From positions 23,345-87,344 of the forward strand of contig JAWOBP010000098.1 in the NCBI GenBank assembly GCA_046484285.1: a stretch of 64,000 bases of DNA, read 5' to 3'. Positions 1-64,000 of the stretch are shown here, piece after piece; within the stretch, counting starts at the first letter, position 1; the number at the start of each line of letters is the position of its first letter. The position numbers were made by a program, and so were the translations under genes. The notes under the pieces are model-generated. The model made no database searches. It saw nothing but the letters and a program-made list of their open reading frames with translations, and was not told the origin of the DNA. Origin of the DNA: Polyangia bacterium. Its GTDB lineage: Bacteria > Myxococcota_A > Polyangia > JAAYKL01.

Positions 1-190
1 GCTTTCCGGTGCGTGTTCGTGGTATTGGTCGTCGTCGTCGGTCGTCGGTAGCACAGGCAACGTGTGGCCCGTGCGCTTCGCCTACGGTTACGTGTACTAT
101 CATTACGACATGTACCACACGAATCATGTGCGTTGCGTCCGTCGCGGACCGTGATTCGCCCACAGAGCCCAACCTTTCGACGGTGTCGCT

Positions 191-2146
191 CTAGACAGAA
201 GTTCCCCGCCAAATAGGCCTTCTGAAGACTGACAAGAGGGTGGAATTGCAAGGGAAAGAGGTTTTTTTTGGCCGGCATAAAGTTCCCATGTAATAGGTGC
301 TTTTCACTTGACAGGTACCAAAGCATGTGGTTTTATAGTTCCCATGTACATCGAAAAGGTGCCAAATCGAAACTCTCCTCCCGCAATCTTGCTGCGCCAG
401 GGCTGGAGAGAGGGCAAGAAGGTCAAGAAAAAAACGATCGCGAACCTCTCTCATTGGCCCGAGGAAAAGGTGGAGACCCTGCGTCTGCTGCTCAAAGACA
501 AGCGTCTCGCTCCCGTCGATGAGCTTTTCGAGAAAACGAAAACCGTCCACCACGGCCACGTACAGTCGGTGCTACAAGCCGTCGACAAGCTGGGACTGGA
601 CAAGCTCATCTCCGCCAAGCGCTGCCAGGAGCGCGACATCATCGTCGCCGCGATCACCGCGCGGATCTGCAAGCCGGACAGCAAACTGGCGATGAGCCGA
701 TGGTGGAAGAACACCACTTTGCCGGAGATTCTCGAGGTGGGTGACGCAGACGAAGACGACATCTACGAAGCCATGGACTGGCTTTTGGCACGACAAAAGC
801 GCATCGAGAAGAAACTGGCCAAGAGGCACCTCGAGGATGAAGACTTGGTGCTGTACGACCTGACATCGAGCTATTTCGAGGGAGTGACCTGTCCGCTGGC
901 CACGCTGGGCAAGAGCCGGGACAGGAAGCGAAATACGATGCAGGTCAACTACGGGCTGGTCTCCGACCGCCGTGGCTGTCCTGTGGCGGTGTCGGTCTTC
1001 AAGGGAAACAAGAGTGACTCCAAGACGCTGCTGCCGCAGGCCCGCCGTGTGCACGAGGACTTCGGTATCGAGCGGGTGGTGCTGGTCGGCGACCGCGGGA
1101 TGATCTCCCAAAAGCAGATCGACGTGCTGCGGGACGAAGACGGCTTCGACTGGATCACAGCGCTGAAGAGCGGCGGCATCCGCAAGCTCGTGGAGGGCGG
1201 CGCGCTACAGCTCGACCTCTTCGACGAGCGCAACCTCTTCGAGCTCGAGCACGAGGACTACCCCGGGGAACGGCTGGTGGCTTGCCGCAACCCCGTGCTG
1301 GCGCGGAAAAGGGCCTACAAGCGCGAATCCATGCTCGAAGCCACCGAGCAGGAGCTGGCGAAGATCCGCACCTCGCTGAAAAAGGGCACGCTGAAAAAGA
1401 AAGAGCGCACCAAGGACAGAATCGGCGTGCGGGTGGGCAAGGTAGTCAACAAATACAATATGGCCAAGCACATGGTGCTCCACATCAAAGACAACTCTTT
1501 CGATTTCGAGCTCAATCAGCAGAGCATCGCGGCCGAGGCCGCCCTGGACGGCATCTACATCATCCGCACCAGCCTGCCGGAAGAAAGCATGAAAGCCGAC
1601 GAAGCGGTGCGCAGCTACAAGGACCTCACCTCGGTGGAGCGGGCTTTCAAATCACTGAAAAGCATCGACCTGATGGTGCGGCCGATCCGCCACCGCACCG
1701 AGGATCGCGTGAGAGCGCACATCTTCCTGTCGATGCTGACCTACTACGTGCAGTGGCACATGCTCGAGGCGTGGCGGCCCCTGCTCTTCGCCGACGAGGA
1801 CCAGGAAGCCAAAAAAAGCCGAGACCCGGTGGCTCCGGCGAAGCGGTCGAAGAGAGCGCTGAAAAAAGCACGAACCAAGAAGCTCGATGACGGCACCGAC
1901 GTCGAAAGCTTCCGTACACTGCTCGAGCACATGAGCACGATCACACGCGACACTTGCCGCCAGCGCTGCGACGACGAGTCGTCGCGCACCTTCACAATCG
2001 ACACCACGCCCAACGAGAAGCAAAGCAGCGCCCTCAAATTGCTCGCCCAGATCCCCGTGTACCCATAGCCGCGAATTCCTTTTTCAACCAATCCCCGGGA
2101 AATCATTGGACAAGTCCGCCTTCGGAGCGGGGGAACTTCTGTCTAG
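191..2146 (+). mobile_element. Insertion sequence of the IS1634 family (IS4 superfamily) with 17-bp terminal inverted repeats
   Basis: Left end 191-210 is ctagacagaagttccccgcc. Right end 2127-2146 is gcgggggaacttctgtctag, whose reverse complement matches the left end 17/17 (ctagacagaagttcccc). One 586-aa transposase ORF lies inside. Interior GC is visibly lower than the flanking DNA. No clear target-site duplication seen. Confidence 0.7.
308..2068 (+). CDS. IS1634-family DDE transposase
   Basis: 586-aa ORF with the 'VLYDLTSSYFEG' motif typical of IS1634/IS4 transposases. It is bracketed by the inverted repeats at 191-210 and 2127-2146. Confidence 0.75.
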   Translation: MTGTKACGFIVPMYIEKVPNRNSPPAILLRQGWREGKKVKKKTIANLSHWPEEKVETLRLLLKDKRLAPVDELFEKTKTVHHGHVQSVLQAVDKLGLDKLISAKRCQERDIIVAAITARICKPDSKLAMSRWWKNTTLPEILEVGDADEDDIYEAMDWLLARQKRIEKKLAKRHLEDEDLVLYDLTSSYFEGVTCPLATLGKSRDRKRNTMQVNYGLVSDRRGCPVAVSVFKGNKSDSKTLLPQARRVHEDFGIERVVLVGDRGMISQKQIDVLRDEDGFDWITALKSGGIRKLVEGGALQLDLFDERNLFELEHEDYPGERLVACRNPVLARKRAYKRESMLEATEQELAKIRTSLKKGTLKKKERTKDRIGVRVGKVVNKYNMAKHMVLHIKDNSFDFELNQQSIAAEAALDGIYIIRTSLPEESMKADEAVRSYKDLTSVERAFKSLKSIDLMVRPIRHRTEDRVRAHIFLSMLTYYVQWHMLEAWRPLLFADEDQEAKKSRDPVAPAKRSKRALKKARTKKLDDGTDVESFRTLLEHMSTITRDTCRQRCDDESSRTFTIDTTPNEKQSSALKLLAQIPVYP

Positions 2147-2302
2147 AGGTGAAAAAGGCCAAACAGGGGCTTCGGACTCTGGGCGCTGGGCCAGGTCGCC
2201 GAGAAGCACTGGACCGAGCTGGTCGAGCAGTAGCGGCTCTTTGGACCTGCGCCACGGCCGCTGGTTTTGCACCGACCGCGACGGACACCGCGAGCCCTTA
2301 GA

Positions 2303-2932
2303 CTACTCCTGCTGTTCCTCGTCCTCTTCTTCTTGCAGGGGCGGGTCGTAGCCCAGGACCAGCATTTCTCCGGGCGAGATCACCCTGACGGCGCGTCCCA
2401 GCGGCGCCCAGTACTCGCTCCAGCACCTGTCCGGCGTCCAGAGGTCCGGGGGCCAGTCCTCGGGGTCGTCGTCGGGCAGGTCGAACTCCTCCCCCTCCAG
2501 GCACTCGCTGGTCTGAATGTCCTGCACGTCGGTGTCGTCGTTGTAGACCGTGTTGGTCAGCCGCTCGATCTGGATCACGTCATCGGACTCGAGCCTGACC
2601 CACAGCTCCTGCCAGCTCTCGCCGTAGTCGATCACGATCCGGTCCGAGCGGGTGAACCAGCTCCACTCGCGCTGGCCGACCGAGATACTCTCGATCTCGC
2701 CGGGCGCGACGCCCTCGTCGCCCTCGAGACGGGCGAACCACTCACCGGCCATCAAGCCGATTCCGTCCTCGCCGACGGTGGTGCACTGCTCGTCGAGGCA
2801 GGGTAACCAGCCGCCGTAGTAAGGTCGCGGGTCGAGCCGGTCCGCGCCGGGCTCCTCGCAGCCGGCGGCCAGCGCCGGCGCGATCGCGGCGAGCAGCATG
2901 GCGGCGGACGGGATTGTCTTTCTTCTTCTCAT
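2303..2932 (-). CDS. Hypothetical acidic lipoprotein
   Basis: Signal peptide with lipobox LAAGC. Acidic C-terminal tail (EEEDEEQQE). No recognisable domain. Confidence 0.5.
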   Translation of the reverse strand: MRRRKTIPSAAMLLAAIAPALAAGCEEPGADRLDPRPYYGGWLPCLDEQCTTVGEDGIGLMAGEWFARLEGDEGVAPGEIESISVGQREWSWFTRSDRIVIDYGESWQELWVRLESDDVIQIERLTNTVYNDDTDVQDIQTSECLEGEEFDLPDDDPEDWPPDLWTPDRCWSEYWAPLGRAVRVISPGEMLVLGYDPPLQEEEDEEQQE

Positions 2933-2948
2933 CGCCGGCGACCCCTCG

Positions 2949-5900
2949 TCAGTATGACCATTTCAGCGACAGCGAGAAGGAGCGTCCCTTGCGCCACTTC
3001 TCGGTCGTCATTCCGGCCTGCTCGAATTTGGCCGGCAAGTCGATGATGTTCTTGGCCTCGAGCTTGAGCTGGAAGCCGGCGCCGAGATCCTGGCTGGCCA
3101 CGAAGTCGAGCTGGTGGAAAGGCTGCTCGTAGATGTCGGGTAGCCCGACCGCGCCCACGGTGCGGATCCTCTCGCCGAACACGTTGTAGAGGATTGTCGC
3201 CTTGGTGCCGATCTCGATGTTGTCGTAGCCCAGCTGGGCGTTGAAGATGTACGGCGACTGGCCCTGCAGCGGCCGCTTCTCGTTGGTCTGCGTGCCTTCC
3301 ACGTCCTCGCCCAGCTCGATCCGGGAGTAGACCCAGGTCGCGTTGCCGCCGAAGTAGAGATCCTCGATCGACTCGTGGATGAAGCCGAAGCTCCCCAACA
3401 CGTCGAGCTCGAGCCCGAAATTGCGCGCCGCCTCGGCGTTGGCGAAGGTCTCGTAGAACTGGGCGCCGGGCATGATGATCATCTCGATTGGATCTTCGAA
3501 GTGCTTGAAGAACCCGCCCAGCGAAATGCTCTTTCCGGGGGCGGGGTACCACTCCCAGCGCAGGTCGACGTTGGTGATCAGCGTCCGCTTCAGCTCGGTG
3601 TTGCCCACGATGTCGCGGCCGCCGATCACGTTGGTGAAGCGGGCCGGAGACATCTCGCGGAAGTCGGGCCGCGAGACAGTCTGGCTGACGCCGGCGCGGA
3701 CCAGCATGTCGTCGATGAACTCCCAGGAGAGTGTCGCGGCCGGCAGGTAGTCGGTGGTCTCGATCTTGGAATCGAGCGGCTCGGCGTTCGGGTTGAACAG
3801 CTCGTAGGTGCGGGTGAACTGGTGCGACTTTTCGATCCGCAGCCCGCCCAGCAGGCGAAAGCCCAGGCCGAGCGGAAAATCGGTCATCGCGTAGGCCGCC
3901 CTGATCTGCTGCTCGGCGCTGTAGTTGTCGGTCTCACGCGTGATCTCGGTGAAGAGGTTGTTGACCTGGGTCCCGCTCCAGCGGCCGATCAGCTCGTCGC
4001 TGAACAGCTCCTCGGGCGGGAGGCTGGCCAGCGCCGGCGGGCTGGGGCGGTCCTTGTACTTGAAGCGCCGCGTGTCCGAGCCGCGGTCCTTGAACATCAG
4101 GAGGCCGCCCAGGCGCACCTCGGCGATCTCGTCGCTCCACTGCTCGAACGGCAGCGAGAGGTCGAGACCCAGGTCGTGCACCTCGTCGAGCATGTCGGAG
4201 AAGACCCGCGAGTTGCCGTCCGGGCGGTTGGAGGCTATCCAAAGGTCGGTGTCTCCCTCGCGGTAGTATGTGATCTCCTTGCGATCCGGCTCGTAGCGCG
4301 AGGCGCGCGAGTAGGTGTAGCGCCAGTCGACGCCCAGATCCATCAGCGGCGGGATGATGTGCTCGCCGACCAGCTGCTGGGTCAGCAGCTGCCGCTCCAC
4401 CCACTTGATTCGCGTCACGCGGATGTCGCTCTTGATGTCGCGGTTGTAGCCCCAGTAGAAGCGGGCCGCGTCCTCGGTGACACGGTTGAGCAGCGTGGTC
4501 GATCGGATCAGGTGGTCCTCGCCGATCTCGAGCCCGAGGGTCAGGATGCCCGAGGTCTTGATCACGTTGGTCGTCTCGTCCCACCGGTAGCTGTGGAACA
4601 CCTCGGGCTCGTCGTCGGCTCCGCTGGCCAGGATGTCGAGCTTCTTGCGCTCACGCTCCCAGCCGTTGTCGTAGATCGCGCCGGCCAGAAAGCCGAGCTC
4701 TGCGCCGGGCAGGTCGAGCTTGTGGCCCACCGTCAGCTTGCCGCCGGCGTCGGGCGGGATCTCGTCGCGGTAGGTGCGCCAGTTGTTGCGCAGCGCCTCG
4801 CCGAACCTCTCCAGCTCGTCGGCGGTGTAGCCGTCGGTGAACATGTTGCCTTCGAGCAGCTCCTGTTGCCTGGAGGCTCTGCGCACCGAGGGCGGCAGGT
4901 CGCGCCAGCCGTTGTCCCAGCCGAGCCAGTCGGTGGGGCCGCCGACCGCCATCAGGCCGTCGGTCATCGTGGTGCCCACGGTCCAGCCGCCGCTGGCCTC
5001 CAGATCGAGGTTGAATTCGTCCGGGTAGTCGCGGGTGCGCAGCATCACCACGCCGCCGCCGAACTCGCCGGGCATGTCGGGGGAGAACGTCTTTTGAACC
5101 ACGATGCTGTCCAGCACTCCGGTGGGGAACAGGTCGAGCGGCACCACCCGCCGCTCGGGCTCGGGGCTGGGCAGCATCGCGCCGTTGAGCAGGCTGGAAG
5201 AGTAGCGCTCGCCCAGGCCGCGCACGTAGACGTACTTGCCGCCGATGATCGTCACGCCCGTGACCCGCTTGAGCGCGCCGGCCGCGTCCGAGTCGCCGGA
5301 CTTGGACATCTGCTCGGCGCCGATCACGTCGCTGACCGAGCCCGACTCCCGGCGTTCCTGCAGCAGGGCCGCGCTGCCGCCCTCGATCCGCGGCGCGGTG
5401 ATCACCAGGTCCTCGAGCATCGCGCCGACCGGCACCGCCTCCAGTCGCAGCTCGGTCGGCTCGTCTTCGACGACCTCGATTCCGGACTTGCTGATCGTGC
5501 TGAAGCGGGGGTGCACGGCGGAGAGGTCGTGAGATCCGACCGGGACCTCGACCGAGAAGCGGCCGGACTCGTCGGTGGCCACGTCGCAGCCCACGCCGCG
5601 CACGAAGATCCGCACGTCGGGGATCGGCTCGCCGGTGTCGGAGTGGACCAGAGTCCCGACGATTCGAGACCTGGGCAGGCTCTCGTCGACCTCGACTCGG
5701 GGGCGGGGCGCGCTCGCGGCCTCCACGTCGGTCTCGGCCCGGCCGCCCGCGGGCGCGATGTCGACGAACGCCTCGCTCAGCTTGCCGCGCACGACCGGGA
5801 TCGCGGCGGTTGTGCTGAGCGCGTATCCCTCGCCGCTCAGCTCGAAGGAGTAGCTTCCCGGCGCGATTTCGATCACGACCGCGCCGTCCGCGTCGGTCGG

Positions 5901-6146
5901 GCCCAGGTCGCGGCCGTCGAGCTCGACGCGGATTCCGGCCAGCGCCTCGGAGCTCTCGGCGTCGAAGACCAGCAGCCGCATGCGACCGCACCCGGCCTCG
6001 TCGTCGGCAGGGCGATCCTCGTCGGCGGGCGCCGGCCGGGGCGTCTCGTTCTCGACCGGAGGCTCGGCGTCGCTCTGGCGGGCGAAGGCGGCGAGCGGCA
6101 CGGCCAGCGCCAGGGCTTGCAGCGAGATCGCAGATCCCCGTCTCAT
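2949..6146 (-). CDS. TonB-dependent outer-membrane transporter, Oar-like (two N-terminal carboxypeptidase-regulatory-like domains, plug, 22-strand barrel)
   Basis: Signal peptide MRRGSAISLQALALAVPLAAFA. Two CarboxypepD_reg-like beta-sandwich segments (RLLVFDAESSEALAGIRVEL...; GTLVHSDTGEPIPDVRIFVRG...). Plug region (VYVRGLGERYSSSLLNGAML). Barrel ends ...KWSY (aromatic C-terminus). Size (~1,065 aa) and architecture match the Myxococcus Oar family. Start trimmed to Met at 6146 (signal peptide) rather than the ORF start at 6179. Confidence 0.8.
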   Translation of the reverse strand: MRRGSAISLQALALAVPLAAFARQSDAEPPVENETPRPAPADEDRPADDEAGCGRMRLLVFDAESSEALAGIRVELDGRDLGPTDADGAVVIEIAPGSYSFELSGEGYALSTTAAIPVVRGKLSEAFVDIAPAGGRAETDVEAASAPRPRVEVDESLPRSRIVGTLVHSDTGEPIPDVRIFVRGVGCDVATDESGRFSVEVPVGSHDLSAVHPRFSTISKSGIEVVEDEPTELRLEAVPVGAMLEDLVITAPRIEGGSAALLQERRESGSVSDVIGAEQMSKSGDSDAAGALKRVTGVTIIGGKYVYVRGLGERYSSSLLNGAMLPSPEPERRVVPLDLFPTGVLDSIVVQKTFSPDMPGEFGGGVVMLRTRDYPDEFNLDLEASGGWTVGTTMTDGLMAVGGPTDWLGWDNGWRDLPPSVRRASRQQELLEGNMFTDGYTADELERFGEALRNNWRTYRDEIPPDAGGKLTVGHKLDLPGAELGFLAGAIYDNGWERERKKLDILASGADDEPEVFHSYRWDETTNVIKTSGILTLGLEIGEDHLIRSTTLLNRVTEDAARFYWGYNRDIKSDIRVTRIKWVERQLLTQQLVGEHIIPPLMDLGVDWRYTYSRASRYEPDRKEITYYREGDTDLWIASNRPDGNSRVFSDMLDEVHDLGLDLSLPFEQWSDEIAEVRLGGLLMFKDRGSDTRRFKYKDRPSPPALASLPPEELFSDELIGRWSGTQVNNLFTEITRETDNYSAEQQIRAAYAMTDFPLGLGFRLLGGLRIEKSHQFTRTYELFNPNAEPLDSKIETTDYLPAATLSWEFIDDMLVRAGVSQTVSRPDFREMSPARFTNVIGGRDIVGNTELKRTLITNVDLRWEWYPAPGKSISLGGFFKHFEDPIEMIIMPGAQFYETFANAEAARNFGLELDVLGSFGFIHESIEDLYFGGNATWVYSRIELGEDVEGTQTNEKRPLQGQSPYIFNAQLGYDNIEIGTKATILYNVFGERIRTVGAVGLPDIYEQPFHQLDFVASQDLGAGFQLKLEAKNIIDLPAKFEQAGMTTEKWRKGRSFSLSLKWSY

Positions 6147-6169
6147 CCGCGGTGCGCTCCTCCCGCCCC

Positions 6170-7366
6170 CTACAGGCACTCCCAGCCCATGGCGCGACAG
6201 CGCTCCATCGAGCGGCGCAGCTCCATGGCGTGTTTGAACAGCCGCGGATCCCTGATCCGTTCGAGGTAACTCTCGGCCGCGTCGTGCTTTCCGATCTGGA
6301 ACAGCGAGTAGGCCAGCGCGTAGACCACGGAGTCCTCGTCGAGCAGGCCGAGCCTCTCCAGCCGCGGCTCGAGAGCGGCCGCCTCCTCGAAGCGCTCCAG
6401 CTCGATCAGCAGCCCCAGCCGCTGGCGGATCTTGGCGCGCTGATCGACCACGTCGGCGTTCAGGTAGAGCGCCTGGACGGGCCGCCCGCCCTTCTTGAAC
6501 AGTTCGGCCGCGTCGAGCAGCAGCTCGGGATGCTCGTGAGCCTCGCTGCGGAAGAGGCGGGCCGCGGTCAGGGGGCGCCCGGCCCGCAGGTAGGCGCGGG
6601 CCAGCTGCAGCGCGATCTCCTCGCTGGCCGGAAAGCGCAGGCGCGCGCCCTCCAGGATCAGGATCGCCTGCTCGGCCTGGCCGCCGCGGATCAGAGCCTC
6701 GGAGATAGAGGCGTGGTCATCGGCGCTGGCCTCGGCGCGCTCCAGGTAGGTGCGGCCCTCTTCCATTGCCTGCTGGTAGAGCCCCATCTCGACCAGCAGC
6801 AGCACGCGGTAGCGAGCCAGCTGGGCGTCGTCGGGAAAGCGCTCCAGGCCGTGGCTGAGCGCGTAGAACGCCTGCTCGCGCCGCTCGAGCTTCCAGTGGC
6901 ACTGGGCCCTGAGCCGGTAGCTGCCCGCGAGCGACTCGGCCGCGGCTCCGGCGGCGTCCAGCGCGGCCAGGGTCCCGGCGTAGTCGCCGTTGCCGAAGCG
7001 TGCCTGAGCCAGAAAGACGTGCACCATCGGATCCTGCTGGCCGGCCTCGAGCGAGGCCTCGAGGTGACTCTCGGCGTCGCCGAAGGCGGAGCGCTCGAGG
7101 CTGACCAGCCCGAACAGCATGTGGTAGCGGGCCAGGTCGAGCCCCTCGGCCTCGGTGTCGACCTCGGAGAGCACCGCGGCGGCGCGGTCGAAGTACCCGT
7201 CTGTGAGCATCATCGAGGCCAGCGCGATGTGGTCGACCTCGGCCGGGATCTCCTCCTCCGGGTCTTTCTCCTTCTTGCGCAGCCGCGCTCCGGCGTCCCC
7301 GGGAGCGAGCAGCGCCAGGGCCAGCAGGGCGGCGAGCAGGGCGTCGATGCGGCGTCGGATGCTCAT
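6170..7366 (-). CDS. Periplasmic TPR-repeat protein (TtpD-like component of a TonB2-type system)
   Basis: Signal peptide, then multiple TPR-like helical repeats. Sits 4 bp downstream of tonB in the same operon. Confidence 0.6.
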   Translation of the reverse strand: MSIRRRIDALLAALLALALLAPGDAGARLRKKEKDPEEEIPAEVDHIALASMMLTDGYFDRAAAVLSEVDTEAEGLDLARYHMLFGLVSLERSAFGDAESHLEASLEAGQQDPMVHVFLAQARFGNGDYAGTLAALDAAGAAAESLAGSYRLRAQCHWKLERREQAFYALSHGLERFPDDAQLARYRVLLLVEMGLYQQAMEEGRTYLERAEASADDHASISEALIRGGQAEQAILILEGARLRFPASEEIALQLARAYLRAGRPLTAARLFRSEAHEHPELLLDAAELFKKGGRPVQALYLNADVVDQRAKIRQRLGLLIELERFEEAAALEPRLERLGLLDEDSVVYALAYSLFQIGKHDAAESYLERIRDPRLFKHAMELRRSMERCRAMGWECL

Positions 7367-7370
7367 CGTC

Positions 7371-8033
7371 TCACTCGAGCTCGAACGGGACCTTCTGCGT
7401 GGCCCGGAAGCGGACCGGCTGCCCCTTGTACCTGGCCGGGGAGTAGCGGGTGGAGCCGACCGCCGCGATCGCGGTCTCCTCGAAGACCCCCGGCGGATCG
7501 GACTCGATCACCTTCAGCTTCTCCACCTCCCCGCGCTCGTTGATGACGAAGGAGAGCTTGACGTAGCCCTCGATGTTCTTCTGGCGCGCCCGCGGCGGGT
7601 AGCTGACCGAACCGCGCGAGACTACGCGCGGTTGCTCGTCCACGGTGTTGGCGTTCATCACCATCTCGCGCACGGCTTCGTCGCCCAGCAGCTGGTCGGC
7701 GGCCTCCTCGAGGTTCAGCCCCTCCAGCTGCGGAATGCCGAAGCTGCTGCCCGAGATGGCGGTCGAGAGGTTGGGCAGCGGCGCGCGCTTCGTGTCGCTC
7801 GCGCGGCGCCTGCGCCGGGGCGGCGGTTTCTTCTTCTTCTTGGGCGGCGGCTTGCGCTCGGGCGGCTGGACCACGATCTGCTCGCCGTCGTCATCCTCCT
7901 CTTCGGGCGCGGTCTCGTGGGCGTTCATCACGATCACGGTCCACAGCACCAGCCCGCAGCCGGCGAACATCGAGACGATCGCCATCGCGAGGCGGCGGAG
8001 GCGGGCGCCGGAGTCGAAGGGCGAGTCGCTCAT
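7371..8033 (-). CDS. tonB: Energy transducer TonB
   Basis: N-terminal TM anchor (LAMAIVSMFAGCGLVLWTVIVM), Pro/Lys-rich spacer (PPERKPPPKKKKKPPPRRRRR), and C-terminal TonB domain (YPPRARQKNIEGYVKLSFVINERGEV...). Start ATG 8031-8033 overlaps the exbD stop codon (ATGA). Confidence 0.8.
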   Translation of the reverse strand: MSDSPFDSGARLRRLAMAIVSMFAGCGLVLWTVIVMNAHETAPEEEDDDGEQIVVQPPERKPPPKKKKKPPPRRRRRASDTKRAPLPNLSTAISGSSFGIPQLEGLNLEEAADQLLGDEAVREMVMNANTVDEQPRVVSRGSVSYPPRARQKNIEGYVKLSFVINERGEVEKLKVIESDPPGVFEETAIAAVGSTRYSPARYKGQPVRFRATQKVPFELE

Positions 8034-8434
8034 CCGGCCTCCTTCTCCGTGGCGACCCCCACGTCGGTGGCGCCGCCCAGCCGGCACTGGTCGACGACGT
8101 TGACCAGCTGCTCGGCGGGCACGAGCCTATCGGTGATCACCAGGATCTGTCCCGAGGAGCCCCCCTTGATCAGGTCGCGGACGCGGCTTTGCAGCATCCA
8201 CGGCTTGACCGGTTGGCCGTCGAGGTAGAGCGCGCCCGTGCGCTCGACGTGAATCCGGATCGACTTGGTCGAGGCCCGCTCGGCGCTGGCCGCGCCGGGG
8301 CGTTCGATCTCGAGCTTCATGTCCTTGACGAAGGTGGTCGAGACCATGAAGAAGATCAGCAAGATGAAGACCATGTCGATCAGCGGGGAGATGTCGATTC
8401 CGGTCTGGGTCGTTCGCTTGCGCAGGTACCTCAT
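8030..8434 (-). CDS. exbD: Biopolymer transport protein ExbD/TolR
   Basis: 134 aa with a single N-terminal TM (IDMVFILLIFFMV), typical ExbD. 4-bp ATGA overlap with the upstream exbB. Confidence 0.8.
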   Translation of the reverse strand: MRYLRKRTTQTGIDISPLIDMVFILLIFFMVSTTFVKDMKLEIERPGAASAERASTKSIRIHVERTGALYLDGQPVKPWMLQSRVRDLIKGGSSGQILVITDRLVPAEQLVNVVDQCRLGGATDVGVATEKEAG

Positions 8435-9033
8435 GCTTCGCCTCCCTCGTACGTTGCGCAGACGATGTCCTTGATCTTGGAGATCTCGTTTTCGAAGGCG
8501 TGCTGGCGGTGATCGAGCACGCGTCCGACCAGCAGGCCGGGGATCGCCACGGCCAGCCCCATCTGGGTGGTGAACAGCGCCTGGGAGATGCCGCCGGCGA
8601 TTCCGCCCGACTGGCTGAAGAGGGACATGTCGCCCAGCGAGTCGAACGTTTCGATCATGCCGATCACGGTTCCGAGCAGGCCCAGCAACGGAGCGGCGGC
8701 GACGAAGGCGCGAATCGAGGTGGAGAAGCGTTGCAGCTCCACGTCGTGGACCGACAGCGCGGCGTCCAGGGTGCGGCGCAGGTTGTCACTTTCCCGGGCG
8801 GCGATCTCGACGGCGCGTTTGGCCGCGTGGTCCACGATTCCCGCGGGACGGCGGTCGTAGCCGGCAGAGTAGCGCTCGACCAGGATCCGCACGGAGCGGC
8901 GGTTGCCGCGGCGCAGGGTCAGAAAACGAAAGCCGATCGCGAACCAGATCACGGCCGCCGAGACGAGCAGAGGGATCATCACCCATCCGCCGCTGGCCAT
9001 GTAGCCGCCGAACCGGTCGAGAAAGTCGTTCAT
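8431..9033 (-). CDS. exbB: MotA/TolQ/ExbB proton-channel protein
   Basis: 200 aa with three TM helices and the conserved C-terminal MotA/TolQ/ExbB region (GLLGTVIGMIETFDSLG). 4-bp overlap on both sides. Confidence 0.8.
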   Translation of the reverse strand: MNDFLDRFGGYMASGGWVMIPLLVSAAVIWFAIGFRFLTLRRGNRRSVRILVERYSAGYDRRPAGIVDHAAKRAVEIAARESDNLRRTLDAALSVHDVELQRFSTSIRAFVAAAPLLGLLGTVIGMIETFDSLGDMSLFSQSGGIAGGISQALFTTQMGLAVAIPGLLVGRVLDHRQHAFENEISKIKDIVCATYEGGEA

Positions 9034-10490
9034 GCGGATGCACCGTCCAGCAACGCTCCGCCGCCCTTCGACGTCGCGGACTGGTCTTCGGTCGAGCGTT
9101 TCTCGCGCTGCTTCGAGCCCGCCGAGTCGGGCTTGCCGCCCGTCTGGCGCTCGCGAGCCTTGAAGGCGTCGGCGCGGTTCATCACTTGCAGCGCAACGCG
9201 CTCCATCGACTCGAGAATCGCGCTGGCGCGTCCCGAGAGCAGGGTGCCGAGCAGGAGCGCCGGGATCGCCACCATCAAACCGAGCTTGGTGGTCACCAGC
9301 GCTTCGGAGATGCCGCCGGAGAGCAGCTTGGGATCGCCGGTGCCGAACTCGGTGATCACGTCGAAGGTGGCGATCATTCCGGTCACCGTGCCCAGCAGAC
9401 CGAGCAGAGGAGCCACCGCGGCGATCACCAGGATCGTCGTGCCGAACCGTTCGACGGTCGGCGACTCGTGCAGGATCGCCTCGGAGACCAGGTCCTCGAG
9501 GTGCTGGCGGTCGCGATCGATGTTTCGAATCGTGGCGCGGATCACGCGTGCGCCGGCGCCTTTGCCGGGCCTGAGCACGTCGAGCGCCTCGCGGTTGAGC
9601 CCCTGGTCGACGAGCGGACCGATCTTGCGGATGATCGCGTCGGTGCGCGAGCTGGCGCGCAGCAGGATGAACAGCCGCGCCAGGATCATCAACAGGGCCA
9701 GACCTCCCAGCGCGACGATCACCCAGGCGATCGGTCCGCCGGTCTGGATCTCTTCGACGAAGGACTTCTCTTTCTTCTCCTCGATACCCTTGCTCAAGGA
9801 CTCGTAGAGAAAGATCGCGAGCTGCTGCGGGCGCTCGCCGGAGAAGAGGTCCTTTGCCGTGGCGAAGGCGTCCTCGTGCCAGAGCTTGAGCCGTCCGGCG
9901 CCGGCAGGAGCCAGCGCGCCGCCGGCCGAGTCGGAGAGACCGAACGAGGCGACGTTGCCCACGCGCAGGATTTCGCCCTCGGTCTGGGTTCCGTCCGCCA
10001 GGAAGAAGCTGCCCTGTTCGCGTCTGATCGAGCCGCTGCGCTCGATCACCTCGGCGCCGCGAGTGAACATCCTCTCTACCAGCTCGATCTGCTCTTCGGG
10101 CTCCTCGCCGGGCGCGGGCAGCTCGTAGCCGTGCTTGCGCAGCGTGTCGCCGGCGCGGTTGATCGTCTCCAGCAACAGATCGGCGCGTTCCTCGGCACCG
10201 ACGGTCCGGCGTTCGACCTCGGCCAGATCCCGGTCGATCCGATCGGCCTGGTTGCGCAGCGCGAGCAGCTTGCGCTGCATGGAGTCTATCTCGGAGCGGG
10301 CGGCGGAGACGCGGCGCTCGGTCTCGCGCTCGATCTCGCCGAGCCGGGCCGAGAGCGCCTCCTTTTCGGCCTTGAGGAAGGCGTACTCCTTCTTGTAGGC
10401 CCTGCTCAGCTCCTGGCGGGCGTCGGCGGCGACGTCCAGCGTCGCAGAGCCGATCAGCAGAAAGGCGAGGGCGGACAGTGCGGTCTTCAT
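9030..10490 (-). CDS. Large MotA/TolQ/ExbB-family protein with an N-terminal periplasmic coiled-coil domain (TtpC-like)
   Basis: Signal peptide plus a ~230-aa coiled-coil, then a MotA/TolQ/ExbB channel domain (PLLGLLGTVTGMIATFDVI). The architecture matches TtpC of TonB2-type systems. Confidence 0.7.
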   Translation of the reverse strand: MKTALSALAFLLIGSATLDVAADARQELSRAYKKEYAFLKAEKEALSARLGEIERETERRVSAARSEIDSMQRKLLALRNQADRIDRDLAEVERRTVGAEERADLLLETINRAGDTLRKHGYELPAPGEEPEEQIELVERMFTRGAEVIERSGSIRREQGSFFLADGTQTEGEILRVGNVASFGLSDSAGGALAPAGAGRLKLWHEDAFATAKDLFSGERPQQLAIFLYESLSKGIEEKKEKSFVEEIQTGGPIAWVIVALGGLALLMILARLFILLRASSRTDAIIRKIGPLVDQGLNREALDVLRPGKGAGARVIRATIRNIDRDRQHLEDLVSEAILHESPTVERFGTTILVIAAVAPLLGLLGTVTGMIATFDVITEFGTGDPKLLSGGISEALVTTKLGLMVAIPALLLGTLLSGRASAILESMERVALQVMNRADAFKARERQTGGKPDSAGSKQREKRSTEDQSATSKGGGALLDGASA

Positions 10491-11308
10491 TGCTCGCCTC
10501 CTGGCGGAAGTGCGTTGGGCAACAGGAAGAAACCGGCGCGGATCTGCTTCTTGAACGAGTCGAACAGGTTGGCGATCTGCTTCTTGCCGTCCTCGGAAGA
10601 AACGATCTCGTAGCGCCAGCCGCCGTCGTCCTCGCGGACCGTGTGGCCGAAGCGCCCGTCGCGCGTCTCGAAGTAGAGCATCACCATCCCCACCCGCGCG
10701 ACCTCGGCGAGCATCTCGTCGCCGCCGACGCGGATCACCTGCTTGTAGATCCCGTTCTCGCGGGAGAGCCGCAGCTCGTCCTCGACGCGATCCCAGAGGC
10801 GGGCCACGCCCTCGGTCGACTTGATCAGTCCCTCGTCGATCCGGCGTTTCAGCTCGTCGAGATCCTTGGCCCGTTGCTCCAGCTGGAAGGGCAGGCCGGC
10901 CATCACGGTGCTCTTGATCCTGGCGATCATCTTCAGCACCACCGGCTCGAACAGCTCGTCGCGGCGCTGGTCGCGCTCCACTTCCTCGATCCGGCGGGCC
11001 TTGGCGCCGCGCAGCTGCTCGAGGTTCATTTCGGCGCGCTGAATCTCCATCTCGAGGTCGGCTTTCTGAGCGGCGTAGGAGCGCAGCTGCCCGCGCTGGT
11101 TTTCTTTTTGGGCCTCGATCTCGGCGGCGAGATCCTCCACGTCGGTGCGCAACTCGGCGATCTGCTCGGCCATTTCGACCGTGGACTGACCTCGGGCGGT
11201 CAAAGAGAGGAGTAGAGCCGCGATGCAGGGAACTGCGACCAGCGAGAGGGGATGGATCGCCGCGGAGGGGCGACGGGCTTTGTGTCGTGATTTTCCAGAT
11301 GTTTTCAT
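10487..11308 (-). CDS. DUF3450-family periplasmic coiled-coil protein (TtpB-like)
   Basis: 273 aa with a signal peptide and long coiled-coil. Conserved block FGHTVREDDGGWRYEIVSS...FLLP resembles DUF3450 proteins encoded upstream of exbB in TonB2 clusters. 4-bp overlap with the downstream gene. Confidence 0.6.
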   Translation of the reverse strand: MKTSGKSRHKARRPSAAIHPLSLVAVPCIAALLLSLTARGQSTVEMAEQIAELRTDVEDLAAEIEAQKENQRGQLRSYAAQKADLEMEIQRAEMNLEQLRGAKARRIEEVERDQRRDELFEPVVLKMIARIKSTVMAGLPFQLEQRAKDLDELKRRIDEGLIKSTEGVARLWDRVEDELRLSRENGIYKQVIRVGGDEMLAEVARVGMVMLYFETRDGRFGHTVREDDGGWRYEIVSSEDGKKQIANLFDSFKKQIRAGFFLLPNALPPGGEQ

Positions 11309-11395
11309 GGCGACGTCACCAATTACTCCCGGACAGTCCGGGAGCCGACACCGAGCTTTCGATGCCGGCTCCCGGGTTTCGCGACCAATTTTGAG

Positions 11396-12904
<1,509 letters not shown>

Positions 12905-13003
12905 ATCACTATCTCCTCGATTCGCTTCGCCACATCAGTAACTCCGCTGCGTGTCGAACCCGTGAAGAGCGCGAATCGTTTCATTGACGGCGGGGTAAAG
13001 CGT

Positions 13004-13720
13004 TCACGACGAAGCGCGCTCGTTTCCGCGCACCCGGTAACCGACCCCGTGCACCGTCTCTATCAGTCGACCCGAGCCGCCGAGCTTGGCGCGCAGGCCC
13101 TTGATGTGGGCGTCGACGGTTCGCTCCAGCACCACCGCCTCGCTGCCCCAGACCGCGTCGAGCAGCTCGCCGCGGGTGAAGACGTGTCCCTCTCGGCGGG
13201 TCAACGCGACCAGCAGGCGGAACTCCTGGCGCGTCATCGAGACCGGGCGGCCCGCGACCGTGACCTTGAAGCGCGGCATGTCGACTCGCACCGGCCCCAT
13301 CACGATTTCGCCCTCTTCGCTTTGCGGCTCGAGGCGGCGCAGGATCGCGCGCACCCTCAAGACCAGCTCGCGCATGCTGAACGGCTTGGAAACGTAGTCG
13401 GTGGCGCCCAGCTCGAAGCCGACCACGCGGTCGGTCTCGGAATCCCGCTCGGTGAAGAACACGATCGGTATCTTGAAGGTGCGCGAGTCGGACTTGAGGC
13501 GGCGGCAGACCTCGGTGCCGGACAGGTCGCCCAGCTCGACCTCCAGCAGAATCAGGTCGGGTTGATCGACGGCCGCGATCTCGAGAGCGGAGCCGCTGTC
13601 GTGAGCCGCCTGCACACCGATGCCCTCGCGCTCCAGCGCTCGCCGAACCGCCTTGCTGAGCTCGCGATCCGGGTCGACCAGCAGCACGGTGTTCTCGTGG
13701 GACGAGTGTTCCTCCATCAC
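13004..13720 (-). CDS. OmpR/PhoB-family response regulator, atypical receiver (Glu at phospho-acceptor position)
   Basis: Receiver plus winged-helix domain (RQEFRLLVALTRREGHVFTRGELLDAVWG...VDAHIKGLR). Aligned to PhoB, DLILLDWMLP becomes DLILLEVELG (Asp->Glu) and the acidic pair is VDPD. Thr (FFTERD) and Lys (YVSKPF) are conserved. Confidence 0.75.
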   Translation of the reverse strand: MMEEHSSHENTVLLVDPDRELSKAVRRALEREGIGVQAAHDSGSALEIAAVDQPDLILLEVELGDLSGTEVCRRLKSDSRTFKIPIVFFTERDSETDRVVGFELGATDYVSKPFSMRELVLRVRAILRRLEPQSEEGEIVMGPVRVDMPRFKVTVAGRPVSMTRQEFRLLVALTRREGHVFTRGELLDAVWGSEAVVLERTVDAHIKGLRAKLGGSGRLIETVHGVGYRVRGNERASS

Positions 13721-14024
13721 GATTCCGAATGCTAGGGACGAGTTGCGTCAGCGCGGGCACCGAAAGGTGACAATTCGGTGAGAAGCTCGTTAATCGTGTA
13801 CCAGCGCGGCCACGTCGACGGCTTTCGGGATCGATTGGCGGATCTGGGATGCGATGCGCCCACTGGCAAGATTGTCAAACAGACCAGAAAGGAGAAGATC
13901 GCCGAAGCGTGAAAGCTCCTGCACGGATTGTGCTGGGCTGGTTATGACCGGACAGCCGGCCGAGCCCGGGCGCTCGAACCCGCGCGGAGATGTGTGAAAC
14001 AGGGGTGCGCGGGCGCCGCTCTCG

Positions 14025-15554
<1,530 letters not shown>

Positions 15555-15746
15555 CGAGAGAACTCCTTTTTGCAGTGTGTGAAAAACGCGCAACAACAAT
15601 CTCATTGATTGCCCGGACTTTGTATTCTGAAGTGGTTGTGAGTCAAGGGGCTCGGAGAAATTGCAGAAAAACGAGGGGATTGAAGGGTTGCCTTCCGGGC
15701 GCGGTTGCATACAATCCGCATCTCGGCGCCCGGGTGCGCCTGGTAT

Positions 15747-15819
15747 GGTGGGTGTAGCTCAATGGTAGAGCACCGGACTGTGGCTCCGGTGGTTGTGGGT
15801 TCGATCCCCATCACTCACC
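15747..15819 (+). tRNA. tRNA-His (anticodon GTG)
   Basis: Cloverleaf folded by hand. Extra G-1 (15747) pairs with discriminator C. Acceptor is GTGGGTG/CACTCAC. Anticodon loop is CTGTGGC. T-loop is TTCGATC. CCA not encoded. Confidence 0.8.
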
Positions 15820-15885
15820 CCGCGGCCGGTTGACAAGGGAGATGTTGCAGACTAGAAAACCCCGCGCGCCGGCGGTGAGAATTGA

Positions 15886-15959
15886 GCGCCCGTAGCTCAG
15901 ATGGATAGAGCGTCGGACTTCGAATTCGCAGGTCGGGTGTTCGAGTCACCCCGGGCGCG
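15886..15959 (+). tRNA. tRNA-Arg (anticodon TCG)
   Basis: Acceptor GCGCCCG/CGGGCGC. D-arm GCTC-AGATGGATA-GAGC. Anticodon loop CTTCGAA. T-arm GGGTG-TTCGAGT-CACCC. Confidence 0.75.
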
Positions 15960-15973
15960 CAAGAAAAGGGGAT

Positions 15974-16047
15974 GCGCCACTAGCTCAACTAGGCAGAGCA
16001 GCGGACTCTTAATCCGGAGGTTGAAGGTTCGATTCCTTCGTGGCGCA
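15974..16047 (+). tRNA. tRNA-Lys (anticodon CTT)
   Basis: Acceptor GCGCCAC/GTGGCGC. Anticodon loop CTCTTAA. T-arm GAAGG-TTCGATT-CCTTC. Followed by CC. Confidence 0.75.
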
Positions 16048-16149
16048 CCGAGCTCTGGCCGGTCCGCTCGGTTTTCACCGGCGGACGCGATGAACGATCC
16101 AATCGATGTCGACTAGCCTACCGGCTGCTGAGAAGCTAGAGTCGTCTGC

Positions 16150-17202
16150 GTGACGATGGACGCTCTGGCCAAGCTCAGGGAGATCTCGGGCGACAGGGAT
16201 GTCGACGAGCGGGTCGCGGACACGATCGCCGCGGCCGAGAGCCTCGTGGGCGAAGACGGCGATCTCGAGCTGGAGCGGCGCCTCGTGGAGAGCGTGGCCA
16301 GCGCCCCCGGCGGGCTGGACGAGGTCTGCCGCCACCTGATCGATGCGGGCGGCAAGCGGATTCGGCCGGTGATCTGTCTGCTGGCTTTTCGTACCGTCCG
16401 CGGAGATCCTCCCTTGCCGCTCGACCTGGCGGTCTGCTGCGAGCTTTTACACAACGCCACCTTGCTGCACGATGACGTGATCGACGAGGGCGACACCCGG
16501 CGCGGGCGTCCCGCCTGCCGCGCGGTGTGGAGCAACGCGATCTCGATCCTGGGCGGCGACTTTCTGCTGATGCGATGCGTGGAGCTGGTCAGCGAGCGCG
16601 GCAAGCGCTTCATGGATCCTTTTGTCGAGACGATCAGGCGCCTGGTCGAGGGCGAGATCACGCAGCTGGGGCTGCGCGGGTCGATCGCCACCAGCGAGGA
16701 GCAGTACTTCCGGATCGTGGAGGGCAAGACGGCCAGCCTCTTCGGCTGGTCGGCGCTTAGCGGAGCGATGGCGGCCGGCGCCGCGGGCGCCGCCTGCGAG
16801 GCGATCGGGGAGTTCGGGAGGCGCGTGGGCGTCGCCTTTCAGCTGGTCGACGACGCGCTGGATCTCACGGCCGACTCCGCGCACACCGGCAAGACCCTGC
16901 TGGCGGACATCGGTCAGGGCAAGCTGACGCTGCCGGTGATCCTGGCGGCCGAGGAGTCGCCGGAGCTGAGACGGCTGCTGGCCGAGCTGGTCGACGGCGG
17001 AGACGCGCCGGCGATCGCTCGCGAGGTTTCGCGCAGAGTGGACGAGTCCGGCGCGCTGGCGGAGGTGCGCGATCGCGCCGCGCGGCAGACCGGGCTGGCG
17101 CTGGACGCGCTGGAGCGGCTGCGCCGGCTCGACGGCTGCCGGCCGCTGATGGTCGAGATGCTGTCCGAGATGTCGCGCAGGCTGCTGGATCGAGGTCGCT
17201 AG
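16150..17202 (+). CDS. Polyprenyl diphosphate synthase (trans-isoprenyl diphosphate synthase family)
   Basis: First Asp-rich motif LLHDDVIDEGDTRRG and second motif FQLVDDALD. 350 aa. Confidence 0.8.
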   Translation: MTMDALAKLREISGDRDVDERVADTIAAAESLVGEDGDLELERRLVESVASAPGGLDEVCRHLIDAGGKRIRPVICLLAFRTVRGDPPLPLDLAVCCELLHNATLLHDDVIDEGDTRRGRPACRAVWSNAISILGGDFLLMRCVELVSERGKRFMDPFVETIRRLVEGEITQLGLRGSIATSEEQYFRIVEGKTASLFGWSALSGAMAAGAAGAACEAIGEFGRRVGVAFQLVDDALDLTADSAHTGKTLLADIGQGKLTLPVILAAEESPELRRLLAELVDGGDAPAIAREVSRRVDESGALAEVRDRAARQTGLALDALERLRRLDGCRPLMVEMLSEMSRRLLDRGR

Positions 17203-18902
17203 GAGTCCAGCTCCGAGGTGAGCTTGTCGAGGAAGTAGCGATCGAGCTCGTCGCAGCTGGCGGTGACCTGCTCGATCAGCTCCTGGGCGCGGGAGCGGGT
17301 CTGCTCGACGAACTCGTCGTTCCCCTCGATTCCGGCCAGGTTGATCATTACGTTGTAGTGCGCGCCCATCGCCGCCGCGCGGGCGGCGAGCACGGCCACG
17401 CCGGCGTCCGAAAGCGAGCTCTGGTTGCCGCGCTCGCCCACGGCGCGGGCCAGCTCCAGCGCGTCGGGAATCGTCTCCAGCACCGAGAGCGGAACCAGCG
17501 TGGCGCCCTTGTTGGCCTCCATGATCGCGGCATCGCGGGTTTCTTTTTGCCCGGGGGTGCCCTGCGGCAGGCCGAAGGCCGACATGACCTCGTTGAAGGC
17601 GAAGGTGTCGTCGTCGACCGCGGCGACCAGGCGTTTCTTGATGCTCTGAGCCTTGTCGGCCACGGTCCGCATCTCCTGCTTGACCTTCTTCTTGATGCTC
17701 TGCTTGCCCACCGAGAGGTTGGCCACCATTCCGGACAGCCCGGCGGACAGCGCGCCGTTGAGCGCCGCGACGCTGCCGCCGCCCGGCGCCGCCGAGTCGC
17801 GCGAGAGCTCGTCGACGAACCCCTCGACCGTGCTCTCCACCAGCGGCCGCGGATTGGCGACGCAGTACTCGACTATCCGTTGTTTGGGATCGAAATGGGT
17901 GACGTTGTCGAGGCCCATGCTCTGAACGGCCACCTCGATCAGATCCTCTTCCGGGACTCCGGGGCTGGCGTTCTGCTCGAGCAGGTAGTGGCGGCCGGCC
18001 TGGAGCATCGCCTCGAGCGGGACCAGCCCCACGATCTCGGAGCCAATCACGCGCACGCCGATCTCGCCGGCCAGCTCGCAGACCTTGTCGAAGACCACGT
18101 GGGGCGGAGTGACGTTGTAATCGGTCAGGTTCATCGTCACCTGCGCCACGCCGTACTCCTCGATGAACCAGCCGGTCGCCTTGCAGTGCTCGAACAGGCC
18201 CTTGTCGTGCTTGAGAAACTTGCCGTCCGGTCCGCGGACCTTCTTGCCCTTCTCGTCGCGGACGACGGCGCCTCCCTGCTGGCGGATGGTCAGGCCGATC
18301 CGCCGGGCGTAGCGGTCGTTCTTGGTGTTGAGGTTGATGTTGTAGGCGATCAGGAACTGGCGGGCGCCGATCTGCGTCGCGCCGGTGCGGGCGACCCGAT
18401 CGGTGTACTCGTTGGGACCGAAGTCGGGCTTCCACTCGTCGTTGCCCAGCTTGTCGGCCAGCGCCTCGTACTCGCCCTTGCGCACGTTGGCCAGGTTGCG
18501 CCACTCGGGCCTGGAGGCCGCGTGCTCGTACAGGTAGACCGGGACGCCCAGCTCGGATCCGACGCGCTCTCCGAGAGAGCGGGCCAGCTCGACGCAGTCG
18601 TCCATGCTGATCTCGGAGACCGGGACGAACGGGCAGACGTCCGTCGCGCCGTTACGCGCGTGCTCTCCGGAGTGGTGGCGCATGTCGATCAGCGCCGCCG
18701 CCTTGCGGATCAGCCGGAAAGCCGCCTCCGAAGCGCCCTCCGGGCTTCCGACGAAAGTGAAGACCGTGCGGTTGGTCGCCGCGCCCGGGTCGACGTCGAG
18801 CAGCTCGACGCCCTCCACGCAGCGCACTTCGTCGGCCACCGCCTCGATGATTTTTCTGTCGCGCCCCTCGCTGATGTTCGGTACGCATTCGACCAGTTTC
18901 AT
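17199..18902 (-). CDS. ftcD: Bifunctional glutamate formimidoyltransferase / formimidoyltetrahydrofolate cyclodeaminase
   Basis: N-terminus MKLVECVPNISEGR...LLDVDPGAATNRTVFTFVG and blocks GEHARNGATDVCPFVP, GARQFLIAYNINL, SAAPGGGSVAA are collinear with mammalian FTCD over the full 567 aa. Confidence 0.9.
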   Translation of the reverse strand: MKLVECVPNISEGRDRKIIEAVADEVRCVEGVELLDVDPGAATNRTVFTFVGSPEGASEAAFRLIRKAAALIDMRHHSGEHARNGATDVCPFVPVSEISMDDCVELARSLGERVGSELGVPVYLYEHAASRPEWRNLANVRKGEYEALADKLGNDEWKPDFGPNEYTDRVARTGATQIGARQFLIAYNINLNTKNDRYARRIGLTIRQQGGAVVRDEKGKKVRGPDGKFLKHDKGLFEHCKATGWFIEEYGVAQVTMNLTDYNVTPPHVVFDKVCELAGEIGVRVIGSEIVGLVPLEAMLQAGRHYLLEQNASPGVPEEDLIEVAVQSMGLDNVTHFDPKQRIVEYCVANPRPLVESTVEGFVDELSRDSAAPGGGSVAALNGALSAGLSGMVANLSVGKQSIKKKVKQEMRTVADKAQSIKKRLVAAVDDDTFAFNEVMSAFGLPQGTPGQKETRDAAIMEANKGATLVPLSVLETIPDALELARAVGERGNQSSLSDAGVAVLAARAAAMGAHYNVMINLAGIEGNDEFVEQTRSRAQELIEQVTASCDELDRYFLDKLTSELDS

Positions 18903-19103
18903 CGACCGTCTCCTCCGTGGTGTTCGAGTTGTTCAATCGGCCCATCTTTACCTAGCGGCGCCGGGGTGGGCAGTCAATCCGTTTCCGCGACGGCGCAAGT
19001 CGTGGTACTCAGGGACACAAAATTGGTATACTGTGTACAAAATTCGCAACCAGTGACGATTTATGGGGATATCGCTTCGAAAAAAAAAGGAGGGCTGGTT
19101 CAA

Positions 19104-20042
19104 ATGCCTTTCGACAAGAGCTTTTCGTGGATGTCGATTTCGTGCTTGCTCGCGGTGGCGGGAGGGTGCGCGGACGAGCTGAAGTCCGAGAATTGGTGTG
19201 GCTCGAACGAGGACTGCCAACCCGGGTACTACTGCAACGAGGAAACCGCGCTTTGCGACCAGGACTGCACCGTCGACGAGGATTGCCCCGGAGAGAGTGT
19301 CTGCGACGCCCACGGGCGCTGCGTGGACGAGGACGGCGACACCGATACCGAGGTCAGCGACACTGATCCTTGCGGCGACGCCGTGCTGCTGGTCGTAGAT
19401 CGCTCGGACAGCATGGAGCACGAAAACAAGTGGCAGGAACTGATCTCCACTTTCGACTCGATGTTGACAATGTTCGGCGGGTCGACGGAGTTCGGGCTCG
19501 AGGTCTTCCCCGACGACTCGTGCGACGCCGATTACGATGGCACCGAGCTCGGCAAGGTCTGCCGCGCTCCGGACAACATGACCGTCGACATCGGACCCGG
19601 CACGGCGGGATCGATCAAGGACTCCCTGTACGACCTGGGCAACTGTGGAGGCACACCGACCTCGGGAGCGTTGTTCAAGGCGGCTGGAGTGGTGGGAGGT
19701 TCCGGGGCGGGGGTGCAGATCGTGCTGGTAACCGACGGCCTGCCCAACTGCAACACGGAGTTGGACGGCTCGAGCTGCGAGTGCCTGTTCGATCCGCCCG
19801 GCACCTGCGACGGCTACCCGGAGCACTGCCTGGACATCGAGGCGGCCGAGGAGGCGGCCGCCGAGCTGCTGGCCGCCGGGTCGCCGGTCCACGTGCTGGC
19901 CTACGACATGGACGAGGACGACATCGGCATAATGGACCAGATCGCCGCCAGCGGCGGAACCGATCAGGCCCGGTCCTGCCCCGACGAGGACGCCCTGGGC
20001 AACGCGCTGGCGAGCATCTTCGAGTCGATTACCGAGTGCTGA
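19104..20042 (+). CDS. Cys-rich lipoprotein with von Willebrand factor type A (VWA) domain
   Basis: Start at ATG 19104 (RBS AGGAGG at 19088-19093), not the 17358 ORF start. Lipobox VAGGC. Cys-rich N-terminus. MIDAS-like motif VLLVVDRSDSM, then LVTDGLPNC. Confidence 0.7.
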   Translation: MPFDKSFSWMSISCLLAVAGGCADELKSENWCGSNEDCQPGYYCNEETALCDQDCTVDEDCPGESVCDAHGRCVDEDGDTDTEVSDTDPCGDAVLLVVDRSDSMEHENKWQELISTFDSMLTMFGGSTEFGLEVFPDDSCDADYDGTELGKVCRAPDNMTVDIGPGTAGSIKDSLYDLGNCGGTPTSGALFKAAGVVGGSGAGVQIVLVTDGLPNCNTELDGSSCECLFDPPGTCDGYPEHCLDIEAAEEAAAELLAAGSPVHVLAYDMDEDDIGIMDQIAASGGTDQARSCPDEDALGNALASIFESITEC

Positions 20043-20066
20043 GAAAAGATCCCGGTGTCTCGAGCC

Positions 20067-20100
20067 GGCCGCGTCCGTCCGTTTCGCGGCTTGGTTGAAC
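20067..20100 (+). terminator. Possible intrinsic terminator / intergenic hairpin
   Basis: GCCGCG (20068-20073) pairs with CGCGGC (20085-20090) around an 11-nt loop, followed by a T-rich stretch TTGGTTGAACATTGAATTTTGGAATTTTGTT. Weak: short stem, long loop. Confidence 0.25.
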
Positions 20101-20167
20101 ATTGAATTTTGGAATTTTGTTGTGATACTCTTTCTCGACCTTTCATCGCTGGAAAAGGGTGAGGTAG

Positions 20168-23100
20168 ATGTCAGATCCAGAGCAGAAGTACCAAGAGATG
20201 CTGGAGCGGGACCCCACCGACACGCAAGCGTTCGTCAACCTTTGCGACATCGCGCAAAAAAACAGTGATTTCGAATACCTTGCCGAGCTGCTGAAGTACC
20301 GCACGCAGATCAGCAAAGATCAGACCGAGATCGTGGACCTGTATTTCCGCGCCGGCGAGATCTACCTGGATCGGTTGGGTGATTTCACGCGGGGAGCCGA
20401 GGCGTTGCTGGAGGGGTTCGCCGTGGATCCCACTCACGCCGGCATCGGCGATCGTCTCGACGCCCTCTACCGCGAGGCCGAGGACTGGGAGGGAGCGCTG
20501 CAGATCGCCGAGCAGCGCGTCCAGGCGTTGGAAGAGGCGGACGTCAACGGCACCAAGGTGGTGATCCGCTCGGATCTGCATCAGCAGGCCGGCGAGATCC
20601 TGGATCGCGCCCTGGAGGAGACTGAGCGGGCGCTGGCGCATTTCCGCAAGGCGATCGAGCTGGACAAGACCAACCTGCTGGCCGTCTACGGGGCGCGCGA
20701 GATCTACTACCGGCTGGGCAAGTACAAGAACGCGGCCAAGCTCTGCGAACTCGAAGCGAGAGTGGAGAAGGACTCGGAGCGCCGCATCGCTCTCTACCGC
20801 GAGCTGGCCCACATCCTCAGCGAGAACCTCGGCGATGACTCCCAGGCCGTGGTGGCGCTCAAGCGAGCGCTCAAGCTCGACCAGGACAGCGAGGAGGTCA
20901 AGCTGGAGCTGGCCCGCACGATCGCGGCGACCCCGCTCACCGGGGAGAGCCAGAAGGACCACCGCTGGGCTTCGGAGTACCTGATGAGAAAGGCTCGGGA
21001 CGCCGAGCCCTCGGAGAGCCTGGTGCTGGCCAGGCTGGCGCTGATGTCATTGCCCGACAGCGCCAAGGCCGTGGAGTTCATCGAAGGCAAGGCGCGTGAG
21101 ACCGGCCAGATCGAGGCGCTTTCGGAGGCCTACGAGCAGGTGATCGCCCACCTGCCGGACCTGGAGTCGCAGCGGCCGATGATCAGGCGCCTGGCGCAGA
21201 TCTACCTGGAGGAGCTCGGCTCTCCGGAGCAGGCGCTCGAGGTGGCGAGGCGCCTGGAGAAGCTCGGCTACGAGGAGGATCGTCAGCTCGTCGAGCGGCT
21301 CTCCAGGGGAGTGGCCGTGCGCGCCTCGCAGGCGCCACCGCCGGCGGAGCCCGGTGCCGAGGCCCAGCCCCGGGAGGCCACCCCGTTCGGGGCCCCCGAT
21401 CACGGCGCGTTCGGCCAGCCCGAGGACGAGGCCGAGCTCGCTCAGATAGAAGAGGTCGGCGACGAGGCATTCGAGGAGATCGAGCCCGAGGCCGAAGAAC
21501 AGATCTACGAGGCGGAGCCGGAGGAGGATTTCGGCGGCGGGATTCCGGAGGGGATGAGGGCCGAGGATTACATCGAGGAGCTGCACAAGAAGGCGGAGCG
21601 CGCCCGCAGGAGCGGCGACGACGCGACCGCCGAGGAGCGCATGCTGCAAGTTCTCGATTACGCTCCTCACGATCAGAAGGCGACGACCTATCTGGAACGG
21701 CGTTTTCGCGCGCGGGGGGATTGGATGTCGCTGCGTGACCTGCTGCTCAAGTCCGCCGGAGCTCCGCACCTCCCGGCCGCGGTGCAGACGGTCAGACTGC
21801 GCGAGGCCGCGAGGCTCTCCGAGGAGCAGCTCGGGGACATCGAGGGCGCGATCGAGGCGTGGAAGACGATCCGCGAAAACGACCCCAAGGTCCGCGACGC
21901 GGCCGACGCGCTCAAGCGCCTTTTCGCCGACTCGGATCGCTGGGACGAGCTGGTCGAGATCCTGGAAACCGAGGCGGAGACCACCAAGAGCCGCGCCAAG
22001 CGGATCGAGGCCTACCGCCGGCTGGCCGAGGTCTATCGGGTCCGCATGGGTGATTCGGCCGCTGCGGCCGAGGCCTACCAGAAGGTGCTCGACCTGAGCC
22101 CCGAGGACGAAGACGCGATCGCGGCGTTGGACGAACTGTACCTGCGCGAGCAGCAGTACGACAAGCTGGTGCCGCTTTTGGAAAAGCGCTCCGAGATGAC
22201 GCGCGACCGCGAGCAGAAGCGCGAGCTGGCGCTGCGCGCGGCGACGATGCTGAGAGAGAGACTCGATCGGACCGAGGACGCCTACGCGAAGGCCGAGGAG
22301 ATCCTGGAGTTCTCCGCCAACGACGACGACGCGCTGGCGTTGATGGAATCGATTGACGAAGAAGAGGAGCGCTGGGAGCGGCTCTTCGAGGTGCTCGGAA
22401 GGCGCGCGCGCAACCGCGAGGACGACCAGCGGGCCGAGGTGCTGCGCAAGCGGGCGATGACCGCGATGCACCGCATGCAGGATCCCGGTCTGGGAGTGCG
22501 GGCCTGGCACGAGGTGCTCGACGCGGCGCCCGGCGACGCCCAGGCGATCGACGCTCTGGTAGAGATTCACCAGGAGCGCGGCGAGTGGGAGAAGCTGGTC
22601 GACGTGCTGCGCATCCGCCTGGAAGGCATGGATGATCCCACCGACCGCGCCGAGGTCCACCGCGAGATCGCGCACGTGCTGGAGCGCGAGCTGGACCGGC
22701 CGGACGAGGCGATGGAGTCCTGGCGCGAGGTGCTAGAGGCGGGCGAGGACGTGGAGTCGCTCGGCGCGCTGTCGCGCTACTACGAGCGGATCGAGGACTG
22801 GAGCGAGCTGTCGGATGTGCTGGAGCGCCAGGCTCCCTACGCCGAGGACCACACCCAGCGCGCCGAGATTTTGTTCCGACGCTGCTCGCTGCTGGCCGAA
22901 AAGCTGGGAGAACGGGACGAGGCCTTGCAGGGTCTGAAAAAGATCCTGCAAGAGGTCGATCCCACGCACGTGCAGACACTGGAGCTGCTGCGCGAGATGC
23001 TGGTCGAGGACTCCGACTACGAGCAGGCGGTGGAGGTGCTCGAGCAGCAGATCGCACACACCGAGGACGAGGGGCGGCGCAAGGAGCTGCTGGTCCTGCT

Positions 23101-25477
23101 CGGCGACTGGTCGCGATCCGAAATCGACGATCTCGAGCAGGCGATGGACGCTTACGAGAAGGCGGCGCAGATCGAGCCGGACGACGAGCTGGTCGACGTG
23201 CTCGACGAGATCTATGTCGAGCTGGAGGCCTGGGAGAGCCTGCTCAAGCTGCTCTACGGCAAGTTCCAGCGCGTTGAGGACGAGCAGGAGAAGCTGAAGA
23301 TCCTGCTTCGGGGCGGCGAGATCTGCGAGGAGAAGCTGGAGGACGCCGAGAAGGCATGGTCCTGGTACCGCCAGGCTTTCGATGCGCTCCATCACTTCGA
23401 GGAGACCGTCTCGGCGGTCGCGGAGGCCGCCCATCGCCTGGAGCTGTGGCAGGAGCTGATCGACGTCTACGGCGTGATGACCCGCGCCGCGGAGGAGATC
23501 GGCGAGCAGAAAAAGTGGTGGATCGAGATTGCCGAGGTTTTCGAGCAGAAGCTCGGCGACCCGGCGCAGGCGCTGGAGGCCGTGCTGCGAGCCTTCGGGC
23601 TGGATCCCGACGACGTGGAGATGCTCGATAGGGTCGATCGGCTGGCCGTGGCCGCGCGCAACTGGCAGCGGCTCTCCAACGTCTACGGCGTGCTGGCCAA
23701 GCGCACCGAGAGCAAGGACGAAAAGCGTGATCTGCTGATGCGCTACGCTCGCGTGCTGCACGAGGACGGCAAGGAAGCCTCGCAGGCGTTCGGCGTGGCG
23801 CTCAGGGCGTTCGAGCTGGAGCCGACCAGCGAGGAGCTGCTGGACACGGTGGAGCGGATCGGCCGCGAGGCCGGGCGCTGGGACGACCTGATTCGCGTCT
23901 ACAACGTCGTGGCGAACCTGGTCGAGGACGTGGAGCGCAAGGCCGATCTGAAGATGCGGGCTGCGGTGGTGCTGCGCGACGAGCTGGAAGATGCGGACGG
24001 CGCGCTGACCGTGGGGCTGGAGGTTCTGGGGATCGACCCGTTCTCCGACGAGCTGACCGACAAGGTCTGGCAGATGCTGCGCGAGTTGGAGGACGCGCTA
24101 CTGACCACGGAAAAGGGCATCTACTGGGGCAAGCTCGTGGAGCTGTACCGCCAGCTGGTGCACGAGCATCGCCACGAGCGCGAGAACCAGGTCGACCTTT
24201 TGATGATCATCGCGCGGATCTACGCCGAGGAGTTGAACGACGAGGCCGCGGCCTTCGAGTGCATCAAGGAGGCGCAGCAGATCAACCCGCGCGACGAAGC
24301 GACGATCGACAGGCTCGAGGAGATGGCGCGCCAGCACGATTTCTGGGAGGGGCTGGCCGATCACTACTCCGACATCCTGGACGAGACCTTCGAGATGGAC
24401 GTGGCCGTGATGTACCACCGCCGCAGGGCTCGCATCCTGGCCGAGGAGCTGGATCGCGCCGAGGAGGCCGCGGATCACTACTGGCAGATCATCCAGCTCG
24501 ATTCATCGGACGAGAAGGCCTACCAGCAGTTGCTCGAGTACTACGAGAAGACCGAGAAGTGGAACGACCTGGTCAACCTGCTGGAGCGCCAGCTGGATGC
24601 CACCCGGGACGACGATCGCAAGCGCGAGGTCTTGTTGCAGATCGCGGGCGTCTGGGAGGAGAAGATCGGCAATCGGTACGAGGCCAAGGACTGGTACGAG
24701 CAGGTGATCACGCTCTGGCCCGGCAACGAGGAGGCCGAGGCCGGCCTGGCCAGGCTGGAGAGCGGAAAGCGGGCGGCCGTCGTCGACGAGGACGAGGAAG
24801 AGGAAGAGGAAGAGGAGGAGGGGAACGAGGAAGACGACGACATCAAGTCGTTGATCTCGATTCCGCCGCCCGCCCCGAGTGACGAGGACGAGGAGGAATT
24901 CGAGGAGGAGCCGGAGCCGGAGCCCGAGCCCGAGGAGGAGCCGGAGCCGGAGCCCGAGGAGGAGCGGGAGGAGGAGCCCGAGGAGGAGCCGGAGGAGGAG
25001 CCCGAGGAGGAGCCGGAGCCCGAGCCCGAGGAGGAGCCGGAGGAGAAGCCCGAGCCCGAGCCCGAGGAGGAGCCGGAGCCCGAGCCCGAGCCCGAGGAGG
25101 AGCCGGAGCCCGAGCCCGAGCCCGAAGAGGAACCGTCATCTACCGGGGGAGACGAGGCTTTCCTGCCCGATCCCGATGCCGAGCAGATATCGTTCATGCC
25201 GTCGTCGGAGGAGACGTTGTCGCAAAAAGAGGCCGAGCCGGATCTCTCGGATCTGGGCGAGGAAGACGGCGCGCCGGCCCTGAGCCTGGACGACGACGGC
25301 GAGGCGATGGACGCCTCGGATCTGGTCGAGGAAGAGGAGGCGATCGACGCCGACGACCTGGTCGTGGACGAGCGCTCCGTGGGAGGCCGGGGCGACTCCG
25401 ACGAGCCCGAGGAGGTAGAGGCCGATGACCTGATCGAGGAGATCGATCCCGACGAGATCCTGGATGAAGACAAGTAG
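20168..25477 (+). CDS. Giant TPR-repeat protein (1,769 aa) with poly-acidic E/P/D-rich C-terminal tail
   Basis: About 1,480 aa of TPR-like helical repeats, then a ~280-aa tail of EEEE and (EEEPEPEP)n repeats ending DEILDEDK. No signal peptide. Confidence 0.7.
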   Translation: MSDPEQKYQEMLERDPTDTQAFVNLCDIAQKNSDFEYLAELLKYRTQISKDQTEIVDLYFRAGEIYLDRLGDFTRGAEALLEGFAVDPTHAGIGDRLDALYREAEDWEGALQIAEQRVQALEEADVNGTKVVIRSDLHQQAGEILDRALEETERALAHFRKAIELDKTNLLAVYGAREIYYRLGKYKNAAKLCELEARVEKDSERRIALYRELAHILSENLGDDSQAVVALKRALKLDQDSEEVKLELARTIAATPLTGESQKDHRWASEYLMRKARDAEPSESLVLARLALMSLPDSAKAVEFIEGKARETGQIEALSEAYEQVIAHLPDLESQRPMIRRLAQIYLEELGSPEQALEVARRLEKLGYEEDRQLVERLSRGVAVRASQAPPPAEPGAEAQPREATPFGAPDHGAFGQPEDEAELAQIEEVGDEAFEEIEPEAEEQIYEAEPEEDFGGGIPEGMRAEDYIEELHKKAERARRSGDDATAEERMLQVLDYAPHDQKATTYLERRFRARGDWMSLRDLLLKSAGAPHLPAAVQTVRLREAARLSEEQLGDIEGAIEAWKTIRENDPKVRDAADALKRLFADSDRWDELVEILETEAETTKSRAKRIEAYRRLAEVYRVRMGDSAAAAEAYQKVLDLSPEDEDAIAALDELYLREQQYDKLVPLLEKRSEMTRDREQKRELALRAATMLRERLDRTEDAYAKAEEILEFSANDDDALALMESIDEEEERWERLFEVLGRRARNREDDQRAEVLRKRAMTAMHRMQDPGLGVRAWHEVLDAAPGDAQAIDALVEIHQERGEWEKLVDVLRIRLEGMDDPTDRAEVHREIAHVLERELDRPDEAMESWREVLEAGEDVESLGALSRYYERIEDWSELSDVLERQAPYAEDHTQRAEILFRRCSLLAEKLGERDEALQGLKKILQEVDPTHVQTLELLREMLVEDSDYEQAVEVLEQQIAHTEDEGRRKELLVLLGDWSRSEIDDLEQAMDAYEKAAQIEPDDELVDVLDEIYVELEAWESLLKLLYGKFQRVEDEQEKLKILLRGGEICEEKLEDAEKAWSWYRQAFDALHHFEETVSAVAEAAHRLELWQELIDVYGVMTRAAEEIGEQKKWWIEIAEVFEQKLGDPAQALEAVLRAFGLDPDDVEMLDRVDRLAVAARNWQRLSNVYGVLAKRTESKDEKRDLLMRYARVLHEDGKEASQAFGVALRAFELEPTSEELLDTVERIGREAGRWDDLIRVYNVVANLVEDVERKADLKMRAAVVLRDELEDADGALTVGLEVLGIDPFSDELTDKVWQMLRELEDALLTTEKGIYWGKLVELYRQLVHEHRHERENQVDLLMIIARIYAEELNDEAAAFECIKEAQQINPRDEATIDRLEEMARQHDFWEGLADHYSDILDETFEMDVAVMYHRRRARILAEELDRAEEAADHYWQIIQLDSSDEKAYQQLLEYYEKTEKWNDLVNLLERQLDATRDDDRKREVLLQIAGVWEEKIGNRYEAKDWYEQVITLWPGNEEAEAGLARLESGKRAAVVDEDEEEEEEEEEGNEEDDDIKSLISIPPPAPSDEDEEEFEEEPEPEPEPEEEPEPEPEEEREEEPEEEPEEEPEEEPEPEPEEEPEEKPEPEPEEEPEPEPEPEEEPEPEPEPEEEPSSTGGDEAFLPDPDAEQISFMPSSEETLSQKEAEPDLSDLGEEDGAPALSLDDDGEAMDASDLVEEEEAIDADDLVVDERSVGGRGDSDEPEEVEADDLIEEIDPDEILDEDK
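24785..25135. repeat. GAG/CCC/GAG/GAG/CCG-type short tandem repeats encoding the (EEEPEPEP)n acidic tail
   Basis: Direct reading of 24781-25140. Confidence 0.8.
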
Positions 25478-25498
25478 TGCCGGGCCCCGGTCCTCGCC

Positions 25499-26629
25499 CT
25501 ACAGACCTTCGATCTCCACCTTCTTCTCGGCGCTTTTCAAAGGTAGATAGAGGATCATCAAAGCCGGATCTTTGGCCATCGGCGGTTCCTCGAGCAGCAT
25601 CACGCGCGGATCTCCGGAAGGTGTGCGGCCCTCGGCCATCGCGCCGCCTTCGAGAGTCTCGAGCAGCGAGGAGACGCTGCTCACCGGGCCCCGGTGGACG
25701 ATGCGCACCGCCTCGGTGGGAGGCAGCGTCTCGGTCGGCCTGTCGGTCGGCGCTCCGCCGCCCACAGTGGGGCAGGGGGCGGGAATCTCCACTTCCTGGC
25801 CGCCAACCTCGCCGCGTACCACCCTTCGCGCCGGAAAAGAGATCAGGCTCGGCTGATCGGTCACCGGCGGGATCGGAAGCTCGAAGGCGCGGGAGTCGTA
25901 GGCGTCGAAATCGACTCTCTCCATCCGTTCGTCCCAGATCGTCTCGCCGCCGTGAGAAATCGTGCGCCGCCAGGGCACGCGCATCTTCTTCGACTCGCCC
26001 CACTCGGGGATTTCTACCTCCCAGTGGGTCTTGTTCCCCATCGAATCCTTGACCCTGATCTTCGCGAGCCTCAGCAGGCCGGAGTTGTCGGAGTAGGCCG
26101 CGCGAATTCGGTGATTCGATCTCTTGGGACGGATCTGGACCACCGCGCACCGCTCTCCGTCGATCGTGACGGGATCGCGCATCGTGAAGTTGGCGTCCAG
26201 CTTGGCCGCGTCGCCGGCTGGAAAGGTCAGCCCCACCAGGATTCGGACCGGCGTTACCCACAGCGACTCCTCGGGAGTGCAGCGCGCCGGCACGTCGTGG
26301 ACGATCTTGCGGCAGCCGTCCATGGAGTAGACGTACGAGATCCCCTGCTCGACGTAGTCGAGGCGCCAGCGCCGGGGACCGCCGAGCATGTAGGAGACCG
26401 GAAAGCCGCGATCGCCGACCGTGGCGTCGGCCTCGATCTTCACCTCGGCGCCGGCCAGCCGCAATCGCTCCAGACCGCCCATCGCATCGAACGAGCGCCT
26501 GATGATCGAGATCGCCTGCTCGGACTCGCTCACCTGCGGCTCCTGCGGCTGAGGCGGAGGCGGCGCGGGTCCTCCGCAACCGAACAGCGTCAGCGCGCCC
26601 AGGATGACAGCCATGTACGCTCTGCACAT
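25499..26629 (-). CDS. Hypothetical periplasmic lipoprotein
   Basis: Lipobox LFGC plus a Pro-rich linker. No confident family. Convergent with the TPR giant. Last gene of the minus-strand array. Confidence 0.5.
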   Translation of the reverse strand: MCRAYMAVILGALTLFGCGGPAPPPPQPQEPQVSESEQAISIIRRSFDAMGGLERLRLAGAEVKIEADATVGDRGFPVSYMLGGPRRWRLDYVEQGISYVYSMDGCRKIVHDVPARCTPEESLWVTPVRILVGLTFPAGDAAKLDANFTMRDPVTIDGERCAVVQIRPKRSNHRIRAAYSDNSGLLRLAKIRVKDSMGNKTHWEVEIPEWGESKKMRVPWRRTISHGGETIWDERMERVDFDAYDSRAFELPIPPVTDQPSLISFPARRVVRGEVGGQEVEIPAPCPTVGGGAPTDRPTETLPPTEAVRIVHRGPVSSVSSLLETLEGGAMAEGRTPSGDPRVMLLEEPPMAKDPALMILYLPLKSAEKKVEIEGL

Positions 26630-26717
26630 CTCTCGTCTCCTCGGTTGATCTGCCCCCGGCGGGGGCGGCGCAAAGCAGTGTAGCGGTTCGTTCCGATCGA
26701 GTCGAGCTTCGCGGTCG

Positions 26718-27227
26718 CTACCTGCCTCGGCCCTCGCGCGCGCCGGTGGCCAGCGAGCGCAGGGTCAGCAGCATCGCCAGCGCGATCCCTGCCAGCGGAG
26801 CCACCATGAACAGCACGATCAGGGCGGTGCTCGGCAGCGAGACAACCGGCTCGGCGACATTGGTCTGGTAGATCAGCTGGTAGACCGCCAGGAAGAAGAC
26901 GTCGAGCAGCAGAAGCGCGGTCTCGACGATGCCGCGTAGCTTCTCCACCGCGATCGATCTGCGCTCGGGGGTGGAAAGCCAGTAGCTCTTGCCGGGGACC
27001 GAGAGCATCCGGTCGCTCATCCGGGGCAGCCGGGCGTGCAGCAGGACGAAGGCCAGGTTGGCGGCCCCCAGCACGATCAGCCACTCGGCGACGAACAGCG
27101 AGACGCCGGTTCCGCCCCGTCCCGGCTCGGCGCCCAGTTCGACGGGCAGCTGTCCGCGGGTCGCCAGCAGGTAGCCGACGTGCACGGCCAGCGGAACGAT
27201 CCACAGCACTCGTCCGAGATGCTTCAT
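26718..27227 (-). CDS. Small 4-TM integral membrane protein, translationally coupled to the upstream FHA-protease
   Basis: Start ATG at 27225-27227 overlaps the upstream stop (ATGA). 169 aa with four hydrophobic helices. The long ORF 26718-28034 was trimmed because its first ~270 aa are Arg-rich shadow-frame sequence. Confidence 0.6.
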   Translation of the reverse strand: MKHLGRVLWIVPLAVHVGYLLATRGQLPVELGAEPGRGGTGVSLFVAEWLIVLGAANLAFVLLHARLPRMSDRMLSVPGKSYWLSTPERRSIAVEKLRGIVETALLLLDVFFLAVYQLIYQTNVAEPVVSLPSTALIVLFMVAPLAGIALAMLLTLRSLATGAREGRGR

Positions 27228-28516
27228 CTGGGCTGCGGATATCGCGCCCCGATCGACGGGAAGAGCGGTTGCAACAGGTCGATCCTCATTCCAAAGTTGT
27301 AGCCGGCCAGCGCCTGGCCGTTCTCGATGTATCCTCCCGAGTTGATCCCGATCACGTAGCCGGCCGAGTCGAAGATCGGGCTGCCCGAGGTTCCGCTCGA
27401 GGAGAAGGCGGAGTGCTGGAGCAGGGTGTTTTTTCCGAAGTCCCCCAGCTTCTGGTCGAAGCCGGTCACGCGCCCAATATCGCCCTTGACGAAGGTCGCC
27501 TCGGGCGCGTTCTCGCGGTTGAGCCTGCCGGGAAAGCCGTAGAGGAAGACCGGCACGCCGGGCGCCACGTGCGAGAGCTGGGAGGGCGGAGCGATCGAGC
27601 AGATGTGCTGCAAGCGGGTCGCGACGCGGACCAGGCCCACGTCGGGGGAGATGCGCCCCTCCTGGTAGCCGGGGTGCGCCACGGACTGCACGACGCGGTA
27701 ACGGGCGTTGGGCACGCCGTTCATCAGCGCCCAGACCGAGCCGAAGTGCCGCCGGCCCGCCAGCAAGCAGTGGGCGTTGGTCGCCAGCAGGTCCGGCCCG
27801 ACGGCGAAGGCGGTGCAGTAGCCGTCGAGCTGGGCGCTGCCGAGCGGGCTGGGTGCCGGGCTGCCGGCCAGCAGGAAGACCGCGTAGCGATTGCGGGCGG
27901 CGATGCTGCCGCCGGCCGCGTCGCCGTAGCTGACCTGCTGGATGACGTTGACCGCGCTCGGTTTCTGCCAGATGTACCAGGCCGTGATCGCGACGCCGAT
28001 CACCGCCAGCGAGACCGCTGCCAGCACAATCCATTTCAGTCGCGAGGAGGTGCTGCGCACCTTGCGGTCGACCAGCGCCTCGAAGTACTCGGTGGACTTG
28101 CTGGTTCCCGAGACGCGCCCCAGCCCGGCCTGGGCCAACGCCTGCTGGATCAGCATCCCCACCGTGCGCTGGCCGTACTTCTTCTCATCGGGCGGGCGCT
28201 TCTCGGCCGCGGTGATCTCGACGCGGAACGCGGGACCGTCGCGTCCGAGCCGCACGGTTTCGCTCGGCTCCAGGCGCCGCGACTCGATCCGCTCGCCCTC
28301 GACCCAGGTGCCGTTGGTCGAGCCCAGATCCACGATCCGAGCCGTGTCGCCCTCGGCGCGGATCTCGGCGTGGCTGCCCGAGACAAGGCCGTCTTCCGGC
28401 CTGTCGAAGACCAGGTCGTTGCCGGGAGCGCGACCGAGCCGGATGCGCCGCTCGTCCGCGAAGCTCCGCCTGTTGCCGTCGCGCGCACCGCCGATATGGA
28501 CGACCGTCAGCTTCAC
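27224..28516 (-). CDS. FHA-domain / transmembrane / trypsin-like serine protease fusion
   Basis: N-terminal FHA motifs (GRAPGNDLVFD...VSGSHAEI...STNGTWVNG-like STNGTWVEGERI). One TM (LKWIVLAAVSLAVIGVAITAWYIW). C-terminal chymotrypsin-fold protease with His (TNAHC), Asp (DVGLVRV) and Ser (GTSGSPIF). Confidence 0.75.
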   Translation of the reverse strand: MKLTVVHIGGARDGNRRSFADERRIRLGRAPGNDLVFDRPEDGLVSGSHAEIRAEGDTARIVDLGSTNGTWVEGERIESRRLEPSETVRLGRDGPAFRVEITAAEKRPPDEKKYGQRTVGMLIQQALAQAGLGRVSGTSKSTEYFEALVDRKVRSTSSRLKWIVLAAVSLAVIGVAITAWYIWQKPSAVNVIQQVSYGDAAGGSIAARNRYAVFLLAGSPAPSPLGSAQLDGYCTAFAVGPDLLATNAHCLLAGRRHFGSVWALMNGVPNARYRVVQSVAHPGYQEGRISPDVGLVRVATRLQHICSIAPPSQLSHVAPGVPVFLYGFPGRLNRENAPEATFVKGDIGRVTGFDQKLGDFGKNTLLQHSAFSSSGTSGSPIFDSAGYVIGINSGGYIENGQALAGYNFGMRIDLLQPLFPSIGARYPQPR

Positions 28517-28633
28517 TGGCTCGTTCTCCGATCGAGAATCGAGCGGATGATATCAACGGCCCACGTGTCGGGCAACGCCGGATCCCGTCCAGAGAGATGT
28601 ACCACAATCGACTGATGTGGTGCGCAAGCAGGA

Positions 28634-30988
28634 TCAGCGCCCCCTGCGGCGCGTGAATCGGCTGCTGCCGACCAGGAGCACGACTCCCAGGCCGAGAGCG
28701 CCGATCGACATCCAATCGAACGGGAGCTCTGACCTCTCGGAGCCGCGGCCATTACTTTCGATTCTTTCCATACGTTGCTCGAGGCTGTCGACCCGTGAGC
28801 TGAGAGCGGCGTTCTGCACGCGCAGGTCGAGATTCTCTCGCTCGAGCTTTTCGTTCAGCCCTATTATCGCGGCCAGCGCCACGCCGTCGGCGTCGACGGT
28901 TGCGATCGACAGCTCGTCGTCGCCTAGCCCGAAGGCGGGACCGAAGTCCTGGGCGACAGGTCCCATGTGGCGTACTCCGTCAGGTTCCGATTTGTATTTC
29001 CAGGTCGTGACAGGTATCGCCGCGAGCTTGTCGAGCACCTTCGAGGTGTCGACGCGCTCGAAGCTTTCCTTCTTGTTCCTGTCGCTGACGTTGTTCCAGG
29101 ATCCGCCGCCGGAGCCCACGTATACACCCGAGGACATGGCGCTGTTCGTGTAGAAGTAGACTCCTCCGGCGGCGCGTGCGATGAATCTGTTTGGATTTCC
29201 GCAGTTGACCGTGGAGGTCGTGTCGCTCTGGTCGGACCAGACCCAGCAGCCTTTCTCTTCGGCCCTGGCTCGGTAGCCGTGGGCGAAGGAAGAGGTGCCG
29301 CTAGCGAGGTTGCCGTATCCGCCCGGGACCGTGGCCCAATCACCACTGTAGCACGAGTTGTACTGTCCGCCGCCGATCGTGGAGTAGGTTCCACTCATGA
29401 TTTCGTTGGTGTCTCCGCCCAGAATGGAATTGTACGTTCCCTCGTTCTCGACGTAGTTGTCATTCCCGCCAGCGACCACGGAGAAGTTCGATTGGTAGAC
29501 GGTGTTGTCGTAGCCACCACCCACCGTGCCGCCGATGCCGCCGGCGCGGTTGGAAAAACCGCCTCCCACGGTCGCGTACATGCCGTCGGCGCGGTTGCTG
29601 TCTCCGCCGCCCACGGAGGCGTACGACTGAGCTGCGGGATTCGAGTCGCCGTCTCCGGCCTCGTTTCCGGAGCCGCCGGCCACCACGCCGAAGTCGTCGA
29701 AAACGACATTGGGATACTCCTGGGTGGAGTTCACCCAGTAACCGCCTCCGCCGATGAATGCGGACACGGCGCCATCGCTCGAGCGGTTGCCCTCGTAGCC
29801 CCCGATGTAGGTCGACCCCTGGTTCGAGTCGTTGTGCGGTATGTACCTCGCGGCGGTGAATCCACCGGCCTGGAATCTGAGCGTGGTGTCGTCCGTCGTG
29901 CCGATCGCGTCGAACGACGGGTTGGTGCCGCTGTTGCCGGACAGCGCCCAGTAGAGGTCGCTGTTGTGCGTGTCGCAGTCGCTGCAGTTCTCCGGCAGCG
30001 AGGTGCAGCTACCGTCGCCCGAGAGGTACTGGCCGGCGGTGCAAATCGTCTGGGCGTTGGTGTCGGGCGGCGTAGAGCAGGTAAATGAGCCCGAGGTGGG
30101 ATTGATGCTCGAGACGAACTCGCCGGTGTTGCACGCACCGCTGAGAGAGACCTGGATCAGATCGGTATCCACGGAGAACTCGTCGCTCGCCAAGTCGAGC
30201 CCGTAGCCGGCCGTGTAGGTAGCGCCGGTGTCCTCCGCAGTGCAGCTGATCACACCCGACGCGCTGATGTTCGACACGAAGTAGCCGTTGCCGCAAGGTC
30301 CGCCGCTGATAACCGGCGAGTACTCGTCGGCGTGGTCGTGGTTGCCTTCGGCCACCGTGCCTGCGGTGTTGCCGAAGACCACCGACAGCTCCGGATTGCC
30401 GGCCACCCAGTCCTTGTCGAGGCCCGCGCCTGCGTAGACGTCGGTGAGCGTGCCGCCGTCCGCCCCCGTGCTGGTGACGTCCACGTCGCAGACAGGGCCG
30501 CCGTCCGGTTCCCAACCGCGCAGGAACTGGTCGCCGCCGCAAGAAAAATCGAGGGTTGGTTGGATGTCCTCCGCGACCATGTCTCCGATCTGTCGGCAGA
30601 AGCGCGCCTCCTCGGCGAAGGGGACGGAGGCCAGCCGGATTCGGTCCATCTCCTCGTCGGCCCCCACGGTGATGCCGAGCCACAGCTCGGGGTAGGGCAG
30701 CAGATCCTCGAACAGCAAGGAATTGAGCGAACCGAGGTAGACGGTGAAAAAGCCGTCCAAGACATCCACCTGGTTGGATCCGCTGTAGAGCTCCGACCAG
30801 ATCGGGCCTGCGCCCGTTTCTGTGTCGTAGATAGCGAACCGGATGTCGACCCAGCCGTCGATCGTGTCGCCGAATTCGTCGGTCAACACGCCCTGGACCG
30901 GAATCAGGTCCGGCACCTCGGCGGCGGCGCCGGTCACACGGCAGACAGCCAAACCCAGGATCGCTGCGCTGATGGCAAGCCTTCTCAT
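28634..30988 (-). CDS. Fibre-like secreted protein with Gly/Asn-rich ~14-aa repeats and C-terminal Peptidase_S74 (intramolecular chaperone auto-processing) domain followed by a TM anchor
   Basis: Signal peptide. Repeats of the form ..VGGG.SN.A.G..A. C-terminal block NNVSDRNKKESFERVDTSKVLDKLAAIPVTTWKYKSEPDGVRHMGPVAQDFGPAFGLG...AIIGLNEKLERENLDLRVQ matches the S74 tail-spike chaperone signature (S-D-x-x-x-K). Ends with a hydrophobic helix plus RRRGR. Confidence 0.75.
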   Translation of the reverse strand: MRRLAISAAILGLAVCRVTGAAAEVPDLIPVQGVLTDEFGDTIDGWVDIRFAIYDTETGAGPIWSELYSGSNQVDVLDGFFTVYLGSLNSLLFEDLLPYPELWLGITVGADEEMDRIRLASVPFAEEARFCRQIGDMVAEDIQPTLDFSCGGDQFLRGWEPDGGPVCDVDVTSTGADGGTLTDVYAGAGLDKDWVAGNPELSVVFGNTAGTVAEGNHDHADEYSPVISGGPCGNGYFVSNISASGVISCTAEDTGATYTAGYGLDLASDEFSVDTDLIQVSLSGACNTGEFVSSINPTSGSFTCSTPPDTNAQTICTAGQYLSGDGSCTSLPENCSDCDTHNSDLYWALSGNSGTNPSFDAIGTTDDTTLRFQAGGFTAARYIPHNDSNQGSTYIGGYEGNRSSDGAVSAFIGGGGYWVNSTQEYPNVVFDDFGVVAGGSGNEAGDGDSNPAAQSYASVGGGDSNRADGMYATVGGGFSNRAGGIGGTVGGGYDNTVYQSNFSVVAGGNDNYVENEGTYNSILGGDTNEIMSGTYSTIGGGQYNSCYSGDWATVPGGYGNLASGTSSFAHGYRARAEEKGCWVWSDQSDTTSTVNCGNPNRFIARAAGGVYFYTNSAMSSGVYVGSGGGSWNNVSDRNKKESFERVDTSKVLDKLAAIPVTTWKYKSEPDGVRHMGPVAQDFGPAFGLGDDELSIATVDADGVALAAIIGLNEKLERENLDLRVQNAALSSRVDSLEQRMERIESNGRGSERSELPFDWMSIGALGLGVVLLVGSSRFTRRRGR

Positions 30989-31008
30989 GGTTGTTCTCCC
31001 TCGTTTTG

Positions 31009-31437
31009 CTACTGATTCACCAGGGCGCCTACCCCGAGATCCGCCCTATATGAGCTGCTCTGCGTCGACGCCGACACTCCGCCGCCGACCGTCACCTTGC
31101 ACTCGAAATGGGACGAGCTCCGCAGGCCGCCGCCGGAGATCGTTCCGTTCATCACAGCGGTGGGCGGCTCGGTGTCCGTGTCGCTATCGGTATCGACATC
31201 CGTATCCGTGTCGACATCGGTATCGATGTCGGAATCGGAATCGGTGTCAGCGTCCGCGTCGGTATCGGCGTCAGCGTCCGCGTCGGAATCGGTGTCAGCG
31301 TCCGCGTCGGTATCGGTGTCCGCGTCGGCGTCACCCGAGGGGGCGTCATCGGCTTCCGGCACGATCAAGGAACAGCCGCAAGCCATGGCCAGGACCAGAA
31401 GACCGACCGCCAAGTCAGCGACCAGAGAGCTGGACAT
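31009..31437 (-). CDS. Short lipoprotein (142 aa) carrying only the N-terminal leader and Asp-X stalk module of the giant paralog family
   Basis: Leader ...[16 protein letters not shown] and a (DA/DT/DS)n stalk are almost identical to the N-termini of the 31593 and 35734 genes. 55 unique C-terminal residues. May be a truncated paralog. Confidence 0.5.
31170..31335. repeat. Hexanucleotide (GTCGSY/ATCGGY)n microsatellite encoding the Asp-X stalk
   Basis: Direct reading. Less perfect than the other copies. Confidence 0.8.
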
Positions 31438-31592
31438 CGATTTCCTCCCGCAAATAGAGCCTTTTGAACCGTGAATTATCCTATCCTACTTGTTCTTCGC
31501 CGAACAATGAAGAGAAAAAGCGCGCCTGTTGTGGCGGGCGTGTGTGTCGACCAAAGAGCGTAAGCGCGGTCTATTTCAAGGGAAAAGAGTGG

Positions 31593-35603
<4,011 letters not shown>

Positions 35604-35733
35604 CGATCTCCTCCCGTGTCTCGATGTCGTTCGTTCCGACGAATTAGATTCGAGCTGATTGTAACCGGAAAAGGACTAAGGTGGACAGGAGTTTGTGGGG
35701 CGGTTCGGCAAGGGCGGAGACGAGGGTTGTGCC

Positions 35734-38700
35734 TTACCAGTTGTGGTACTCCAGCGCGCCGATGTCGTACCAGGGCGGATCGCCGGCGCCGTCGTCGGCG
35801 CAGCCCACGCTCTCGCGAGGAGTGTCCTCGTAGTCGAAGGCGGGCGCGCCGGTGCCGTAGGCCGAGTCGATGCACGTGCAGGAGCTGCCGTCGAGGTGGA
35901 AGTCGCCGTTGGCCGGATCGACCAGCGGAGAGGCGTCGTCGCCGCTGTCGTAGTTGCCGTAAGAGCAGTAGCCGTAGGTGTAACCACTCCAGGTGGAGTC
36001 GACGTAGCTGCAGTCGACGTGCGTACTGGAGGCATTTGGGTAGAAGTTGGGATAGTCCTTGATGGCGGTGTTGTCGAAGAAGACAGAGTTCAGCACGTCG
36101 AGATTTCCGACATTCAGGCGGCCGCAGCCATAGTAGTAGGCGCAGTTCGAGTAGAAGGTGCAATTTATCATGTCGACATAACTGTAATATGAGTATGAAG
36201 CACCGTAGTAATCGGCGCGATTGTCATCGAAAATCGTGTTTTCGATAGTAGCGTCGACGTAGTCGGAGCTGTTTCCCTCAAAATAGAGCGCGCCACCTAG
36301 TCCATCTGGGTCGGTGGGGCTCGCCGCGGAGCAATCGACACCCGGATCGGAATCCGCAGCCCAGTTCGAAGCAAAGAGGCTGTTCGAGATGTCGATTGCG
36401 CCGCCTTCCACCGCGATAGCGCCTCCGTACATGAAATCGGTGCTGTTGGCGACGGAATTGTTTTGGAACTCGCAATGATCGAACGAGGAGTAAGCGTCGG
36501 AGCCGCTCACCACGACGGCCCCGCCGTAACGGTCGGCGTTACAGTATTGGAAACTGCTGTATTCGAACACCGCGCTGGTGTCGCTTACGTACACCGCGCC
36601 GCCACCTTCGAGCACGCCGTCGTCGTTGTCGGAGTTTTCCACGGCGTTGTAGTAGAAATCCAAGTCGAAAAAGCGCGGGTTGGCCGAAGCTCCGTAGATG
36701 TAGGCCGCGCCACCGCGTTCCTGGGCGTTGCAGAACCTGAAATACACGTGCTGCAGGTCCGGGCTCGTGTTGTACAGGTAGAATCCACCACCGTATCGAT
36801 AGATGCTGTCCTGAGTCGAGTAGTCGGCCTCCCCGTAGTAGACCCGCACGCCGCGCAAGACGGTGCCGGGCCCGCAGGAACTGTCGCAGGTAAGCGCGTG
36901 ATAGACGCGGTTGGACGAGTTTCCGTCCTGTTGACCAAACAGACTGGTTGTATTGCCGTAGTGGTCCGATTGCCGGACAGAGGTTTCCGTTCCATCGAAA
37001 CCGCCGGTCATGTGGACGTTGTCCCTAAGATGTATGGTGTTAAAGGAATTACTATCATAAAGGTAATACGTGCCTCCAGCGACCCATACCTCGCAATAGC
37101 CCTTGGAGGCCGAGGAGGACTGGTTGGAGGCGTCGTCGAGCGCGGTCTGGATGCCCGTCGTGTTGTCGTTGTAGGCGTCGGCCCAGCTGGTACCGTTATT
37201 GGCTCCGCTAGCGTTTCGATCCACGTAGACGATGCAGTCGTCCTCGGCTTCGAACGCGCCTTGGTCGGTGATCCTCCCGGAATATCCGTCGCCCGGCATG
37301 TCGTAGCGCGGCTCGCCGCGGATGTCGTAGTCGGGAGAGCCCGTGCCTCCGCAGCTGTCGCAGCCGACGTCGATCAGCGGCGAGGTGCTGCTGAGGCGCA
37401 GGTCGACCAGCTGGTAGCTGTCGCCGGCGGTCACGAAGTCGGTCAGGTCGCCCCAGACCCGGATCTCGTAGCCGTCGTTGCTCGCGATCGGCAAAAAGCG
37501 CGCGTCCGTGTCGCGAGGCTTGACGTACATGTGGCTGAGGCTGCCCGCGACCCTGGGCCGATCCTCGTCGCGCAGCACGGTCTGGCCGACCTCGGGCAGG
37601 TAGTAGACCCGCTCCCACTGACCGGTCGCGGTCAGAAGAGGCTCGGCATCGAGGTAGAACAGCGGGTCGGTGTCCAGCATGCCGGTGCCGCCGCTGCACG
37701 TGCCGCAGCCGCCGGCCACGTCGCTCCAGTTGAGCTCGATGGTTCCGCCGGAATGCATGATCTCGGGATCGGTACCCCCGGTGGCCACGTCGCCCCACAT
37801 GATGGTGTTGTCGATCGTGAATACCGAAGACGAGCCGTTGACCCTAATCGCTCCACCACCGTACGCCTCGTTGGCGAAGAAGGTGCAGTTCTTGATGTCG
37901 GCGGTTGCATCATAGCAGGAGATACCGCCACCGTGATTGTCGCGGACATGGTTTCCGACGAAAGTGCAGTTCTCGAACGAGGCGTATCCAACCAGGTATG
38001 CGCCTCCGCCGTAGTAGTCGCCCGTGTTGCCGGCAAAGACAGTGTTTGTGACGTGCACGGATCCGTAGCTGTTCACGAACAGGCCTCCGCCGCTAAGATC
38101 CGAGGAGTTATTGACGATTTCATTGGCAGCGATAACGCAGTTGTCGAAATCTGGAGAGCCGCCTGCGACATAGACTCCGCCGCCGCTGTGAAACGCTTTG
38201 TTTTCAGAGATCACGTTCTGGGCAAACAGCGGAGAATGGCTTGTATCGATGTAGATACCACCACCGTCCCAGTCGGGGCTGGCCCCGTCGGCGTAGCCGC
38301 CGGTGATCACGAATCCGCTCAAGACCGACTCGCTGTCGCAACCCGTCGACGAGGTGCAGCTGACCACGTGATCCACCGCGCCGAATCCGTCAAGCAGCGT
38401 GAGATTGGCCTTTGAATCGCGGTCCGCGAAGGAGGTCTCCCAGCCGGCGAACCCACCGTAGAGCTTGACGCCGGAGCGCATCTCGACGGTGTAGGACGAG
38501 AAAGAACTGACGGCGTATCTGCCCTCGGCCACCCAGATCTCGCAGGGCGGATCCTGGTTGTCGGCGTAAATGATCGCGTTTTCGAGGTCGTTGTATGCAT
38601 CGGCCCAGCTCTTCCCGTCGTTGGCGCCCGTGGCGAGCTGATCCACGTAGACAATGCACTGCTCGCAGTAGGTGCCGTAGTAGTTGGGCACCGCCGAGCA

Positions 38701-41700
38701 GTCACAGGTATCGGTCGGCTCTTCGCAGGTGCCGCCGTTGAGACAGGTGTCGCCCGAGCCGACGCAGCTGCCGTTGCCGTCGCACTCGTCGGTCCAGGTG
38801 CACCACTGGTTGTCGTCGCAGCCGGTGCCGTTGGGCTCGTAGTTGTCCAGACAGACACCATTTCCGTCGCAAAAGTCCGGATCGTCGCACTGGGTATCGC
38901 TCGAGCTTCCGCAGGAGGTGCCGTAAGCCGCGTAGCCGTTGTCGGTGCACGATCCGCTGCCGTCGCAGTAGTCCTGGTTGATGCAATCGGTGCCGGTGTC
39001 TCCGCAGGTGGTGCTGGTGCCGTAATCATTGGTCTGACAGGTGCCCGCTCCGTCGCAGGTGTCCTGCCCGGAGCACTCGGTGGGACCGTCTCCGCAACTG
39101 GTGCCGTCGGAGACGAAGCCGTAGTCCTGGCACGAACCGGATCCGTCGCAGTAGTCCTGGTTGATGCACTCTGTGCCGTCGTCGCCGCAGGTGACGCTGG
39201 AGTCGAAGTCGTTGGGCTGACATGTTCCCGCTCCGTCGCAGGTGTCCTGCCCGGAGCACTCGGTGGGACCGTCTCCGCAACTGGTGCCATCGGAGACGAA
39301 GCCGTAGTCCTGGCACGAACCGGAACCGTCGCAGTAGTCCTGGTTTGTGCACTCGGTGCCGGTGTCTCCGCAGGTGGTGCTGCTGGGCTCTAGGTTGTCG
39401 AGGCAGGTTCCGGCGCCGTCGCAGGTGTCCGGGTTGTCGCACTCGCTGTCGCCCGGATCTCCGCAGCCGGTGCCCACGGACTCGAATTCGTCGACCGGGC
39501 AGTCGGGTCCGGAGCCGGTGCAGGTCTCGGCCACGTCGCACTCTCCGGCTGCCTCGCGGCAGACCACCGTGCCCAGCTCGTACTCGTCGGCCGGGCAGGT
39601 GTCCGAGGAGCCGGTGCAGGTCTCGGCCACGTCGCAGTCTCCGGCCGCCTCGCGGCAGACGGTGGTCGTCTCGAAGTGGTTCGGCTGACAGGTTCCCGCT
39701 CCGTCGCAGGTGTCCTGTCCGGAGCACTCGGCGGGTCCGTCTCCGCAGTCGGTTCCAGAGGAAGTGAAGCAGTCGTCGTTCTGCTCGTCGCAGGTGTCGT
39801 TGCACTCGCCTCCGCCCTCGCAGCGCGTGCCGCCGGCGAACTCGTGCTGGCAGGCTCCGTTGCCGTCGCAGGTGTCGGCTCCGTTGCACCACAGGTTGTC
39901 CTCGCACTCGCCGTCCGGATCGTCGCCGGCCGCGATCGGCGTGCAGTAGCCCTCGGAGCCGGCCAGGTCGCAGGCCTCGCACAGGCCGCCGCAGGAGCCG
40001 TCGCAGCAGACCCCGTCCTTGCAGATTCCCGAGGCGCACTGCGAGCCGGAGGTGCAGGTCGTGCCCAGCGCGTACTTGGCCACGCAGGTGCCGCCGTCGC
40101 ACCAGTAGTCGGTGGAGGGCTGGCAGTCGGCGTTGACCGAGCAGGTGCTCAGGCAGCTCTCCTCGTCGGCGCAGGTCAGGTGCCCGGCGCACTCGGTGCC
40201 GCTCGCGTCCTGCGTGCAGGTGCTGGTCTGTCCGCCCGAGCAGTGCCAGTCGTAGACCAACTCGTCGCCGCCGATCTCGCAGGTGGTGTCGCAGAGCGTC
40301 TCGGGTCCGTAGCGCTCGCAGTATCCCAGGCCGTCGGCGCAGACGCCGGTGCGGCCGCAGCTGGTCGGGTCGGGATTTTCGGTGCAGTCGTTCTTCGGGT
40401 CGCCCAGCGTCTCGCCCTCGCCGTCTGTCGCCACGACCGCCCGGCAAGCACCGGAGCTGTTGCAGACCTGGCAGCTGCCGGCGCAGTCCGGGTCGGAGTA
40501 GGTGGCTCCGTGGAAGCCGACCGTGCCGTCCGCCTCGGGAAGGCAGAGGCCGTCGCTGTTGTCGCAGGTCATGCACTCCCCGGTGCATTCGCTCTCGCAG
40601 CAGTGGTCGTCAACGCACAGGCCGCTTTCGCACTCCGAGCTTAGCGAGCACTCGGAGCCGAGCACCAGGTCGGCGGTGCAGACGCCTGCCTCGCAGTAGT
40701 AGCCTTCCGCGCACTCGTCGGCGCTGCAGCTCTGCTGGCAGGAGCTGTCGTCCGCGCACTGGTAGCCGCCGCAGGCTCCGATGTCCTCCACGCAGGTGCC
40801 GCTCCCGTCGCAGTAGTAGCTGGTGAAGACCGGGTTCTGCGGGTCGGTCGAGTCGCAGATCGGATCCCCGCAGGGGGTGTCCGGCGCCACGTACTGGCAG
40901 GCGCCGCTGATGCAGGTCCCCGTGTGCCCGCAGTCGCTGGCGTCGCTGCAAGCACCGTTGGGCTCCAGCACGCCGTCCAGCGGCTCGCAGAGCTGGCTCG
41001 CCGAGCAGGCCTCGCAGACCTCGCACTCGTCGTCCGGGTCCTCGCCGGCAGGAATCGCGGTGCAGTAGCCCTCGGAGCCGGCCAGGGCGCACGACTCGCA
41101 GAGCCCGGCGCAGTCGCCGTCGCAGCATACGTCGTCCACGCACAGACCGCTGTCGCACTCGTAGCTCTCCAGGCAGCTCTCGCCCAGCACGACCAGCGGC
41201 AGACACGATCCGCCCGGATCGCAGAAGTAGCCGTCAGCGCAGTCGAAATCGTCGACGCAGGTCGCCGCGCAGACCTCCTCGGTCGCGCAGGCGTAGTCGT
41301 TCGGGCACGGCTCGTAGGTCCCCATGATCGTGCAGCCGCCCAGCGTGCCGTCGCAGTACAGCGGCGCCTCGGCCGCGTCGAGACAGGTCGTCCCGCACTG
41401 GTAGTCGCTGCCGCGCAGCTCGCACGCGCTCGCGCCGTCGCAGTCGCCCGTGGTCGAGCACTCGCCGTCCGCACCGGGAGAGCAGTCGTTGGCCGGGTCG
41501 GTCCCCTCCAGCGCCGGAGCGCAGGCCCCCGAGACGCATACCTCGCAGGTGGGGCAGTCGTCGTCCGGGTCGCTGTCGTCGAGCACGTAGGTGCAGACAC
41601 CTTCGAAGCCCTCGATGTCGCAGCGCTCGCACGCTCCGTCGCAGGCCGACCCGCAGCAGACGTCGTCCACGCAGTTGCCGCTGTCGCACTCGTAGTCGTA

Positions 41701-43164
41701 CAGACAGCTTTCGCCGTCGGCCTTGGCCGCGGTGCAGACCTCGTCGATGCAGATGCTGTCGCCCACGCACTCGCTGCTGTCGAAACACTCCATCAGGCAC
41801 GACATCTCGTCGGCGCAAACGAAGCTGCCGCAGGTGCTCTCCTCCGGGGCGCAGCTCCCTTCGCCGTCGCAGAGGTACTCGGTGTAAATGCTGGCGTCCG
41901 GCTCGTTGTCGACGCAGGTCGGGTCGCCGCAGAAGTACTCGGTGCCGCGCAGCTCGCACTCCCCGGTGCCGCTGCAAAAGCCGGTCAGACCGCAACCCAA
42001 CGGATCTTCGTCCTCCGTGCAGTCCTCGGCGTAGTCCTCGCCGTACGGCACGTTCACGCACTCGGCCTCCGGACCGCAGACGTAGCAGACGGGGCAATCG
42101 TTGCGCTCGTCGGTGTTCTCCGGGACCTGCGTGCAGAGCCCCTCGTTGCCGGCGACGTCGCAGGCGTGGCACAGCTCCTCGCAGGCGTTCTCGCAGCAGA
42201 CGCCGTCGACGCAGAAACCGCTTGCGCACTCGCTGTTCAGGTAGCACTCCTCCCCGTCGGTCAACGCGCCGGTGCAGACCCCGTCCTCGCAGGTGAAGCC
42301 ACTCGTGCAGTCTTCCTCGTCGATGCAGGTCTCCAGGCAGGCGTCCAGGTCCGCGTTGCAGGAAAACCCGCCGCAGGTGTGAGAGTCCTCCACGCAGGTC
42401 CCCGCGCCGTCGCAGAGGTGCTCGCTCAGCATCGAGTAGCCGTCCGAGACGTCCGAGCAAAACGCGTCCCCGCAGATCGTGCCGGACGGGTACATGGCGC
42501 AGGCGCCCGACCCGTTGCACATCCCGGTCAGCCCGCAGGTCTCCGGATCCTCCTGGGCGCAGTCCTCCATCGGGTCGGCGCCGTTGGCGACCAGAACGCA
42601 GCCGCCGGCTCCGTTGCAGACCCGGCAGGTATCGCAATCATCCTCGGGGTCGTTTCCGTAAACGTAGTCGGTGCAGATGCCCTCGAAACCCGGCTCGCCG
42701 CAGCTCTGGCAAGGGCCGTCGCAGGCGGTGTCGCAGCACCAGCCGTCCACGCAGAGATCTGGCGATCCGCACAGCTCTTCGGCGTTGGTCTCGTCGCAAG
42801 CGATCGGGCCCGAACCGGTCCCGGTGCCCGTGTCGGTATCGGTATCGGTGTCGGTGTCGGTATCCGTGTCCGTATCGGTGTCGGTGTCGGTGTCGGTATC
42901 GGTATCGGTGTCGGTGTCGGTGTCGGTGTCGGTATCAGCGTCAATATCCGTATCCGTATCGGCATCTGTATCCGTATCGGTGTCGGCATCAGCATCCGTG
43001 TCCACGTCGGTATCCGTGTCCGCGTCGCTGTCGGCGTCGGTATCCGCGTCACTGCTGGTATCGTCCTCGGCCTCCGGGACGATCAACGAGCAACCGCAGG
43101 ACAGACCGACGGCCAGCGAGCACACCGCGACCCATGCAAAGAGGTTCTTGAACATCGATACCAT
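35734..43164 (-). CDS. Giant surface lipoprotein (2,476 aa): leader-CGCS, (DT)n stalk, >=6 tandem ~180-aa Cys-rich modules, ~27/61-aa 4-Cys repeats, two beta-helix domains, C-terminal PPWYDIGALEYHNW
   Basis: Leader ...[15 protein letters not shown]. Repeated module ESC..ECxSGxCVDxVCCxxxCxGxCxxCDxxGxEGxCT.... Tandem 4-Cys repeats (SCGDGPTECSGQDTCDGAGTCQ...). Beta-helix starts CIVYVDQLATGANDGKSWADAY and CIVYVDRNASGANNGTSWADAY. Confidence 0.75.
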   Translation of the reverse strand: MVSMFKNLFAWVAVCSLAVGLSCGCSLIVPEAEDDTSSDADTDADSDADTDTDVDTDADADTDTDTDADTDTDIDADTDTDTDTDTDTDTDTDTDTDTDTDTDTDTDTDTDTGTGTGSGPIACDETNAEELCGSPDLCVDGWCCDTACDGPCQSCGEPGFEGICTDYVYGNDPEDDCDTCRVCNGAGGCVLVANGADPMEDCAQEDPETCGLTGMCNGSGACAMYPSGTICGDAFCSDVSDGYSMLSEHLCDGAGTCVEDSHTCGGFSCNADLDACLETCIDEEDCTSGFTCEDGVCTGALTDGEECYLNSECASGFCVDGVCCENACEELCHACDVAGNEGLCTQVPENTDERNDCPVCYVCGPEAECVNVPYGEDYAEDCTEDEDPLGCGLTGFCSGTGECELRGTEYFCGDPTCVDNEPDASIYTEYLCDGEGSCAPEESTCGSFVCADEMSCLMECFDSSECVGDSICIDEVCTAAKADGESCLYDYECDSGNCVDDVCCGSACDGACERCDIEGFEGVCTYVLDDSDPDDDCPTCEVCVSGACAPALEGTDPANDCSPGADGECSTTGDCDGASACELRGSDYQCGTTCLDAAEAPLYCDGTLGGCTIMGTYEPCPNDYACATEEVCAATCVDDFDCADGYFCDPGGSCLPLVVLGESCLESYECDSGLCVDDVCCDGDCAGLCESCALAGSEGYCTAIPAGEDPDDECEVCEACSASQLCEPLDGVLEPNGACSDASDCGHTGTCISGACQYVAPDTPCGDPICDSTDPQNPVFTSYYCDGSGTCVEDIGACGGYQCADDSSCQQSCSADECAEGYYCEAGVCTADLVLGSECSLSSECESGLCVDDHCCESECTGECMTCDNSDGLCLPEADGTVGFHGATYSDPDCAGSCQVCNSSGACRAVVATDGEGETLGDPKNDCTENPDPTSCGRTGVCADGLGYCERYGPETLCDTTCEIGGDELVYDWHCSGGQTSTCTQDASGTECAGHLTCADEESCLSTCSVNADCQPSTDYWCDGGTCVAKYALGTTCTSGSQCASGICKDGVCCDGSCGGLCEACDLAGSEGYCTPIAAGDDPDGECEDNLWCNGADTCDGNGACQHEFAGGTRCEGGGECNDTCDEQNDDCFTSSGTDCGDGPAECSGQDTCDGAGTCQPNHFETTTVCREAAGDCDVAETCTGSSDTCPADEYELGTVVCREAAGECDVAETCTGSGPDCPVDEFESVGTGCGDPGDSECDNPDTCDGAGTCLDNLEPSSTTCGDTGTECTNQDYCDGSGSCQDYGFVSDGTSCGDGPTECSGQDTCDGAGTCQPNDFDSSVTCGDDGTECINQDYCDGSGSCQDYGFVSDGTSCGDGPTECSGQDTCDGAGTCQTNDYGTSTTCGDTGTDCINQDYCDGSGSCTDNGYAAYGTSCGSSSDTQCDDPDFCDGNGVCLDNYEPNGTGCDDNQWCTWTDECDGNGSCVGSGDTCLNGGTCEEPTDTCDCSAVPNYYGTYCEQCIVYVDQLATGANDGKSWADAYNDLENAIIYADNQDPPCEIWVAEGRYAVSSFSSYTVEMRSGVKLYGGFAGWETSFADRDSKANLTLLDGFGAVDHVVSCTSSTGCDSESVLSGFVITGGYADGASPDWDGGGIYIDTSHSPLFAQNVISENKAFHSGGGVYVAGGSPDFDNCVIAANEIVNNSSDLSGGGLFVNSYGSVHVTNTVFAGNTGDYYGGGAYLVGYASFENCTFVGNHVRDNHGGGISCYDATADIKNCTFFANEAYGGGAIRVNGSSSVFTIDNTIMWGDVATGGTDPEIMHSGGTIELNWSDVAGGCGTCSGGTGMLDTDPLFYLDAEPLLTATGQWERVYYLPEVGQTVLRDEDRPRVAGSLSHMYVKPRDTDARFLPIASNDGYEIRVWGDLTDFVTAGDSYQLVDLRLSSTSPLIDVGCDSCGGTGSPDYDIRGEPRYDMPGDGYSGRITDQGAFEAEDDCIVYVDRNASGANNGTSWADAYNDNTTGIQTALDDASNQSSSASKGYCEVWVAGGTYYLYDSNSFNTIHLRDNVHMTGGFDGTETSVRQSDHYGNTTSLFGQQDGNSSNRVYHALTCDSSCGPGTVLRGVRVYYGEADYSTQDSIYRYGGGFYLYNTSPDLQHVYFRFCNAQERGGAAYIYGASANPRFFDLDFYYNAVENSDNDDGVLEGGGAVYVSDTSAVFEYSSFQYCNADRYGGAVVVSGSDAYSSFDHCEFQNNSVANSTDFMYGGAIAVEGGAIDISNSLFASNWAADSDPGVDCSAASPTDPDGLGGALYFEGNSSDYVDATIENTIFDDNRADYYGASYSYYSYVDMINCTFYSNCAYYYGCGRLNVGNLDVLNSVFFDNTAIKDYPNFYPNASSTHVDCSYVDSTWSGYTYGYCSYGNYDSGDDASPLVDPANGDFHLDGSSCTCIDSAYGTGAPAFDYEDTPRESVGCADDGAGDPPWYDIGALEYHNW
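39044..39410. repeat. Intragenic near-identical 183-bp tandem duplication (two copies plus a diverged third upstream)
   Basis: 39044-39226 and 39227-39409 differ at only a handful of positions (e.g. gccgtc/gccatc, ggatcc/ggaacc). Encodes duplicated 61-aa 4-Cys modules. Confidence 0.8.
42815..43065. repeat. Hexanucleotide microsatellite encoding (DT/DA/DI)n stalk
   Basis: Direct reading of 42811-43070. Confidence 0.9.
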
Positions 43165-43284
43165 CTCCTTGTCGATTGATGCGCTTTTCTAAATGCGTCC
43201 AATTTTTTGAATTCTAGTGGAATATGGGAGAGCTAACAATAGGGTCGTCGTTTGTTGAATAATGTCCACGAGTTTGGAAAAGAA
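43165..43284. promoter_or_regulatory. AT-rich putative promoter region for the giant-lipoprotein array
   Basis: GC drops sharply (ttttctaaatgcgtccaattttttgaattctagtggaatatggg) immediately upstream of the 35734-43164 gene start. Confidence 0.35.
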
Positions 43285-43857
43285 TCAAAGAGAGTCCAGG
43301 ACAACTCTTCTTCGCTGCAGGAACTCCTCGCGCGTGATCAGCCCGCGGTAGTAAAGGGATTGGAGCTCCCGCAGGCGCGAGGCGGAATCTTCTTCTTCTC
43401 CCGATCCCGCCTCTTCCGGCAGGCGCGCCAGCGCTCCCTCCCAGACCACCTGGTACCGACCGCGCGCCAGAGTGCAGGTGAAGGTGGTGTCGTCGCAGGC
43501 GGTCTCTCCGTTCCACGTGGCCCTGATGTTGACCACTGCTTCCGCCCGATGGCGGGTGGCGATCAGCTGCAGGCGGCGCAGACCTTCTATCCCGGCCCGG
43601 CGACAGCCTCCCGCATCCGCGGGAGCCGCGCCGCGCGCACGGATCGGACGCAGCACCTCTGTCCCGCTAGGCGGGCTTTGCGGCGCGAAGTAGAGCTGGA
43701 CCGGGAGGTCGTCGAAGACCGCGGTGTCGTTCTCGCCGGCCCGCGGGTAGGCGACCGCGACGTGCTTGGGAGCGGCCGGAGAACGGCGCGACGATCCGCA
43801 GCCGGCGATCACCGCGATTGCGATCGGCAAAAAGAAACTGGCAAACGGGAATCGCAT
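43285..43857 (-). CDS. Lipoprotein with C-terminal SHOCT domain
   Basis: Lipobox IAGC. C-terminus LRELQSLYYRGLITREEFLQRRRVVL matches the SHOCT short C-terminal motif. Confidence 0.6.
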   Translation of the reverse strand: MRFPFASFFLPIAIAVIAGCGSSRRSPAAPKHVAVAYPRAGENDTAVFDDLPVQLYFAPQSPPSGTEVLRPIRARGAAPADAGGCRRAGIEGLRRLQLIATRHRAEAVVNIRATWNGETACDDTTFTCTLARGRYQVVWEGALARLPEEAGSGEEEDSASRLRELQSLYYRGLITREEFLQRRRVVLDSL

Positions 43858-43870
43858 GGTTCGAGTGATT

Positions 43871-44821
43871 CTACGCAGTTCCCTCGGGAAAGGCGACGAC
43901 TTCGTCGATGCTCTCGGCGCAGGTCAGCAGCATCACCAGCCGATCCAGGCCGAGCGCGATTCCGGCGCAGGGAGCCAGGCCCAGCTCGAGAGCTGCGAGG
44001 AAACGTTCGTCGAGAGGGTAGACGTCTTTGCCCGCCTTCTTGCGTGCGGTTCGCTCGGCGACAAAACGGCCGCGCTGCTCGGCCGGGTCGGTCAGCTCGC
44101 CGAAGCCGTTGGCCAGCTCCAGACCGCCGGCGTAGAGCTCGAAACGTTCGGCCGTGTCCGGTTCTTCCGGACAGATCCGGGCCAGCGATGCCATCGCGGC
44201 CGGGTAGCGATCGAGAAAGACCGGTCGATCGGCGGGGAGGCTCGGCTCGACTCTCTCCACCAGGTCCCGTTCGAACCTGGAGGGATCGGGATCGGCGCCC
44301 GGTCGCCAGCCCGCAGCGCGCTCGAAGGCGCCCGCGACCTCGATCCGCTCGAACGGCGCGGAAAGGTCGATGCGGAATCCGTAGCGCTCCACTAATGGGA
44401 AAGAGCCCGTGGCCTCGGCCCCGGCGTGCAGCAGCTCCTCGCAATCGCGCATCAGATCCCGAGGTCCACCTCCGGCGCGGTACCACTCCAGCATCGTGAA
44501 CTCGGGGAGGTGACGGTCTCCCCGCTCGCCGCGACGGAAGCAGCGACAGATCTGAAAGATGCGCTCGTATCCGGCCGCCAGCAGCCGTTTCATCTGGAGC
44601 TCCGGCGAGGCGATCAGGTAACGGTCGCCGCACGGCTCGGCGTCGATGTGGATCTCGGGAGCCGGCGCCGGGATGCGGATCGGGGTTTCCACCTCGAGAA
44701 ATCCGTTGGTCGCGAACCAGTCTCGGATCGCGGCGAAGATGCGGGCTCGTGCCTCCAGCCTCTCGCGCAACGAGGCCAGCCTGCGGCGGTCGTACGGCTC
44801 GTGTCGAGTGCGCTCGCTCAT
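43871..44821 (-). CDS. epmA: Elongation factor P--(R)-beta-lysine ligase (truncated class II LysRS paralog, EpmA/GenX/PoxA)
   Basis: 316 aa. RIFAAIRDWFATNGFLEVETP, class II motifs FRRGERGDRHLPEFTMLEWY and GIALGLDRLVMLL. Start trimmed to Met at 44821; the upstream part of ORF 43871-46516 is the shadow of the opposite-strand gene. Confidence 0.8.
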   Translation of the reverse strand: MSERTRHEPYDRRRLASLRERLEARARIFAAIRDWFATNGFLEVETPIRIPAPAPEIHIDAEPCGDRYLIASPELQMKRLLAAGYERIFQICRCFRRGERGDRHLPEFTMLEWYRAGGGPRDLMRDCEELLHAGAEATGSFPLVERYGFRIDLSAPFERIEVAGAFERAAGWRPGADPDPSRFERDLVERVEPSLPADRPVFLDRYPAAMASLARICPEEPDTAERFELYAGGLELANGFGELTDPAEQRGRFVAERTARKKAGKDVYPLDERFLAALELGLAPCAGIALGLDRLVMLLTCAESIDEVVAFPEGTA

Positions 44822-44869
44822 CGAACTGGCCTCCTTGCGCGCCTGAAGTGAACCACATACACTCCCGCC

Positions 44870-47053
44870 ATGCTGCGCTGCAACCACGTGATTGTTCTGT
44901 CGCTCGCCTGCTGCGTCTGTGCCGCCTGCGGCGGAGCTTCGCCTCCGGCCGTCGTCGAGCCGGACAGCAGGGACGAACGGGATCTGGAGCCGCTCGATCT
45001 GCCGGAGAGCATTCGGCCGCAAGAGGTCGCGCGCTGGGAGAAGCGCCTGCTGCTGCTGCCCCAGCGGCATCCTTCGCGGCGGCCTCTGCGCGACCTGTTG
45101 GCGGAGCACCATGCGCGCGAGTTCTCCTCGACGCCCGCAGAGGAGATCGATGAGCGCCTCGAGGTGTTCCACGATGCGATCGCGCTCAACGCGCCGGTGG
45201 ACTTCCAGTCCCGGGAGGTGAGCCGGGCGGTGGTACCGATGGCGCGCTGGCTGGTCGAGGTCTTCCGGCAGCGCGGAAACGAGTCGCTGGTGCTGGCCGG
45301 TCACCGCTACCTGATGCTCGCCGAGCCGGACGACGTGCGCCACGAGCAGCGCTATCGAGAGCTGTCCGAGTGGTCCGAGTCCGCGCGCCGGGTGATCGAG
45401 GACGACATGGAGCGGCTGACCTCCCTGATCAACATGTACGAGGGGATGGTGCGACTCGTTCCCGATCGCGAGGTGGTGGATCGCCTCGGCGAGCTGCTGC
45501 TCCAGAGGCACGCCGTGCTGCTCTCGCGTCTGGAGCAGGTCGAGAGGAGCAGCGGCGGCGTGCCCGCCTTCCTGCTGCGAGCCGTGCTGCAGGAGGGCGG
45601 AATGGCCAAGGACATGATCCACATCTACTTCCTGGCCGGCGACACCGCCGGTGCGCTCGGCAGGATGCGCGAGCTCTCCGAACGTTCCGAGGTCGGTGGT
45701 GAATACGTGGATCTGCTCGAGGACATCGAGGCCGAGCGCGATGTCGCGGAGAACTACTTCGCGCTGGCCGGGCTGATCGGGGCAGACGATCCCCGCGCCG
45801 GGCTGCGCGCCTGCGTGCTGGCCCGCGCCGGGGACGAAGAGGATCCGCGTTACCCGCTTTGCGCCGGACGCTTCCTCGAGCGACTGGACCGCTACGAGTG
45901 CGCGGTGGATTTCTACGTGGAGGCGGCGCGGATCTCGCCCGCCGAGGAGGTCGTGACGCAGGCGATGGAGCTCGTGCGCGTGGCGATGTACGAGCTGCAC
46001 CGCAGGCAGGATTTCGAGGCTTCGCGACGCGTCGTGAATGTGGCCGACGAGCTGGTGGAGCGCTCCATGAAAAGCGGGCAGGTCGAGAGCGAGGAGCTGC
46101 GCGCCGCCTCGGCCTCTCTGTTGTTCACCGCCGGGGAGGTGGAGTTCGACAACGGCTACATCGAACGGGCCGAAAAGCTCTTCGAGCGAACGCGCCGGCT
46201 GTGGCCCGAGATGGTCTTGTCGGTGATGAAGATCGCGCGCATCAGGCACCTCAGAGGGGAGAACGACAGAGCGGTCGAGCTGATCGACGAGGCGCTCGAG
46301 ATGGAGGACTACGCTCCTGGAGGCGATCCCTCCTACTGGCGGGCTCTGCTCTACGAGCGGCGGGGCGGCTGCCGGGTCGACGCCGGCGAGGAGGATCTGG
46401 CCAGGTCGGATTTCGAGCAGGCGCTCGCCGAGTGGAAGACCGCGACGATTCCGGCCTCCCAGGAGCCGGAGGCGGCGGTGCGACAGGGGGTGCTGCACGA
46501 CGAGCTGGGCGACCACGAGGCTTCCGAGCAGTCGTTTCGTCGGGCCGTCCGCCTAGATCCGGACCGCCAGGCGACCTACGCGGAGGTCATCTCCCATCTG
46601 GTGATGAGCGAACGCCTCGAGGACGCCAAGGCGTTCTACCGGCTGGCCTACAACCAGGACCAGATCGAGGCGATGTGGAAGATCTACTACTCGCTGTGGG
46701 TCGAGGGGTTGGCGCTGAGGAAGAGCGGCGAATCGTTCGATCTGGCGCGGGGATACCTCGAGCAGAGCGACGGCGAGAGCTGGCAGGATCAGTTGGCTCG
46801 GCAGTTCACCGGGAGAATCTCGGCGGAGGAGTTGCGAGCCGGGGCAGTGAACAAGGGGGAGCTGGCCGAGGCGGATTTCTACGTCGCTCTGAGGTTACTG
46901 GCCGAGGGAGGGGATGAGAAGCGCGCCAGAACGCTGCTGAGGAGCGTCCTGGAATCCGACCTGATGGGGTTTTTCGAGTACAAGATGGCCCGCGGCCTGC
47001 TGGGTCCAGACGGTCTTTCCGGTGGGGACTTCCGGCGCGGCGAATCGAAATGA
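44870..47053 (+). CDS. Lipoprotein with TPR-like helical repeats
   Basis: Lipobox ACG/AACGG. Helical repeat content. No catalytic motifs. Confidence 0.5.
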   Translation: MLRCNHVIVLSLACCVCAACGGASPPAVVEPDSRDERDLEPLDLPESIRPQEVARWEKRLLLLPQRHPSRRPLRDLLAEHHAREFSSTPAEEIDERLEVFHDAIALNAPVDFQSREVSRAVVPMARWLVEVFRQRGNESLVLAGHRYLMLAEPDDVRHEQRYRELSEWSESARRVIEDDMERLTSLINMYEGMVRLVPDREVVDRLGELLLQRHAVLLSRLEQVERSSGGVPAFLLRAVLQEGGMAKDMIHIYFLAGDTAGALGRMRELSERSEVGGEYVDLLEDIEAERDVAENYFALAGLIGADDPRAGLRACVLARAGDEEDPRYPLCAGRFLERLDRYECAVDFYVEAARISPAEEVVTQAMELVRVAMYELHRRQDFEASRRVVNVADELVERSMKSGQVESEELRAASASLLFTAGEVEFDNGYIERAEKLFERTRRLWPEMVLSVMKIARIRHLRGENDRAVELIDEALEMEDYAPGGDPSYWRALLYERRGGCRVDAGEEDLARSDFEQALAEWKTATIPASQEPEAAVRQGVLHDELGDHEASEQSFRRAVRLDPDRQATYAEVISHLVMSERLEDAKAFYRLAYNQDQIEAMWKIYYSLWVEGLALRKSGESFDLARGYLEQSDGESWQDQLARQFTGRISAEELRAGAVNKGELAEADFYVALRLLAEGGDEKRARTLLRSVLESDLMGFFEYKMARGLLGPDGLSGGDFRRGESK

Positions 47054-47089
47054 CGAGCGGTTCGTTCTTCCGCTCGAACGGATTGAGCC

Positions 47090-48382
47090 ATGACGGCGAA
47101 ACGCGATCCGATCGTGATTCTGGGCGCGGGGCTGGCCGGATTGTCGGCGGCTTTGCGCGCACGGCGGGGATATCGCCTGTTCGAGCGGAGGGAGACAGTC
47201 GGCGGGCTTTCGGAAACCGTGGAGGAGGGGGGCTTTCGCTTCGACCGCACGGGTCATTTGTTGCACCTCTCGCAGCCGCGCGCGTTGCGCTTGGTGCGCC
47301 GCATGATCGAAGACGAACTGCTGGAGATCGAGCGGCGGTCGAGGATCTGGTCGCACGGGGTGTACACGCGCTATCCGTTTCAGGCCAACCTCGACGGCTT
47401 GCCGCCCGAAATCGCGGCCGAGTGCCTGGAGGGCTTCGTGCGAGCCTGGGCCGCTCGCGGAGGAAAGCGGGTCGACTCTCGGCGTTTCGACGAGTTCGCG
47501 CGCGCCAACTTCGGCGAGGGCATCGCGCGGCATTTCATGGTTCCCTACAACCGCAAGCTGTGGGGCGTGGATCCGGCGGAGATCACCGACGCGTGGTGCG
47601 ACAGGTTCGTGCCCGTGCCCGAGCTGCGAGAGGTGATCGGCGGAGCGGTGGGCCTGGCGCAGGAAGGGATGGGGTACAACGCGGTCTTCTACTACCCGCG
47701 CGGCGGAATCGGTCGTCTCGCCGACGAGATGGCGCGCCAAGCGGGCAGGATCGAAACGGGTCGCGCCTGCACGGCCGTCGATTTCAAAGGGCGGCGCGTC
47801 CGCGTAGGAGGGAGCTGGGAGCCTTACCGAGCGCTGATCTCCTCGCTTCCGCTCGACCGGTTGATCGGCTCGCTAGTCGATCCTCCGCAGCGAATAGCCG
47901 CGGCCGGGCGAGCTCTTCGCTGCGCCGGGCTGCGTTACCTGGACATCGCGCTCGAGCGACCCCCTGGAACCTCGCATCACTGGTGCTACGCTCCGGAGCG
48001 GCGTTACCCGTTCTACCGGGTGGGCGCCTACTCTGAATTTTCTGATCGGATGGCTCCTCCGGGCAAGGGAGCTTTGTACGTGGAGCTGGCCTCGCGTAGC
48101 CCCGTGGATCTCGGCAGGCTTAGGCCCCGGCTGATTTCGGGGCTTGTCGAAATGGGTCTGATCGAAAGCGAGGCGGACATCAGTTTCGTGCGGCCGCGCT
48201 GGATCGGCCGAGCCTACGTACTTTACGATGCTCGGTATCGTTCGGCCAGGGACGAGCTGATCGAGTGGCTGGAGAAGCGCGGCATCTTCCCGGTGGGGCG
48301 CTACGGGCGCTGGGAGTACGCGGCGATGGAGGACGCGCTGGTGCAGGGGATGGATGCGGCGGATCGCGCACGGGAAGAGTAG
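47090..48382 (+). CDS. FAD/NAD(P)-binding oxidoreductase (amine-oxidase / protoporphyrinogen-oxidase-like fold)
   Basis: Dinucleotide-binding motif IVILGAGLAGLSAA...E. C-terminal FPVGRYGRWEY. Confidence 0.65.
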   Translation: MTAKRDPIVILGAGLAGLSAALRARRGYRLFERRETVGGLSETVEEGGFRFDRTGHLLHLSQPRALRLVRRMIEDELLEIERRSRIWSHGVYTRYPFQANLDGLPPEIAAECLEGFVRAWAARGGKRVDSRRFDEFARANFGEGIARHFMVPYNRKLWGVDPAEITDAWCDRFVPVPELREVIGGAVGLAQEGMGYNAVFYYPRGGIGRLADEMARQAGRIETGRACTAVDFKGRRVRVGGSWEPYRALISSLPLDRLIGSLVDPPQRIAAAGRALRCAGLRYLDIALERPPGTSHHWCYAPERRYPFYRVGAYSEFSDRMAPPGKGALYVELASRSPVDLGRLRPRLISGLVEMGLIESEADISFVRPRWIGRAYVLYDARYRSARDELIEWLEKRGIFPVGRYGRWEYAAMEDALVQGMDAADRAREE

Positions 48383-48401
48383 TCATGGCGGCGCGACGGA
48401 G

Positions 48402-49130
48402 ATGAGAGTGATGGAGCGAGACCAGAGCGTCGATATCTCGGTGGTGATTCCGATCCACAACGAGGAAGAGATTCTGCGCGGCGCAGTGCGCGAGCTGGCA
48501 GGAGAGCTGTCGCGCCAGGAGAGGAGCTGGGAGATCGTGCTGGCCGAAAACGGCAGCACCGATCGCACCGCCGAGCTGGCCCGTGAGATCTGCGACGAGA
48601 TCGGAGGGGTGCGGCACATCTCGGCACCGAGGCCGGACTACGGGTTGGCGTTGCGACAAGGCATCGAGATCGCGCGTGGAAGGATTGTGGCTTGCGACGA
48701 GATCGACATCTGCGATGTCGGTTTCCACCTGCGCGCGGTGGAGATGCTGGACCGAGGGGAGGCGGAGATGGTGGTGGGATCCAAGGCGATGCCAGGCGCC
48801 GAAGATCGACGACCTCTGGGGCGTCGCGCCGCAACTCTCGTGATCAACGGAATGCTGAGAGCGCTGCTCGGTTTTCGCGGCACGGATACGCACGGGCTCA
48901 AGGCGTTCAGGCGCGAGGCGTTGCTCCCGGTGGTCGAGTCCTGCATCGTGGGTAGAGACCTGTTTGCCTCCGAGTTCGTTATCCGCGCTCAGCGGGAGGG
49001 GTTGCGAGTCGTCGAAATCCCGGTCGCGATTGCGGAGAAGCGGGCGCCGTCGATCAATCTCAAACGCAGAGTGCCTGCGGTGATAATGGGCCTGACCCGC
49101 CTGTTCGTCGCGATTCGCCTGGGGCGCTAG
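48402..49130 (+). CDS. Family 2 glycosyltransferase (polyprenyl-phosphate sugar transferase-like)
   Basis: ISVVIPIHNEEE, DEIDICD (DxD) and GSKAMPG motifs. Start uncertain (48354, 48402 or 48411). Confidence 0.7.
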   Translation: MRVMERDQSVDISVVIPIHNEEEILRGAVRELAGELSRQERSWEIVLAENGSTDRTAELAREICDEIGGVRHISAPRPDYGLALRQGIEIARGRIVACDEIDICDVGFHLRAVEMLDRGEAEMVVGSKAMPGAEDRRPLGRRAATLVINGMLRALLGFRGTDTHGLKAFRREALLPVVESCIVGRDLFASEFVIRAQREGLRVVEIPVAIAEKRAPSINLKRRVPAVIMGLTRLFVAIRLGR

Positions 49131-49292
49131 TGCCTCGTCAACCCCACAATGCCGGGTCGGGCCGGCCCTCATCGACGATCCCTGCGTCACTCCTCCTCGA
49201 ATTGGCACCGCCAGTCCTTCGTCGTCGTTCCTTGGCCTCGCCGATGATCTCTCGCCCCGTACCCGAAATCGTCGGGTTGACGAGGCACTAGG
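49127..49292. repeat. 18-bp perfect inverted repeats (ctagtgcctcgtcaaccc) separated by 130 bp
   Basis: 49127-49144 versus the reverse complement at 49275-49292. Starts at the GT2 stop codon. Possible MITE-like insertion or structured RNA. Confidence 0.6.
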
Positions 49293-49329
49293 CGCCAACA
49301 CGGCCGGATCCGGATGAACCGGAAAAGAG

Positions 49330-49562
49330 CCCTCGTTGTGCCTGATCGAGAAAAGACCCCCGCCACCACTGGGTTGGAACTTGCCGCTCTTCCAAGAATA
49401 GAAGTTGTTCCCCCCGACCGCGCCGGCTCCGCAGAAGATCGCCTCCAGCAGCGTCGACTTGCCGCTGCCGTTGGGCCCGACGAAGATCGTCACCGGCGCC
49501 AGCTCCTCCACCCGGCCCTCGCGGATCCCGCGGAACCTCTCTATCTCTACGCTCTTCAACAT
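49330..49562 (-). pseudogene. N-terminal fragment of a P-loop (AAA_21/OLD-type-like) ATPase gene
   Basis: MLKSVEIERFRGIREGRVEELAPVTIFVGPNGSGKSTLLEAIF... (Walker A). The frame then degrades into Arg/His-rich shadow sequence of the GT2 gene. Lower boundary approximate. Confidence 0.35.
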
Positions 49563-49624
49563 GTCGGGAATCGGAATCTGCCGCGCGGCCGCGGGCAAGC
49601 CCGATCTGGGCGGGTCGATCCGCG

Positions 49625-50728
49625 TCAGCAGCCGTCGTCGGAGAAGCTTTCGGCCGGTTTATCCGGGCAGGCGTCCTCGTCGTCGGGGAAGCCGTCCTCG
49701 TCGTTGTCCAGGTCGGGGCAGCCGTCCTCGTCCTCGAATCCGTCGTAGTCCTCCGCCATCAGCGGGCACTCGTCTCTCGCTCCGCGGATTCCGTCTCCGT
49801 CCTCGTCCGGCAGGACCGGCTGCCAGCTGAAGCGCAGCCCGGCCGAGAACAGGGGCGGCTCCTCGCCGGCGACCCCGAAGCCCAGAAAGAGGCCCAGCCG
49901 ATGCAGGCGCGTGATCGGGAAGTCGACCCCGCCTCCCAGCCACACCGGTCGCGAGTCGGGCTCGGGCCAGGGGCCGTCGCCGGTCGCGGTCACCACCGCG
50001 CCGGCCGCCTCCAGCGACCAGGCCACGTCGTGCTTTTTGGGAATTCGCAGCGCCAGGCGCCAGAACACCTCGTCGTCCTGCTCGAAGCGCCTCGACCCGG
50101 AGCGGACCGCGTGCCGGGGCCGCAGCCGGTAGCCCAGATTGAGCGAGGCCCGGGCGCCCAGCACCTGGAAGGCGAGCGCGGCGAACGCGTCGCCCCACAA
50201 CCCTCCCTCGCCCAGCAGCCTCTCGTGATCGCCGGTGGGAATCCCGGCCTCCAGGCCCAGCAGAAAGCCCAGCCCGCCGTCGTCGGCCGCGGCGCAGCTC
50301 CACAGCAGCGCTGCGCGCAGATCGCCGATCCCCCAGCCGCTTGCGCCCATTCCGACCAGCTCGCGGTGCCCGGCGTCGAGATCGGCCGGCTCGCGCTCTC
50401 CGACCGTCCAGCCCAGCGGCATCGCCAGCGCGGCCTCCAGGTCGAGCGGCAGCCCCAGGCCGAAGGCGAAGTCGAGCAGCGCGCGCGAGGAACGGTCGGC
50501 CAGCCCGCCTCCGTAGGCGTAGCGCGCGCCGAGGTGAGCCCGCCAGCTCCACTCCGGTGCGGTCGAGGTCCCCTCGACGAGGTGCCCCCCGTCCGTCGTG
50601 ATCGGAGGCTCGCTGGTGCGCGGCACCGTCCAGCGCGGCTCTCCGGCCCGGGCCGCGCAGACCGCCAGCGAGCAGATCGCGCACAGCGCGGCCACCCGCA
50701 GAAGAGTCGACCGCGCAGAACGCCTCAT
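49625..50728 (-). CDS. Outer-membrane beta-barrel-like protein with C-terminal thrombospondin type-3 (Ca-binding) repeats, ending without an OmpA-like domain
   Basis: Signal peptide. Alternating amphipathic strands. C-terminal DEDGDGI..D.CP / DNDEDGFPDDEDACPD repeats. Stops right after the repeats. Confidence 0.5.
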   Translation of the reverse strand: MRRSARSTLLRVAALCAICSLAVCAARAGEPRWTVPRTSEPPITTDGGHLVEGTSTAPEWSWRAHLGARYAYGGGLADRSSRALLDFAFGLGLPLDLEAALAMPLGWTVGEREPADLDAGHRELVGMGASGWGIGDLRAALLWSCAAADDGGLGFLLGLEAGIPTGDHERLLGEGGLWGDAFAALAFQVLGARASLNLGYRLRPRHAVRSGSRRFEQDDEVFWRLALRIPKKHDVAWSLEAAGAVVTATGDGPWPEPDSRPVWLGGGVDFPITRLHRLGLFLGFGVAGEEPPLFSAGLRFSWQPVLPDEDGDGIRGARDECPLMAEDYDGFEDEDGCPDLDNDEDGFPDDEDACPDKPAESFSDDGC

Positions 50729-50749
50729 CTCGAAAAGCTCCGGCGGCCT

Positions 50750-53206
<2,457 letters not shown>

Positions 53207-53246
53207 ACAAATTCCTCGCGAAAAAACCCGCTCGCTCTGACGGAGG

Positions 53247-54512
<1,266 letters not shown>

Positions 54513-54589
54513 CCACCTCTTCGGCTTCGATCGCTCATTGCTCGTTCAATTATAGACTCGCGCTCGCCGCTCGCAACACCCCCGGGCGT

Positions 54590-55234
54590 TCAATCTCCGC
54601 TCCCTCGCGGCTCGAACACTTCGTCGACGATACCGTACTCCTCGGCCTCGCCGGCGGTCATGATGTAATCGCGATCCGTGTCGTGCTTGACCTTGTCGTG
54701 CGGCTGCCCGGTGTGCAGCGTCAGAATCTCGTTGAGCCGCTCGCGCAGCCTCAGGATCTCCCGGGCGTGGATCTCGATGTCGGACGCCTGGCCCTGCACG
54801 CCGCCGATCGGCTGGTGGATCATCACCCGCGAGTTGGGCAGCGCCATCCGCCGCTTCTCGCTGCCGGCGGCGAGTAGCACCGCGGCCATCGAGGCGGCCT
54901 GCCCGAAGCAGATCGTCGCCACCGGCGGCCTGATGTACCGCATCGTGTCGTAGATCGCCAGCCCGGCGTTGACCGACCCGCCCGGGGAGTTGATGTAGAC
55001 CGAGATCTCCTTTTCCGGGTCGTCCGACTCTAGATAAATCATCTGCGCCACGACGATGTTCGCCACCTCGTCGCTGATCGGAGTTCCCAAAAAGACGATC
55101 CGGTCCTTGAGCAGTCGGGAGAAGATGTCCCAGCTGCGCTCGCCCCGATGCGTCTGCTCCACCACCTGCGGGTAGGGGACGAAGGTCCCGTCGATCCCGC
55201 GGCTGTTTCCGTCTGCGTCGCTCATGATCCCCAC
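54590..55234 (-). CDS. clpP: ATP-dependent Clp protease proteolytic subunit ClpP
   Basis: Conserved ClpP core (GQAASMAA, catalytic Ser/His/Asp context). Confidence 0.9.
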
Positions 55235-56599
55235 TCACTGCTCCGTGTCGGGTCGATCCCCGGCCTCGTCGCTTTCGGAAGTCTCTTCCTCTTCGTCGTC
55301 CTCGACCTCGAGAATCTTAACCTTCCCGAGCGCATACTCAAAAACCTTGTCCTCCAAAATCCGCATCTCCAGGCGGGCGCGCTGGTCTCCGTGGCCCAGC
55401 TCGGCGCGGATCTTGGGTGCCGGAGCGCCGCTCTTCTCCGCGATGCGGCTCACCTCGGACTCCACGTCGTCGTCGCTCACCTCGATATCGGCGTGCCGGG
55501 CGATCTCGCGAACCAGGAAATGACGCTGCACCATCTCGCGCGCCCGCTGCTCGCTGCCCTCCTGCATGGTGCGCATCATCTCGGCTTGCTGCTCGTCCTG
55601 CTCGTCGTCGCCGCTCTGCTCGTCCAGGCCTCCGAGCACCCGGCCCAGCTCCTGGCGCATCGCCTCGGTCTGGCGCTGCACCACGTTCTCGGGCAGCTCC
55701 ATCTCGTTCTTCTCGGCGAGCTCGTCCAACAGCTGGCGCTGGAGGCCGTCGCGCTGCGACTCCTCGCGGGTCTCCTTCATCTTCTTTACCACGTCCCGGC
55801 GCAGCTCCTCGCGCGTCTCGAAGTCGCCGAGGTCCTTGGCCAGCTCGTCGTCCAGCTCGGGAAGGCACCGCTCGCGCACCGCGGTGACCTTCGCCATGAA
55901 CCTGACCCGCTCCCGGCCCTCCTCAGACTCGCCGAAGTCGATGACCTTCTCCTCCCCCGGCTCGGCTCCCTCCAGCGCCTCCAGCAGCGGCTCCGGAGTG
56001 CCGTCCACCGGATCGAGCGGAATCTCCTGGCCCTGGGCCGAGTCCCTCCACTCCCCGTCCTGCCAGCGTTTCAGATCGACCGTGACCAGGTCGCCGGCGC
56101 GGGCCGGCCGGGGCTCGTCCAGATCCACGGCCGCGGCCTGGCTGCGCCGCAACCTCTCCAGCTCCCGGTCCACCTCCTCGTCGTCGGGGGTCGTCGGGCG
56201 CCTGCGCAACTCGACCCCCTCCCAGTCGATCCGCTCCAGTTGCGGCGCGACCTCGACCTTGGCGGTGAAGTGAAAGCCGCCGTCCTCCTCCACTATCTGG
56301 TCGAAATCCAGCTCCGGCTCGCCGAGGGGCTGCAGGTCGTTCTCCGCCAGCGCCTGGACGAAAGCGCGAGGCACCAGCTCGCCGCGGACCTCGGAGAGCA
56401 CCGCGTCGCCGAACAGCCTGCGCAGCACTCCGCGCGGGGCCTTGCCCTTGCGGAATCCGCGCACCCTGACCTCGCGGGCCAGCTTGGCGTACGCCTTGTC
56501 GGCGGCTGCTGCGATCTCGGCCCTTGGCACCGTGATGTCCAGCTCGATCAGTACCGGGCTGATCCTCTTGATAGACGACGGCAATACAACCCTCCTCAT
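55235..56599 (-). CDS. tig: Trigger factor
   Basis: Ribosome-binding N-domain (VRGFRKGKAP), FKBP-like middle and C-terminal arm. Immediately upstream of clpP. Confidence 0.85.
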   Translation of the reverse strand: MRRVVLPSSIKRISPVLIELDITVPRAEIAAAADKAYAKLAREVRVRGFRKGKAPRGVLRRLFGDAVLSEVRGELVPRAFVQALAENDLQPLGEPELDFDQIVEEDGGFHFTAKVEVAPQLERIDWEGVELRRRPTTPDDEEVDRELERLRRSQAAAVDLDEPRPARAGDLVTVDLKRWQDGEWRDSAQGQEIPLDPVDGTPEPLLEALEGAEPGEEKVIDFGESEEGRERVRFMAKVTAVRERCLPELDDELAKDLGDFETREELRRDVVKKMKETREESQRDGLQRQLLDELAEKNEMELPENVVQRQTEAMRQELGRVLGGLDEQSGDDEQDEQQAEMMRTMQEGSEQRAREMVQRHFLVREIARHADIEVSDDDVESEVSRIAEKSGAPAPKIRAELGHGDQRARLEMRILEDKVFEYALGKVKILEVEDDEEEETSESDEAGDRPDTEQ

Positions 56600-56833
56600 A
56601 CGACCGCGATGCGCTCGCGGCCGTTTTCTCTCTGGCCGGGGTGCGCGGCTCGGAACCCGCGCCCGACGCGGTCGGCGGCGGCGCCGCTTCCCGCCGAGCG
56701 CCGAAGCGTCTCGAAGATGAAACTACTAGCGCTCGCTGCGCCGCCATGTCAAGCGGGCACGGTCCGACACTCCCGCGCTACCGGGTATGCGTTCGGGACG
56801 TCTCTGGTCGATGACGCCTCGGGCGAGACGAGC

Positions 56834-57286
56834 TCAGTCGTAGCTCTTGCCCAGCAACTCCGACAGCGTCTTGATCGAGTCGATGAATCCCTGCTTCTCC
56901 GAAACGCTCAGCTTGTCGAACAGGGACTGGTAGCTCTCGCGCACGCGCTTGCGGCGGCGGCGCATCAGCTGGCGTCCCTGGTCGGTCAGCTCGACCATCA
57001 CGACGCGCCCGTCGTACGGTCCGCGAACCTTGTTCACCAGGCCGGACTTGGTCAGACGCGCCACCATCTCGGAGGTGGTGCTCTGAGCCGAGCCGACCTG
57101 GCGGCCGAGGTTGCCCACCGAGATCGGGCCGTGGTTGTGGATCACCGACAGCACCTTGTACTGGCCGTAGGAGATGTCCTCCTGGACCTTGCTGCCGCTG
57201 AGCAGATCGAGGCGACGCATCAGGTCCTGGGCAATCTCTTCGACCTGATCGACCATGTCCATCACGTTGTCAGTCGATGCCTGCAT
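56834..57286 (-). CDS. MarR-family transcriptional regulator
   Basis: 150 aa with a winged HTH (SYGQYKVLSVIHNHGPISVGNLGRQVG...). Confidence 0.75.
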   Translation of the reverse strand: MQASTDNVMDMVDQVEEIAQDLMRRLDLLSGSKVQEDISYGQYKVLSVIHNHGPISVGNLGRQVGSAQSTTSEMVARLTKSGLVNKVRGPYDGRVVMVELTDQGRQLMRRRRKRVRESYQSLFDKLSVSEKQGFIDSIKTLSELLGKSYD

Positions 57287-57526
57287 CTCTTTCCCCTTTT
57301 CTTTTTCTTTTCCATCCCGCCGTCGCCGTCATCCCCACGATGAACGGCTCTAATTAGAACGGCTTCTTTTCGACCTCTATATCACGAAAAAAATTAGCTA
57401 CAACACCCTAACCTATTCCCTTCGAACTTTTTTGAATATTCGTTCTCTCTGTAATTAAAATTTCACTTTTGAAAGACAAGCCCTGAAAAGGTGTCGCGCC
57501 TTCGACATTGCAACGATTGCCGACTG
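57287..57526. promoter_or_regulatory. AT-rich intergenic island upstream of marR, containing palindromes TTCGAA and GAATATTC
   Basis: 57340-57490 is about 35-40% GC in a ~68% GC background. GAATATTC at 57434-57441. Confidence 0.4.
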
Positions 57527-58024
57527 TTACGTGCTCTTGGCAAACTCTGATAGCGGCACATGGTGTGCCGGATGTATGAGATCCGGGGCCAAATCGAGTA
57601 CCTGGGCGATCACGAACGGCCTCTCGGTCAGCCTTGGATGGGGTATGGTCAGGCGCTCGGTGTTCAAGACCAGGTCCTCGAAAAAGAGGATGTCCATGTC
57701 TATCTCGCGCGGTCCCCAGCGGGGCCTTCCGCCGCGTTTCCTGCCGAGCTCCTCCTCGGCGCGCAGCAGCTCGGCGAGCAGCTCGGACGGAGACAGCGAG
57801 GTTCGCAGCTCGGCGACCGCGTTTAGGAATCGCGGCTGATCCTCGAGCCCCCACGGCGCGGTCTCCACGACCCGCGTCGCTCGCGAGACCTCTATTCGCG
57901 GATGATTGTCGAGCCACGCCAGCGCCGCCTCGATCTGCGCGCGCCGATCGCCCAGGTTGCTGCCCAGGCCGACGAATGCGAGCCGGCTCGATGAGGATAC
58001 CCGTGGTGAGCCGGCTCCCGTCAT
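57527..58024 (-). CDS. folK: 2-amino-4-hydroxy-6-hydroxymethyldihydropteridine pyrophosphokinase (HPPK)
   Basis: LAFVGLGSNLGDR...PRWGPREIDMDIL...RPFV motifs. Start ATG overlaps the upstream stop (ATGA). Start trimmed from the ORF start at 58696. Confidence 0.8.
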   Translation of the reverse strand: MTGAGSPRVSSSSRLAFVGLGSNLGDRRAQIEAALAWLDNHPRIEVSRATRVVETAPWGLEDQPRFLNAVAELRTSLSPSELLAELLRAEEELGRKRGGRPRWGPREIDMDILFFEDLVLNTERLTIPHPRLTERPFVIAQVLDLAPDLIHPAHHVPLSEFAKST

Positions 58025-58959
58025 CAGAAAGCGTAGATGATCCCCGCTCGCCCGCCCAGGTCCAGCGCCAATCCCGGAGTGTTCCATGGATCCGAGACGC
58101 GGGCTCCGGGCACGACGACCGGGCCCGTCGCCACCACGGCCTCGAGCACGGCGCTCCAGGCCTTCCAGATCAGCACCTCGATTCCCGCCGCGCCTTCGAA
58201 CGAGATCCAGATCGCGGTCTGGTGATGCTCGCGCATCATGAACAGCGGAACGGCCGAGACCCGCGCCGGCAAGCCGATCCGATCGGTCAGCTTCCAGAGC
58301 CCGAGCAGGCCCAGGCGCAGCTCGATCTCCCCGGTGGGAACGCCGGTCCCGCCCACCGGCTCTTCCCCGGCGAACGCGGCGAAACCGACTCCGCCGTGCA
58401 GGTGGAGCCAACCGGCCAGCCGGTAGCTCAGATCGACGACCAGCGGCACCCGCGGCCGGCTCCACTCCGCCAGTACCGGCCACGATGCTCCGATCGAGAC
58501 TCCCAACCTCATCCCGCGAGGCTCCTCGCCCTTTTCGGTATCGCCCTTTTCCGGCTCGCCTTCGCTCTCCTTTTCTTTCTCCAGGCCGCCGATCCGGGCG
58601 CGCACCTCCTCGCGGTCCTCGGCCTCCGGGGACATGCGGAGGTACATCTCGTAGTTGTCGACCGCGTTGCTCTCCTCGCCGAGCTCCTCGTGACATCTAC
58701 CGATGTTGTAGAGTATCTCCGGCGCGGGGGCGAGCTCGTAGGCGAGCTCGAAGTGCTCGATCGCCTCGCGATAGCGACCGGCCCGGAAGCGATCGCGACC
58801 TTTCTCGAAGTGATCGCGGGCCAGCTCGCGATCCTGGTCCGCGACCTTCTTCGTCTCCGGCTCCGGCTCCTCCCCGCCGCCCGGCGCGGCGGCCGGGACC
58901 AGCAACAGCGCCGCCAGGCACTGCAGCGCGACCGGGCTGCAGCGCCGCGAGCTACTCAC
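58024..58959 (-). CDS. Secreted TPR-repeat protein with C-terminal beta-strand-rich domain ending in Phe
   Basis: Signal peptide. TPR-like segment (AIEHFELAYELAPAPEILYNIGRCHEELGE). Gly/aromatic alternation. Ends ...IIYAF. Confidence 0.5.
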   Translation of the reverse strand: MSSSRRCSPVALQCLAALLLVPAAAPGGGEEPEPETKKVADQDRELARDHFEKGRDRFRAGRYREAIEHFELAYELAPAPEILYNIGRCHEELGEESNAVDNYEMYLRMSPEAEDREEVRARIGGLEKEKESEGEPEKGDTEKGEEPRGMRLGVSIGASWPVLAEWSRPRVPLVVDLSYRLAGWLHLHGGVGFAAFAGEEPVGGTGVPTGEIELRLGLLGLWKLTDRIGLPARVSAVPLFMMREHHQTAIWISFEGAAGIEVLIWKAWSAVLEAVVATGPVVVPGARVSDPWNTPGLALDLGGRAGIIYAF

Positions 58960-60244
58960 CGCTTCCTCCGTCCGCAGCCGCGTCGCCGCCGCTCTCCCCG
59001 TCCGATCCGGCCGGGCCGGAATCCGCGCCCTGCTCTTGCTGGCGGGCCGGGAACCGCAACGGGGCGAAGCGGTCCAGCGCGTGGAAGTCTCCGCGCAGCG
59101 GGGGCGACCAGGCGGTGTAGATCGTCTCGTCGCGCGTGACGTCCACCCTGAAGAAATTGGCGCGCCAGCTCTCGTCCGGCCGCGGAGGAACGCCGCCTCC
59201 CGCCTTCATGTTTGCGAACGGAATCGCGATCTCGGCGCTCCAGCCGCGATCCGCCTCGTCGTCGTTCAGCTCTCCGTCGCGCGCGACCGCCACCCGCGCG
59301 TTGCTCGACCACGAGTTGCGGTTCTTGCGATACGAGGGCAGGTGAGAGTCGAAGACCACCCCGGCCGGGCTGACCTGGATCTCGTAGTAGTGCTTCTTGT
59401 CGCCTTTGGGATCGAAAAACATCTCGAACGCGTCCTGGTGCCAGAGCTCGTCGTCGTGCTCGCTGTACTCGCTGCGCAGAAAGTCGTCGACCGCGCTCAT
59501 CGACACGTAGAGGTTCTCCGCGTCGCGAGCCAGCCGCACCTCGGTCGTCCTGCGCTTCTCCGGGCTGCCCGAGACGGTGCGGAAGAACTGCTCCAGGACG
59601 GCGGCCTCGGACCAGGCCGGATCGCCGCTCGGATCGCCGTCGAGCTCGGGCGCCTTTTCTATCCACGGAACTGCCACCGGCTCGGCCCGCTCCTTTTCGA
59701 TCTCCACCCGCGCGCCGATCACGCGCTCGCTGCCGTCCTCGGGCCCGGAGATCACCTCCATGCGATCCTCTCCGCGCCACAGCCCGACGCGCAGCTCGAG
59801 CGCCGGCGAGTCCCAGCTGGCGGGAATCTCGATTCGCTGCGGATCCTCGATCACCATCCCGGGGCGCCAGTGCTCCGGCTGGAAGTGCTCGCGAATCGGC
59901 CCGGCCGAGTCGCGGTTCAACCGCGAGCGCCCCTCGGCGTCCACCACGTGCGTGAAGAGGCGCCAGCCCGGACCGGGAGCCTCTTCGCACTTCCAGTACC
60001 AGACGACCGGCAGCGCCTTTCCCGGATCAGCCTGCTCTCGGGGCAGATCGCAGCCGAGCAGCTCGACCTTGCCGCCCAGATCCGCGCCGATGCGGTGATC
60101 GATCTTCTTCGGTGCCGCATCGAGTATCAGCCTGGAGACCCGATCGCTCTCGTCGGAGGTCTCGTAGCTGGTCCGCTCCACGCAACACGTGCCCAGTAGC
60201 GCCAAAAGCGCCACCCCGATCGAACCGCGAACCGTCATTGGCAA
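58952..60244 (-). CDS. Lipoprotein with carbohydrate-binding-family-9-like (DOMON/CBM9-type) domain
   Basis: Lipobox LGTCC. Block HQDAFEMFFDPKGDKKHYYEIQVSPAG..WSAEIAIPF is typical of CBM9-like domains. Confidence 0.5.
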   Translation of the reverse strand: MPMTVRGSIGVALLALLGTCCVERTSYETSDESDRVSRLILDAAPKKIDHRIGADLGGKVELLGCDLPREQADPGKALPVVWYWKCEEAPGPGWRLFTHVVDAEGRSRLNRDSAGPIREHFQPEHWRPGMVIEDPQRIEIPASWDSPALELRVGLWRGEDRMEVISGPEDGSERVIGARVEIEKERAEPVAVPWIEKAPELDGDPSGDPAWSEAAVLEQFFRTVSGSPEKRRTTEVRLARDAENLYVSMSAVDDFLRSEYSEHDDELWHQDAFEMFFDPKGDKKHYYEIQVSPAGVVFDSHLPSYRKNRNSWSSNARVAVARDGELNDDEADRGWSAEIAIPFANMKAGGGVPPRPDESWRANFFRVDVTRDETIYTAWSPPLRGDFHALDRFAPLRFPARQQEQGADSGPAGSDGESGGDAAADGGSGE

Positions 60245-60254
60245 CCCTCCCCGG

Positions 60255-61853
60255 TCAGCGCCGCGCCTTGCGCCGCGCCTTGCGTTGCTGCTTGCGCTTG
60301 GCCTTGGCCTTGGCCTTGCTCCCCGCCGAGCGCTTGGAACGCTGTTGTCCCGCGCCTTGCTCGGCCACCGCGGCCTGGAGCAGCTCCTGGGACATCCCTC
60401 CCATCGGACCGGACGGGACGCCGGGCAGGGAGGGCGCGCCTTCGAACTGCTGGCCCACCTGGGACTTCATCTTGCGGGCCATCGCCAGCTGGCGCATGCC
60501 CGGAATCTTGGAGAGCATCCCGGCCTGCTGGCCGATGTTGCCCATCATCTGGCGCACCCCCGAGAAGCGCTGCAGCAACGACTTCACGTCCTTGACCTCG
60601 CGACCCGAGCCGCGGGCCACGCGCTCGACCCTGGAGGGCTGGGAGTCGAACAGCGATACGTCGGCGCGCTCCTTGGGAGTCATCGACTGGATCATCGCCT
60701 CGATCCGAACCAGCTCTCGGTCGTCGACGTCAATCCCCTCGGGCATGCCGTCCTGGAAGAACGGCAGCTTCTCCATCAGGTCGCCGAGCGACCCCATCTT
60801 CTTGATCGCGCGGATCTGGTCGAGAAAATCGAACATCGTGAACTGCCCGCGCAGCATGCGGCGGGCGTCCTTCTCCGCCTTGTCGGCGTCGACCACCTCC
60901 TCGAAGTCCTCGACCAGCCCGACCACGTCGCCCATTCCCAGGATGCGGGAGGCCAGCCCTTCGGGCCGGAACTGCTCGAGCTTGTCCATCGCCTCGCCGA
61001 CGCCCAAAAACTTGATCGGAGCGCCTGTGGTTTCCTTGATCGAAAGCGCCGCCCCGCCGCGCGCGTCTCCGTCGAGCTTGGTCAGCACCACGCCGCTCAG
61101 ATCGAGCCGCTCGTGGAACTCGGCGGCGGTCTTGACCGCATCCTGGCCGATCATCGCGTCGGCCACGAGCAGGATGTTCTTCGGCTTGACCGTCTTCTTG
61201 ATGTCGAAAAGCTCCTGCATCAGCTTCTCGTCGACGGTCTGGCGGCCCGCGGTGTCGAACAGCACGAAGTCGCGCCGGTCCTGGCGAGCGCGCTTCATCG
61301 CTTCTTTGCAGATCGCCACCGCATCGCCGCTTTCGAAGTCGGCGAAGACCGGGATCTCCAACCGCTCGCCGAGCACCTGGAGCTGCTCGATCGCGGCCGG
61401 CCGGTAGACGTCGGCGGCGACCAGCAGCGGGCGGTGACCCTGCTTTTCCAAAAAGCGGGCCAGCTTGGCGGTGGTGGTCGTCTTGCCCACGCCGTTGAGC
61501 CCCACCATCATCACGCCGGTGGGGGTCCCCTTGGACGCGGCGGCGAGCTCGGTCTCGACCGGGCCCATCATCGCGGTCAGCTCGTCCTGGCAGACCTTGA
61601 CGAAGGCGTCGGTGGGCGAGATGCGCAGCTTCTGGCCGCTCCTGGCCCGCGTCGAGAGCCTGACCACCTCTCCGAGCGCCTTCTCCCTGACCCTTCCCAG
61701 GAACTGCTTGGTCAGCTCCAGGTCGACGTCGGCCTCGAGCAACGAGAGCCTGATGTCGCGCAACGAGGCGTCGACGACCTTCTCGTCGATTTCGGCCTCG
61801 CCCTGCATGCGCTGGCGCGCCTTGCGAAAACCTTTTTGCAGTGTCTCCAGCAT
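60255..61853 (-). CDS. ffh: Signal recognition particle protein Ffh
   Basis: NG domain (GLNGVGKTTTTAKLA, DTAGR). M-domain. Unusually long basic tail KAKAKAKRKQQRKARRKARR. Confidence 0.9.
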   Translation of the reverse strand: MLETLQKGFRKARQRMQGEAEIDEKVVDASLRDIRLSLLEADVDLELTKQFLGRVREKALGEVVRLSTRARSGQKLRISPTDAFVKVCQDELTAMMGPVETELAAASKGTPTGVMMVGLNGVGKTTTTAKLARFLEKQGHRPLLVAADVYRPAAIEQLQVLGERLEIPVFADFESGDAVAICKEAMKRARQDRRDFVLFDTAGRQTVDEKLMQELFDIKKTVKPKNILLVADAMIGQDAVKTAAEFHERLDLSGVVLTKLDGDARGGAALSIKETTGAPIKFLGVGEAMDKLEQFRPEGLASRILGMGDVVGLVEDFEEVVDADKAEKDARRMLRGQFTMFDFLDQIRAIKKMGSLGDLMEKLPFFQDGMPEGIDVDDRELVRIEAMIQSMTPKERADVSLFDSQPSRVERVARGSGREVKDVKSLLQRFSGVRQMMGNIGQQAGMLSKIPGMRQLAMARKMKSQVGQQFEGAPSLPGVPSGPMGGMSQELLQAAVAEQGAGQQRSKRSAGSKAKAKAKRKQQRKARRKARR

Positions 61854-61965
61854 CTGTAAATTCTCTCCGAGCAGAAGAGGGCAGCAGCCCTAAGCCGGGC
61901 CTCGACGGGAGCAGATCTGGTACCACAAACCGGCGGCGCTTTCCAGCGGTTGGGGTCGCGGCCGA

Positions 61966-62553
61966 TCAGACCGCAATCCCTCTTTTCGAGCAGTATTCGA
62001 TCATCGCCGAGCACTCGGTGATCGCGTGAGCGGCGACTCCGGCCAGCGGATGGTCCCGGTCGCCGAAGGCGGTCAGCGCCTCGATCGCCTCGGGGCAGGG
62101 CGAGTGGCCCAGGATGGCGATCGCACGCAGCAGGCTCTCCGCTCCCCGCTGGTCTTCCCACAGGGATCGGATCGCCTCGCTCACCAACCGGGCGCAGCTG
62201 GCGCTGTCGTACAGGTAGTTGGGCGGCATCAGCCGGTGCGCCTTCATGTAGAGCCGCAAGGACTCGTCCTGGGCCGGCGTCGAGATCACGTCCAGCACCC
62301 GGGCTCCGGTATGCGGTCCCATCACGGTCCACTGGTACTCGCCTGGTCCGGTCTCGGGCACGTCCATCTCGAGCTCGGACTCGTCCTCGACCGACGCCAC
62401 CCATCGGCCAAAAGTCTCGGCAGCCTCGGAGCCGGGCCTCGGACCCACGAAAAACGGCTGAAAGCGGTTGCCGGCGGCGGTCTTCTTCTTGCGCGTGATT
62501 TTCCTTCTGGACATGGCGACCTCCTCTTGGTTCGTCCTTCCTGCAATAGACAT
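61966..62553 (-). CDS. Hypothetical protein
   Basis: ORF with a basic N-terminus (MSRRKITRKKK). No recognisable domain. Confidence 0.35.
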   Translation of the reverse strand: MSIAGRTNQEEVAMSRRKITRKKKTAAGNRFQPFFVGPRPGSEAAETFGRWVASVEDESELEMDVPETGPGEYQWTVMGPHTGARVLDVISTPAQDESLRLYMKAHRLMPPNYLYDSASCARLVSEAIRSLWEDQRGAESLLRAIAILGHSPCPEAIEALTAFGDRDHPLAGVAAHAITECSAMIEYCSKRGIAV

Positions 62554-62933
62554 CGGCCGTTCGGCCCTAAGAGTTGCAAAAAAGTTCGTTCGGAAGACGA
62601 ATAGAGGCTGTCAAGAAGACTGATCGGGGCGAACGGCGGAGCTCAGGATCCGCTCCGGGCGTCGCGTCCGGCCCGGCTCGCACCCGGCTCCGGGGCGGCA
62701 TGACGGGCGTCTCGGTGGTGTCCGGGGTGGTTGGCCACGACGACCGCCTTGCTCTCGGAGGGGATCTCCGTGTCCGGGACGCAGCTCGTCTCGAGGCAGA
62801 TCTCCAGCTCGTCGAGAACCCGGGTGTAGAGTCGTAACGAGCGGAGGTGACAGCCCTTGGACGGGAGCGGGAAATGCGCGCTACGTGTCTGTTACCGGCG
62901 TGGAACGAGTGTGGTGCTCGCGGGCCGCGACTT

Positions 62934-63845
62934 TCAGCCGGCGCCCTGGCCCAGCAGGGCGCTGGCCGCGGCTATCGAGCAGATCCGGATCCGCGGCGTG
63001 TCGCCGCGCGAGAGCGCCACGATCGGCACCGAGGCCCCGACGACCACGCCCGCGGCCACGCCGCCTTCGAGCAGCAGCGCCTTGCTGCTGGCGTTGCCCG
63101 CGGTGATGTTGGGCGCGACGATCGCGTCCACGTCGGCCGCCACCTCGCTCTCGCAGCGCTTGGCCTGCTTGGCGCGCCGGCTGAGACAGAGGTCCATCGC
63201 CAGCGGCCCGTCGATCATCGCCTCGCCGAACTCGCCGGCCTCGCCCATGCGGGCGATCCTGGCCCACTGGGTGGTCTCGGGATCGTCGGGCTTGACCTTC
63301 TCCACGTACGAGAGCAGCGCCACCTTGGGCCGCTCGTAGCCCAGGTCGTGGAAGGCGCGGATCGCGTTGCGCACGATCTCGATCTTCTGGTCGAAGTCGG
63401 GCGCCACGTTCAGCCCGCCGTCGGTGGAGGCGAACAGCTTGTGGAAGTGGCCGATCTCGATAAAGGCGATGTGCGAGAGGATTCCCCGGCGCGGCAGCCC
63501 CTCGCGCTTGTCCAGCACCGCCTTGAACAGGGTCGAGGTGTGCATCTGGCCCTTCATCAGCAGCTCGGCCGCTCCCTCGCGCACCGCTCCGACCGCGGCC
63601 GCCGCGCAGCGCTCGTCTTCGTCGCCGGTGTCCTCCACGTGCCACGGCTCGTCGATCCCGAGCGCCTCCATCTCGGCGCGGACGCGATCGACCGGGCCGA
63701 ACAGCACCGGCTCGACGATATCCTCCTGGCAGGCCGCCTGCAGTCCCTCGAGCACCGTGCGATCGTCGGCGCGCGCCACGGCCACCTTGCGGCAGCCGCG
63801 AATCTTGGCCACGCCGATCAGCTCGTCGAAATTCCTCAGTATCAC
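62934..63845 (-). CDS. Phosphate acetyl/butyryltransferase (short Pta/Ptb family)
   Basis: 303 aa. Blocks AVARADDRTVLEGL, LLMKGQMHTS, ALSRGDT are typical of the Pta/Ptb fold. Confidence 0.7.
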   Translation of the reverse strand: MILRNFDELIGVAKIRGCRKVAVARADDRTVLEGLQAACQEDIVEPVLFGPVDRVRAEMEALGIDEPWHVEDTGDEDERCAAAAVGAVREGAAELLMKGQMHTSTLFKAVLDKREGLPRRGILSHIAFIEIGHFHKLFASTDGGLNVAPDFDQKIEIVRNAIRAFHDLGYERPKVALLSYVEKVKPDDPETTQWARIARMGEAGEFGEAMIDGPLAMDLCLSRRAKQAKRCESEVAADVDAIVAPNITAGNASSKALLLEGGVAAGVVVGASVPIVALSRGDTPRIRICSIAAASALLGQGAG

Positions 63846-63932
63846 GACAGACCTCCGCCCTCCCCGCGCATCTCGAGCGCAAGATCCCGCCCCGGTCCGG
63901 AAGTGTCAAGAGCCGGGCAGCTGCGACCGCTC

Positions 63933-64000
63933 AGATGTAGAGCTTGTCCTCGTCGACCTCTTCGCGCAGGATGCGCAGCTCCTCGTCGGTCGGCTCCTCG
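63933..64000 (-). CDS. 3' end of an unidentified gene (partial, continues beyond window)
   Basis: Open minus-strand frame ending ...VDEDKLYI then stop at 63933-63935. Confidence 0.3.

Follow-up and report, generated by a model that had tools for sequence, protein, structure and literature searches.

Which way does cargo move through a TonB-dependent transporter (TBDT) that is encoded together with its own Ton system? The question is raised by a gene cluster in a 64,000-nucleotide stretch of DNA from a Polyangia bacterium (the window). Seven co-directional genes, called on the (-) strand, fill positions 2949-11308, and the preliminary description read them as a possible export system of the Oar type. 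Because relatives in many phyla adjoin phosphate-starvation genes, phosphorus scavenging rather than protein export is most likely. We consider it likely that the cluster is a putative outer-membrane unit for TonB-dependent uptake during phosphate shortage; it is probably a phosphorus importer.

A Pfam search assigned the seven genes to the families named earlier: DUF3450/TtpB, TtpC, ExbB, ExbD, TonB, TPR/TtpD, and a 1,065-aa TBDT. The borders first drawn are too narrow. The functional unit runs on the (-) strand from a response regulator gene beginning at 13720 to the end of a small lipoprotein gene at 2303, and is probably one regulated unit. The junctions, too, depart from the initial account, in which all six upstream genes overlapped by 4 bp and were expressed stoichiometrically. 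ATGA overlaps occur at only four of six junctions (DUF3450/TtpC, TtpC/ExbB, ExbB/ExbD, and ExbD/TonB); the TonB/TPR junction is a 4-nt gap (TGAgacgATG), and the TPR/TBDT junction is a 23-nt gap, the TBDT gene having its own Shine-Dalgarno sequence (gggaggag). Two relatives, L087 and L088, keep the first three overlaps and have a gap at ExbD/TonB. Nor does translational coupling mean that the products are made in equal amounts.

The proposal of a dedicated TonB2-type energiser for the TBDT is supported: the six Ton genes represent the same families, in the same order, as the Vibrio TonB2 and TonB3 sets. First is a TtpB-like periplasmic coiled-coil protein with a signal peptide (DUF3450; 10487..11308, (-); PF11932, E 4.5e-29), followed by a 486-aa TtpC-like protein (9030..10490, (-)); ExbB (8431..9033, (-); PF01618, E 3.3e-25); ExbD (8030..8434, (-); PF02472, E 1.2e-25); a 220-aa TonB (7371..8033, (-); PF03544, E 2.6e-20), whose start ATG at 8033 lies within an ATGA; and last a TtpD-like TPR protein with a signal peptide (6170..7366, (-); ANAPC3, 1.8e-10; TPR_19, 2.1e-8). 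The TtpC-like protein has a signal peptide, a long coiled-coil periplasmic N-terminal extension, and a C-terminal MotA/TolQ/ExbB channel domain (PF01618 at aa 314-430); it matches a 455-aa homologue in a Pseudoalteromonas cluster at E 8e-35. TonB consists of an N-terminal membrane anchor, a Pro/Lys-rich spacer, and a TonB_C domain, and also matches TIGR01352 (53 bits; cut-off, 27).

The six-gene TonB2 system of Vibrio cannot work without TtpB and TtpD (PMC6957404), the need for the accessory Ttp proteins having been established genetically. Vibrio TonB2 is under Fur control and energises numerous siderophore receptors whose genes lie elsewhere. TonB3, in contrast, is not iron-related and includes a receptor gene in its operon (PMC6957404), as does the window, although that gene stands at the start of the TonB3 operon and at the end of this one. 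No Vibrio is among the matches listed for the window's TBDT family, and Pseudoalteromonas and Alteromonas have the six Ton genes together with a TBDT-lipoprotein pair of the window's kind. The comparison set comprised 82 loci related to the window's TBDT, from more than 12 phyla; in it, the six-gene operon is an optional add-on to the TBDT family, present in about 30 loci.

The TBDT (2949..6146, (-)) begins with a signal peptide and ends in WSY at the close of a 22-strand-type barrel. Pfam finds two CarboxypepD_reg stretches, as first described, along with Plug, TonB_dep_Rec_b-barrel, and OMP_b-brl_3. The N-terminal extension (NTE) domains are NTE1 (aa 54-142; 5721-5987, (-)) and NTE2 (aa 159-237; 5436-5672, (-)). 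A TonB box was sought and is present just ahead of the plug: EDLVITAPR (aa 245-253; 5388-5414, (-)), in the disordered linker between NTE2 and the plug. The AlphaFold model (pLDDT 85) matches generic TBDTs in the PDB. Relatives number 5,356 at E<=1e-5; the best 120 of these share 41-91% full-length identity, and those named are Myxococcota or Deltaproteobacteria MAGs, plus Persicimonas caeni. Family members carry two, one, or no CarboxypepD_reg domains, and NTE1 is almost confined to members encoded with the six-gene operon. The best curated match is TIGR01782 TonB-Xanth-Caul, below cut-off at 237 bits versus 310. Comparison with curated models rules out a SusC or a siderophore receptor.

Beyond the Ton genes lies the acidic beta-helix lipoprotein noticed earlier. 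Its lipobox, isoelectric point, and AlphaFold model bear out that character, but the gene spans 11396..12859 (-), not 11396-12904; the ATG at 12859 follows a Shine-Dalgarno aaggag. The protein (Pfam Beta_helix_4, PF28492) has the lipobox LAGC, then DDDDD and a D/S-rich linker; its pI is 4.05, with 19% D+E. The model is a right-handed beta-helix (mean pLDDT 89.7) with weak generic beta-helix matches in the PDB (E>1e-3, TM about 0.25). A lipoprotein with 100% identity is on record for a Polyangia MAG, and PF28492 is present in every listed match.

A homologous lipoprotein adjoins the TBDT in 68 of the 82 loci, making it the most conserved neighbour. Adjacent pairs occur in Myxococcota, Planctomycetota, Poribacteria, Acidobacteriota, Gemmatimonadota, Gamma- and Betaproteobacteria, Campylobacterota, Spirochaetota, and Bdellovibrionota, as well as in Bacteroidota and on replicons of Pseudoalteromonas and Alteromonas; homologues in most phyla keep the lipoprotein character. 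The lipoprotein is functionally tied to the TBDT. The earlier suggestion that it is a substrate therefore survives as to the tie; the phosphate-uptake context and the published homologous pairs favour a partner rather than cargo. The TBDT may nonetheless help to put the lipoprotein on the cell surface.

Those published pairs are ElpS (CC0170)/CC0171 of Caulobacter crescentus, Fjoh_0546 ("FII")/Fjoh_0545 of Flavobacterium johnsoniae, and BT4056/BT4055 of Bacteroides thetaiotaomicron. Each, like the window pair, places a beta-helix lipoprotein of about 50 kDa, pectin-lyase-like, next to a non-SusC TBDT; such pairs span very many genera and are linked to the Pho regulon or to Pi depletion, and the published lipoproteins are surface-exposed or released. 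ElpS is surface-exposed and induced by Pi starvation; iron depletion does not induce elpS (PMC2996285). The Flavobacterium genes lie in the phoBR operon, and Pi depletion raises them by log2 8-10; the authors report uncharacterised low-Pi-inducible Flavobacterium loci to be tightly repressed under Fe and N limitation (PMC8115612). For BT4055/BT4056, found as a pair in 621 genera, a lid is predicted on the outer face; the published prediction for the homologous pair contains few contacts of high confidence and leaves a side channel open (bioRxiv 10.1101/2023.03.17.533168).

The window lipoprotein is probably of this type, a proposed surface partner or "lid" of its TBDT. The assignment draws on descriptions that agree, on the domain architecture that Pfam gives for the partner TBDT (Fjoh_0545 likewise has Plug, CarbopepD_reg_2, and OMP_b-brl_3), on taxonomic range, and on a homologue in Parabacteroides (E 7e-51). 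The arrangement would also recall SusC/SusD and TbpA/TbpB, in which a substrate-binding surface lipoprotein caps or feeds a TBDT, although here a beta-helix stands in place of the TPR-like SusD and the TbpB lobes, and the TBDT has no match to the SusC model. There are differences from the ElpS-type pairs: the window pair is split by, and predicted to be co-transcribed with, the six-gene TtpB-TtpD Ton operon; its TBDT has a second N-terminal domain; its lipoprotein has a long D/S-rich acidic linker; and an extra small lipoprotein follows the TBDT. Against a role in phosphate uptake, Caulobacter cc0171 is reported to be constitutive (PMC2996285), and published work gives no uptake phenotype for any pair member.

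Genomic context also links the TBDT family to phosphate. At least one Pho gene (PhoB, PhoR, or PstSCAB) lies within 10 kb, often within 200 bp, in 40 of the 82 loci. Unbiased clustering of neighbours recovered recurrent PhoB-like regulators (34 loci), PhoR-like kinases (17), PstB (13), PstC/A (9), and PstS (8); one scanned representative each of PhoB, PhoR, PstB, and PstS exceeded its NCBIfam cut-off. Among the closest long relatives, L087 (TBDT 70% identical) has the order regulator, lipoprotein, six Ton genes, TBDT, small lipoprotein, and then Porin_O_P, PstS, PstC, PstA, PstB, and PhoU; the arrangement in L088 (61%) is similar. In L086 (91%), a Sulfatase/Phosphodiest enzyme is encoded downstream. 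In Alteromonas macleodii a PstS-like gene is followed by one for a triple beta-helix protein, then by the TBDT gene and all six Ton genes. However, about half of the related loci have no Pho gene within 10 kb, and the window contains no pst, phoU, or porin genes; where the closest relatives have them, it has an IS1634 transposase.

The window does contain a PhoB-like response regulator of the OmpR family (13004..13720, (-)), directly upstream of the cluster. Its two best NCBIfam matches, scoring 205.5 and 203.3 bits, are to PhoB models whose cut-offs, 270 and 296, they do not reach; this shortfall, and the absence of an adjacent kinase, count against the phosphate reading. In L087 an orthologue (E 4e-83) immediately precedes the same cluster, and the PhoB equivalog is matched at E<=1e-70 by 23 of the 36 regulators that adjoin related clusters. 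A Pho-box-like direct repeat, TTCTCAC-CGAA-TTGTCAC (13767..13784, (-)), lies some 47 nt ahead of the regulator gene and has three mismatches to CTGTCAC-N4-CTGTCAC. It is a candidate autoregulatory site, suggestive by position only, because the window has no more Pho-box-like matches than chance would give (5 against an expected 6.3); the L087 regulator gene, too, is preceded by a 7-4-7 TTCAC repeat of similar form. A second motif, CTTCACGGGTTCGACACG (12950..12967, (-)), has two CAC-ending half-sites 11 bp apart and is kept as CTTCATCGGTTCGACACG before the L087 lipoprotein gene, although the rest of the spacer has diverged. The OprO/P-type porin genes of L087 and L088 are also preceded by TCTTCAC(G/A)G(G/T)T, beside classical Pho boxes. 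The motif would be a candidate binding site for the regulator and part of the cluster promoter region.

Could the substrate instead be a carbon source, with the beta-helix protein binding or cleaving glycans at the surface and the TBDT importing oligosaccharides, in a CUT or PUL-like locus? The TBDT's best curated match, TIGR01782, points that way, as its subfamily presumably includes Caulobacter and Xanthomonas transporters that import maltodextrin and sucrose. The fold is weakly like pectate/alginate lyases, tailspikes, and epimerases, and Lidbury et al. modelled the Flavobacterium homologues on polygalacturonase (PMC8115612). Yet the structural matches are weak, as given above; recurrent neighbour families include no glycoside hydrolase, sugar transporter, or sugar regulator, but Pho genes instead; and the Flavobacterium homologues are responsive to Pi but not to a shortage of N or Fe (PMC8115612). 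The TBDT family also occurs in chemolithoautotrophs and methanotrophs (Nitrosomonas, Methylobacter), where a universal nutrient fits better than a carbon polymer. A carbohydrate locus is thus unlikely; were the substrate a phosphorylated or polyanionic polymer, it would merge with the phosphate explanation.

Export, in which the TBDT and its private Ton system would move the adjacent lipoprotein (to the surface) or another protein outward, is very unlikely. Oar (MXAN_1450) sets the precedent: also from Myxococcota and encoded next to its own Ton genes, it has a CarboxypepD_reg extension, TonB box, and plug, and such a protein can be required for secretion, as for PopC (PMC6434023). ElpS reaches the Caulobacter surface without the type II secretion system (PMC2996285); Price et al. 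call the wide non-Bacteroidota spread of ElpS-type surface lipoproteins unexplained (bioRxiv 10.1101/2023.03.17.533168); and strict TBDT-lipoprotein adjacency would also be expected of a cargo-exporter pair. But the extension, taken at first as the hallmark of Oar, is carried by about 28% of all TBDTs, mostly Bacteroidota importers (PMC6434023), and varies from zero to two copies within this very family. Oar has a single NTE and a TonB box at residues 118-122 (PMC6434023), not two NTEs and a box at 245-253; its Ton cluster is of four genes, without TtpB, TtpC, or TtpD; and the window cluster has no protease cargo gene. The model comparison placed the TBDT nearest TIGR01782 and does not support membership of the Oar family, nor is orthology to Oar supported: M. 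xanthus has its own, closer counterpart (L077), which keeps the lipoprotein neighbour and whose domain coordinates do not fit Oar. Gene order there fits the MXAN_0276-0272 cluster; if the counterpart is MXAN_0272, its deletion left PopC secretion unaffected, and it failed to make PopC soluble in E. coli. The lipoprotein, unlike PopC, has a Sec/lipoprotein signal peptide; AlphaFold-Multimer puts the homologous lipoprotein on the outer face, lid-like (bioRxiv 10.1101/2023.03.17.533168); and the porin, PstSCAB, and PhoU genes of L087 and L088 indicate nutrient uptake. Context and the homologous pairs, published as a Pi-induced lipoprotein with a TBDT or as a TBDT with a "lid", point away from an export role.

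Uptake of iron, siderophores, or other metals is very unlikely: the six-gene TonB2 of vibrios energises siderophore uptake under Fur control (PMC6957404), JGI auto-annotation calls homologues "receptor protein involved in Fe transport", and one related locus (L002) adjoins a DtxR-type regulator, but the siderophore receptor model scores 14.8 bits and siderophore/haem models 15-17 bits against cut-offs above 220, genes for siderophore biosynthesis, periplasmic binding proteins, and reductases are not recurrent neighbours, the Flavobacterium homologues are reported to be repressed under Fe limitation (PMC8115612), elpS is not induced by iron depletion (PMC2996285), and a search of the whole window allowing up to 3 mismatches found no Fur box, as the preliminary description expected for a non-iron role.

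Phosphate uptake would proceed as follows. The PhoB-like regulator would switch the cluster on, with the acidic lipoprotein as its first and probably most highly expressed product. Conserved adjacency shows the partnership with the TBDT; the published homologues supply the surface location and lid geometry. Substrate would enter through the TBDT when the cluster's own TonB pulls the TonB box, driven by a proton-powered ExbB/ExbD motor needing TtpB, TtpC (a long ExbB paralogue), and TtpD; NTE1, judging from co-occurrence, may dock the TBDT to the Ttp accessory proteins. Phosphate released in the periplasm would then be taken up by PstSCAB; in the closest long relatives, the cluster is followed by the genes for a porin of the OprO/P type, PstSCAB, and PhoU.

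Two smaller features complete the unit. Between the lipoprotein gene and the Ton operon is a 17-bp stem-loop without a T-tract (11338..11375, (-); -47.7 kcal/mol, z -5.2 against shuffles), with no Rfam match. Its sequence is kept in L087, and another locus (L003) has a different hairpin in the same place; through attenuation or mRNA stabilisation, it could set a high ratio of lipoprotein to Ton proteins. Directly after the TBDT gene is a 209-aa small acidic lipoprotein (2303..2932, (-); lipobox LAAGC), with no Pfam or NCBIfam match. Absent from the more distant of the related loci compared, it is kept in close relatives: the 196-aa product of the gene after the L087 TBDT matches it at E 4.6e-56, and L086 and L088 have genes matching it in size and position.

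The transporter cluster is a minus-strand unit that runs from a regulator gene (13004-13720) to a small lipoprotein gene (2303-2932), in a window of about 65-70% G+C. Seven co-directional genes lie within 11308-2949, each with a clear Pfam family match: DUF3450, or TtpB (273 aa; E 4.5e-29); a TtpC-like protein (486 aa), with a signal peptide, a long coiled coil, and a C-terminal third that is a MotA/TolQ/ExbB channel domain; ExbB (200 aa); ExbD (134 aa); TonB (220 aa, from the ATG at 8033); a TtpD-like TPR protein (398 aa) with a signal peptide; and a TonB-dependent transporter (TBDT) of 1,065 aa, whose ATG at 6146 follows the Shine-Dalgarno sequence gggaggag. Directly upstream of this operon is the gene for a beta-helix lipoprotein (11396-12859). 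The gene content is as claimed in the preliminary description, which also held all six Ton genes to be ATGA-coupled. Direct reading places ATGA overlaps at four junctions only (DUF3450/TtpC, TtpC/ExbB, ExbB/ExbD, and ExbD/TonB), whereas the TPR gene is preceded by a 4-nt gap and the TBDT gene by a 23-nt gap on the same strand.

The TBDT contains two CarboxypepD_reg-type domains, Plug, TonB_dep_Rec_b-barrel, and OMP_b-brl_3 (Pfam). The reading of its N-terminal domains as CarboxypepD_reg holds under HMM analysis: PF13620 matches in two stretches (E 3.3e-17), PF13715 matches also, and the AlphaFold model (pLDDT 85) has two beta-sandwich domains, at residues 54-142 and 159-237, followed by plug and barrel. 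A TonB box that is conserved in the family, EDLVITAPR, lies ahead of the plug in a disordered linker (residues 241-256). The model fits onto ordinary 22-strand transporters with 12-14% sequence identity (Foldseek against the PDB), a generic result that is uninformative on substrate; a PDB sequence search found no match. Among curated models, TIGR01782 (TonB-Xanth-Caul) leads by a wide margin (237.2 bits; E 3.7e-70), though under its cut-off of 310. Membership of a siderophore-receptor or SusC-type family, raised earlier for comparison, finds no support: the siderophore model TIGR01783 scores 14.8 bits (cut-off 223.5), the haem model TIGR01785 scores 17 bits (cut-off 316.9), and the SusC/RagA model gives no match at E ≤ 0.01. 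Homologues are numerous (5,356 proteins at E ≤ 1e-5), the best 120 having 41-91% identity across the full length.

The lipoprotein carries the lipobox LAGC, then DDDDD and a D/S-rich linker, and has a pI of 4.05. Its AlphaFold model (pLDDT 89.7) is a right-handed parallel beta-helix with all-beta helical rungs. The best Foldseek matches in the PDB are weak and generic (tailspikes, PL6 lyases, epimerases, and pectate lyase), and so are silent on substrate. Invariant Asp, Glu, and His residues form a ladder along the beta-helix, and H250, D254, D255, E258, D276, D277, D280, E306, D308, and N309 are among the invariant positions. In most phyla these homologues are lipoproteins, typically with acidic residues after the Cys; their precomputed annotations include Beta_helix_4, a new Pfam family. 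A Polyangia (Myxococcota) metagenome-assembled genome has a 100% identical copy on record.

Scanning a single genome for each species gave 585 relatives, and the best 80, together with two contigs obtained by exact look-up, make up 82 loci, in which homologues of the window proteins were sought. The constant neighbour is the beta-helix protein: in 68 of the 82 a homologue is encoded immediately next to the TBDT, whether before or after it, and some of the remaining loci are contigs that end beside or inside the TBDT gene. This conserved adjacency establishes the TBDT and the lipoprotein as partners. The pair occurs in Myxococcota (including Myxococcus and Corallococcus), Planctomycetota, Poribacteria, Acidobacteriota, Gemmatimonadota, Latescibacteria, Lysobacterales, Pseudomonadales, Nitrosomonas, Methylobacter, Campylobacterales, Spirochaetaceae, and Bdellovibrionales, and on replicons of Parabacteroides, Bacteroides, Phocaeicola, Hymenobacter, Pseudoalteromonas, Alteromonas, Indioceanicola, and Sphingomonas. 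(The TBDT-adjacent homologue of Parabacteroides distasonis matches at E 7e-51; beta-helix matches also adjoin TBDTs in Bacteroides finegoldii and Phocaeicola.) Two examples are enlarged: the Pseudoalteromonas protein, beside its TBDT, is a tandem duplication of 931 aa with two domains (L083 6032-8827), and that of Alteromonas macleodii, likewise TBDT-adjacent, has 1,356 aa and is matched by the query at three places (L089 1164-5234).

The six-gene operon is a less regular companion, present with the pair in only about 30 of the 82 loci. Myxococcus and some others have a simpler Ton gene set beside the pair, and most loci are without nearby Ton genes. The first N-terminal domain (NTE1; residues 54-142, window 5721-5987) is found in 26 of 31 transporters with the six-gene operon against 2 of 50 others, although these sequences are not independent; Pseudoalteromonas is an exception to the co-occurrence. 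The correlation points to a docking site, and NTE1 may be a docking domain for accessory proteins. Alternatively, it may simply reflect a shared clade, and mark a mobile eight-gene module.

In seventeen loci, from Acidobacteriota, Gemmatimonadota, Poribacteria, and others, the beta-helix gene is followed by one for a small protein, about 200 aa long (L004, L024, L030, L031, L034, L044, L049, L050, L053, L056-L060, L062, L068, and L073). It is unrelated to the 209-aa lipoprotein of the window and had no NCBIfam match in the single example scanned; it may be a third module component in those phyla.

All ORFs of the 82 loci were clustered without prior assumption. With the cluster's own genes and the spurious antisense ORFs overlapping them set aside, the most recurrent neighbours were an OmpR-type regulator (34 loci), a histidine kinase (17), an ABC ATPase (13), long permeases (9), and a periplasmic binding protein (8). 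One representative each of regulator, kinase, ATPase, and binding protein scored above the NCBIfam cut-off for PhoB, PhoR, PstB, and PstS, respectively. The PhoB equivalog was matched at E ≤ 1e-70 by 23 of 36 regulators, and the sole other family was a single MtrA match. PhoB, PhoR, or PstSCAB lies within 10 kb in 40 of the 82 loci, often within 200 bp; rough reasoning puts the chance level for a random gene at about 1%. Thus, the TBDT family is linked to Pho and Pst genes.

The closest long relatives, L086-L088, are decisive for the phosphate reading of the window. In L087 (TBDT 70% identical) the order is: regulator, beta-helix lipoprotein, DUF3450, TtpC, ExbB, ExbD, TonB, TPR, TBDT, and a 196-aa protein, followed a few genes later by Porin_O_P, PstS, PstC, PstA, PstB, and PhoU. 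The layout of L088 (TBDT 61% identical) is similar, including Porin_O_P, PstSCAB, and PhoU. L086 (TBDT 91% identical) has a Sulfatase/Phosphodiest-family enzyme after the small protein. Alteromonas macleodii shows the order PstS-like gene, 2OG oxygenase, triple beta-helix protein, TBDT, and six Ton genes.

For the window itself, the Pho link consists of its regulator together with orthology to clusters of the L087/L088 type. The regulator is orthologous to that of L087 (E 4e-83), and its two best NCBIfam matches are PhoB models, both under cut-off. The 209-aa small lipoprotein is likewise orthologous to the 196-aa protein of L087 (E 4.6e-56); it was considered as a universal part of the module and rejected, being conserved in close relatives only. 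Just past this end of the cluster, on the side where L087 and L088 have the OprO/P-type porin, pstSCAB, and phoU, lies an IS1634-family transposase gene on the plus strand (308-2068; NCBIfam 314.6 bits, cut-off 100). Its insertion may have broken or displaced the porin/pst part of the locus; no pst genes were found elsewhere in the window.

Regulatory sites offer leads only. The motif CTTCACGGGTTCGACACG (12950-12967) upstream of the lipoprotein gene is conserved in L087, where the spacer has otherwise diverged; in the relatives, related TCTTCAC elements, together with textbook Pho boxes (CTGTCAC-CCGC-CTGTCAC), lie ahead of the porin and pstS genes. A repeat resembling a Pho box (13767-13784) precedes the regulator gene by 47 nt; matches to the Pho-box consensus in the window number 5 against 6.3 expected, with no enrichment. 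Their number is uninformative, and what suggestion there is comes from where this one site lies and from the footprint in common with L087. A scan for sigma-70 promoters and terminators found nothing above chance, and an Rfam scan of 2000-14200 gave no credible match.

Pairs of this kind have been met before. The Caulobacter lipoprotein ElpS (CC0170), roughly 50 kDa in size and bearing an LAGC lipobox, is produced only when cells are starved of phosphate, and iron limitation does not bring it about; it is surface-exposed independently of the type II secretion system, and its gene adjoins the TonB-dependent receptor CC0171 (PMC2996285). Le Blastier et al. noted homologous lipoprotein-receptor pairs in Xanthomonas, Sphingomonas, Hyphomonas, Shewanella, and Bacteroides (PMC2996285). 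The phoBR operon of Flavobacterium johnsoniae contains the gene of a TBDT, Fjoh_0545, whose domains are Plug, CarbopepD_reg_2, and OMP_b-brl_3, and next to it that of a lipoprotein with a pectin-lyase fold, Fjoh_0546 (Lidbury et al., PMC8115612). When Pi is depleted, both are induced (log2 change 8-10 in that paper's table), the uncharacterised low-Pi-inducible loci are reported to be tightly repressed under N and Fe limitation, and Fjoh_0546-type lipoproteins are 31-36% identical to ElpS (PMC8115612). Price, Deutschbauer, and Arkin described BT4055 as a TBDT and BT4056 as its putative "lid", of a non-SusD type (bioRxiv 10.1101/2023.03.17.533168). [quoted passage not shown]

The window pair very probably belongs with these. 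The likeness is one of fold, lipidation, partner Pfam architecture, taxonomic spread, and Pho linkage rather than of alignment: the lipoprotein has the LAGC lipobox and a pectin-lyase-like right-handed beta-helix; it adjoins a non-SusC TBDT (as in 68 of 82 loci) with the same Pfam set as Fjoh_0545; and the family of that TBDT is linked to Pho genes in 40 of 82 loci. No type II secretion genes, such as stand beside the Caulobacter pair, were found among the neighbouring large genes examined.

These comparisons suggest a most likely model for the cluster. The regulator would respond to phosphate, and the TBDT would act in import of a substrate that contains phosphorus: either orthophosphate, where this is scarce, or a polyanion (polyphosphate, nucleic acid, phytate, or teichoic acid, for example). 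A polyanion would suit the lipoprotein because of the ladder of invariant Asp, Glu, and His along its beta-helix. By analogy with the published homologues, the pair would be induced by phosphate limitation, and the lipoprotein would be exposed on the surface in a lid-like position; TtpB, TtpC, and TtpD would each be needed.

Carbon-glycan uptake would fit the affinity of the TBDT for TIGR01782 and the beta-helix fold of its partner. It is nevertheless unlikely, both from the genes that neighbour the pair and because Nitrosomonas and Methylobacter have members of the family.

The preliminary description proposed a different role, in which an Oar-like TBDT serves protein export with the adjacent lipoprotein as candidate substrate. 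(Oar, MXAN_1450, is the Myxococcus xanthus TBDT needed for PopC secretion.) It is right in seeing an outer-membrane module that is dedicated, energised, and bound up with the adjacent lipoprotein. The export part, however, leaned on the CarboxypepD_reg extension as the hallmark of Oar. The "Oar architecture" of CarboxypepD_reg, plug, and barrel occurs in 28% of all TBDTs and is dominant in Bacteroidota (PMC6434023). Because so many TBDTs share it, the extension does not discriminate, and it gives no indication of an Oar-like exporter; within the family of the window TBDT the number of such domains is 2, 1, or 0.

Nor does Oar appear to be the closest M. xanthus counterpart. The M. xanthus relative recovered is the TBDT of locus L077 (DK1622 protein ABF89166.1; 34% identity over residues 162-1064), which retains the beta-helix lipoprotein neighbour. 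Its N-terminal extension (residues 179-255) and plug (residues 285-378) misfit the published coordinates of Oar, where residues 24-248 take in both and the TonB box is at 118-122 (PMC6434023), a comparison made by coordinates and not by alignment. The L077 order, TonB-ExbB-ExbD-ExbD-TBDT, makes it probable, on gene order alone, that this is the MXAN_0272-0276 cluster; its TonB, with 262 aa, does not quite agree with the 269 aa that the published description of that cluster implies, and the DK1622 accessions found by look-up carry no locus tags. No Oar-specific Pfam family, such as the barrel family PF25183, came up for the window TBDT at E ≤ 10 or in the precomputed Pfam lists of 120 listed homologues, presence of such a model in the searched library being unconfirmed. 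In the related loci examined, no TBDT other than the family member was found, and tblastn of the plasmid set matched only members of the family or unannotated TBDTs.

The window TBDT does not appear to be Oar-type in any specific sense, and the Oar-like, export-directed reading is wrong or at least unsupported. Export could still take a more particular form, in which the TBDT, driven by the six Ton proteins dedicated to it, takes its ElpS-type partner lipoprotein (or another protein) outward to the surface, before or instead of importing a nutrient. A TBDT acting outward on the lipoprotein would explain surface display in phyla that have no Bacteroidota export route. Even so, this is very improbable: the lipoprotein has its own signal peptide, the neighbours speak of uptake, the N-terminal extension is variable in the family, and the probable M. 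xanthus orthologue gave a negative result, its deletion having left PopC secretion unaffected.

The energiser of the phosphorus-import model resembles the Ton systems of Vibrio. TonB2 requires TtpB (DUF3450) and TtpD (TPR), and TonB3 combines the six genes of TonB2 with an outer-membrane receptor gene; no tested iron compound is transported by TonB3 (PMC6957404, PMC10734418). The window Ton genes are exactly this six-gene set, in order (as defined in PMC6957404), and as in TonB3 the receptor gene is inside the operon, although it stands last in the window and first in Vibrio TonB3 and in Alteromonas. Unlike TonB2, the window shows no Fur box: a scan of all 64 kb found no site within three mismatches of the 19-bp consensus, a weak negative with an enterobacterial consensus. 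Iron uptake, which a TonB2-type gene set might suggest, is very unlikely in view of this result and the low scores of the siderophore and haem models. In the plasmid set, replicons of Vibrio, Photobacterium, and Salinivibrio have TtpC and are without a beta-helix homologue; presumably, theirs are TonB2 systems. A homologue search with the Alteromonas TBDT returned Alteromonadales-like proteins only, and no Vibrio, among the matches listed.

The lipoprotein-TBDT pair is among the most widespread transporter-partner pairs outside the SusCD family, and phosphate depletion strongly induces it in both organisms tested. The pair itself was already known, if poorly understood; what is new is that an ElpS-type pair is linked to a TonB3-type energiser and wired to Pho genes, and that NTE1 correlates with the six-gene operon. 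Many lineages keep the pair together with an entire TtpB-TtpD Ton system, which provides a candidate role, phosphorus scavenging, for TonB3-type systems. Since the unit is wired to PhoB-like regulators, the OprO/P-type porin, and PstSCAB, it is a candidate for the step at the outer membrane by which oligotrophic and marine bacteria acquire phosphorus with high affinity.

Between the lipoprotein gene and the first Ton gene is a minus-strand stem-loop of 17 bp (11338-11375; dG -47.7 kcal/mol, z -5.2), without a T-tract and without an Rfam match. Its sequence is conserved in L087 (about 4790-4840), and a different hairpin occupies the same place in the related locus L003 (about 4215-4245). This structure could set a high ratio of lipoprotein to Ton gene expression, whether by attenuation or by stabilising the mRNA.

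Several other genes of the window deserve mention. Upstream of the regulator, a 561-aa protein (14025-15710, minus strand) contains long Ser-Asp repeats that match staphylococcal Sdr/Clf models and a C-terminal choice-of-anchor Q domain; it weakly resembles the protein after phoU in L087 (E 4e-11), and shares with the beta-helix lipoprotein the possession of an Asp/Ser-rich acidic stretch. A fused glutamate formimidoyltransferase and methenyl-THF cyclohydrolase (FtcD + FchA-like; 567 aa; 17199-18902, minus strand) is unrelated to the cluster. The plus-strand gene at 20168-25477 encodes a TPR protein of 1,769 aa. Two very large minus-strand products, of 1,336 aa (31593-35603) and 2,476 aa (35734-43164), have no Pfam match, and a 784-aa protein (28634-30988, minus strand) contains a domain usually seen in tailspike or fibre-like proteins, Peptidase_S74 (endosialidase chaperone).

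What the first reader, a model, noticed from the sequence alone, without database searches (positions are those of the whole stretch)
25499..43164. 18-kb minus-strand array of paralogous giant lipoproteins plus an S74 fibre / FHA-protease / 4-TM cassette: candidate undescribed hypervariable cell-surface system
Seven consecutive same-strand genes sit behind one AT-rich promoter island (43165-43284). They are: a 2,476-aa and a 1,336-aa lipoprotein with identical modular logic (conserved leader ending CGCS-x-IVPE, microsatellite-encoded (DT)n stalk, tandem Cys-rich modules, two DUF1565-like beta-helices, a conserved C-terminal P-P-W-Y-D-I-G-A motif); an N-terminal-module-only ORF; a fibre protein with a self-cleaving Peptidase_S74 chaperone domain and membrane anchor; a cytoplasmic-FHA/periplasmic-trypsin protease; an ATGA-coupled 4-TM protein; and a lipoprotein. 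None of these has an obvious enzymatic housekeeping role. The combination of recombining modules, length-variable stalks, a phosphothreonine-reading protease and a phage-fibre-like self-processing protein suggests a surface display or contact system with built-in diversification. Such systems support adhesion, kin recognition or cargo delivery in social bacteria. I do not recognise this gene combination as a described system.
Basis: partly seen in the sequence, partly recalled or inferred. Interest (0 to 1): 0.75.

Follow-up and report, generated by a model that had tools for sequence, protein, structure and literature searches.

The report
Composite surface-protein island in a protease operon
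The 18-kb array is real, but it is three separable units rather than one machine: a conserved envelope protease operon, fast-evolving stalked beta-helix surface lipoproteins sitting inside it, and a two-gene pair of a small stalked lipoprotein with a self-cleaving fibre.

Summary
The genes and most described features are present in this Polyangia MAG chromosome. Comparison with about 100 related loci splits the proposed seven-gene system into three units.

1. A vertically inherited core: SHOCT lipoprotein (43285-43857, outside the finding), FHA/TM/trypsin protease, 4-TM protein and a 376-aa lipoprotein. The protease and 4-TM genes stay together down to 39% protease identity, with or without the other genes.

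2. Two paralogous lipoproteins (2,476 and 1,336 aa) with a (DT)n stalk, Cys-rich spacers and two right-handed beta-helix modules each. These belong to the Pmp / RbtA / "choice-of-anchor Q" surface-protein class. In relatives the same slot holds 0, 1 or 2 such genes, and they diverge far faster than the flanking genes.

3. The 142-aa ORF is not a remnant. It belongs to a conserved small-lipoprotein family lying directly upstream of the fibre gene in 18 loci. The fibre has a UspA1-like head, an S74 self-cleaving domain (S635/K640), a coiled coil and a C-terminal TM helix.

The pair is absent from the closest relative and occurs elsewhere without the protease operon. Nothing is phage-derived. (DT)n stalks are a lineage-wide lipoprotein linker, not a system hallmark. 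Interest is moderate; the small-lipoprotein/fibre pairing is the freshest element.

The parts
43285..43857 (-). SHOCT-domain lipoprotein (190 aa); first gene of the conserved core operon, outside the finding's coordinates
   Evidence: Pfam SHOCT E 5e-6. It lies directly upstream of the FHA-protease in L001-L004 and L009. NCBI name 'SHOCT domain-containing protein', MFO8072010.1.
43165..43284 (-). AT-rich intergenic gap (39% GC) with a promoter-like site at 43239-43211
35734..43164 (-). G1, a 2,476-aa lipoprotein. Layout: leader [12 protein letters not shown] stalk (aa 39-118), Cys-rich spacer (aa 119-1502, nt 38659-42810), beta-helix module A (aa 1503-1976, nt 37237-38658), module B (aa 1977-2476, nt 35737-37236)
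   Evidence: Module boundaries follow the family consensus YVD...D.GAYE. A disintegrin-like motif appears twice (below the Pfam cut-off).
31593..35603 (-). G2, a 1,336-aa paralogue. Same layout with a short Cys-rich spacer (aa 130-324), module A aa 325-792 (nt 33228-34631) and module B aa 797-1336 (nt 31596-33215)
   Evidence: DNA blocks shared with G1 reach 81-89% identity. The orthologue in L005/L008 is 83% identical at the protein level.
31009..31437 (-). Small stalked lipoprotein (142 aa): leader [10 protein letters not shown], 54-aa acidic stalk, conserved C-terminal domain G.xSGGG..SS.(N)Y...VGG....S..Y...LGVGA.VNQ
   Evidence: It has its own Shine-Dalgarno sequence, GGGAGG.
28634..30988 (-). 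Fibre (784 aa). Layout: signal peptide, N-terminal beta-sandwich (aa 28-120), Cys-bearing linkers, UspA1-like GGGxxN head (aa 438-567, nt 29288-29677), S74/ICA domain (aa 635-684, nt 28937-29086; S635/K640), coiled coil (aa 697-746), TM helix (aa 755-775, nt 28664-28726)
   Evidence: A 100% identical protein is named 'tail fiber domain-containing protein [Polyangia bacterium]' by NCBI.
28517..28633 (-). Intergenic gap upstream of the protease gene, with a promoter-like site (28575-28547, TG-extended -10)
27224..28516 (-). FHA (aa 25-91), TM helix (157-184), trypsin-like serine protease (230-400; H249, D292, S377 invariant)
26718..27227 (-). 4-TM protein (169 aa), start overlapping the protease stop codon (ATGA)
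   Evidence: It is co-conserved with the protease in the 23 loci L001-L023, down to 39% protease identity.
25499..26629 (-). 376-aa lipoprotein with no family match; last gene of the core operon, convergent with the 1,769-aa TPR gene
   Evidence: It is conserved in the 11 close loci with sequence downstream of the 4-TM gene (44-87% identity) and weakly in L022 (30%).

Best explanation
The region is a chromosomal mosaic of three units that share a strand and an envelope location but are inherited separately.

A. Core operon: SHOCT lipoprotein, FHA-TM-trypsin protease, 4-TM protein and the 376-aa lipoprotein. This is a conserved Polyangia envelope module. The cytoplasmic FHA domain probably reads a Ser/Thr-kinase phosphorylation mark. 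That signal would gate a periplasmic serine protease working with its 4-TM partner. The domains and their conservation are shown. The signalling logic is inferred.

B. G1 and G2 occupy the slot between the SHOCT gene and the protease gene. They are lipid-anchored proteins held away from the membrane by an acidic (DT)n tether and disulfide-rich spacer modules. Each presents two Pmp/RbtA-type right-handed beta-helices, most likely as adhesin-like or glycan-binding surfaces. They vary by in-frame slippage of the DT repeat, by duplication or deletion of Cys modules, and by recombination or replacement among paralogues. The variation is shown. The ligand and surface exposure are inferred.

C. The small lipoprotein and the fibre form a conserved two-gene unit. 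The fibre is exported by Sec and held in the inner membrane by its C-terminal helix. It trimerises on the S74/ICA domain and coiled coil, and cleaves itself at S635 using the S635/K640 dyad. This releases a trimeric fibre with a UspA1-like head. The small lipoprotein, made of a stalk plus a 45-aa tail domain, is the probable docking partner for the fibre's conserved N-terminal domain. The gene pairing and the dyad are shown. Cleavage, release and docking are inferred.
For: Core operon (unit A):
- SHOCT directly precedes the protease, 4-TM and lipoprotein genes in L001-L004 and L009.
- The protease and 4-TM genes are adjacent in the 23 loci L001-L023, at 39-92% protease identity. Protease homologues extend to cultured Sorangium at about 32%.
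- The catalytic residues H249, D292 and S377 are invariant.
- In distant relatives a Ser/Thr kinase-STAND gene lies two genes upstream.

Giants (unit B):
- Pfam Beta_helix matches at E 8.6e-9, with a borderline Chlam_PMP match.
- 272 homologues at 22-37% identity carry the names 'choice-of-anchor Q', 'parallel beta-helix repeat' or 'outer membrane repeat protein'.
- A profile of the family hits RbtA (PDB 9cdu) at E 1e-11.
- The AF2 model shows two beta-helices.
- G1 has 13 GG[AG]x and 13 FxxN motifs; G2 has 12 and 9.
- The slot holds 0, 1 or 2 such genes across the clade.
- G1 modules are 42-46% identical to the corresponding gene in L005, while the flanking genes are 92% identical.
- The stalk is 104, 64 or 44 aa in three orthologues.

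Small lipoprotein and fibre (unit C):
- The small ORF lies about 20 nt upstream of the fibre gene in all 11 close loci that have enough upstream sequence, and in 7 more divergent loci.
- Representatives of the family are 59-170 aa with the domain at the extreme C-terminus.
- The fibre matches S74, the UspA1 head and the MyRF ICA fold.
- S635, D636 and R637 are conserved in at least 90% of 49 homologues and K640 is invariant. The coiled coil and terminal hydrophobic, basic tail recur in 11 of 13 homologues, including ones from Chloroflexi.
- The serine/lysine dyad with 5-residue spacing is the catalytic arrangement described for endosialidases and MYRF (PMC3742443).

Separate inheritance:
- The 3.07 kb carrying the small ORF and fibre is an indel relative to L005.
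- The pair occurs in L006 with no FHA-protease, 4-TM, SHOCT or 376-aa lipoprotein homologue in the 22-kb locus.
Against: - The same slot repeatedly carries giants or the small+fibre pair in deep branches (L007, L010, L011, L013; in L060 and L069 the pair follows SHOCT, but those contigs end before any protease gene). A functional tie to the protease operon, such as processing or shedding, is therefore not excluded.
- G1, G2 and the small lipoprotein share the CS(L/A)IVPE leader, and L006 also places DT-stalk lipoproteins next to a small+fibre pair. This could reflect a shared export or sorting route.
- There is no experimental evidence for lipidation, surface exposure, autocleavage, or binding of the small lipoprotein to the fibre.
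- Most comparison contigs are short metagenome fragments, so absences partly reflect truncation.
- Promoter-like sites are consensus matches only (4 found against 1.8 expected).
Confidence: 0.6

Rival explanations
1. This is the first reader's model: all seven genes (plus SHOCT) form one integrated surface-display or contact system. The FHA-protease and 4-TM protein would mature, shed or regulate the giants and the fibre in response to kinase signalling.
For: - All genes are on the same strand and tightly packed.
- Giants or fibre pairs recur in exactly this slot in several lineages.
- The giants and the small lipoprotein share a leader motif.
Against: - The core operon is intact without any cargo in L001-L004 and L009.
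- The protease/4-TM pair is conserved far beyond the range of the cargo.
- The closest relative lacks the fibre pair.
- The fibre pair occurs without the operon in L006.
- Homologues of the giants are solitary elsewhere.
- A separate promoter-like site precedes the protease gene.
Confidence: 0.15
2. The giants are tethered carbohydrate-active enzymes (polysaccharide lyases, hydrolases or epimerases) rather than adhesins. On this view the island is a polysaccharide-foraging or matrix-remodelling locus.
For: The best structural neighbours of the beta-helix model include GH55, GH87, PL6, AlgE4 epimerase, Pel9A and phage depolymerase tailspikes.
Against: - All fold matches are weak and generic (E 1e-5 to 1e-3, 9-13% identity, TM normalised to target at most 0.52).
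- No CAZyme family was detected by Pfam or NCBIfam.
- Sequence homology points to the Pmp/RbtA/choice-of-anchor-Q class, which has no known catalytic activity.
- No sugar transporters or other degradative genes lie nearby.
Confidence: 0.2
3. The S74 fibre, with or without its neighbours, is a remnant of a prophage or a tailocin-like element.
For: Peptidase_S74 is typical of phage tail fibres and tailspikes. Phage records match the S74 segment at 38% identity.
Against: - Only the 80-aa S74 segment matches any of 50,697 phage records.
- There are no relatives in 2.9 million viral contigs.
- No capsid, tail, integrase or lysis genes occur in the window, and the flanks are housekeeping genes (Lon, FTCD, polyprenyl synthase).
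- The family has a signal peptide and a C-terminal TM anchor, and it sits in chromosomes of 3.6 Mb and larger.
Confidence: 0.03

Closest known systems
Chlamydial polymorphic membrane proteins (Pmp), Acinetobacter Rhombotarget A (RbtA, PDB 9cdu/9cdv) and NCBI 'choice-of-anchor Q' beta-helix surface proteins
   Same: - Right-handed parallel beta-helix built from coils bearing GGA(I/L/V) and FxxN motifs.
- Modules begin YVD..G..DG.SW and end D.GAYE.
- The proteins carry cell-surface annotation.
- Modules are arranged in tandem (PMC11166332 and PMC12643943 for the family descriptions).
   Different: - Anchoring is by an N-terminal lipid plus a (DT)n stalk. It is not by an autotransporter barrel (Pmp), GlyGly-CTERM (RbtA) or a T9SS sorting domain.
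- Very large Cys-rich spacer arrays precede the helices.
- Identity to any named homologue is only 22-37%.
Phage endosialidase / tail-fibre C-terminal intramolecular chaperone (Peptidase_S74) and eukaryotic MYRF
   Same: - The S74/ICA domain has the Ser/Lys dyad at +5 spacing.
- The expected mechanism is trimerisation-dependent self-cleavage.
- As in MYRF, the ICA domain is followed by a membrane-spanning helix, so cleavage would free the N-terminal part from a membrane tether.
   Different: - This is a cellular bacterial protein with a Sec signal and no phage context.
- The released part is a UspA1-like head fibre, not a depolymerase or a transcription factor.
- It is paired with a dedicated small lipoprotein gene.
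Trimeric autotransporter adhesins (UspA1, YadA, EibD)
   Same: The GGGxxN left-handed beta-roll head repeats are homologous to the UspA1 head. Support: phmmer E 1e-11, and Foldseek E 3e-4 with 26% identity.
   Different: There is no YadA-type C-terminal beta-barrel anchor (no Pfam hit). Trimerisation and anchoring are instead provided by S74, a coiled coil and a single TM helix.
Staphylococcal Sdr/Clf MSCRAMM serine-aspartate repeat stalks
   Same: A long dipeptide acidic repeat encoded by an in-frame short DNA repeat acts as a length-variable spacer between the anchor and the functional domain.
   Different: - The repeat is DT rather than SD.
- It lies at the N-terminus after a lipobox rather than before an LPXTG motif.
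- The NCBIfam hits cover only the repeat and score far below the cut-offs.

Membership tests
Peptidase_S74 / ICA self-cleaving domain | Match to the PF13884 profile above the gathering score | tested here: met
   E 2.3e-10, 41.1 bits against a cut-off of 22, residues 635-684
Peptidase_S74 / ICA self-cleaving domain | Catalytic Ser with Lys five residues downstream | tested here: met
   The sequence is S635-D-R-N-K-K640. S635 is conserved in at least 90% of 49 homologues and K640 is invariant. The dyad is described in PMC3742443.
Peptidase_S74 / ICA self-cleaving domain | Trimerisation-dependent autocleavage actually occurs | not testable with these tools
   This needs protein expression and an S635A mutant
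Trimeric autotransporter adhesin | C-terminal YadA-type beta-barrel anchor | tested here: not met
   No YadA_anchor hit in Pfam or NCBIfam. The C-terminus is S74, a helix and one TM segment.
Trimeric autotransporter adhesin | Head repeats of the YadA/UspA1 type | tested here: met
   3pr7 at E 9.6e-12 by sequence; Foldseek E 3e-4, TM 0.57 normalised to the target
Chlamydia-type Pmp | GGA(I/L/V) and FxxN repeats on a beta-helix | tested here: met
   G1 has 13 and 13 motifs; G2 has 12 and 9. Chlam_PMP scores 21.3 bits against a cut-off of 20.6 on G2 module B. The beta-helix model supports this.
Chlamydia-type Pmp | C-terminal autotransporter barrel | tested here: not met
   Both proteins end with the beta-helix motif PPWYDIGA, and no autotransporter domain is hit
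choice-of-anchor Q (NF041518) | Profile match above the curated cut-off | tested here: not met
   E 0.1, 12.9 bits against a cut-off of 25, at the extreme C-terminus of G2. Homologues do carry this name.
Rhombotarget A (TIGR04212) | Equivalog score and a GlyGly-CTERM sorting signal | tested here: not met
   13.6 bits against a cut-off of 295, and no GlyGly-CTERM tail. There is only family-level homology to 9cdu, E 1e-11.
   PF07602 is not reported at E up to 1 for either module of G2. PF07602 is among the precomputed Pfam domains of some homologues.
Bacterial lipoprotein | Signal peptide ending in a lipobox Cys | tested here: met
   Lipoboxes are present by pattern in G1, G2, the small ORF, SHOCT and the 376-aa protein. 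The Cys immediately before S(L/A)IVPE aligns with canonical LAAC/AAGC lipoboxes in L013 and L007. Lipidation itself was not tested.
FHA-domain signalling protease | FHA and trypsin domains above cut-offs with an intact catalytic triad | tested here: met
   FHA scores 56.7 bits and Trypsin_2 55.4 bits. H249, D292 and S377 are invariant in 27 sequences.
Prophage / tailocin | Neighbouring phage structural, integration or lysis genes, or similarity to phage genomes | tested here: not met
Anti-phage defence systems (PADLOC) | Match to a defence-system protein model | tested here: not met
   The only match is a weak protease-domain hit (E 1e-5) to RT-Protease_XI, and no reverse-transcriptase model was hit by any locus protein scanned

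The most novel reading that the evidence does not exclude
The small stalked lipoprotein and the fibre may be an undescribed two-component cell-surface fibre system, found from Polyangia to more divergent metagenomic lineages. In this reading a pro-fibre tethered to the inner membrane by a C-terminal helix trimerises and frees itself through its S74/ICA domain, a bacterial counterpart of MYRF topology. It is then captured and displayed by a dedicated lipoprotein whose 45-aa tail domain binds the fibre's N-terminal beta-sandwich. In this clade the pair and the variable beta-helix lipoproteins would be clients of the FHA-protease operon in which they are embedded.
Probability: 0.25. Interest if true: 0.65.

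Novelty: new variant of a known kind. Interest (0 to 1): 0.42.

Why it matters
The result replaces an attractive "new seven-gene system" with a testable decomposition.

- It defines a conserved FHA-protease/4-TM envelope module of Polyangia, including Sorangium. The function is unknown, but genetics would be tractable in cultured relatives.
- It shows that a single intergenic slot in that operon is a long-lived site of surface-protein turnover. Repeat slippage and paralogue exchange are documented there between near-identical strains, which is useful for studying surface variation in social bacteria.
- It identifies a strict gene pairing between a small stalked lipoprotein and a membrane-tethered, S74-processed fibre with a TAA-like head. 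This gives the first handle on how the very large family of cellular "tail fiber domain-containing proteins" might be assembled and displayed.
- It warns that (DT)n stalks are a lineage-wide linker and should not be used as a system marker.

Tried and rejected
- Prophage or tailocin origin is rejected. The phage database matches only the S74 segment, viral contigs gave nothing, and the flanks are housekeeping genes.
- A defence system is rejected. PADLOC gave only a generic protease-domain hit.
- The DUF1565, MSCRAMM, RbtA and choice-of-anchor-Q equivalog assignments all fall below their cut-offs.
- The Cys-rich modules have no PDB or Pfam family above threshold. The only signals are weak EGF_2, DUF7107 and disintegrin-like matches.
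- The 376-aa lipoprotein and the 4-TM protein gave no Pfam, NCBIfam or PDB sequence match, even at E up to 1.
- The window's fibre is not on record in the contig index, so the MAG's own contig could not be fetched. G1, G2 and the small ORF are absent from the protein collection as exact sequences, probably because of different start calls.
- A metagenome scan using the alignment of the small-protein tail failed because no stretch was conserved enough. It was replaced by a scan with the fibre N-terminus followed by a local HMM search.
- Literature searches found no description of the FHA-trypsin/4-TM pair or of cellular S74 fibres with TAA-like heads.
- No direct repeats or target-site duplications were seen at the small+fibre indel junctions.

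Full report
**What is there.** The window is about 66% GC and comes from a Polyangia MAG. The fibre, protease, 4-TM protein, 376-aa lipoprotein and SHOCT protein are 100% identical to NCBI proteins from one 96.9-kb contig. Those accessions run MFO8072003-005 and then MFO8072010, which leaves four annotated proteins in between. That matches the fibre, the small ORF, G2 and G1 (inference from numbering).

The minus strand carries the following genes:
- SHOCT lipoprotein, 43285-43857
- G1, 35734-43164, 2,476 aa
- G2, 31593-35603, 1,336 aa
- a 142-aa ORF, 31009-31437
- the fibre, 28634-30988, 784 aa
- the FHA-protease, 27224-28516
- a 4-TM protein, 26718-27227, with an ATGA overlap onto the protease stop
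- a 376-aa lipoprotein, 25499-26629

The flanks are ordinary chromosomal genes: TPR proteins, amine oxidase, GT2, Lon, FTCD and polyprenyl synthase.

**Check of the observation.** Domain calls confirm S74, FHA and trypsin. The giants share the leader (A/S)CGCS(L/A)IVPE. They also share DT stalks of 80 and 94 aa, Cys-rich arrays (237 Cys in G1) and two beta-helix modules each, and both end in PPWYDIGA.

DUF1565 is not hit. G2 module B matches Pfam Beta_helix at E 8.6e-9 and Chlam_PMP at the threshold. An AF2 model of G2 residues 322-1336 has mean pLDDT 80.7. It shows two right-handed beta-helices joined by a small beta insert.

G1 is essentially G2 with about 1,150 extra residues of Cys-rich modules. 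The two genes share DNA blocks of 81% (leader, stalk and first Cys block) and 89% (G2 aa 155-234 with G1 aa 1053-1132). Their beta-helix modules, by contrast, are only 42-44% identical at the protein level.

The SHOCT-G1 gap is 39% GC and holds a promoter-like site. Gaps of 117-155 nt also precede G2, the small ORF and the protease gene, and the last of these has its own promoter-like site.

**Comparative genomics separates the parts.** The FHA-protease family is large: 437 hits from "Myxococcota/Deltaproteobacteria/Polyangia" MAGs. A scan of GTDB species genomes found 52 loci, reaching cultured Sorangium at about 32% identity. I mapped the window's proteins onto these loci and onto loci fetched by exact protein look-up.

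The mapping shows:
- The protease and 4-TM genes are adjacent in the 23 loci L001-L023, which share 39-92% protease identity with the window.
- Every close locus whose contig extends that far (L001-L004, L007-L012) also has the 376-aa lipoprotein and a convergent TPR gene of about 1,750 aa. SHOCT is detected upstream in L001-L004, L007, L009 and L013.
- In L001-L004 and L009 the SHOCT gene directly abuts the protease gene.
- In the closest relatives (L005 and L008, 92% protease identity) giant lipoprotein gene(s) sit upstream of the protease: two in L005, and one visible in L008, whose contig starts just upstream. The 142-aa ORF and the fibre are missing. L005 has 66 nt where the window has 3.07 kb.
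- L010, L011 and L013 have one visible giant in the slot. The one in L013 is a 743-aa single-module version with the leader CSLIVPE, lying directly after SHOCT.
- L007 has SHOCT, a small lipoprotein, a fibre without S74, a TPR protein, and then the protease. In L060 and L069 the small lipoprotein and fibre follow SHOCT.
- L006 has the small lipoprotein plus an S74 fibre, preceded by two DT-stalk lipoproteins with an unrelated body. None of the core-operon proteins (FHA-protease, 4-TM, SHOCT, 376-aa lipoprotein) has a homologue in that 22-kb locus.

On a neighbour-joining tree of the protease, the giant-bearing clade (window, L005, L008) is sister to the empty clade (L001, L003, L009). Cargo-bearing loci (L007, L010, L011, L013) branch deeper. 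The slot is therefore an old site of surface-gene gain, loss and replacement. It is not a recent one-off insertion, and it is not an obligatory part of the operon.

**The giants.** The beta-helix region has 272 homologues at 22-37% identity. Their names are "choice-of-anchor Q domain-containing", "right-handed parallel beta-helix repeat-containing" or "predicted outer membrane repeat protein". Many come from Bacteroidota with T9SS tails, and others from Chloroflexi, Planctomycetota and Lentisphaerae.

The family consensus defines a repeating module, YVD..G..DG.SW ... D.GAYE. A profile of the family hits the crystal structure of Rhombotarget A at E 1e-11. RbtA is described only as a cell-surface protein of A. 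baumannii (PMC12643943). Pmps are beta-helical adhesins built on GGA(I,L,V)/FxxN coils (PMC11166332), and the giants carry 9-13 of each motif.

The Foldseek search returns only generic beta-helix neighbours, both CAZymes and tailspikes, at E 1e-5 to 1e-3. An enzymatic role therefore cannot be excluded, but it has no specific support. The nearest homologue I checked for context is a solitary gene among housekeeping genes.

**Variation in the giants.** Variation is strong and well documented.
- The G2 stalk is 104 aa in the window, 64 aa in L008 and 44 aa in L005, although the L005 and L008 modules are 98-99% identical.
- G2 module B is 89% identical to its L005 orthologue, but module A is only 74% identical.
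- G1 modules are 42-46% identical to the first giant of L005, which resembles G2 more closely (69% and 57%). The flanking genes are 92% identical.
- Tandem 183-nt units inside G1 are up to 89% identical.

These patterns fit repeat slippage, unequal crossing-over and paralogue conversion or replacement. No dedicated diversification enzyme is present.

**DT stalks are not a marker of this locus.** Two more DT-stalk lipoproteins lie in the window. One is at 14025-15710, with a 122-aa stalk and a single beta-helix ending CDIGAFEL. The other is at 11396-12904. Acidic D(T/S/A) stalks follow lipoboxes in many unrelated genes of related loci. What the giants and the small lipoprotein do share specifically is the CS(L/A)IVPE motif just after the lipid-modified Cys.

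**The small ORF and the fibre.** The 142-aa product has a lipobox, a 54-aa acidic stalk and a C-terminal domain of about 45 aa: G.xSGGG..SS.(N)Y...VGG....S..Y...LGVGA.VNQ. An exhaustive HMMER search of 1.84 billion representatives found 14 hits. Eleven are proteins of 59-170 aa with this domain at the very C-terminus. The other three are large repeat proteins that are probably unrelated.

I scanned metagenomes with the fibre's N-terminal domain (42 loci). I then searched those loci with an HMM of the tail domain. The small ORF lies about 20 nt upstream of the fibre gene in 8 of 8 close loci that have enough upstream sequence. Adding the window, L006 and L007 gives 11 of 11. Seven more divergent loci carry a divergent tail in the same position. 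Both genes have strong Shine-Dalgarno sites.

The fibre family has more than 1,000 hits across many phyla, often on Mb-scale chromosomal contigs. Its layout is conserved:
- a signal peptide
- an N-terminal beta-sandwich (pLDDT about 90)
- Cys-bearing linker repeats
- a GGGxxN head homologous to UspA1
- the S74/ICA domain, with S635, D636 and R637 nearly invariant and K640 invariant
- a long helix
- a terminal hydrophobic segment followed by basic residues

The Ser/Lys dyad at +5 spacing is the catalytic arrangement of endosialidases and MYRF, and in MYRF the ICA domain likewise precedes a TM helix (PMC3742443). Only the S74 segment resembles any phage record, and no viral contig encodes a relative.

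**Mechanism (inferred).** The fibre is exported and held by its C-terminal helix. It trimerises and cleaves itself at S635, which releases a trimeric fibre with a TAA-like head. The invariably adjacent small lipoprotein is the best candidate for the receptor that holds this fibre on a membrane through its stalk. The giants are lipid-anchored, stalk-elevated beta-helix binding surfaces. The FHA-protease and its 4-TM partner form a separate envelope protease that is probably responsive to phosphorylation. In distant relatives a Ser/Thr kinase-STAND gene lies two genes upstream. Whether the protease acts on its neighbours is open.

**Verdict.** A looser, long-standing association of variable surface genes with this operon slot is real. 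The components are new members or variants of known kinds. The small-lipoprotein/fibre pairing, and the MYRF-like membrane tether in a widespread cellular fibre family, appear undescribed in the literature I could search. They are the most promising follow-up.

Noticed in passing
window 14025-15710 (-): A third DT-stalk lipoprotein (561 aa). Its (DT)n stalk is 122 aa and is encoded by a near-perfect 12-nt repeat (15125-15469, 93% matches). It has a single Pmp-like beta-helix module ending CDIGAFEL. This shows that the stalk plus beta-helix design is used elsewhere in the genome.
   Followed up: partly
window 11396-12904 (-): A 502-aa lipoprotein with a shorter D(S/T/A) stalk and an unrelated body that has no Pfam match. 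It is further evidence that acidic stalks are a general lipoprotein linker in this lineage.
   Followed up: partly
window 39481-39660 (G1 aa ~1177-1230): Two tandem copies (96-nt period, 86-88% identical) of VCREAAG(D/E)CDVAETCTGS..(T/D)CP.DE. These resemble the disintegrin loop signature (Pfam Disintegrin E 1e-4, 23.5 bits, below the cut-off of 35.1).
   Followed up: partly
window 20168-25477 (+): A 1,769-aa TPR protein with a long, extremely acidic Glu/Pro-rich C-terminal tail encoded by 12-36-nt repeats (24901-25135). It is convergent with the operon and syntenic in close relatives at 62-94% identity.
   Followed up: no
L001 3193-9283; L003 342-1259: In relatives, the region upstream of SHOCT is also variable. 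L001 carries an integrase fragment, an FGE-sulfatase DT-lipoprotein, hypothetical genes and YCII between the tRNA-synt_2-like gene and SHOCT. L003 has a Y1 transposase there. The wider neighbourhood is therefore recombination-prone.
   Followed up: partly
L006 3935-9179: Two DT-stalk lipoproteins (636 and 1,047 aa) are built from tandem ~95-aa repeats of an unidentified domain. The first shares an identical 55-aa leader and stalk start with the small lipoprotein three genes downstream, a case of leader sharing or conversion like that in the window.
   Followed up: no
L007 5546-9343: A 1,265-aa fibre is 72% identical to the window's fibre over its N-terminal 310 aa. It has a completely different C-terminal body, no S74 domain and no Pfam hit, so the fibre's distal part is exchangeable behind a conserved N-terminal domain.
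   Followed up: partly
L080, L081, L083, L093 (metagenome loci): Tandem arrays of three genes each begin with the same fibre-type N-terminal domain. These occur in more divergent lineages, without the small ORF.
   Followed up: no
L018, L019, L021, L023: Distant FHA-protease/4-TM loci share a conserved neighbourhood: a response regulator, a ~1,290-aa Ser/Thr kinase-nSTAND1-FGE-sulfatase protein, phosphomannose isomerase and a thioredoxin-like lipoprotein directly upstream of the protease. The Pfam assignments were made on L019 only; the other three were compared by gene order and lengths.
   Followed up: partly
window 49625-50728 (-): A 367-aa secreted protein has a C-terminal thrombospondin type-3-like Asp-rich repeat (weak Pfam TSP_3 match). 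It lies next to the lon gene.
   Followed up: no

Follow-up and report, generated by a model that had tools for sequence, protein, structure and literature searches.

Among the known targets of bacterial Hanks-type kinases and their FHA readers are enzymes of the cytoplasm, transcription, cell division and secretion machines. S1 proteases tethered to the membrane, among them DegS, AlgW and MarP (Rv3671c of Mycobacterium tuberculosis), are controlled from the periplasmic side, and MarP has a disulfide. GarA and OdhI are precedents for a switch in which a phosphothreonine (pThr) is bound in cis by an FHA domain. T152 of EsrG1 is a further precedent for such a switch (PMC13622651). A 2008 survey of prokaryotic serine proteases assigned the four transmembrane (TM) helices fused to the MarP protease to a Colicin_V domain, and catalogued an FHA-FHA-Trypsin architecture in the protein NP_811686.1 of Bacteroides thetaiotaomicron (PMC2605481). 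That catalogue entry is the only mention of an FHA-protease fusion that full-text searches of the literature gave; they yielded no functional study of such a fusion. A paper by Aravind on conflict systems mentions FHA and trypsin separately, without the fusion architecture.

A single chain with a pThr reader on one face of a membrane and a protease on the other would bring together the fields of kinase signalling and envelope proteolysis, and would offer a simple and testable model for transmembrane control of proteolysis. We describe herein a gene for a chain of this predicted type, found in a 64,000-nucleotide stretch of DNA (the window, by which the whole stretch analyzed is meant). Comparison of two clades of the family, one with an obligate DUF1648-type partner and the other with a PP2C/kinase operon, lifts the case above an architectural curiosity and supplies hypotheses for the kinase input, for T118 as the phosphorylated site and for a contact with the partner. 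At the same time, the analysis disposes of an attractive but mistaken idea, that the protease acts for the neighboring fiber gene.

Domains and topology of the FHA-protease

The gene lies at 27224-28516 on the minus strand and encodes 430 amino acids, which the open reading frame, Pfam matches, homologues and an AlphaFold2 model (mean pLDDT 88.1) together describe as an FHA domain, a single TM helix and a periplasmic S1 protease. The start codon is GTG, with a GGAG 9 nt upstream of it, at 28526-28529, within the 117-bp intergenic region 5' of the gene (28517-28633, minus strand). A sigma-70-like match in the same region (28547-28575) is not significant: when the intergenic regions were scanned for promoters and terminators, a single promoter-like site came up 5' of the gene, versus 0.7 expected by chance. 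The Pfam FHA model (PF00498) matches residues 25-91 over its full length (model positions 1-67; E 3.4e-15), and Trypsin_2 (PF13365) matches residues 234-391 (E 1.4e-14). Their scores of 56.7 and 55.4 bits exceed the respective cut-offs of 20.7 and 27.6 bits, and bear out the domain calls that an earlier note had made from the letters of this DNA. The Trypsin model (PF00089) matches as well, at residues 230-401 (E 3.8e-12, 46.9 bits, cut-off 20.6). The FHA-TM-protease architecture is shared by 437 homologues; the counts of residue conservation and topology given below refer to 103 homologues. A component of anti-phage defense was considered and rejected, as the sole similarity to the PADLOC defense models was that of a generic trypsin fold, with RT-Protease_XI (22 bits); the partner described below and the neighbors matched none of them.

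The predicted cytoplasmic FHA domain occupies residues 1-102 (28211-28516, minus strand), as judged from Pfam and conserved residues. The canonical pThr-contacting residues are present (G28-R29, S46-G-S-H49 and S66-T67-N68-G69); G28, H49 and S66 are invariant in the family, and R29, S46, N68 and G69 are at least 90% conserved. Among solved structures, GarA and OdhI are the nearest relatives (E about 2e-14). Judged by these residues, the domain is predicted to be a phospho-threonine reader.

Between the FHA domain and the membrane lies a cytoplasmic juxtamembrane linker (residues 103-159; 28040-28210, minus strand), which carries conserved threonine motifs. The first of these reads G115-[QE]-[RK]-T118-V-[GA]-[ML]. 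T118 (codon 28163-28165) is found in 102 of the 103 sequences, and the +3 position is M, L, V or I in 102 of 103. The second element is a K-S-T142-x-Y-F helix, with T142 kept in 76 of the 77 sequences that have the segment. This conservation makes T118 and T142 candidate phospho-acceptor sites. Conservation of the T118 region could also be structural, for example that of an amphipathic helix; the AlphaFold2 model of the linker around T118 is of low confidence (pLDDT 46-66).

The sole hydrophobic segment of the protein lies at about residues 160-183 (27968-28039, minus strand), with a maximum Kyte-Doolittle score of 2.27, and the AlphaFold2 model places the TM helix at residues 157-184. Hydropathy, flanking charges and the model predict an N-in/C-out orientation. 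Five Lys or Arg residues flank the helix on its N-terminal side versus one on its C-terminal side, and the homologues have the same bias (mean 4.98 versus 2.39 per flank), the N-terminal flank being richer in 96 of 103. A single TM segment is present in 94 of 103 homologues, and no N-terminal signal peptide was found in the protein. An invariant Cys pair of the disulfide type is confined to the C-terminal domain, at least two Cys residues lie C-terminal to the TM helix in every homologue (103/103), and at four loci of one sub-lineage (L005, L017, L019 and L020) a gene for a DsbA-like Thioredoxin_4 protein lies 7-43 nt upstream of the protease gene. The charge bias, the lack of a signal peptide, the placement of the Cys pair and the DsbA-like gene in that sub-lineage all support the topology proposed earlier for this protein, with the FHA domain in the cytoplasm and the protease in the periplasm.

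Invariant columns, an alignment with 1p3c and Foldseek identify the predicted periplasmic domain (residues about 213-415; 27272-27880, minus strand) as a chymotrypsin-fold serine protease. H249, D292 and S379 (codons 27770-27772, 27641-27643 and 27380-27382) are invariant in the 103 homologues and align with the His, Asp and Ser of the Bacillus glutamyl endopeptidase 1p3c (TNGHC, D and GNSGS), so that the catalytic triad is intact, as had been claimed. C234 and C250, the Cys pair of the His loop, are also invariant, and their spacing of 16 is that of Cys42 and Cys58 in chymotrypsin. The Pfam thresholds passed and the order His-Asp-Ser place the protease in the S1 family of the PA clan. The modelled domain (pLDDT 88-98 for the most part, 74 in one block) found 1286 PDB matches in Foldseek at E<=0.001, the best matches listed being HtrA1, DegS, AlgW, DegQ, MarP and chymase (E 1e-12 to 1e-10), and a double beta-barrel of the chymotrypsin type is predicted from the model and these matches. 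Pfam gave no match to a PDZ domain, and the chain ends about 15 amino acids past the protease fold. The HtrA/DegP models of NCBIfam scored 15.1 bits versus a cut-off of 416 (degP_htrA_DO) and 15.6 versus 470 (SerProtHtrA).

The four-helix partner and links to Ser/Thr phosphorylation

Downstream of the protease gene lies a gene of 26718-27227 (minus strand), whose 169-amino-acid product is predicted by hydropathy, AlphaFold2 and a profile search to be a four-helix inner-membrane protein. The two genes share an ATGA at 27224-27227, in which the stop codon of the protease gene (TGA, 27226-27224) overlaps the start codon of the partner gene (ATG, 27227-27225). This overlap and the four hydrophobic helices of the product agree with the coupling to a four-TM protein that had been read from the sequence before. 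The AlphaFold2 model (pLDDT 91.6) has helices at residues 2-26, 42-69, 87-123 and 133-168, and the predicted arrangement is N-in/C-in, with a basic cytoplasmic loop, RLPRMSDRMLSVPGKSYWLSTPERR. Helix 3 has a conserved polar face (N109, Q117, Y120, Q121 and N123). The four-TM gene stands directly downstream of the protease gene at all 17 loci of the window's clade, with a gap of -4 to +26 nt at 16 of them, and its product is the sole universally conserved partner in that clade.

The partner matched no Pfam (E<=0.01) or NCBIfam model, and DUF1648 (PF07853) was matched in Pfam by none of 29 members of the partner family even at E<=5; the motif of the first loop of DUF1648, HFD...G-PNGW, is lost in the partner. 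A link to DUF1648 was revealed solely by an exhaustive profile search followed by hhalign. The search, made with the partner family, gathered about 258 cluster representatives, proteins of about 165 amino acids, and all 10 distant representatives tested have DUF1648. In hhalign, the partner family aligned with DUF1648 proteins at a probability of 99.85% (E 1e-30, 155 columns), and two motifs are common to both, P-x-K-x-Y-W-[LF]-x-T-P-E-R-R and N-x-F-F-L-x-x-Y-Q-x-I-Y-Q-x-N. By sequence comparison, then, the partner is a divergent member of the DUF1648-containing family. A Foldseek search of the PDB with the partner model gave a best E of 2.9 (ORAI and LTC4 synthase), which was treated as noise, and neither the protease nor the partner matches Colicin_V in Pfam. 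Two distant DUF1648 relatives adjoin ResB in one case and a glyoxalase gene in the other; a protease is nearby at neither, and they are therefore uninformative on the role of the partner. When Rosetta-stone fusions of the four-TM family to a protease or a kinase were sought, the best 150 representatives proved to be nearly all stand-alone proteins of about 80-220 amino acids. A weak match of 485 amino acids is the lone exception among them.

The FHA-protease family has been seen only in uncultured Myxococcota, so that experiments need heterologous expression, and it falls into two clades. The sister clade is without the four-TM partner. Its operon runs in the order zinc-ribbon-FHA (DZR-FHA), PP2C phosphatase, FHA-protease and Hanks kinase, with domains confirmed by Pfam and with genes that often overlap by 4 nt. 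The PP2C gene lies upstream of the protease gene at 16 of 19 loci and the Hanks kinase gene downstream at 13 of 18, the DZR-FHA gene being located further upstream. The kinases of this clade that were inspected carry a zinc ribbon N-terminal to the kinase domain, and none gave a detectable extracellular sensor domain; the kinase of L006, the one C-terminus read, ends in a hydrophobic stretch. This operon links the family to Ser/Thr phospho-signalling, and the FHA domain appears to be wired to Ser/Thr phosphorylation. Within the window's clade, a Hanks kinase gene lies about 140 nt after the four-TM gene at L012, and a kinase-nSTAND gene lies about 4.8 kb upstream at four related loci; most loci of the clade have no kinase or phosphatase gene adjoining. 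In the window, tblastn with kinase and PP2C seeds (E<=0.01) found neither a Hanks kinase nor a PP2C, and Pfam scans of its other large open reading frames gave no kinase and no PP2C, in keeping with the earlier statement that no Ser/Thr kinase is encoded there. Near the pair, no genes for secretion, division, gliding, T6SS or T3SS were found. The earlier note had also proposed a relay in which phosphorylation sensed in the cytoplasm controls the protease outside. Of this idea, the tie to Ser/Thr phospho-signalling has gained support from the sister-clade PP2C/kinase operon, the kinase at L012 and the kinase-nSTAND gene of the four related loci, while the direction of the signal is still one that we infer.

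The neighboring fiber gene and the possible roles of the pair

The gene upstream of the protease gene (28634-30988, minus strand) lies 117 bp away on the same strand and encodes a 784-amino-acid protein with a Peptidase_S74 domain at residues 635-684 (Pfam, E 2.3e-10, 41.1 bits, cut-off 22). S74 intramolecular-chaperone domains self-cleave through a Ser-Lys dyad, and the S74 domain of this protein opens with S-D-R-N-K-K, a probable Ser...Lys self-cleavage motif. A phage origin of the gene was rejected, as the genes tig-clpP-clpX-lon, ffh, TonB/ExbB and FTCD mark the window as chromosomal. In a blastn comparison with L007, the S74 gene and a truncated DT-repeat lipoprotein gene (p142; 31009-31437) belong to a strain-variable 3.07-kb segment (28521-31590, minus strand). 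L007 has 66 bp in its place, between collinear flanks whose genes share 87-92% DNA identity with those of the window. By this alignment, the S74 segment is outside the conserved protease/four-TM module. On the other side, 88 bp downstream of the pair, lies a gene for a 376-amino-acid lipoprotein (25499-26629, minus strand), recognized by the lipobox LFGC at its N-terminus. No relative of it was found in Pfam, NCBIfam or the PDB. Its homologues, of 44-87% identity, occur in L001-L004 and L007-L011 and adjoin the pair in the closest relatives only; it is a possible third member of the operon.

The position of the S74 gene had suggested that the protease is a dedicated maturation enzyme for the fiber, for the giant DT-repeat lipoproteins or for both, and that the four-TM protein is their chaperone or regulator. 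Upstream of the pair, giant lipoprotein genes are indeed present in L007, L009, L010 and L012, a 1366-amino-acid protein in L003 shares the N-terminal 310 amino acids of the S74 protein, and in the P0041 context the pair has an S74 gene as a neighbor, though on its opposite side. However, neither giants nor an S74 gene occur at L001, L002, L008, L011 (adjacent genes), L013-L017, L019 or L020, and an S74 domain was found at none of the 16 other non-redundant loci of the window's clade with DNA. A SHOCT lipoprotein gene lies directly upstream of the pair in L001, L002 and L008, and more distant pairs adjoin tRNA-synthetase-like, ABC-2, GAF-HD, sulfatase or thioredoxin genes. The association does not extend beyond one sub-lineage with overall synteny, and is explained by descent together with a hypervariable slot, of which the S74 fiber and the giant lipoproteins are variable cargo and no dedicated partners. 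As the pair is widely found without surface-protein neighbors, which the earlier note had itself named as grounds for refutation, as the S74 gene is missing from L007, and as S74 domains cleave themselves, a maturation role is most improbable, and the claim of the earlier note on the fiber and the giants is given up.

In the reading that we favor, with a probability of roughly 0.55, the protease and its four-TM partner form a Myxococcota-specific inner-membrane module, an arm of a Hanks kinase/PP2C pathway that couples the cytoplasmic phospho-state to proteolysis of presumed substrates in the periplasm. The kinase of this pathway would be encoded elsewhere in the genome. The FHA domain would read a phosphorylated cytoplasmic threonine, presumably in a phospho-dependent manner; that threonine may lie in its own linker (bound in cis or between protomers) or in a partner protein. 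Binding would then change how the tethered protease oligomerizes or which conformation it adopts. Translational coupling would ensure that the four-TM protein is made in fixed proximity to the protease, where it would most likely pack on the TM helix or juxtamembrane region as a membrane-embedded regulator. A single TM helix is a weak allosteric conduit, so that control may act via clustering or localization rather than a conformational relay. A more specific version, which we put forward tentatively, is an inside-out switch: the kinase would phosphorylate T118, the FHA domains of neighboring protomers would bind it, an HtrA-like oligomerization across the membrane would turn the protease on, and the DUF1648-type partner would act as a brake or adaptor. 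If true, this would be, as far as we know, the first extracytoplasmic protease to be gated directly by Ser/Thr phosphorylation in the cytoplasm, and it would give the DUF1648 family its first member with an assigned function.

The signal might instead travel from the outside in. The periplasmic protease would then be the input, as in DegS, which envelope stress signals activate, and its state or self-cleavage would be reported inward, with the FHA domain recruiting or sequestering a phosphorylated kinase or target, and the four-TM protein as substrate or anti-activator. The closest folds belong to the stress-sensing site-1 proteases DegS and AlgW, the DUF1648 module is also present in an SdpI-type membrane sensor/immunity protein, and the sister-clade operon with its kinase and phosphatase genes fits this direction equally well. 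Against it stand the absence of a PDZ or other periplasmic sensor domain from the chain, which ends soon after the protease fold, the absence of a detected extracellular sensor from the zinc-ribbon kinases, and the nature of FHA domains as readers, which would need a phospho-input anyway; we regard this direction as rather doubtful. An FHA fold can also be a protein-protein module, as in YscD of T3SS, and here it might merely anchor or localize a general periplasmic quality-control protease in a phospho-independent way. The Pfam model Yop-YscD_cpl does match the protein (37.2 bits, cut-off 33.2), and the window has no kinase. In a low-GC sub-lineage (P0066, P0070 and P0078) the FHA Arg and/or Ser is substituted, so that pThr reading may not be universal. 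Yet the FHA model outscores the YscD model, the pThr-binding residues are at least 90% conserved in the 103 homologues, this protein included, PP2C and kinase genes flank the protease gene in the sister clade, and secretion-system genes do not occur nearby. A scaffold or housekeeping role is thus unlikely.

Comparison with known systems

The favored reading, a module that couples phospho-state to proteolysis, can be set against several described proteins. Like DegS and AlgW, the site-1 proteases of the sigma-E and AlgU pathways, the FHA-protease has an N-terminal single TM anchor followed by a periplasmic chymotrypsin-fold protease, and structurally these two enzymes are among the proteins that it matches best (E about 1e-11 in Foldseek, with a TM-score of 0.5-0.77 on the target). 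A logic of regulation, not of bulk degradation, is plausible. It differs from them in having no PDZ domain, in scoring only about 15 bits versus 416-470 with the HtrA/DegP models, and in its S1A-like TNAHC His loop with a Cys pair, which to our knowledge HtrA proteases lack. Moreover, its regulatory domain, the cytoplasmic FHA domain, is located on the opposite side of the membrane. MarP is likewise a periplasmic chymotrypsin-fold protease, anchored in the membrane by N-terminal TM helices (Foldseek matches 3k6y and 3lt3, E about 7e-11), and in both cases four TM helices accompany the protease. However, the FHA-protease has one TM helix and its four helices belong to a separate DUF1648-type protein; MarP has no FHA domain, and the FHA-protease has no fused Colicin_V/CvpA.

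With GarA, OdhI and EsrG1, the protein shares a conserved Thr that is followed by a hydrophobic +3 residue and sits in a flexible part of the chain that also carries the FHA domain, a sequence feature that would allow a pThr-FHA switch in cis or in trans. Those proteins regulate enzymes or transcription as soluble factors of the cytoplasm; in the FHA-protease, by contrast, the FHA domain is anchored to the membrane and shares its chain with an extracytoplasmic enzyme. FhaB/FipA (Rv0019c), GltG, TagH and YscD also combine an FHA domain in the cytoplasm with a TM segment. The similarity of the 430-amino-acid protein to the NCBIfam models of FhaB, GltG and TagH is weak (50, 21 and 23 bits, far below the cut-offs of 125-650 bits), and we know of no extracytoplasmic protease in any of these proteins. 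Finally, NP_811686.1 of B. thetaiotaomicron joins FHA and trypsin in one polypeptide, but it has two FHA domains, comes from another phylum and is listed as an architecture only, without topology, partner, operon or function. Set beside these systems, the FHA-protease is an uncharacterized variant of the membrane-tethered regulatory proteases.

Domains and topology of the FHA-protease

In the 430-aa product of the gene at 27224-28516 (minus strand), Pfam places an FHA domain at residues 25-91 and a Trypsin_2/Trypsin domain at 230-401, all far over the curated cut-offs, and a single hydrophobic helix (residues ~160-183) separates the two, as the earlier note had described. The triad H249, D292 and S379, read there as intact, is invariant in an alignment of 103 homologues and corresponds to the catalytic motifs of a glutamyl endopeptidase of known structure. 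The full-length AlphaFold2 model has a pLDDT of 88.1, and a structure comparison puts its protease domain closest to HtrA1, DegS, AlgW, DegQ, MarP and chymase.

Topology was judged by indirect tests, i.e., signal peptide, flanking charge, cysteines and gene neighbourhood. An N-terminal signal peptide is absent, and the FHA beta-sandwich begins at residue 2. The 15 residues flanking the TM helix contain on average 4.98 Lys/Arg before it versus 2.39 after it, with the bias in the expected direction in 96 of the 103 homologues; 94 of the 103 have exactly one hydrophobic segment. C234 and C250, the latter directly after the catalytic His, are invariant in all 103; because they stand 16 residues apart, as do Cys42 and Cys58 of the chymotrypsin His-loop disulfide, the pair suggests an oxidising compartment. 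Every homologue (103/103) has at least two Cys C-terminal to the helix, and half have none N-terminal to it. One sub-lineage has a co-oriented DsbA-like Thioredoxin_4 gene 7-43 nt upstream. All of these tests agree and fit an FHA domain in the cytoplasm and a protease outside, the orientation originally proposed.

Two clades, a four-helix partner and signalling genes

A protein search returned 437 homologues of the same architecture, every one from a metagenome or MAG with the label Myxococcota, Polyangia or "Deltaproteobacteria". Thirty-nine loci with flanks were compared against the window proteins and against kinase, PP2C and other domain seeds. The family falls into two clades. Clade A, to which the window belongs (39-92% identity to the window protein), has a 4-TM gene directly after the protease gene in 17/17 non-redundant loci, and at 16 of these the gap ranges from -4 to +26 nt. 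Clade B (loci L021-L039; 33-38% identity) lacks a 4-TM partner, and its proteases have a periplasmic coiled-coil insert following the TM helix. Its operon, with domains confirmed by Pfam, encodes a double-zinc-ribbon-FHA protein, a PP2C phosphatase, the FHA-protease and a zinc-ribbon Hanks kinase (e.g., L032 7084-12735 and L023 5729-11884), frequently with 4-nt overlaps; PP2C is directly upstream of the protease in 16/19 loci, and the kinase directly downstream in 13 of the 18 with room for it. Literature searches found no description of this four-gene operon. A peptidase-C45/AAT-family plus TPR gene is often found nearby.

Kinase genes also neighbour clade A pairs. In L012, a canonical Hanks kinase begins ~140 nt past the 4-TM gene, and in four related low-GC loci a 1290-aa kinase-nSTAND-FGE-sulfatase gene lies ~4.8 kb upstream. 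In the low-GC sub-lineage, the DsbA-like Thioredoxin_4 gene immediately precedes the pair. The seed comparison found neither a kinase nor a PP2C in the window, as had been said of the kinase. Because of the clade B operon and the clade A kinase neighbours, the family is genomically tied to Ser/Thr phospho-signalling, and the link of the FHA-protease to kinase signalling is clear at the level of comparative genomics.

The partner gene in the window (26718-27227, minus strand) is coupled to the protease gene as first noted, the protease stop codon overlapping its start in ATGA. Its 169-aa product has four hydrophobic helices, modelled by AlphaFold2 as four long helices (pLDDT 91.6); it has no direct match in Pfam or NCBIfam, and no solved structure resembles it. 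A word-indexed search found only 26 close relatives, and an exhaustive profile search ~258 cluster representatives, nearly all of the best 150 being stand-alone and of similar size. DUF1648 was carried by 10/10 distant representatives tested, and profile-profile comparison matched the partner to DUF1648 relatives with 99.85% probability over 155 columns. Both have the basic cytoplasmic loop P-x-K-x-Y-W-[LF]-x-T-P-E-R-R and a polar helix 3, N-x-F-F-L-x-x-Y-Q-x-I-Y-Q-x-N; the DUF1648 signature loop H-F-D...G-x-P-N-G-W is lost in the partner's branch. The genomic contexts of two distant relatives give no functional pointer. Obligate co-occurrence and translational coupling argue for a stoichiometric membrane complex of protease and partner.

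The adjoining 376-aa lipoprotein (25499-26629, minus strand) has no relatives detected in Pfam, NCBIfam or PDB. Since it is conserved beside the pair in the nearest relatives (44-87%), it may be a third component of the module or one of its substrates. Converging on it is the gene for a 1769-aa TPR protein (20168-25477, plus strand), whose C-terminal tail is low in complexity, rich in Glu/Pro and extremely acidic (EEPEPEPEPEE... repeats) and whose position is kept in L001-L011, the closest relatives, at 62-94% identity.

The interval upstream of the protease

A codon-position filter resolved the minus-strand run in this ~66% G+C window. It begins with two giant genes, of 2476 aa (35734-43164) and 1336 aa (g1336; 31593-35603), followed by a 142-aa fragment (p142; 31009-31437) and a 784-aa protein with a Peptidase_S74 domain (28634-30988), which precedes the protease gene; the lipoprotein gene is last. 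The rest of the window is filled by chromosomal genes (tig-clpP-clpX-lon, ffh, a TonB/ExbB cluster, FTCD and polyprenyl synthase). These ordinary surroundings rule out the S74 protein as part of a prophage and mark it as a cellular surface protein. A DDE_Tnp_1 transposase gene (308-2068, plus strand) at the window edge, in a lower-GC stretch (58.6%), adjoins a TonB-dependent receptor/TonB/ExbB-ExbD-like cluster (2949-11308).

Between L007 and the window, DNA identity is 86.7% in g1336 and 92.2% in the protease/4-TM pair, and an insertion/deletion polymorphism separates the two: where the window has 3,070 bp with p142 and the S74 gene (28521-31590), L007 has 66 bp (4056-4121). A SHOCT lipoprotein gene abuts the protease gene in L001, L002 and L008; in the window it lies 15 kb upstream, past the giants (43285-43857). 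By these comparisons, the SHOCT-to-protease interval is a hypervariable slot, containing different lipoprotein giants in L003, L007, L009, L010 and L012 and empty in L001 and L008. At the more divergent clade A loci, the pair is flanked by unrelated genes (tRNA-synthetase-like, ABC-2 permease, GAF-HD, sulfatase, amylase and thioredoxin). An S74 domain occurs in no other locus with DNA, and elsewhere only in the P0041 context, downstream of the pair. The pair thus often stands without surface-protein genes, and across these loci the giants and the S74 protein are not conserved partners of the protease; the earlier note's suggestion that it processes them fails in this comparison.

The giants are lipoproteins whose signal ends in an A/S-C-G-C-S lipobox; next come a long (Asp-Thr/Asp-Ala)n dipeptide spacer that matches staphylococcal SD-repeat models, a Cys-rich body (237 Cys, 9.6%, in the 2476-aa protein) and a common C-terminal block of ~150 aa ending ...PPWYDIGA.E; they have no Pfam domain match. 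The 142-aa gene is a shortened copy with signal and repeat only, and a fourth DT-repeat tract (~15245-15470) lies within a 561-aa ORF (14025-15710, minus strand). Beyond its S74 domain and a coiled coil, the S74 protein finishes with a hydrophobic helix plus basic tail (ELPFDWMSIGALGLGVVLLVGSSRFTRRRGR), an end resembling a PEP-CTERM-type sorting/anchor signal; a self-cleaved chaperone would remain membrane-anchored and the fibre be released. Residues 1-310 are 72% identical to the N-terminus of an L003 protein (1366 aa) without an S74 domain, which indicates modular swapping of C-terminal parts.

Signal route, rival readings and known systems

The nearest solved relatives of the FHA domain are the mycobacterial/corynebacterial phospho-threonine readers GarA/OdhI. 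The canonical contact residues (G28-R29, S46, H49 and S66-T67-N68-G69) are all present, and family-wide each is either invariant or conserved to 90% or more, so the domain looks functional. A Yop-YscD_cpl model also exceeds its threshold, scoring below FHA on the same stretch; by sequence, the domain is a bona fide FHA member. In the cytoplasmic linker, poorly modelled by AlphaFold2 (pLDDT 46-66), T118 is part of a motif, G-[QE]-[RK]-T-V-[GA]-[ML]; this threonine is kept in 102/103 sequences, with a hydrophobic residue at +3, often favoured by bacterial FHA domains. T118 and a second conserved threonine, T142 (in K-S-T-x-Y-F), are candidate phospho-sites. In the low-GC 'Deltaproteobacteria' MAGs (L005/L018, L017, L019 and L020; proteins P0066, P0070 and P0078), the FHA Gly-Arg and/or the Ser of S-x-x-H is substituted (e.g., MGSRK..., VAGYH), suggesting that phospho-threonine binding is weakened or altered there.

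The evidence best supports a membrane-tethered, PDZ-less, DegS/HtrA-like regulatory protease, which its cytoplasmic FHA domain would connect to a Hanks kinase/PP2C pathway, with a DUF1648-type four-helix protein as obligate membrane partner. The inside-to-outside relay of the earlier note finds its best available support in the kinase and PP2C neighbourhoods; the manner in which a phospho-signal would be used is inferred. Transmission from outside to inside is rather improbable. An FHA domain acting as a phospho-independent scaffold, to be set beside both the substitutions in the low-GC proteins and the contact residues conserved elsewhere, seems unlikelier still. Least probable, if only slightly, is the fibre-maturation protease suggested by gene order in the window: L007 has the pair and not the S74 segment, and S74 domains are self-cleaving intramolecular chaperones whose Ser...Lys motif is present here, so no trans-protease is needed. 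The protease may act on such envelope proteins among others.

For the regulatory protease, FHA-pThr-driven clustering would be a simple route for information through a single helix, since HtrA-type proteases work as oligomers. The T118 motif would permit a GarA-like cis switch or a protomer-to-protomer switch, for which EsrG1 T152 was compared as precedent (PMC13622651).

Database names for the homologues are generic only, and literature searches found no functional study of an FHA-protease fusion; the FHA plus trypsin architecture has a single catalogue entry, from a survey of 2008 (PMC2605481). What appears new is a membrane-tethered regulatory S1 protease with a cytoplasmic phospho-reader input and a novel partner family. 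The architecture is suggestive and the hypotheses concrete; every member comes from uncultured bacteria and is known from sequence data. In its working the FHA-protease would most resemble DegS/AlgW or MarP, and it belongs to neither group: it lacks the PDZ domain of the HtrA/DegS type, scoring ~15 bits with the HtrA model against cut-offs of >400, and the fused CvpA domain of the MarP type.

Follow-up and report, generated by a model that had tools for sequence, protein, structure and literature searches.

A Peptidase_S74 chaperone followed by a predicted membrane helix and a basic tail in a chromosomal fibre protein of a Polyangia bacterium

Why should a chaperone domain of a kind that cuts itself off the fibre it has folded be followed by a hydrophobic helix and a cluster of Arg residues? 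This question is raised by a gene in a stretch of 64 kb of bacterial DNA (hereafter the window) from a source named in NCBI as 'MAG: Polyangia bacterium'. Chaperones of the S74 type occur in phage spikes, Bdellovibrio surface fibres and eukaryotic MYRF. In phages, the C-terminal intramolecular chaperone is cleaved off after the trimer has folded, as Schulz et al. are said to have described in 2010. To our knowledge, a membrane-anchored S74 chaperone is known only in MYRF, where it is a release switch, and we found no description of a bacterial S74 domain followed by a transmembrane (TM) helix in the open-access literature. An earlier reading of the window, made from the DNA letters only (the sequence-only reading), had proposed that the helix keeps either the cleaved chaperone or the uncleaved fibre at the membrane and thus amounts to a built-in release switch.

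The fibre gene and its product

The fibre ORF lies exactly where the sequence-only reading placed it (Table 1), and the protein ends in ...ELPFDWMSIGALGLGVVLLVGSSRFTRRRGR before the stop codon, as quoted there. The ORF starts with an ATG codon, preceded at 7-8 nt by a GGGAG ribosome-binding site, and its GC3 of 0.83 is typical for real genes in the window. All genes of the window serve housekeeping, regulation or the envelope. When nearly all likely genes were scanned with Pfam, no phage gene turned up in the 64 kb, which speaks against a prophage context: the fibre gene is chromosomal and lies outside any prophage. Thus, the earlier remark that no phage genes are nearby holds across the whole window. 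The suggestion of a 'domesticated fibre' stands as regards the chromosomal, non-prophage location of the gene. However, the fibre is no special case: the cellular S74 fibres to which it belongs form a very large family, with 47,665 cluster representatives, and the MAT fibres of Bdellovibrio are a published example of such fibres (PMC10769870).

Table 1. Positions in the window of the fibre ORF, of the segments that it encodes and of the adjacent lipoprotein gene
Feature	Residues	Position	Strand	Basis or description
Fibre ORF	784 aa	28634-30988	(-)	
Signal peptide (MRRLAISAAILGLAVCRVTGAAA, followed by EV)	1-23	30920..30988	(-)	basic n-region, 12-residue hydrophobic core, AAA at -3..-1
Conserved N-terminal beta-sandwich domain (...IPVQGVLTD...)	24-125	30614..30919	(-)	alignment, AF2 model
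Shaft of Cys-bracketed modules, ending in a C-x-x-C-D-x-H-N junction	126-345	29954..30613	(-)	paired Cys
Gly/Asn-rich beta-roll repeats, period ~15 residues	346-600	29189..29953	(-)	autocorrelation, phmmer
Pre-cleavage beta stalk (NRFIARAAGGVYFYT...SWNNV)	601-634	29087..29188	(-)	conserved in alignment A1; AF2 model
Peptidase_S74 / ICA core	635-699	28892..29086	(-)	Pfam, alignment, Foldseek
Catalytic Ser codon	635	29084-29086	(-)	S74 motif
Lys codon	640	29069-29071	(-)	S74 motif
Long helix / coiled coil	700-747	28748..28891	(-)	AF2 model, heptad-like LExR repeats
Flexible linker (GRGSERSELPFD)	748-758	28715..28747	(-)	low pLDDT
Hydrophobic TM helix (WMSIGALGLGVVLLVGSS)	759-776	28661..28714	(-)	hydropathy, AF2 helix 760-777
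Basic tail (RFTRRRGR), predicted cytoplasmic	777-784	28637..28660	(-)	five Arg in 8 residues
Stop codon of the fibre ORF		28634-28636	(-)	directly after the basic tail
Small lipoprotein, candidate fibre partner	142 aa	31009..31437	(-)	lipobox ACGCS, acidic D-x repeat spacer, conserved C-terminal domain of ~45 aa

The signal peptide is predicted to be cleaved after residue 23. The closest full-length homologue, P0004 (40% identity), has an equivalent signal peptide that ends right ahead of a conserved start shared with the query, E/G-[VI]-P-[DE]-L-I-P-V-Q-G, and an N-terminal hydrophobic region was found in 101 of 120 homologues. The N-terminal domain harbours invariant Q/G/F/G/L columns in an alignment of 30 sequences (alignment A2). 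Its AF2 model (pLDDT 88) is all-beta with one helix, and comparison with BFVD returned generic beta-sandwich matches only. It is followed by the shaft, whose Cys residues are paired as 150/167, 232/249, 286/304, 316/328 and 335/338.

The sequence-only reading had described Gly/Asn-rich repeats of 14 residues and taken them for a beta-helical fibre. The repeats are real, with a period of 15 rather than 14 residues by autocorrelation (peaks at lags 15, 16 and 31), and their beta-roll character is supported by a match to the UspA1 head (3pr7; phmmer E 1e-11, with high compositional bias). A match to the ice-binding beta-roll 3ult had an E value of 0.08 (phmmer). Homologues carry the PF21300 LbR_Ice_bind and PF18792 UspA1_rep domains. 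Beta-roll and S74 modules form trimers in known proteins. The beta stalk that precedes the chaperone consists of three short strands in the AF2 model. The gene product is best explained as a secreted and probably trimeric surface fibre, mosaic in build like the MAT fibres.

That the chaperone belongs to the S74 family, with a Ser/Lys dyad, was well founded. PF13884 (Peptidase_S74) matches residues 635-684 with 41.1 bits, above the gathering cutoff of 22, and the catalytic motif S635-D-R-N-K-K640 is present. Ser635, Asp636, Lys640 and Q680 are invariant in 36 aligned homologues, and the first three have their aligned counterparts in the catalytic motif (S->A)DLRAK of 7dc3, a crystal construct of the MYRF ICA domain (S74 profile, E 1.5e-4). 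With the AF2 model of the S74 fragment (pLDDT 79), Foldseek gave a probability of 1.00 for 7dc3 and 0.94 for 3gw6; the TM-scores of 0.34-0.43 are modest, with a monomer modelled for a domain that is trimeric. The MYRF ICA domain is the best solved-structure match both by sequence profile and by fold. Based on these alignments, the S74 domain has an intact dyad and may cleave itself, the predicted scissile bond being that between N634 and S635.

A helix and a basic tail after the chaperone

The chaperone continues into a coiled coil, modelled as helix 99-146 of the AF2 fragment with a block pLDDT of 86-97. It is longer than in viral forms: the distance from the catalytic Ser to the end is 135-185 aa in homologues with the helix and tail (hereafter tethered) versus typically 76-112 aa in viral proteins. 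In homologues, the segment that corresponds to the linker is rich in Ser, Ala, Pro and Gly, with a weak LPxGW tendency. The predicted TM helix has a Kyte-Doolittle value of 1.9 over 17 residues and no charged residues. The hydrophobic helix and Arg cluster noticed in the sequence-only reading recur in 141 distinct tethered homologues, whose post-TM tails have a median length of 9 residues and on average 3.9 K+R versus 0.65 D+E. The presence of the tail in P0004 and in these homologues indicates more than chance.

The module, scored as S74, coiled coil, TM helix and basic tail, was found in 53/107 close homologues, in 83/145 top cluster representatives, 68 of those 83 with an N-terminal hydrophobic region, and in about a quarter of the reference-genome relatives (20/79). 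It is enriched in Chloroflexota (15/20 loci versus 5/59 other cellular loci, p 3e-8). It is missing from all 56 viral-contig relatives from IMG/VR (Fisher p 9e-6 versus cellular relatives), and the 24 phage-genome matches do not reach beyond the S74 core. On the S74 tree, the TM trait is clustered yet polyphyletic, with 24 Fitch steps versus 59.5 in shuffles, which fits a modular add-on. The S74 cores nearest to that of the query are mostly untethered forms, which counts against the tether explanation. One tethered homologue, P0030, is encoded ~3.5 kb from a prophage head module (capsid and terminase genes), so that a viral use of tethered forms is possible.

An ortholog, P0002, is encoded at a syntenic locus (L141) that retains the part coding for residues 1-310, the small lipoprotein gene and the flanking genes. 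Residues 1-310 are shared at 72% identity, with the same shaft modules in higher copy number; identity drops after residue 310, and the tip of P0002 is unrelated to that of the query and has neither S74 domain nor TM helix. Thus, the S74 domain and TM helix form a swappable cassette on a mosaic fibre, and the TM helix is not needed for fibre export. As judged from this sequence comparison, the putative tether belongs to the S74 cassette as an accessory and does not serve as an export signal for the fibre.

The lipoprotein gene is located 20 bp upstream of the fibre ATG. The same gene pair is found with gaps of 14 bp in another locus (L001) and 17 bp in L141, and at both loci the C-terminal domain of the lipoprotein has 49% identity to that in the window (E 5e-9 and 2.5e-10, respectively). 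The pair is kept both with and without the S74 and TM tip. Small ORFs upstream of Chloroflexota fibres were considered as homologues of this lipoprotein and rejected, with no similarity detected by tblastn. A downstream FHA-trypsin protease was similarly rejected as a functional partner, with no sign of coupling to the S74 and TM module: its gene is syntenic in L141, next to an S74-less fibre, is absent from L001 and has its own promoter-like site.

A proposed hold and release, and other readings of the C-terminus

We favour, as reasonably probable, the reading that the helix is a type-I tether, which retains chains exported by Sec until they have been trimerised by the chaperone, and that cleavage at Ser635 then frees the fibre. 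We infer the cleavage, membrane insertion, topology and trimerisation of the fibre protein as follows. The signal peptide would route the chain through Sec. Helix 759-776 would stop the transfer and leave the Arg-rich tail in the cytoplasm, generating, as sequence and family statistics suggest, a type-I precursor with the whole fibre outside. Three tethered chains could then meet in the plane of the membrane, where the ICA domain and the extended coiled coil would trimerise and, by analogy, act as a template on which the stalk and beta-roll fold, starting at the C-terminal end. A trimerising and folding role of ICA domains is established for endosialidase and MYRF. The dyad of Ser635 and Lys640, both of which are conserved, would cut between N634 and S635. 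The mature fibre (residues 24-634) would thereby be freed, and a stub made of the chaperone, coiled coil and TM helix (residues 635-784) would remain in the membrane. More speculatively, the N-terminal beta-sandwich might keep the fibre on the cell, possibly via the co-encoded small lipoprotein.

Comparative data lend support to the tether-and-release idea of the sequence-only reading, namely the conservation of the module across phyla, the strongly basic post-TM tail and its absence from the viral versions searched, and MYRF, which that reading did not mention, offers an experimentally proven analogue. A point against it is that the host is a diderm (Polyangia), so that release from the inner membrane would leave the fibre in the periplasm. 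If Chloroflexota lack an outer membrane, a Sec-exported, untethered monomer would be lost there before trimerising; this monoderm rationale suits Chloroflexota better than the present Polyangia genome.

The protein might instead be a permanently anchored adhesin of the inner membrane or spanning the periplasm, in which the S74 domain serves as a trimerisation module only and the C-terminal helix holds the fibre. A TM helix together with a coiled coil would indeed give a stable trimeric stalk, and cleavage of MYRF can reportedly be restrained by partner proteins (PMC12803276). Nevertheless, we consider this unlikely: Ser635, Asp636 and Lys640 are invariant in 36/36 sequences, tethered or not, which would be unexpected were catalysis dispensable, and the S74 domains that have been tested do cleave, one bacterial chromosomal example included. 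Furthermore, in a diderm, a fibre held in the inner membrane would be unable to get to the cell surface.

We consider it quite unlikely that the C-terminal region acts as a PEP-CTERM, MYXO-CTERM or LPXTG type of sorting signal, recognised and removed by an exosortase, myxosortase or sortase that attaches the protein to the envelope. The region has the tripartite look of such signals, with a short Pro/Gly-containing segment, a Gly-rich helix and an Arg cluster, and MYXO-CTERM is in use in the host phylum. However, no NCBIfam sorting model reached its cutoff with the whole protein or with ten C-terminal tails, and the query tail had no NCBIfam match at E<=10. The latter contains no Pro-Glu-Pro and no Cys, matches neither PEP-CTERM models of the TIGR02595 type nor the MYXO-CTERM model TIGR03901 and has ELPFDW instead of an LPXTG motif, with no TIGR01167 match. 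Nine homologous tails gave scattered sub-cutoff matches to six unrelated models (MYXO-CTERM, LPXTG, NPXTG, PEP-CTERM, PFE-CTERM and Loki-CTERM). The best tail scored 19.0 bits with MYXO-CTERM (cutoff 20), and two tails scored 13-15 bits with LPXTG (cutoff 15.9). Their spread over unrelated models points to generic similarity between TM helices followed by basic residues. In addition, the pre-TM segments of the 141 tails are weakly conserved and share no signature motif. Neither sortase nor exosortase genes were found in the 64 kb window, and no sortase-like genes are among those listed for five inspected homologue loci. Lastly, S74 cleavage would part the fibre from the signal, and sorting would then act on the discarded chaperone only. 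The likeness to PEP-CTERM proposed in the sequence-only reading was thus abandoned, as were the other types of sorting signals.

We regard it as very improbable that the protein is the tail fibre of a phage or tailocin, whether intact or as a remnant, and that its hydrophobic C-terminus is a viral feature unrelated to host membrane tethering. In favour of this reading, S74 domains are typical building blocks of phage tail spikes, the matches in PHROGs are to tail-fibre families (phrog_1980, E 4e-6) and the tethered P0030 adjoins phage genes. However, the query gene sits in a housekeeping context syntenic with a related genome, its product carries a signal peptide for Sec and an N-domain of conserved cellular type, and the viral-contig and phage-genome relatives counted above lack the tail.

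Returning to hold and release, we put forward a broader proposal with less confidence, as a possibility that we hold tentatively. The cassette of S74 domain, coiled coil, TM helix and basic tail might be a previously unrecognised, widespread and sortase-independent device that holds secreted trimeric fibres until they are folded and then releases them by itself. It might have arisen in cellular genomes, chiefly of Chloroflexota, from a phage chaperone and have converged with MYRF, and the small lipoprotein might be the surface receptor of the N-domain.

If the bacterial tether works as proposed, the MYRF-type logic of trimerising and then self-releasing would exist in bacteria with the opposite topology, providing a simple prokaryotic model. 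The tether would also account for the assembly of an obligately trimeric fibre after Sec export chain by chain, which would matter most in cells without an outer membrane. Many proteins named only 'tail fiber domain-containing protein' would be probable adhesins with a defined maturation step, and the cassette would be portable, for the display or release of engineered trimers. The conserved small lipoprotein is also a candidate answer to a question of the MAT paper, that of the cell-side binding target of the fibre N-domain (PMC10769870).

Comparison with known S74 and fibre systems

The MAT (mosaic adhesive trimeric) fibres of Bdellovibrio bacteriovorus comprise an S74 subgroup that includes Bd3182 (Caulton et al. 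2024, PMC10769870), in which autocleavage of a chromosomal bacterial fibre by S74 was shown with an S782A mutant (PMC10769870). MAT-like proteins were already listed for Myxococcales and other phyla (Table S3, PMC10769870). Like the query, MAT fibres are chromosomal and not of phage, and they start with a signal peptide and a conserved beta-rich N-domain, continue as a long fibre and end in an S74 chaperone that bears the motif SDxxxK. Their tips are swapped between paralogues or orthologues, as between the query and P0002. The N-domain of the query, a beta-sandwich of ~100 aa common to many homologues, occupies the place of the conserved MAT N-domain of ~130 aa (PMC10769870). In contrast with the extended coiled coil, TM helix and basic tail of the query chaperone, no TM helix after S74 is described for MAT fibres, and the word 'transmembrane' does not occur in the text and supplement of that paper (PMC10769870). 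The query shaft, with its Cys-bracketed modules and UspA1/ice-binding-like beta-roll, is also unlike those of MAT fibres.

The query shares Gly/Asn-rich beta-roll head repeats with the trimeric autotransporter adhesins (YadA/UspA1), and some of its homologues are named 'trimeric autotransporter adhesin' by JGI. However, its C-terminus is an S74 chaperone with an alpha-helical TM segment and not a YadA-type beta-barrel, and YadA_anchor has no match in the query. With the chaperones of phage endosialidase, tail spikes and T5 fibres, it has in common the domain family, fold and catalytic motif (PDB 3GW6). Unlike the query, the viral S74 proteins are cytoplasmic, are devoid of signal peptides and end soon after the S74 core.

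A parallel in domain order is MYRF, whose ICA domain precedes a TM helix and sets a trimer free from the membrane (PMC3742443, PMC3742440, PMC8326128). The beta stalk of the query corresponds to the triple-beta-helix stalk upstream of the ICA domain in 7dc3 (PMC8326128). The topologies are predicted to be opposite: the N-terminal part and ICA domain of MYRF are cytosolic, with no signal peptide, whereas in the query the fibre and ICA domain would be outside and only the Arg tail cytoplasmic. The cargo differs as well, a DNA-binding domain in MYRF versus an adhesive fibre in the query, which has a signal peptide and fibre domains at its N-terminus and no Pfam match to an Ndt80-like DNA-binding domain. 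In a comparison with S74-core HMMs, a crude test for so short a domain, the MYRF ICA fragment scored 17 bits with the tethered, 27 with the untethered and 25 with the viral model. We therefore rejected an inheritance of the ICA and TM order of MYRF from tethered bacterial fibres, to which it has no special affinity, and convergence is more likely. MYRF and MrfA nevertheless share with the query an ICA/S74 domain that has a Ser-Lys dyad and, after it, first a coiled-coil helix and then a single TM helix (PMC3742443, PMC3742440, PMC3828593, PMC8326128). Their autocleavage depends on trimerisation and sets the N-terminal part free as a trimer, while the C-terminal part stays behind in the membrane; this is the logic that we propose for the bacterial fibre.

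Fibre gene and its chromosomal surroundings

The fibre ORF lies exactly where the sequence-only reading had placed it, with a GGGAG ribosome-binding site close upstream of its ATG and a third-position GC of 0.83, usual for real genes in this window (65% GC). The motif S635-D-R-N-K-K640 and the C-terminal end, ...ELPFDWMSIGALGLGVVLLVGSSRFTRRRGR-stop, also agree with those quoted in that reading. The identical NCBI entry is named 'MAG: tail fiber domain-containing protein [Polyangia bacterium]', and the PHROGs matches are tail-fibre families. The Gly/Asn repeats are real, but autocorrelation is maximal at 15 residues, not at the 14 first proposed. They match the UspA1 beta-roll head, from a trimeric autotransporter, at E 1e-11 (3pr7; compositional bias is high); a second match, to an ice-binding beta-roll, is weak.

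Pfam scans of essentially all likely genes across the 64-kb window identified a transposase, a TonB-dependent receptor with a TonB/ExbB/ExbD set, a response regulator, polyprenyl synthetase, formiminotransferase-cyclodeaminase, TPR proteins, an FHA-trypsin protease, Lon, ClpX, ClpP, trigger factor, a MarR regulator, Ffh and phosphotransacetylase; tRNA-His, tRNA-Arg and tRNA-Lys are also present. These scans detected neither phage genes nor a sortase or exosortase, and the fibre is thus not in a prophage, as the sequence-only reading had held. Neither the transposase gene nor the tRNA cluster is close to the fibre locus. The protease encoded next to the fibre has an FHA domain at its N-terminus and a trypsin-like protease at its C-terminus, with a hydrophobic segment in the centre; its gene has its own promoter-like site and is kept in a syntenic place in the homologous locus L141.

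Coordinates of features in the window and in homologous loci
Feature	Sequence	Position	Strand	Details
DDE transposase gene	window	308-2068	+	left end of window
tRNA-His/Arg/Lys cluster	window	15748-16049	+
FHA-trypsin protease gene	window	27224-28516	-	immediately downstream of fibre gene
Promoter-like site of protease gene	window	28575-28547
Fibre ORF	window	28634-30988	-	784 aa
Small lipoprotein gene	window	31009-31437	-	142 aa; 20 bp upstream of fibre gene
Giant lipoprotein gene	window	31593-35603	-	1336 aa
Giant lipoprotein gene	window	35734-43164	-	2476 aa
Small lipoprotein gene	L001	9501-9986		directly upstream of fibre gene; 14 bp gap
Small lipoprotein gene	L141	5013-5528		directly upstream of fibre gene; 17 bp gap
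FHA-trypsin protease gene	L141	10625-12070		53% identity to window copy
Tethered homologue P0030 and prophage head module	L002	1736-6446; 10001-12427		~3.5 kb apart, opposite strands
Regulator, small ORF and tethered fibre gene	L003	1-5809
Regulator, small ORF and tethered fibre gene	L004	265-4379

The small lipoprotein harbours a lipobox (ACGCS), a long spacer of acidic D-x repeats and, at its C-terminus, a conserved domain of ~45 aa. Its pairing with the fibre gene is kept in all three related loci regardless of fibre tip type. For the mosaic adhesive trimeric (MAT) fibres of Bdellovibrio bacteriovorus, a surface element that binds the fibre N-terminal domain has been proposed (PMC10769870); more speculatively, the small lipoprotein may be such an element or anchor here. 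The two giant lipoproteins are paralogous (39% identity across ~1190 aa), both with a lipobox, DTDT repeats, Cys-rich modules and Gly/Asn-rich repeats, and had no Pfam matches at E<=1e-3. The pair is missing from L141 and is therefore a variable insertion beside the fibre operon.

The S74/ICA domain and its C-terminal tail

Peptidase_S74 (PF13884) matches residues 635-684 with 41.1 bits (Pfam gathering cutoff, 22). In an alignment of the C-terminal module (fibre residues 602-784 and 35 homologous tails), Ser635, Asp636, Lys640 and Gln680 are invariant, in line with the Ser/Lys dyad first noticed in the sequence. Searched against all solved structures, the profile of this alignment matched one significantly, the ICA of MYRF, a eukaryotic membrane-bound transcription factor (7dc3, E 1.5e-4); the SD...K motif of the fibre aligns with the MYRF catalytic motif, read as ADLRAK in the 7dc3 chain. 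After short strands and the S74 core, the AlphaFold2 model of residues 602-784 (mean pLDDT 79) has a single long helix (700-747), then a linker modelled at low confidence and a last helix (760-777). With this model, Foldseek retrieved the MyRF ICA first (probability 1.00), then the endosialidase chaperone 3gw6 (probability 0.94). Because model score, catalytic residues and modelled fold all agree, we assign the domain to the S74/ICA family, with predicted activity.

The tail had been likened to a PEP-CTERM sorting signal, a reading that we reject. NCBIfam CTERM and LPXTG models matched neither the whole fibre protein nor its tail. Nine homologous tails had sub-cutoff matches alone, spread over MYXO-CTERM, LPXTG, NPXTG, PEP-CTERM, PFE-CTERM and Loki-CTERM, which we read as the general likeness of any helix followed by basic residues. 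The idea is also at odds with S74 cleavage, which would part the fibre from any C-terminal sorting signal.

Distribution of the predicted membrane-tether tail

Using a simple hydrophobicity and charge rule rather than a dedicated predictor, we scored the tail as a hydrophobic segment free of charged residues with two or more Arg/Lys after it. SDxxxK was recognisable at a usual spacing, about 90-200 residues before the C-terminus, in 107 of the 120 best homologues, and the tail in 53 of these 107; an N-terminal hydrophobic signal-like region is present in 101 of the 120. When 1.84 billion cluster representatives were searched with the profile, 47,665 relatives passed E<=1e-3, and 10,301 of these also passed E<=1e-30. 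Among 145 new top matches, 83 carry the tail, 68 of them together with a signal-like N-terminus. The predicted membrane-tether variant is widespread, and we found no description of it in the open-access literature searched.

In 141 tails, the post-helix segment (median 9 residues) has on average 3.9 K+R vs 0.65 D+E, a clear positive-inside signature. The helix is Gly-rich (~3.2 Gly per 15 residues), and the pre-helix segment has a weak P/L/G/W tendency. C-terminal tips containing Gly-Gly (…KGGxQ, …GGGR, …GGER) are common, tethered or not (P0003-P0120, L005-L084), with GG within the last five residues in 72 of the 141 tethered tails; the fibre itself ends in RRRGR. Some relatives harbour two or three S74 modules per polypeptide (P0121, 950 aa, with SDxxxK at residues 483 and 825; P0122, 1221 aa; P0131, P0132 and P0264, up to 4928 aa), which suggests polyproteins from which two or more parts of a fibre could be freed.

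Scanning a single genome for each species gave at least 596 relatives, of which the best 80 were classified. The tail was found in 20 of their 79 complete ORFs: 15/20 loci from Chloroflexota, 2/3 from Dyadobacter, 1/2 from Polyangiaceae and the single loci from Rhodothermales and a MAG labelled Thermoplasmatota, vs 0/~24 in Planctomycetota/Verrucomicrobiota, 0/7 in Proteobacteria and 0/5 in Longimicrobium. It is commoner in Chloroflexota than in all other classified cellular loci (p 3e-8). No tail was detected in 56 viral relatives (IMG/VR; cellular vs viral p 9e-6), and none of 24 phage-genome matches reached past the S74 core. Ser-to-end distances are typically 76-112 residues in viral forms vs 135-185 in tethered cellular ones. 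In a tree of 221 S74 cores, those with the tail cluster but are polyphyletic (24 Fitch steps; shuffles, mean 59.5, minimum 46), and the nearest cores to that of the fibre are mostly untethered forms, plus its closest full-length homologue P0004. The tail acts like a module, gained or lost repeatedly.

Several loci deserve mention. The Thermoplasmatota case (L037, JBFJXH010000086.1) is a 7 kb contig, and its archaeal placement could reflect mis-binning or transfer into an archaeon. In L002 (3.68 Mb genome), a tethered homologue lies near genes for a capsid-protease fusion and a large terminase that belong to a prophage head module. In the independent Chloroflexota contigs L003 and L004, a BTAD-AAA_16-TPR regulator (~1210 aa) and an ORF of 74-75 aa with a common F-[VL]-[VI]-R-[IL]-W motif precede the tethered fibre gene, and may form a dedicated regulatory unit with it.

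Proposed tether and release, compared with MAT fibres and MYRF

The reading with most support is that the fibre is first tethered and then released; the conserved residues are observed and we infer the remainder. The signal peptide would direct Sec export, helix 759-776 would act as a stop-transfer and the Arg tail would remain inside the cell. The ICA domain and the extended coiled coil would then nucleate the trimer in the membrane plane, and the stalk and beta-roll would fold C-to-N. Finally, Ser635/Lys640 would cut N634|S635, freeing the mature fibre and leaving a stub in the membrane. The release switch initially proposed is plausible, with comparative support. Chloroflexota are commonly described as having no outer membrane, and the bias of the tail towards them suggests a purpose for the tether: in such cells, chains exported singly would diffuse off before trimerising, a loss that it would prevent. 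Trimer nucleation, C-to-N folding and cleavage are taken from the established ICA biology of phage endosialidase and MYRF (PMC8326128).

P0002, from a related metagenome, matches fibre residues 1-310 at 72% identity (signal peptide, N-domain and first Cys modules), and continues with additional Cys modules and an unrelated ~360-aa tip with neither S74 nor TM helix. The P0002 locus (L141) and the window are orthologous, with 68.5% identity for a 1769-aa TPR protein, 53.7% for a 376-aa protein, 52.9% for the FHA-trypsin protease, 54.8% for a 727-aa TPR protein and 49% for the C-terminal domain of the small lipoprotein. This argues that the TM helix is not needed for fibre export or cell attachment. 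The S74 domain and the helix move together as a tip-side cassette.

Such tip exchange is the 'tip swapping' described for MAT fibres, 13 of whose 21 chromosomal members end in S74; the S782A mutation stops processing of Bd3182, and MAT-like proteins of Myxococcales and other phyla are listed in the supplement (PMC10769870). The fibre belongs with these mosaic fibres of cellular genomes that end in S74, a class already known. It differs by the TM helix after S74, as a transmembrane segment is never mentioned in that paper or its supplement. The freed fibre would be in the periplasm of the diderm Polyangia host and, like MAT fibres, would still have to reach the surface.

MYRF alone among the described systems combines a TM helix after the ICA domain with trimerisation-dependent autocleavage that frees an N-terminal trimer (PMC3742443, PMC3742440, PMC3828593). 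The order of parts is the same as in the bacterial cassette, but the topology is opposite, the bacterial ICA being predicted outside the cell. In a crude test, the MYRF ICA fragment scored 17 bits with the tethered S74 group vs 27 with untethered and 25 with viral ones, and we rejected a special closeness to the tethered bacterial group. On this crude test, the likeness between the two systems is best regarded as convergent.
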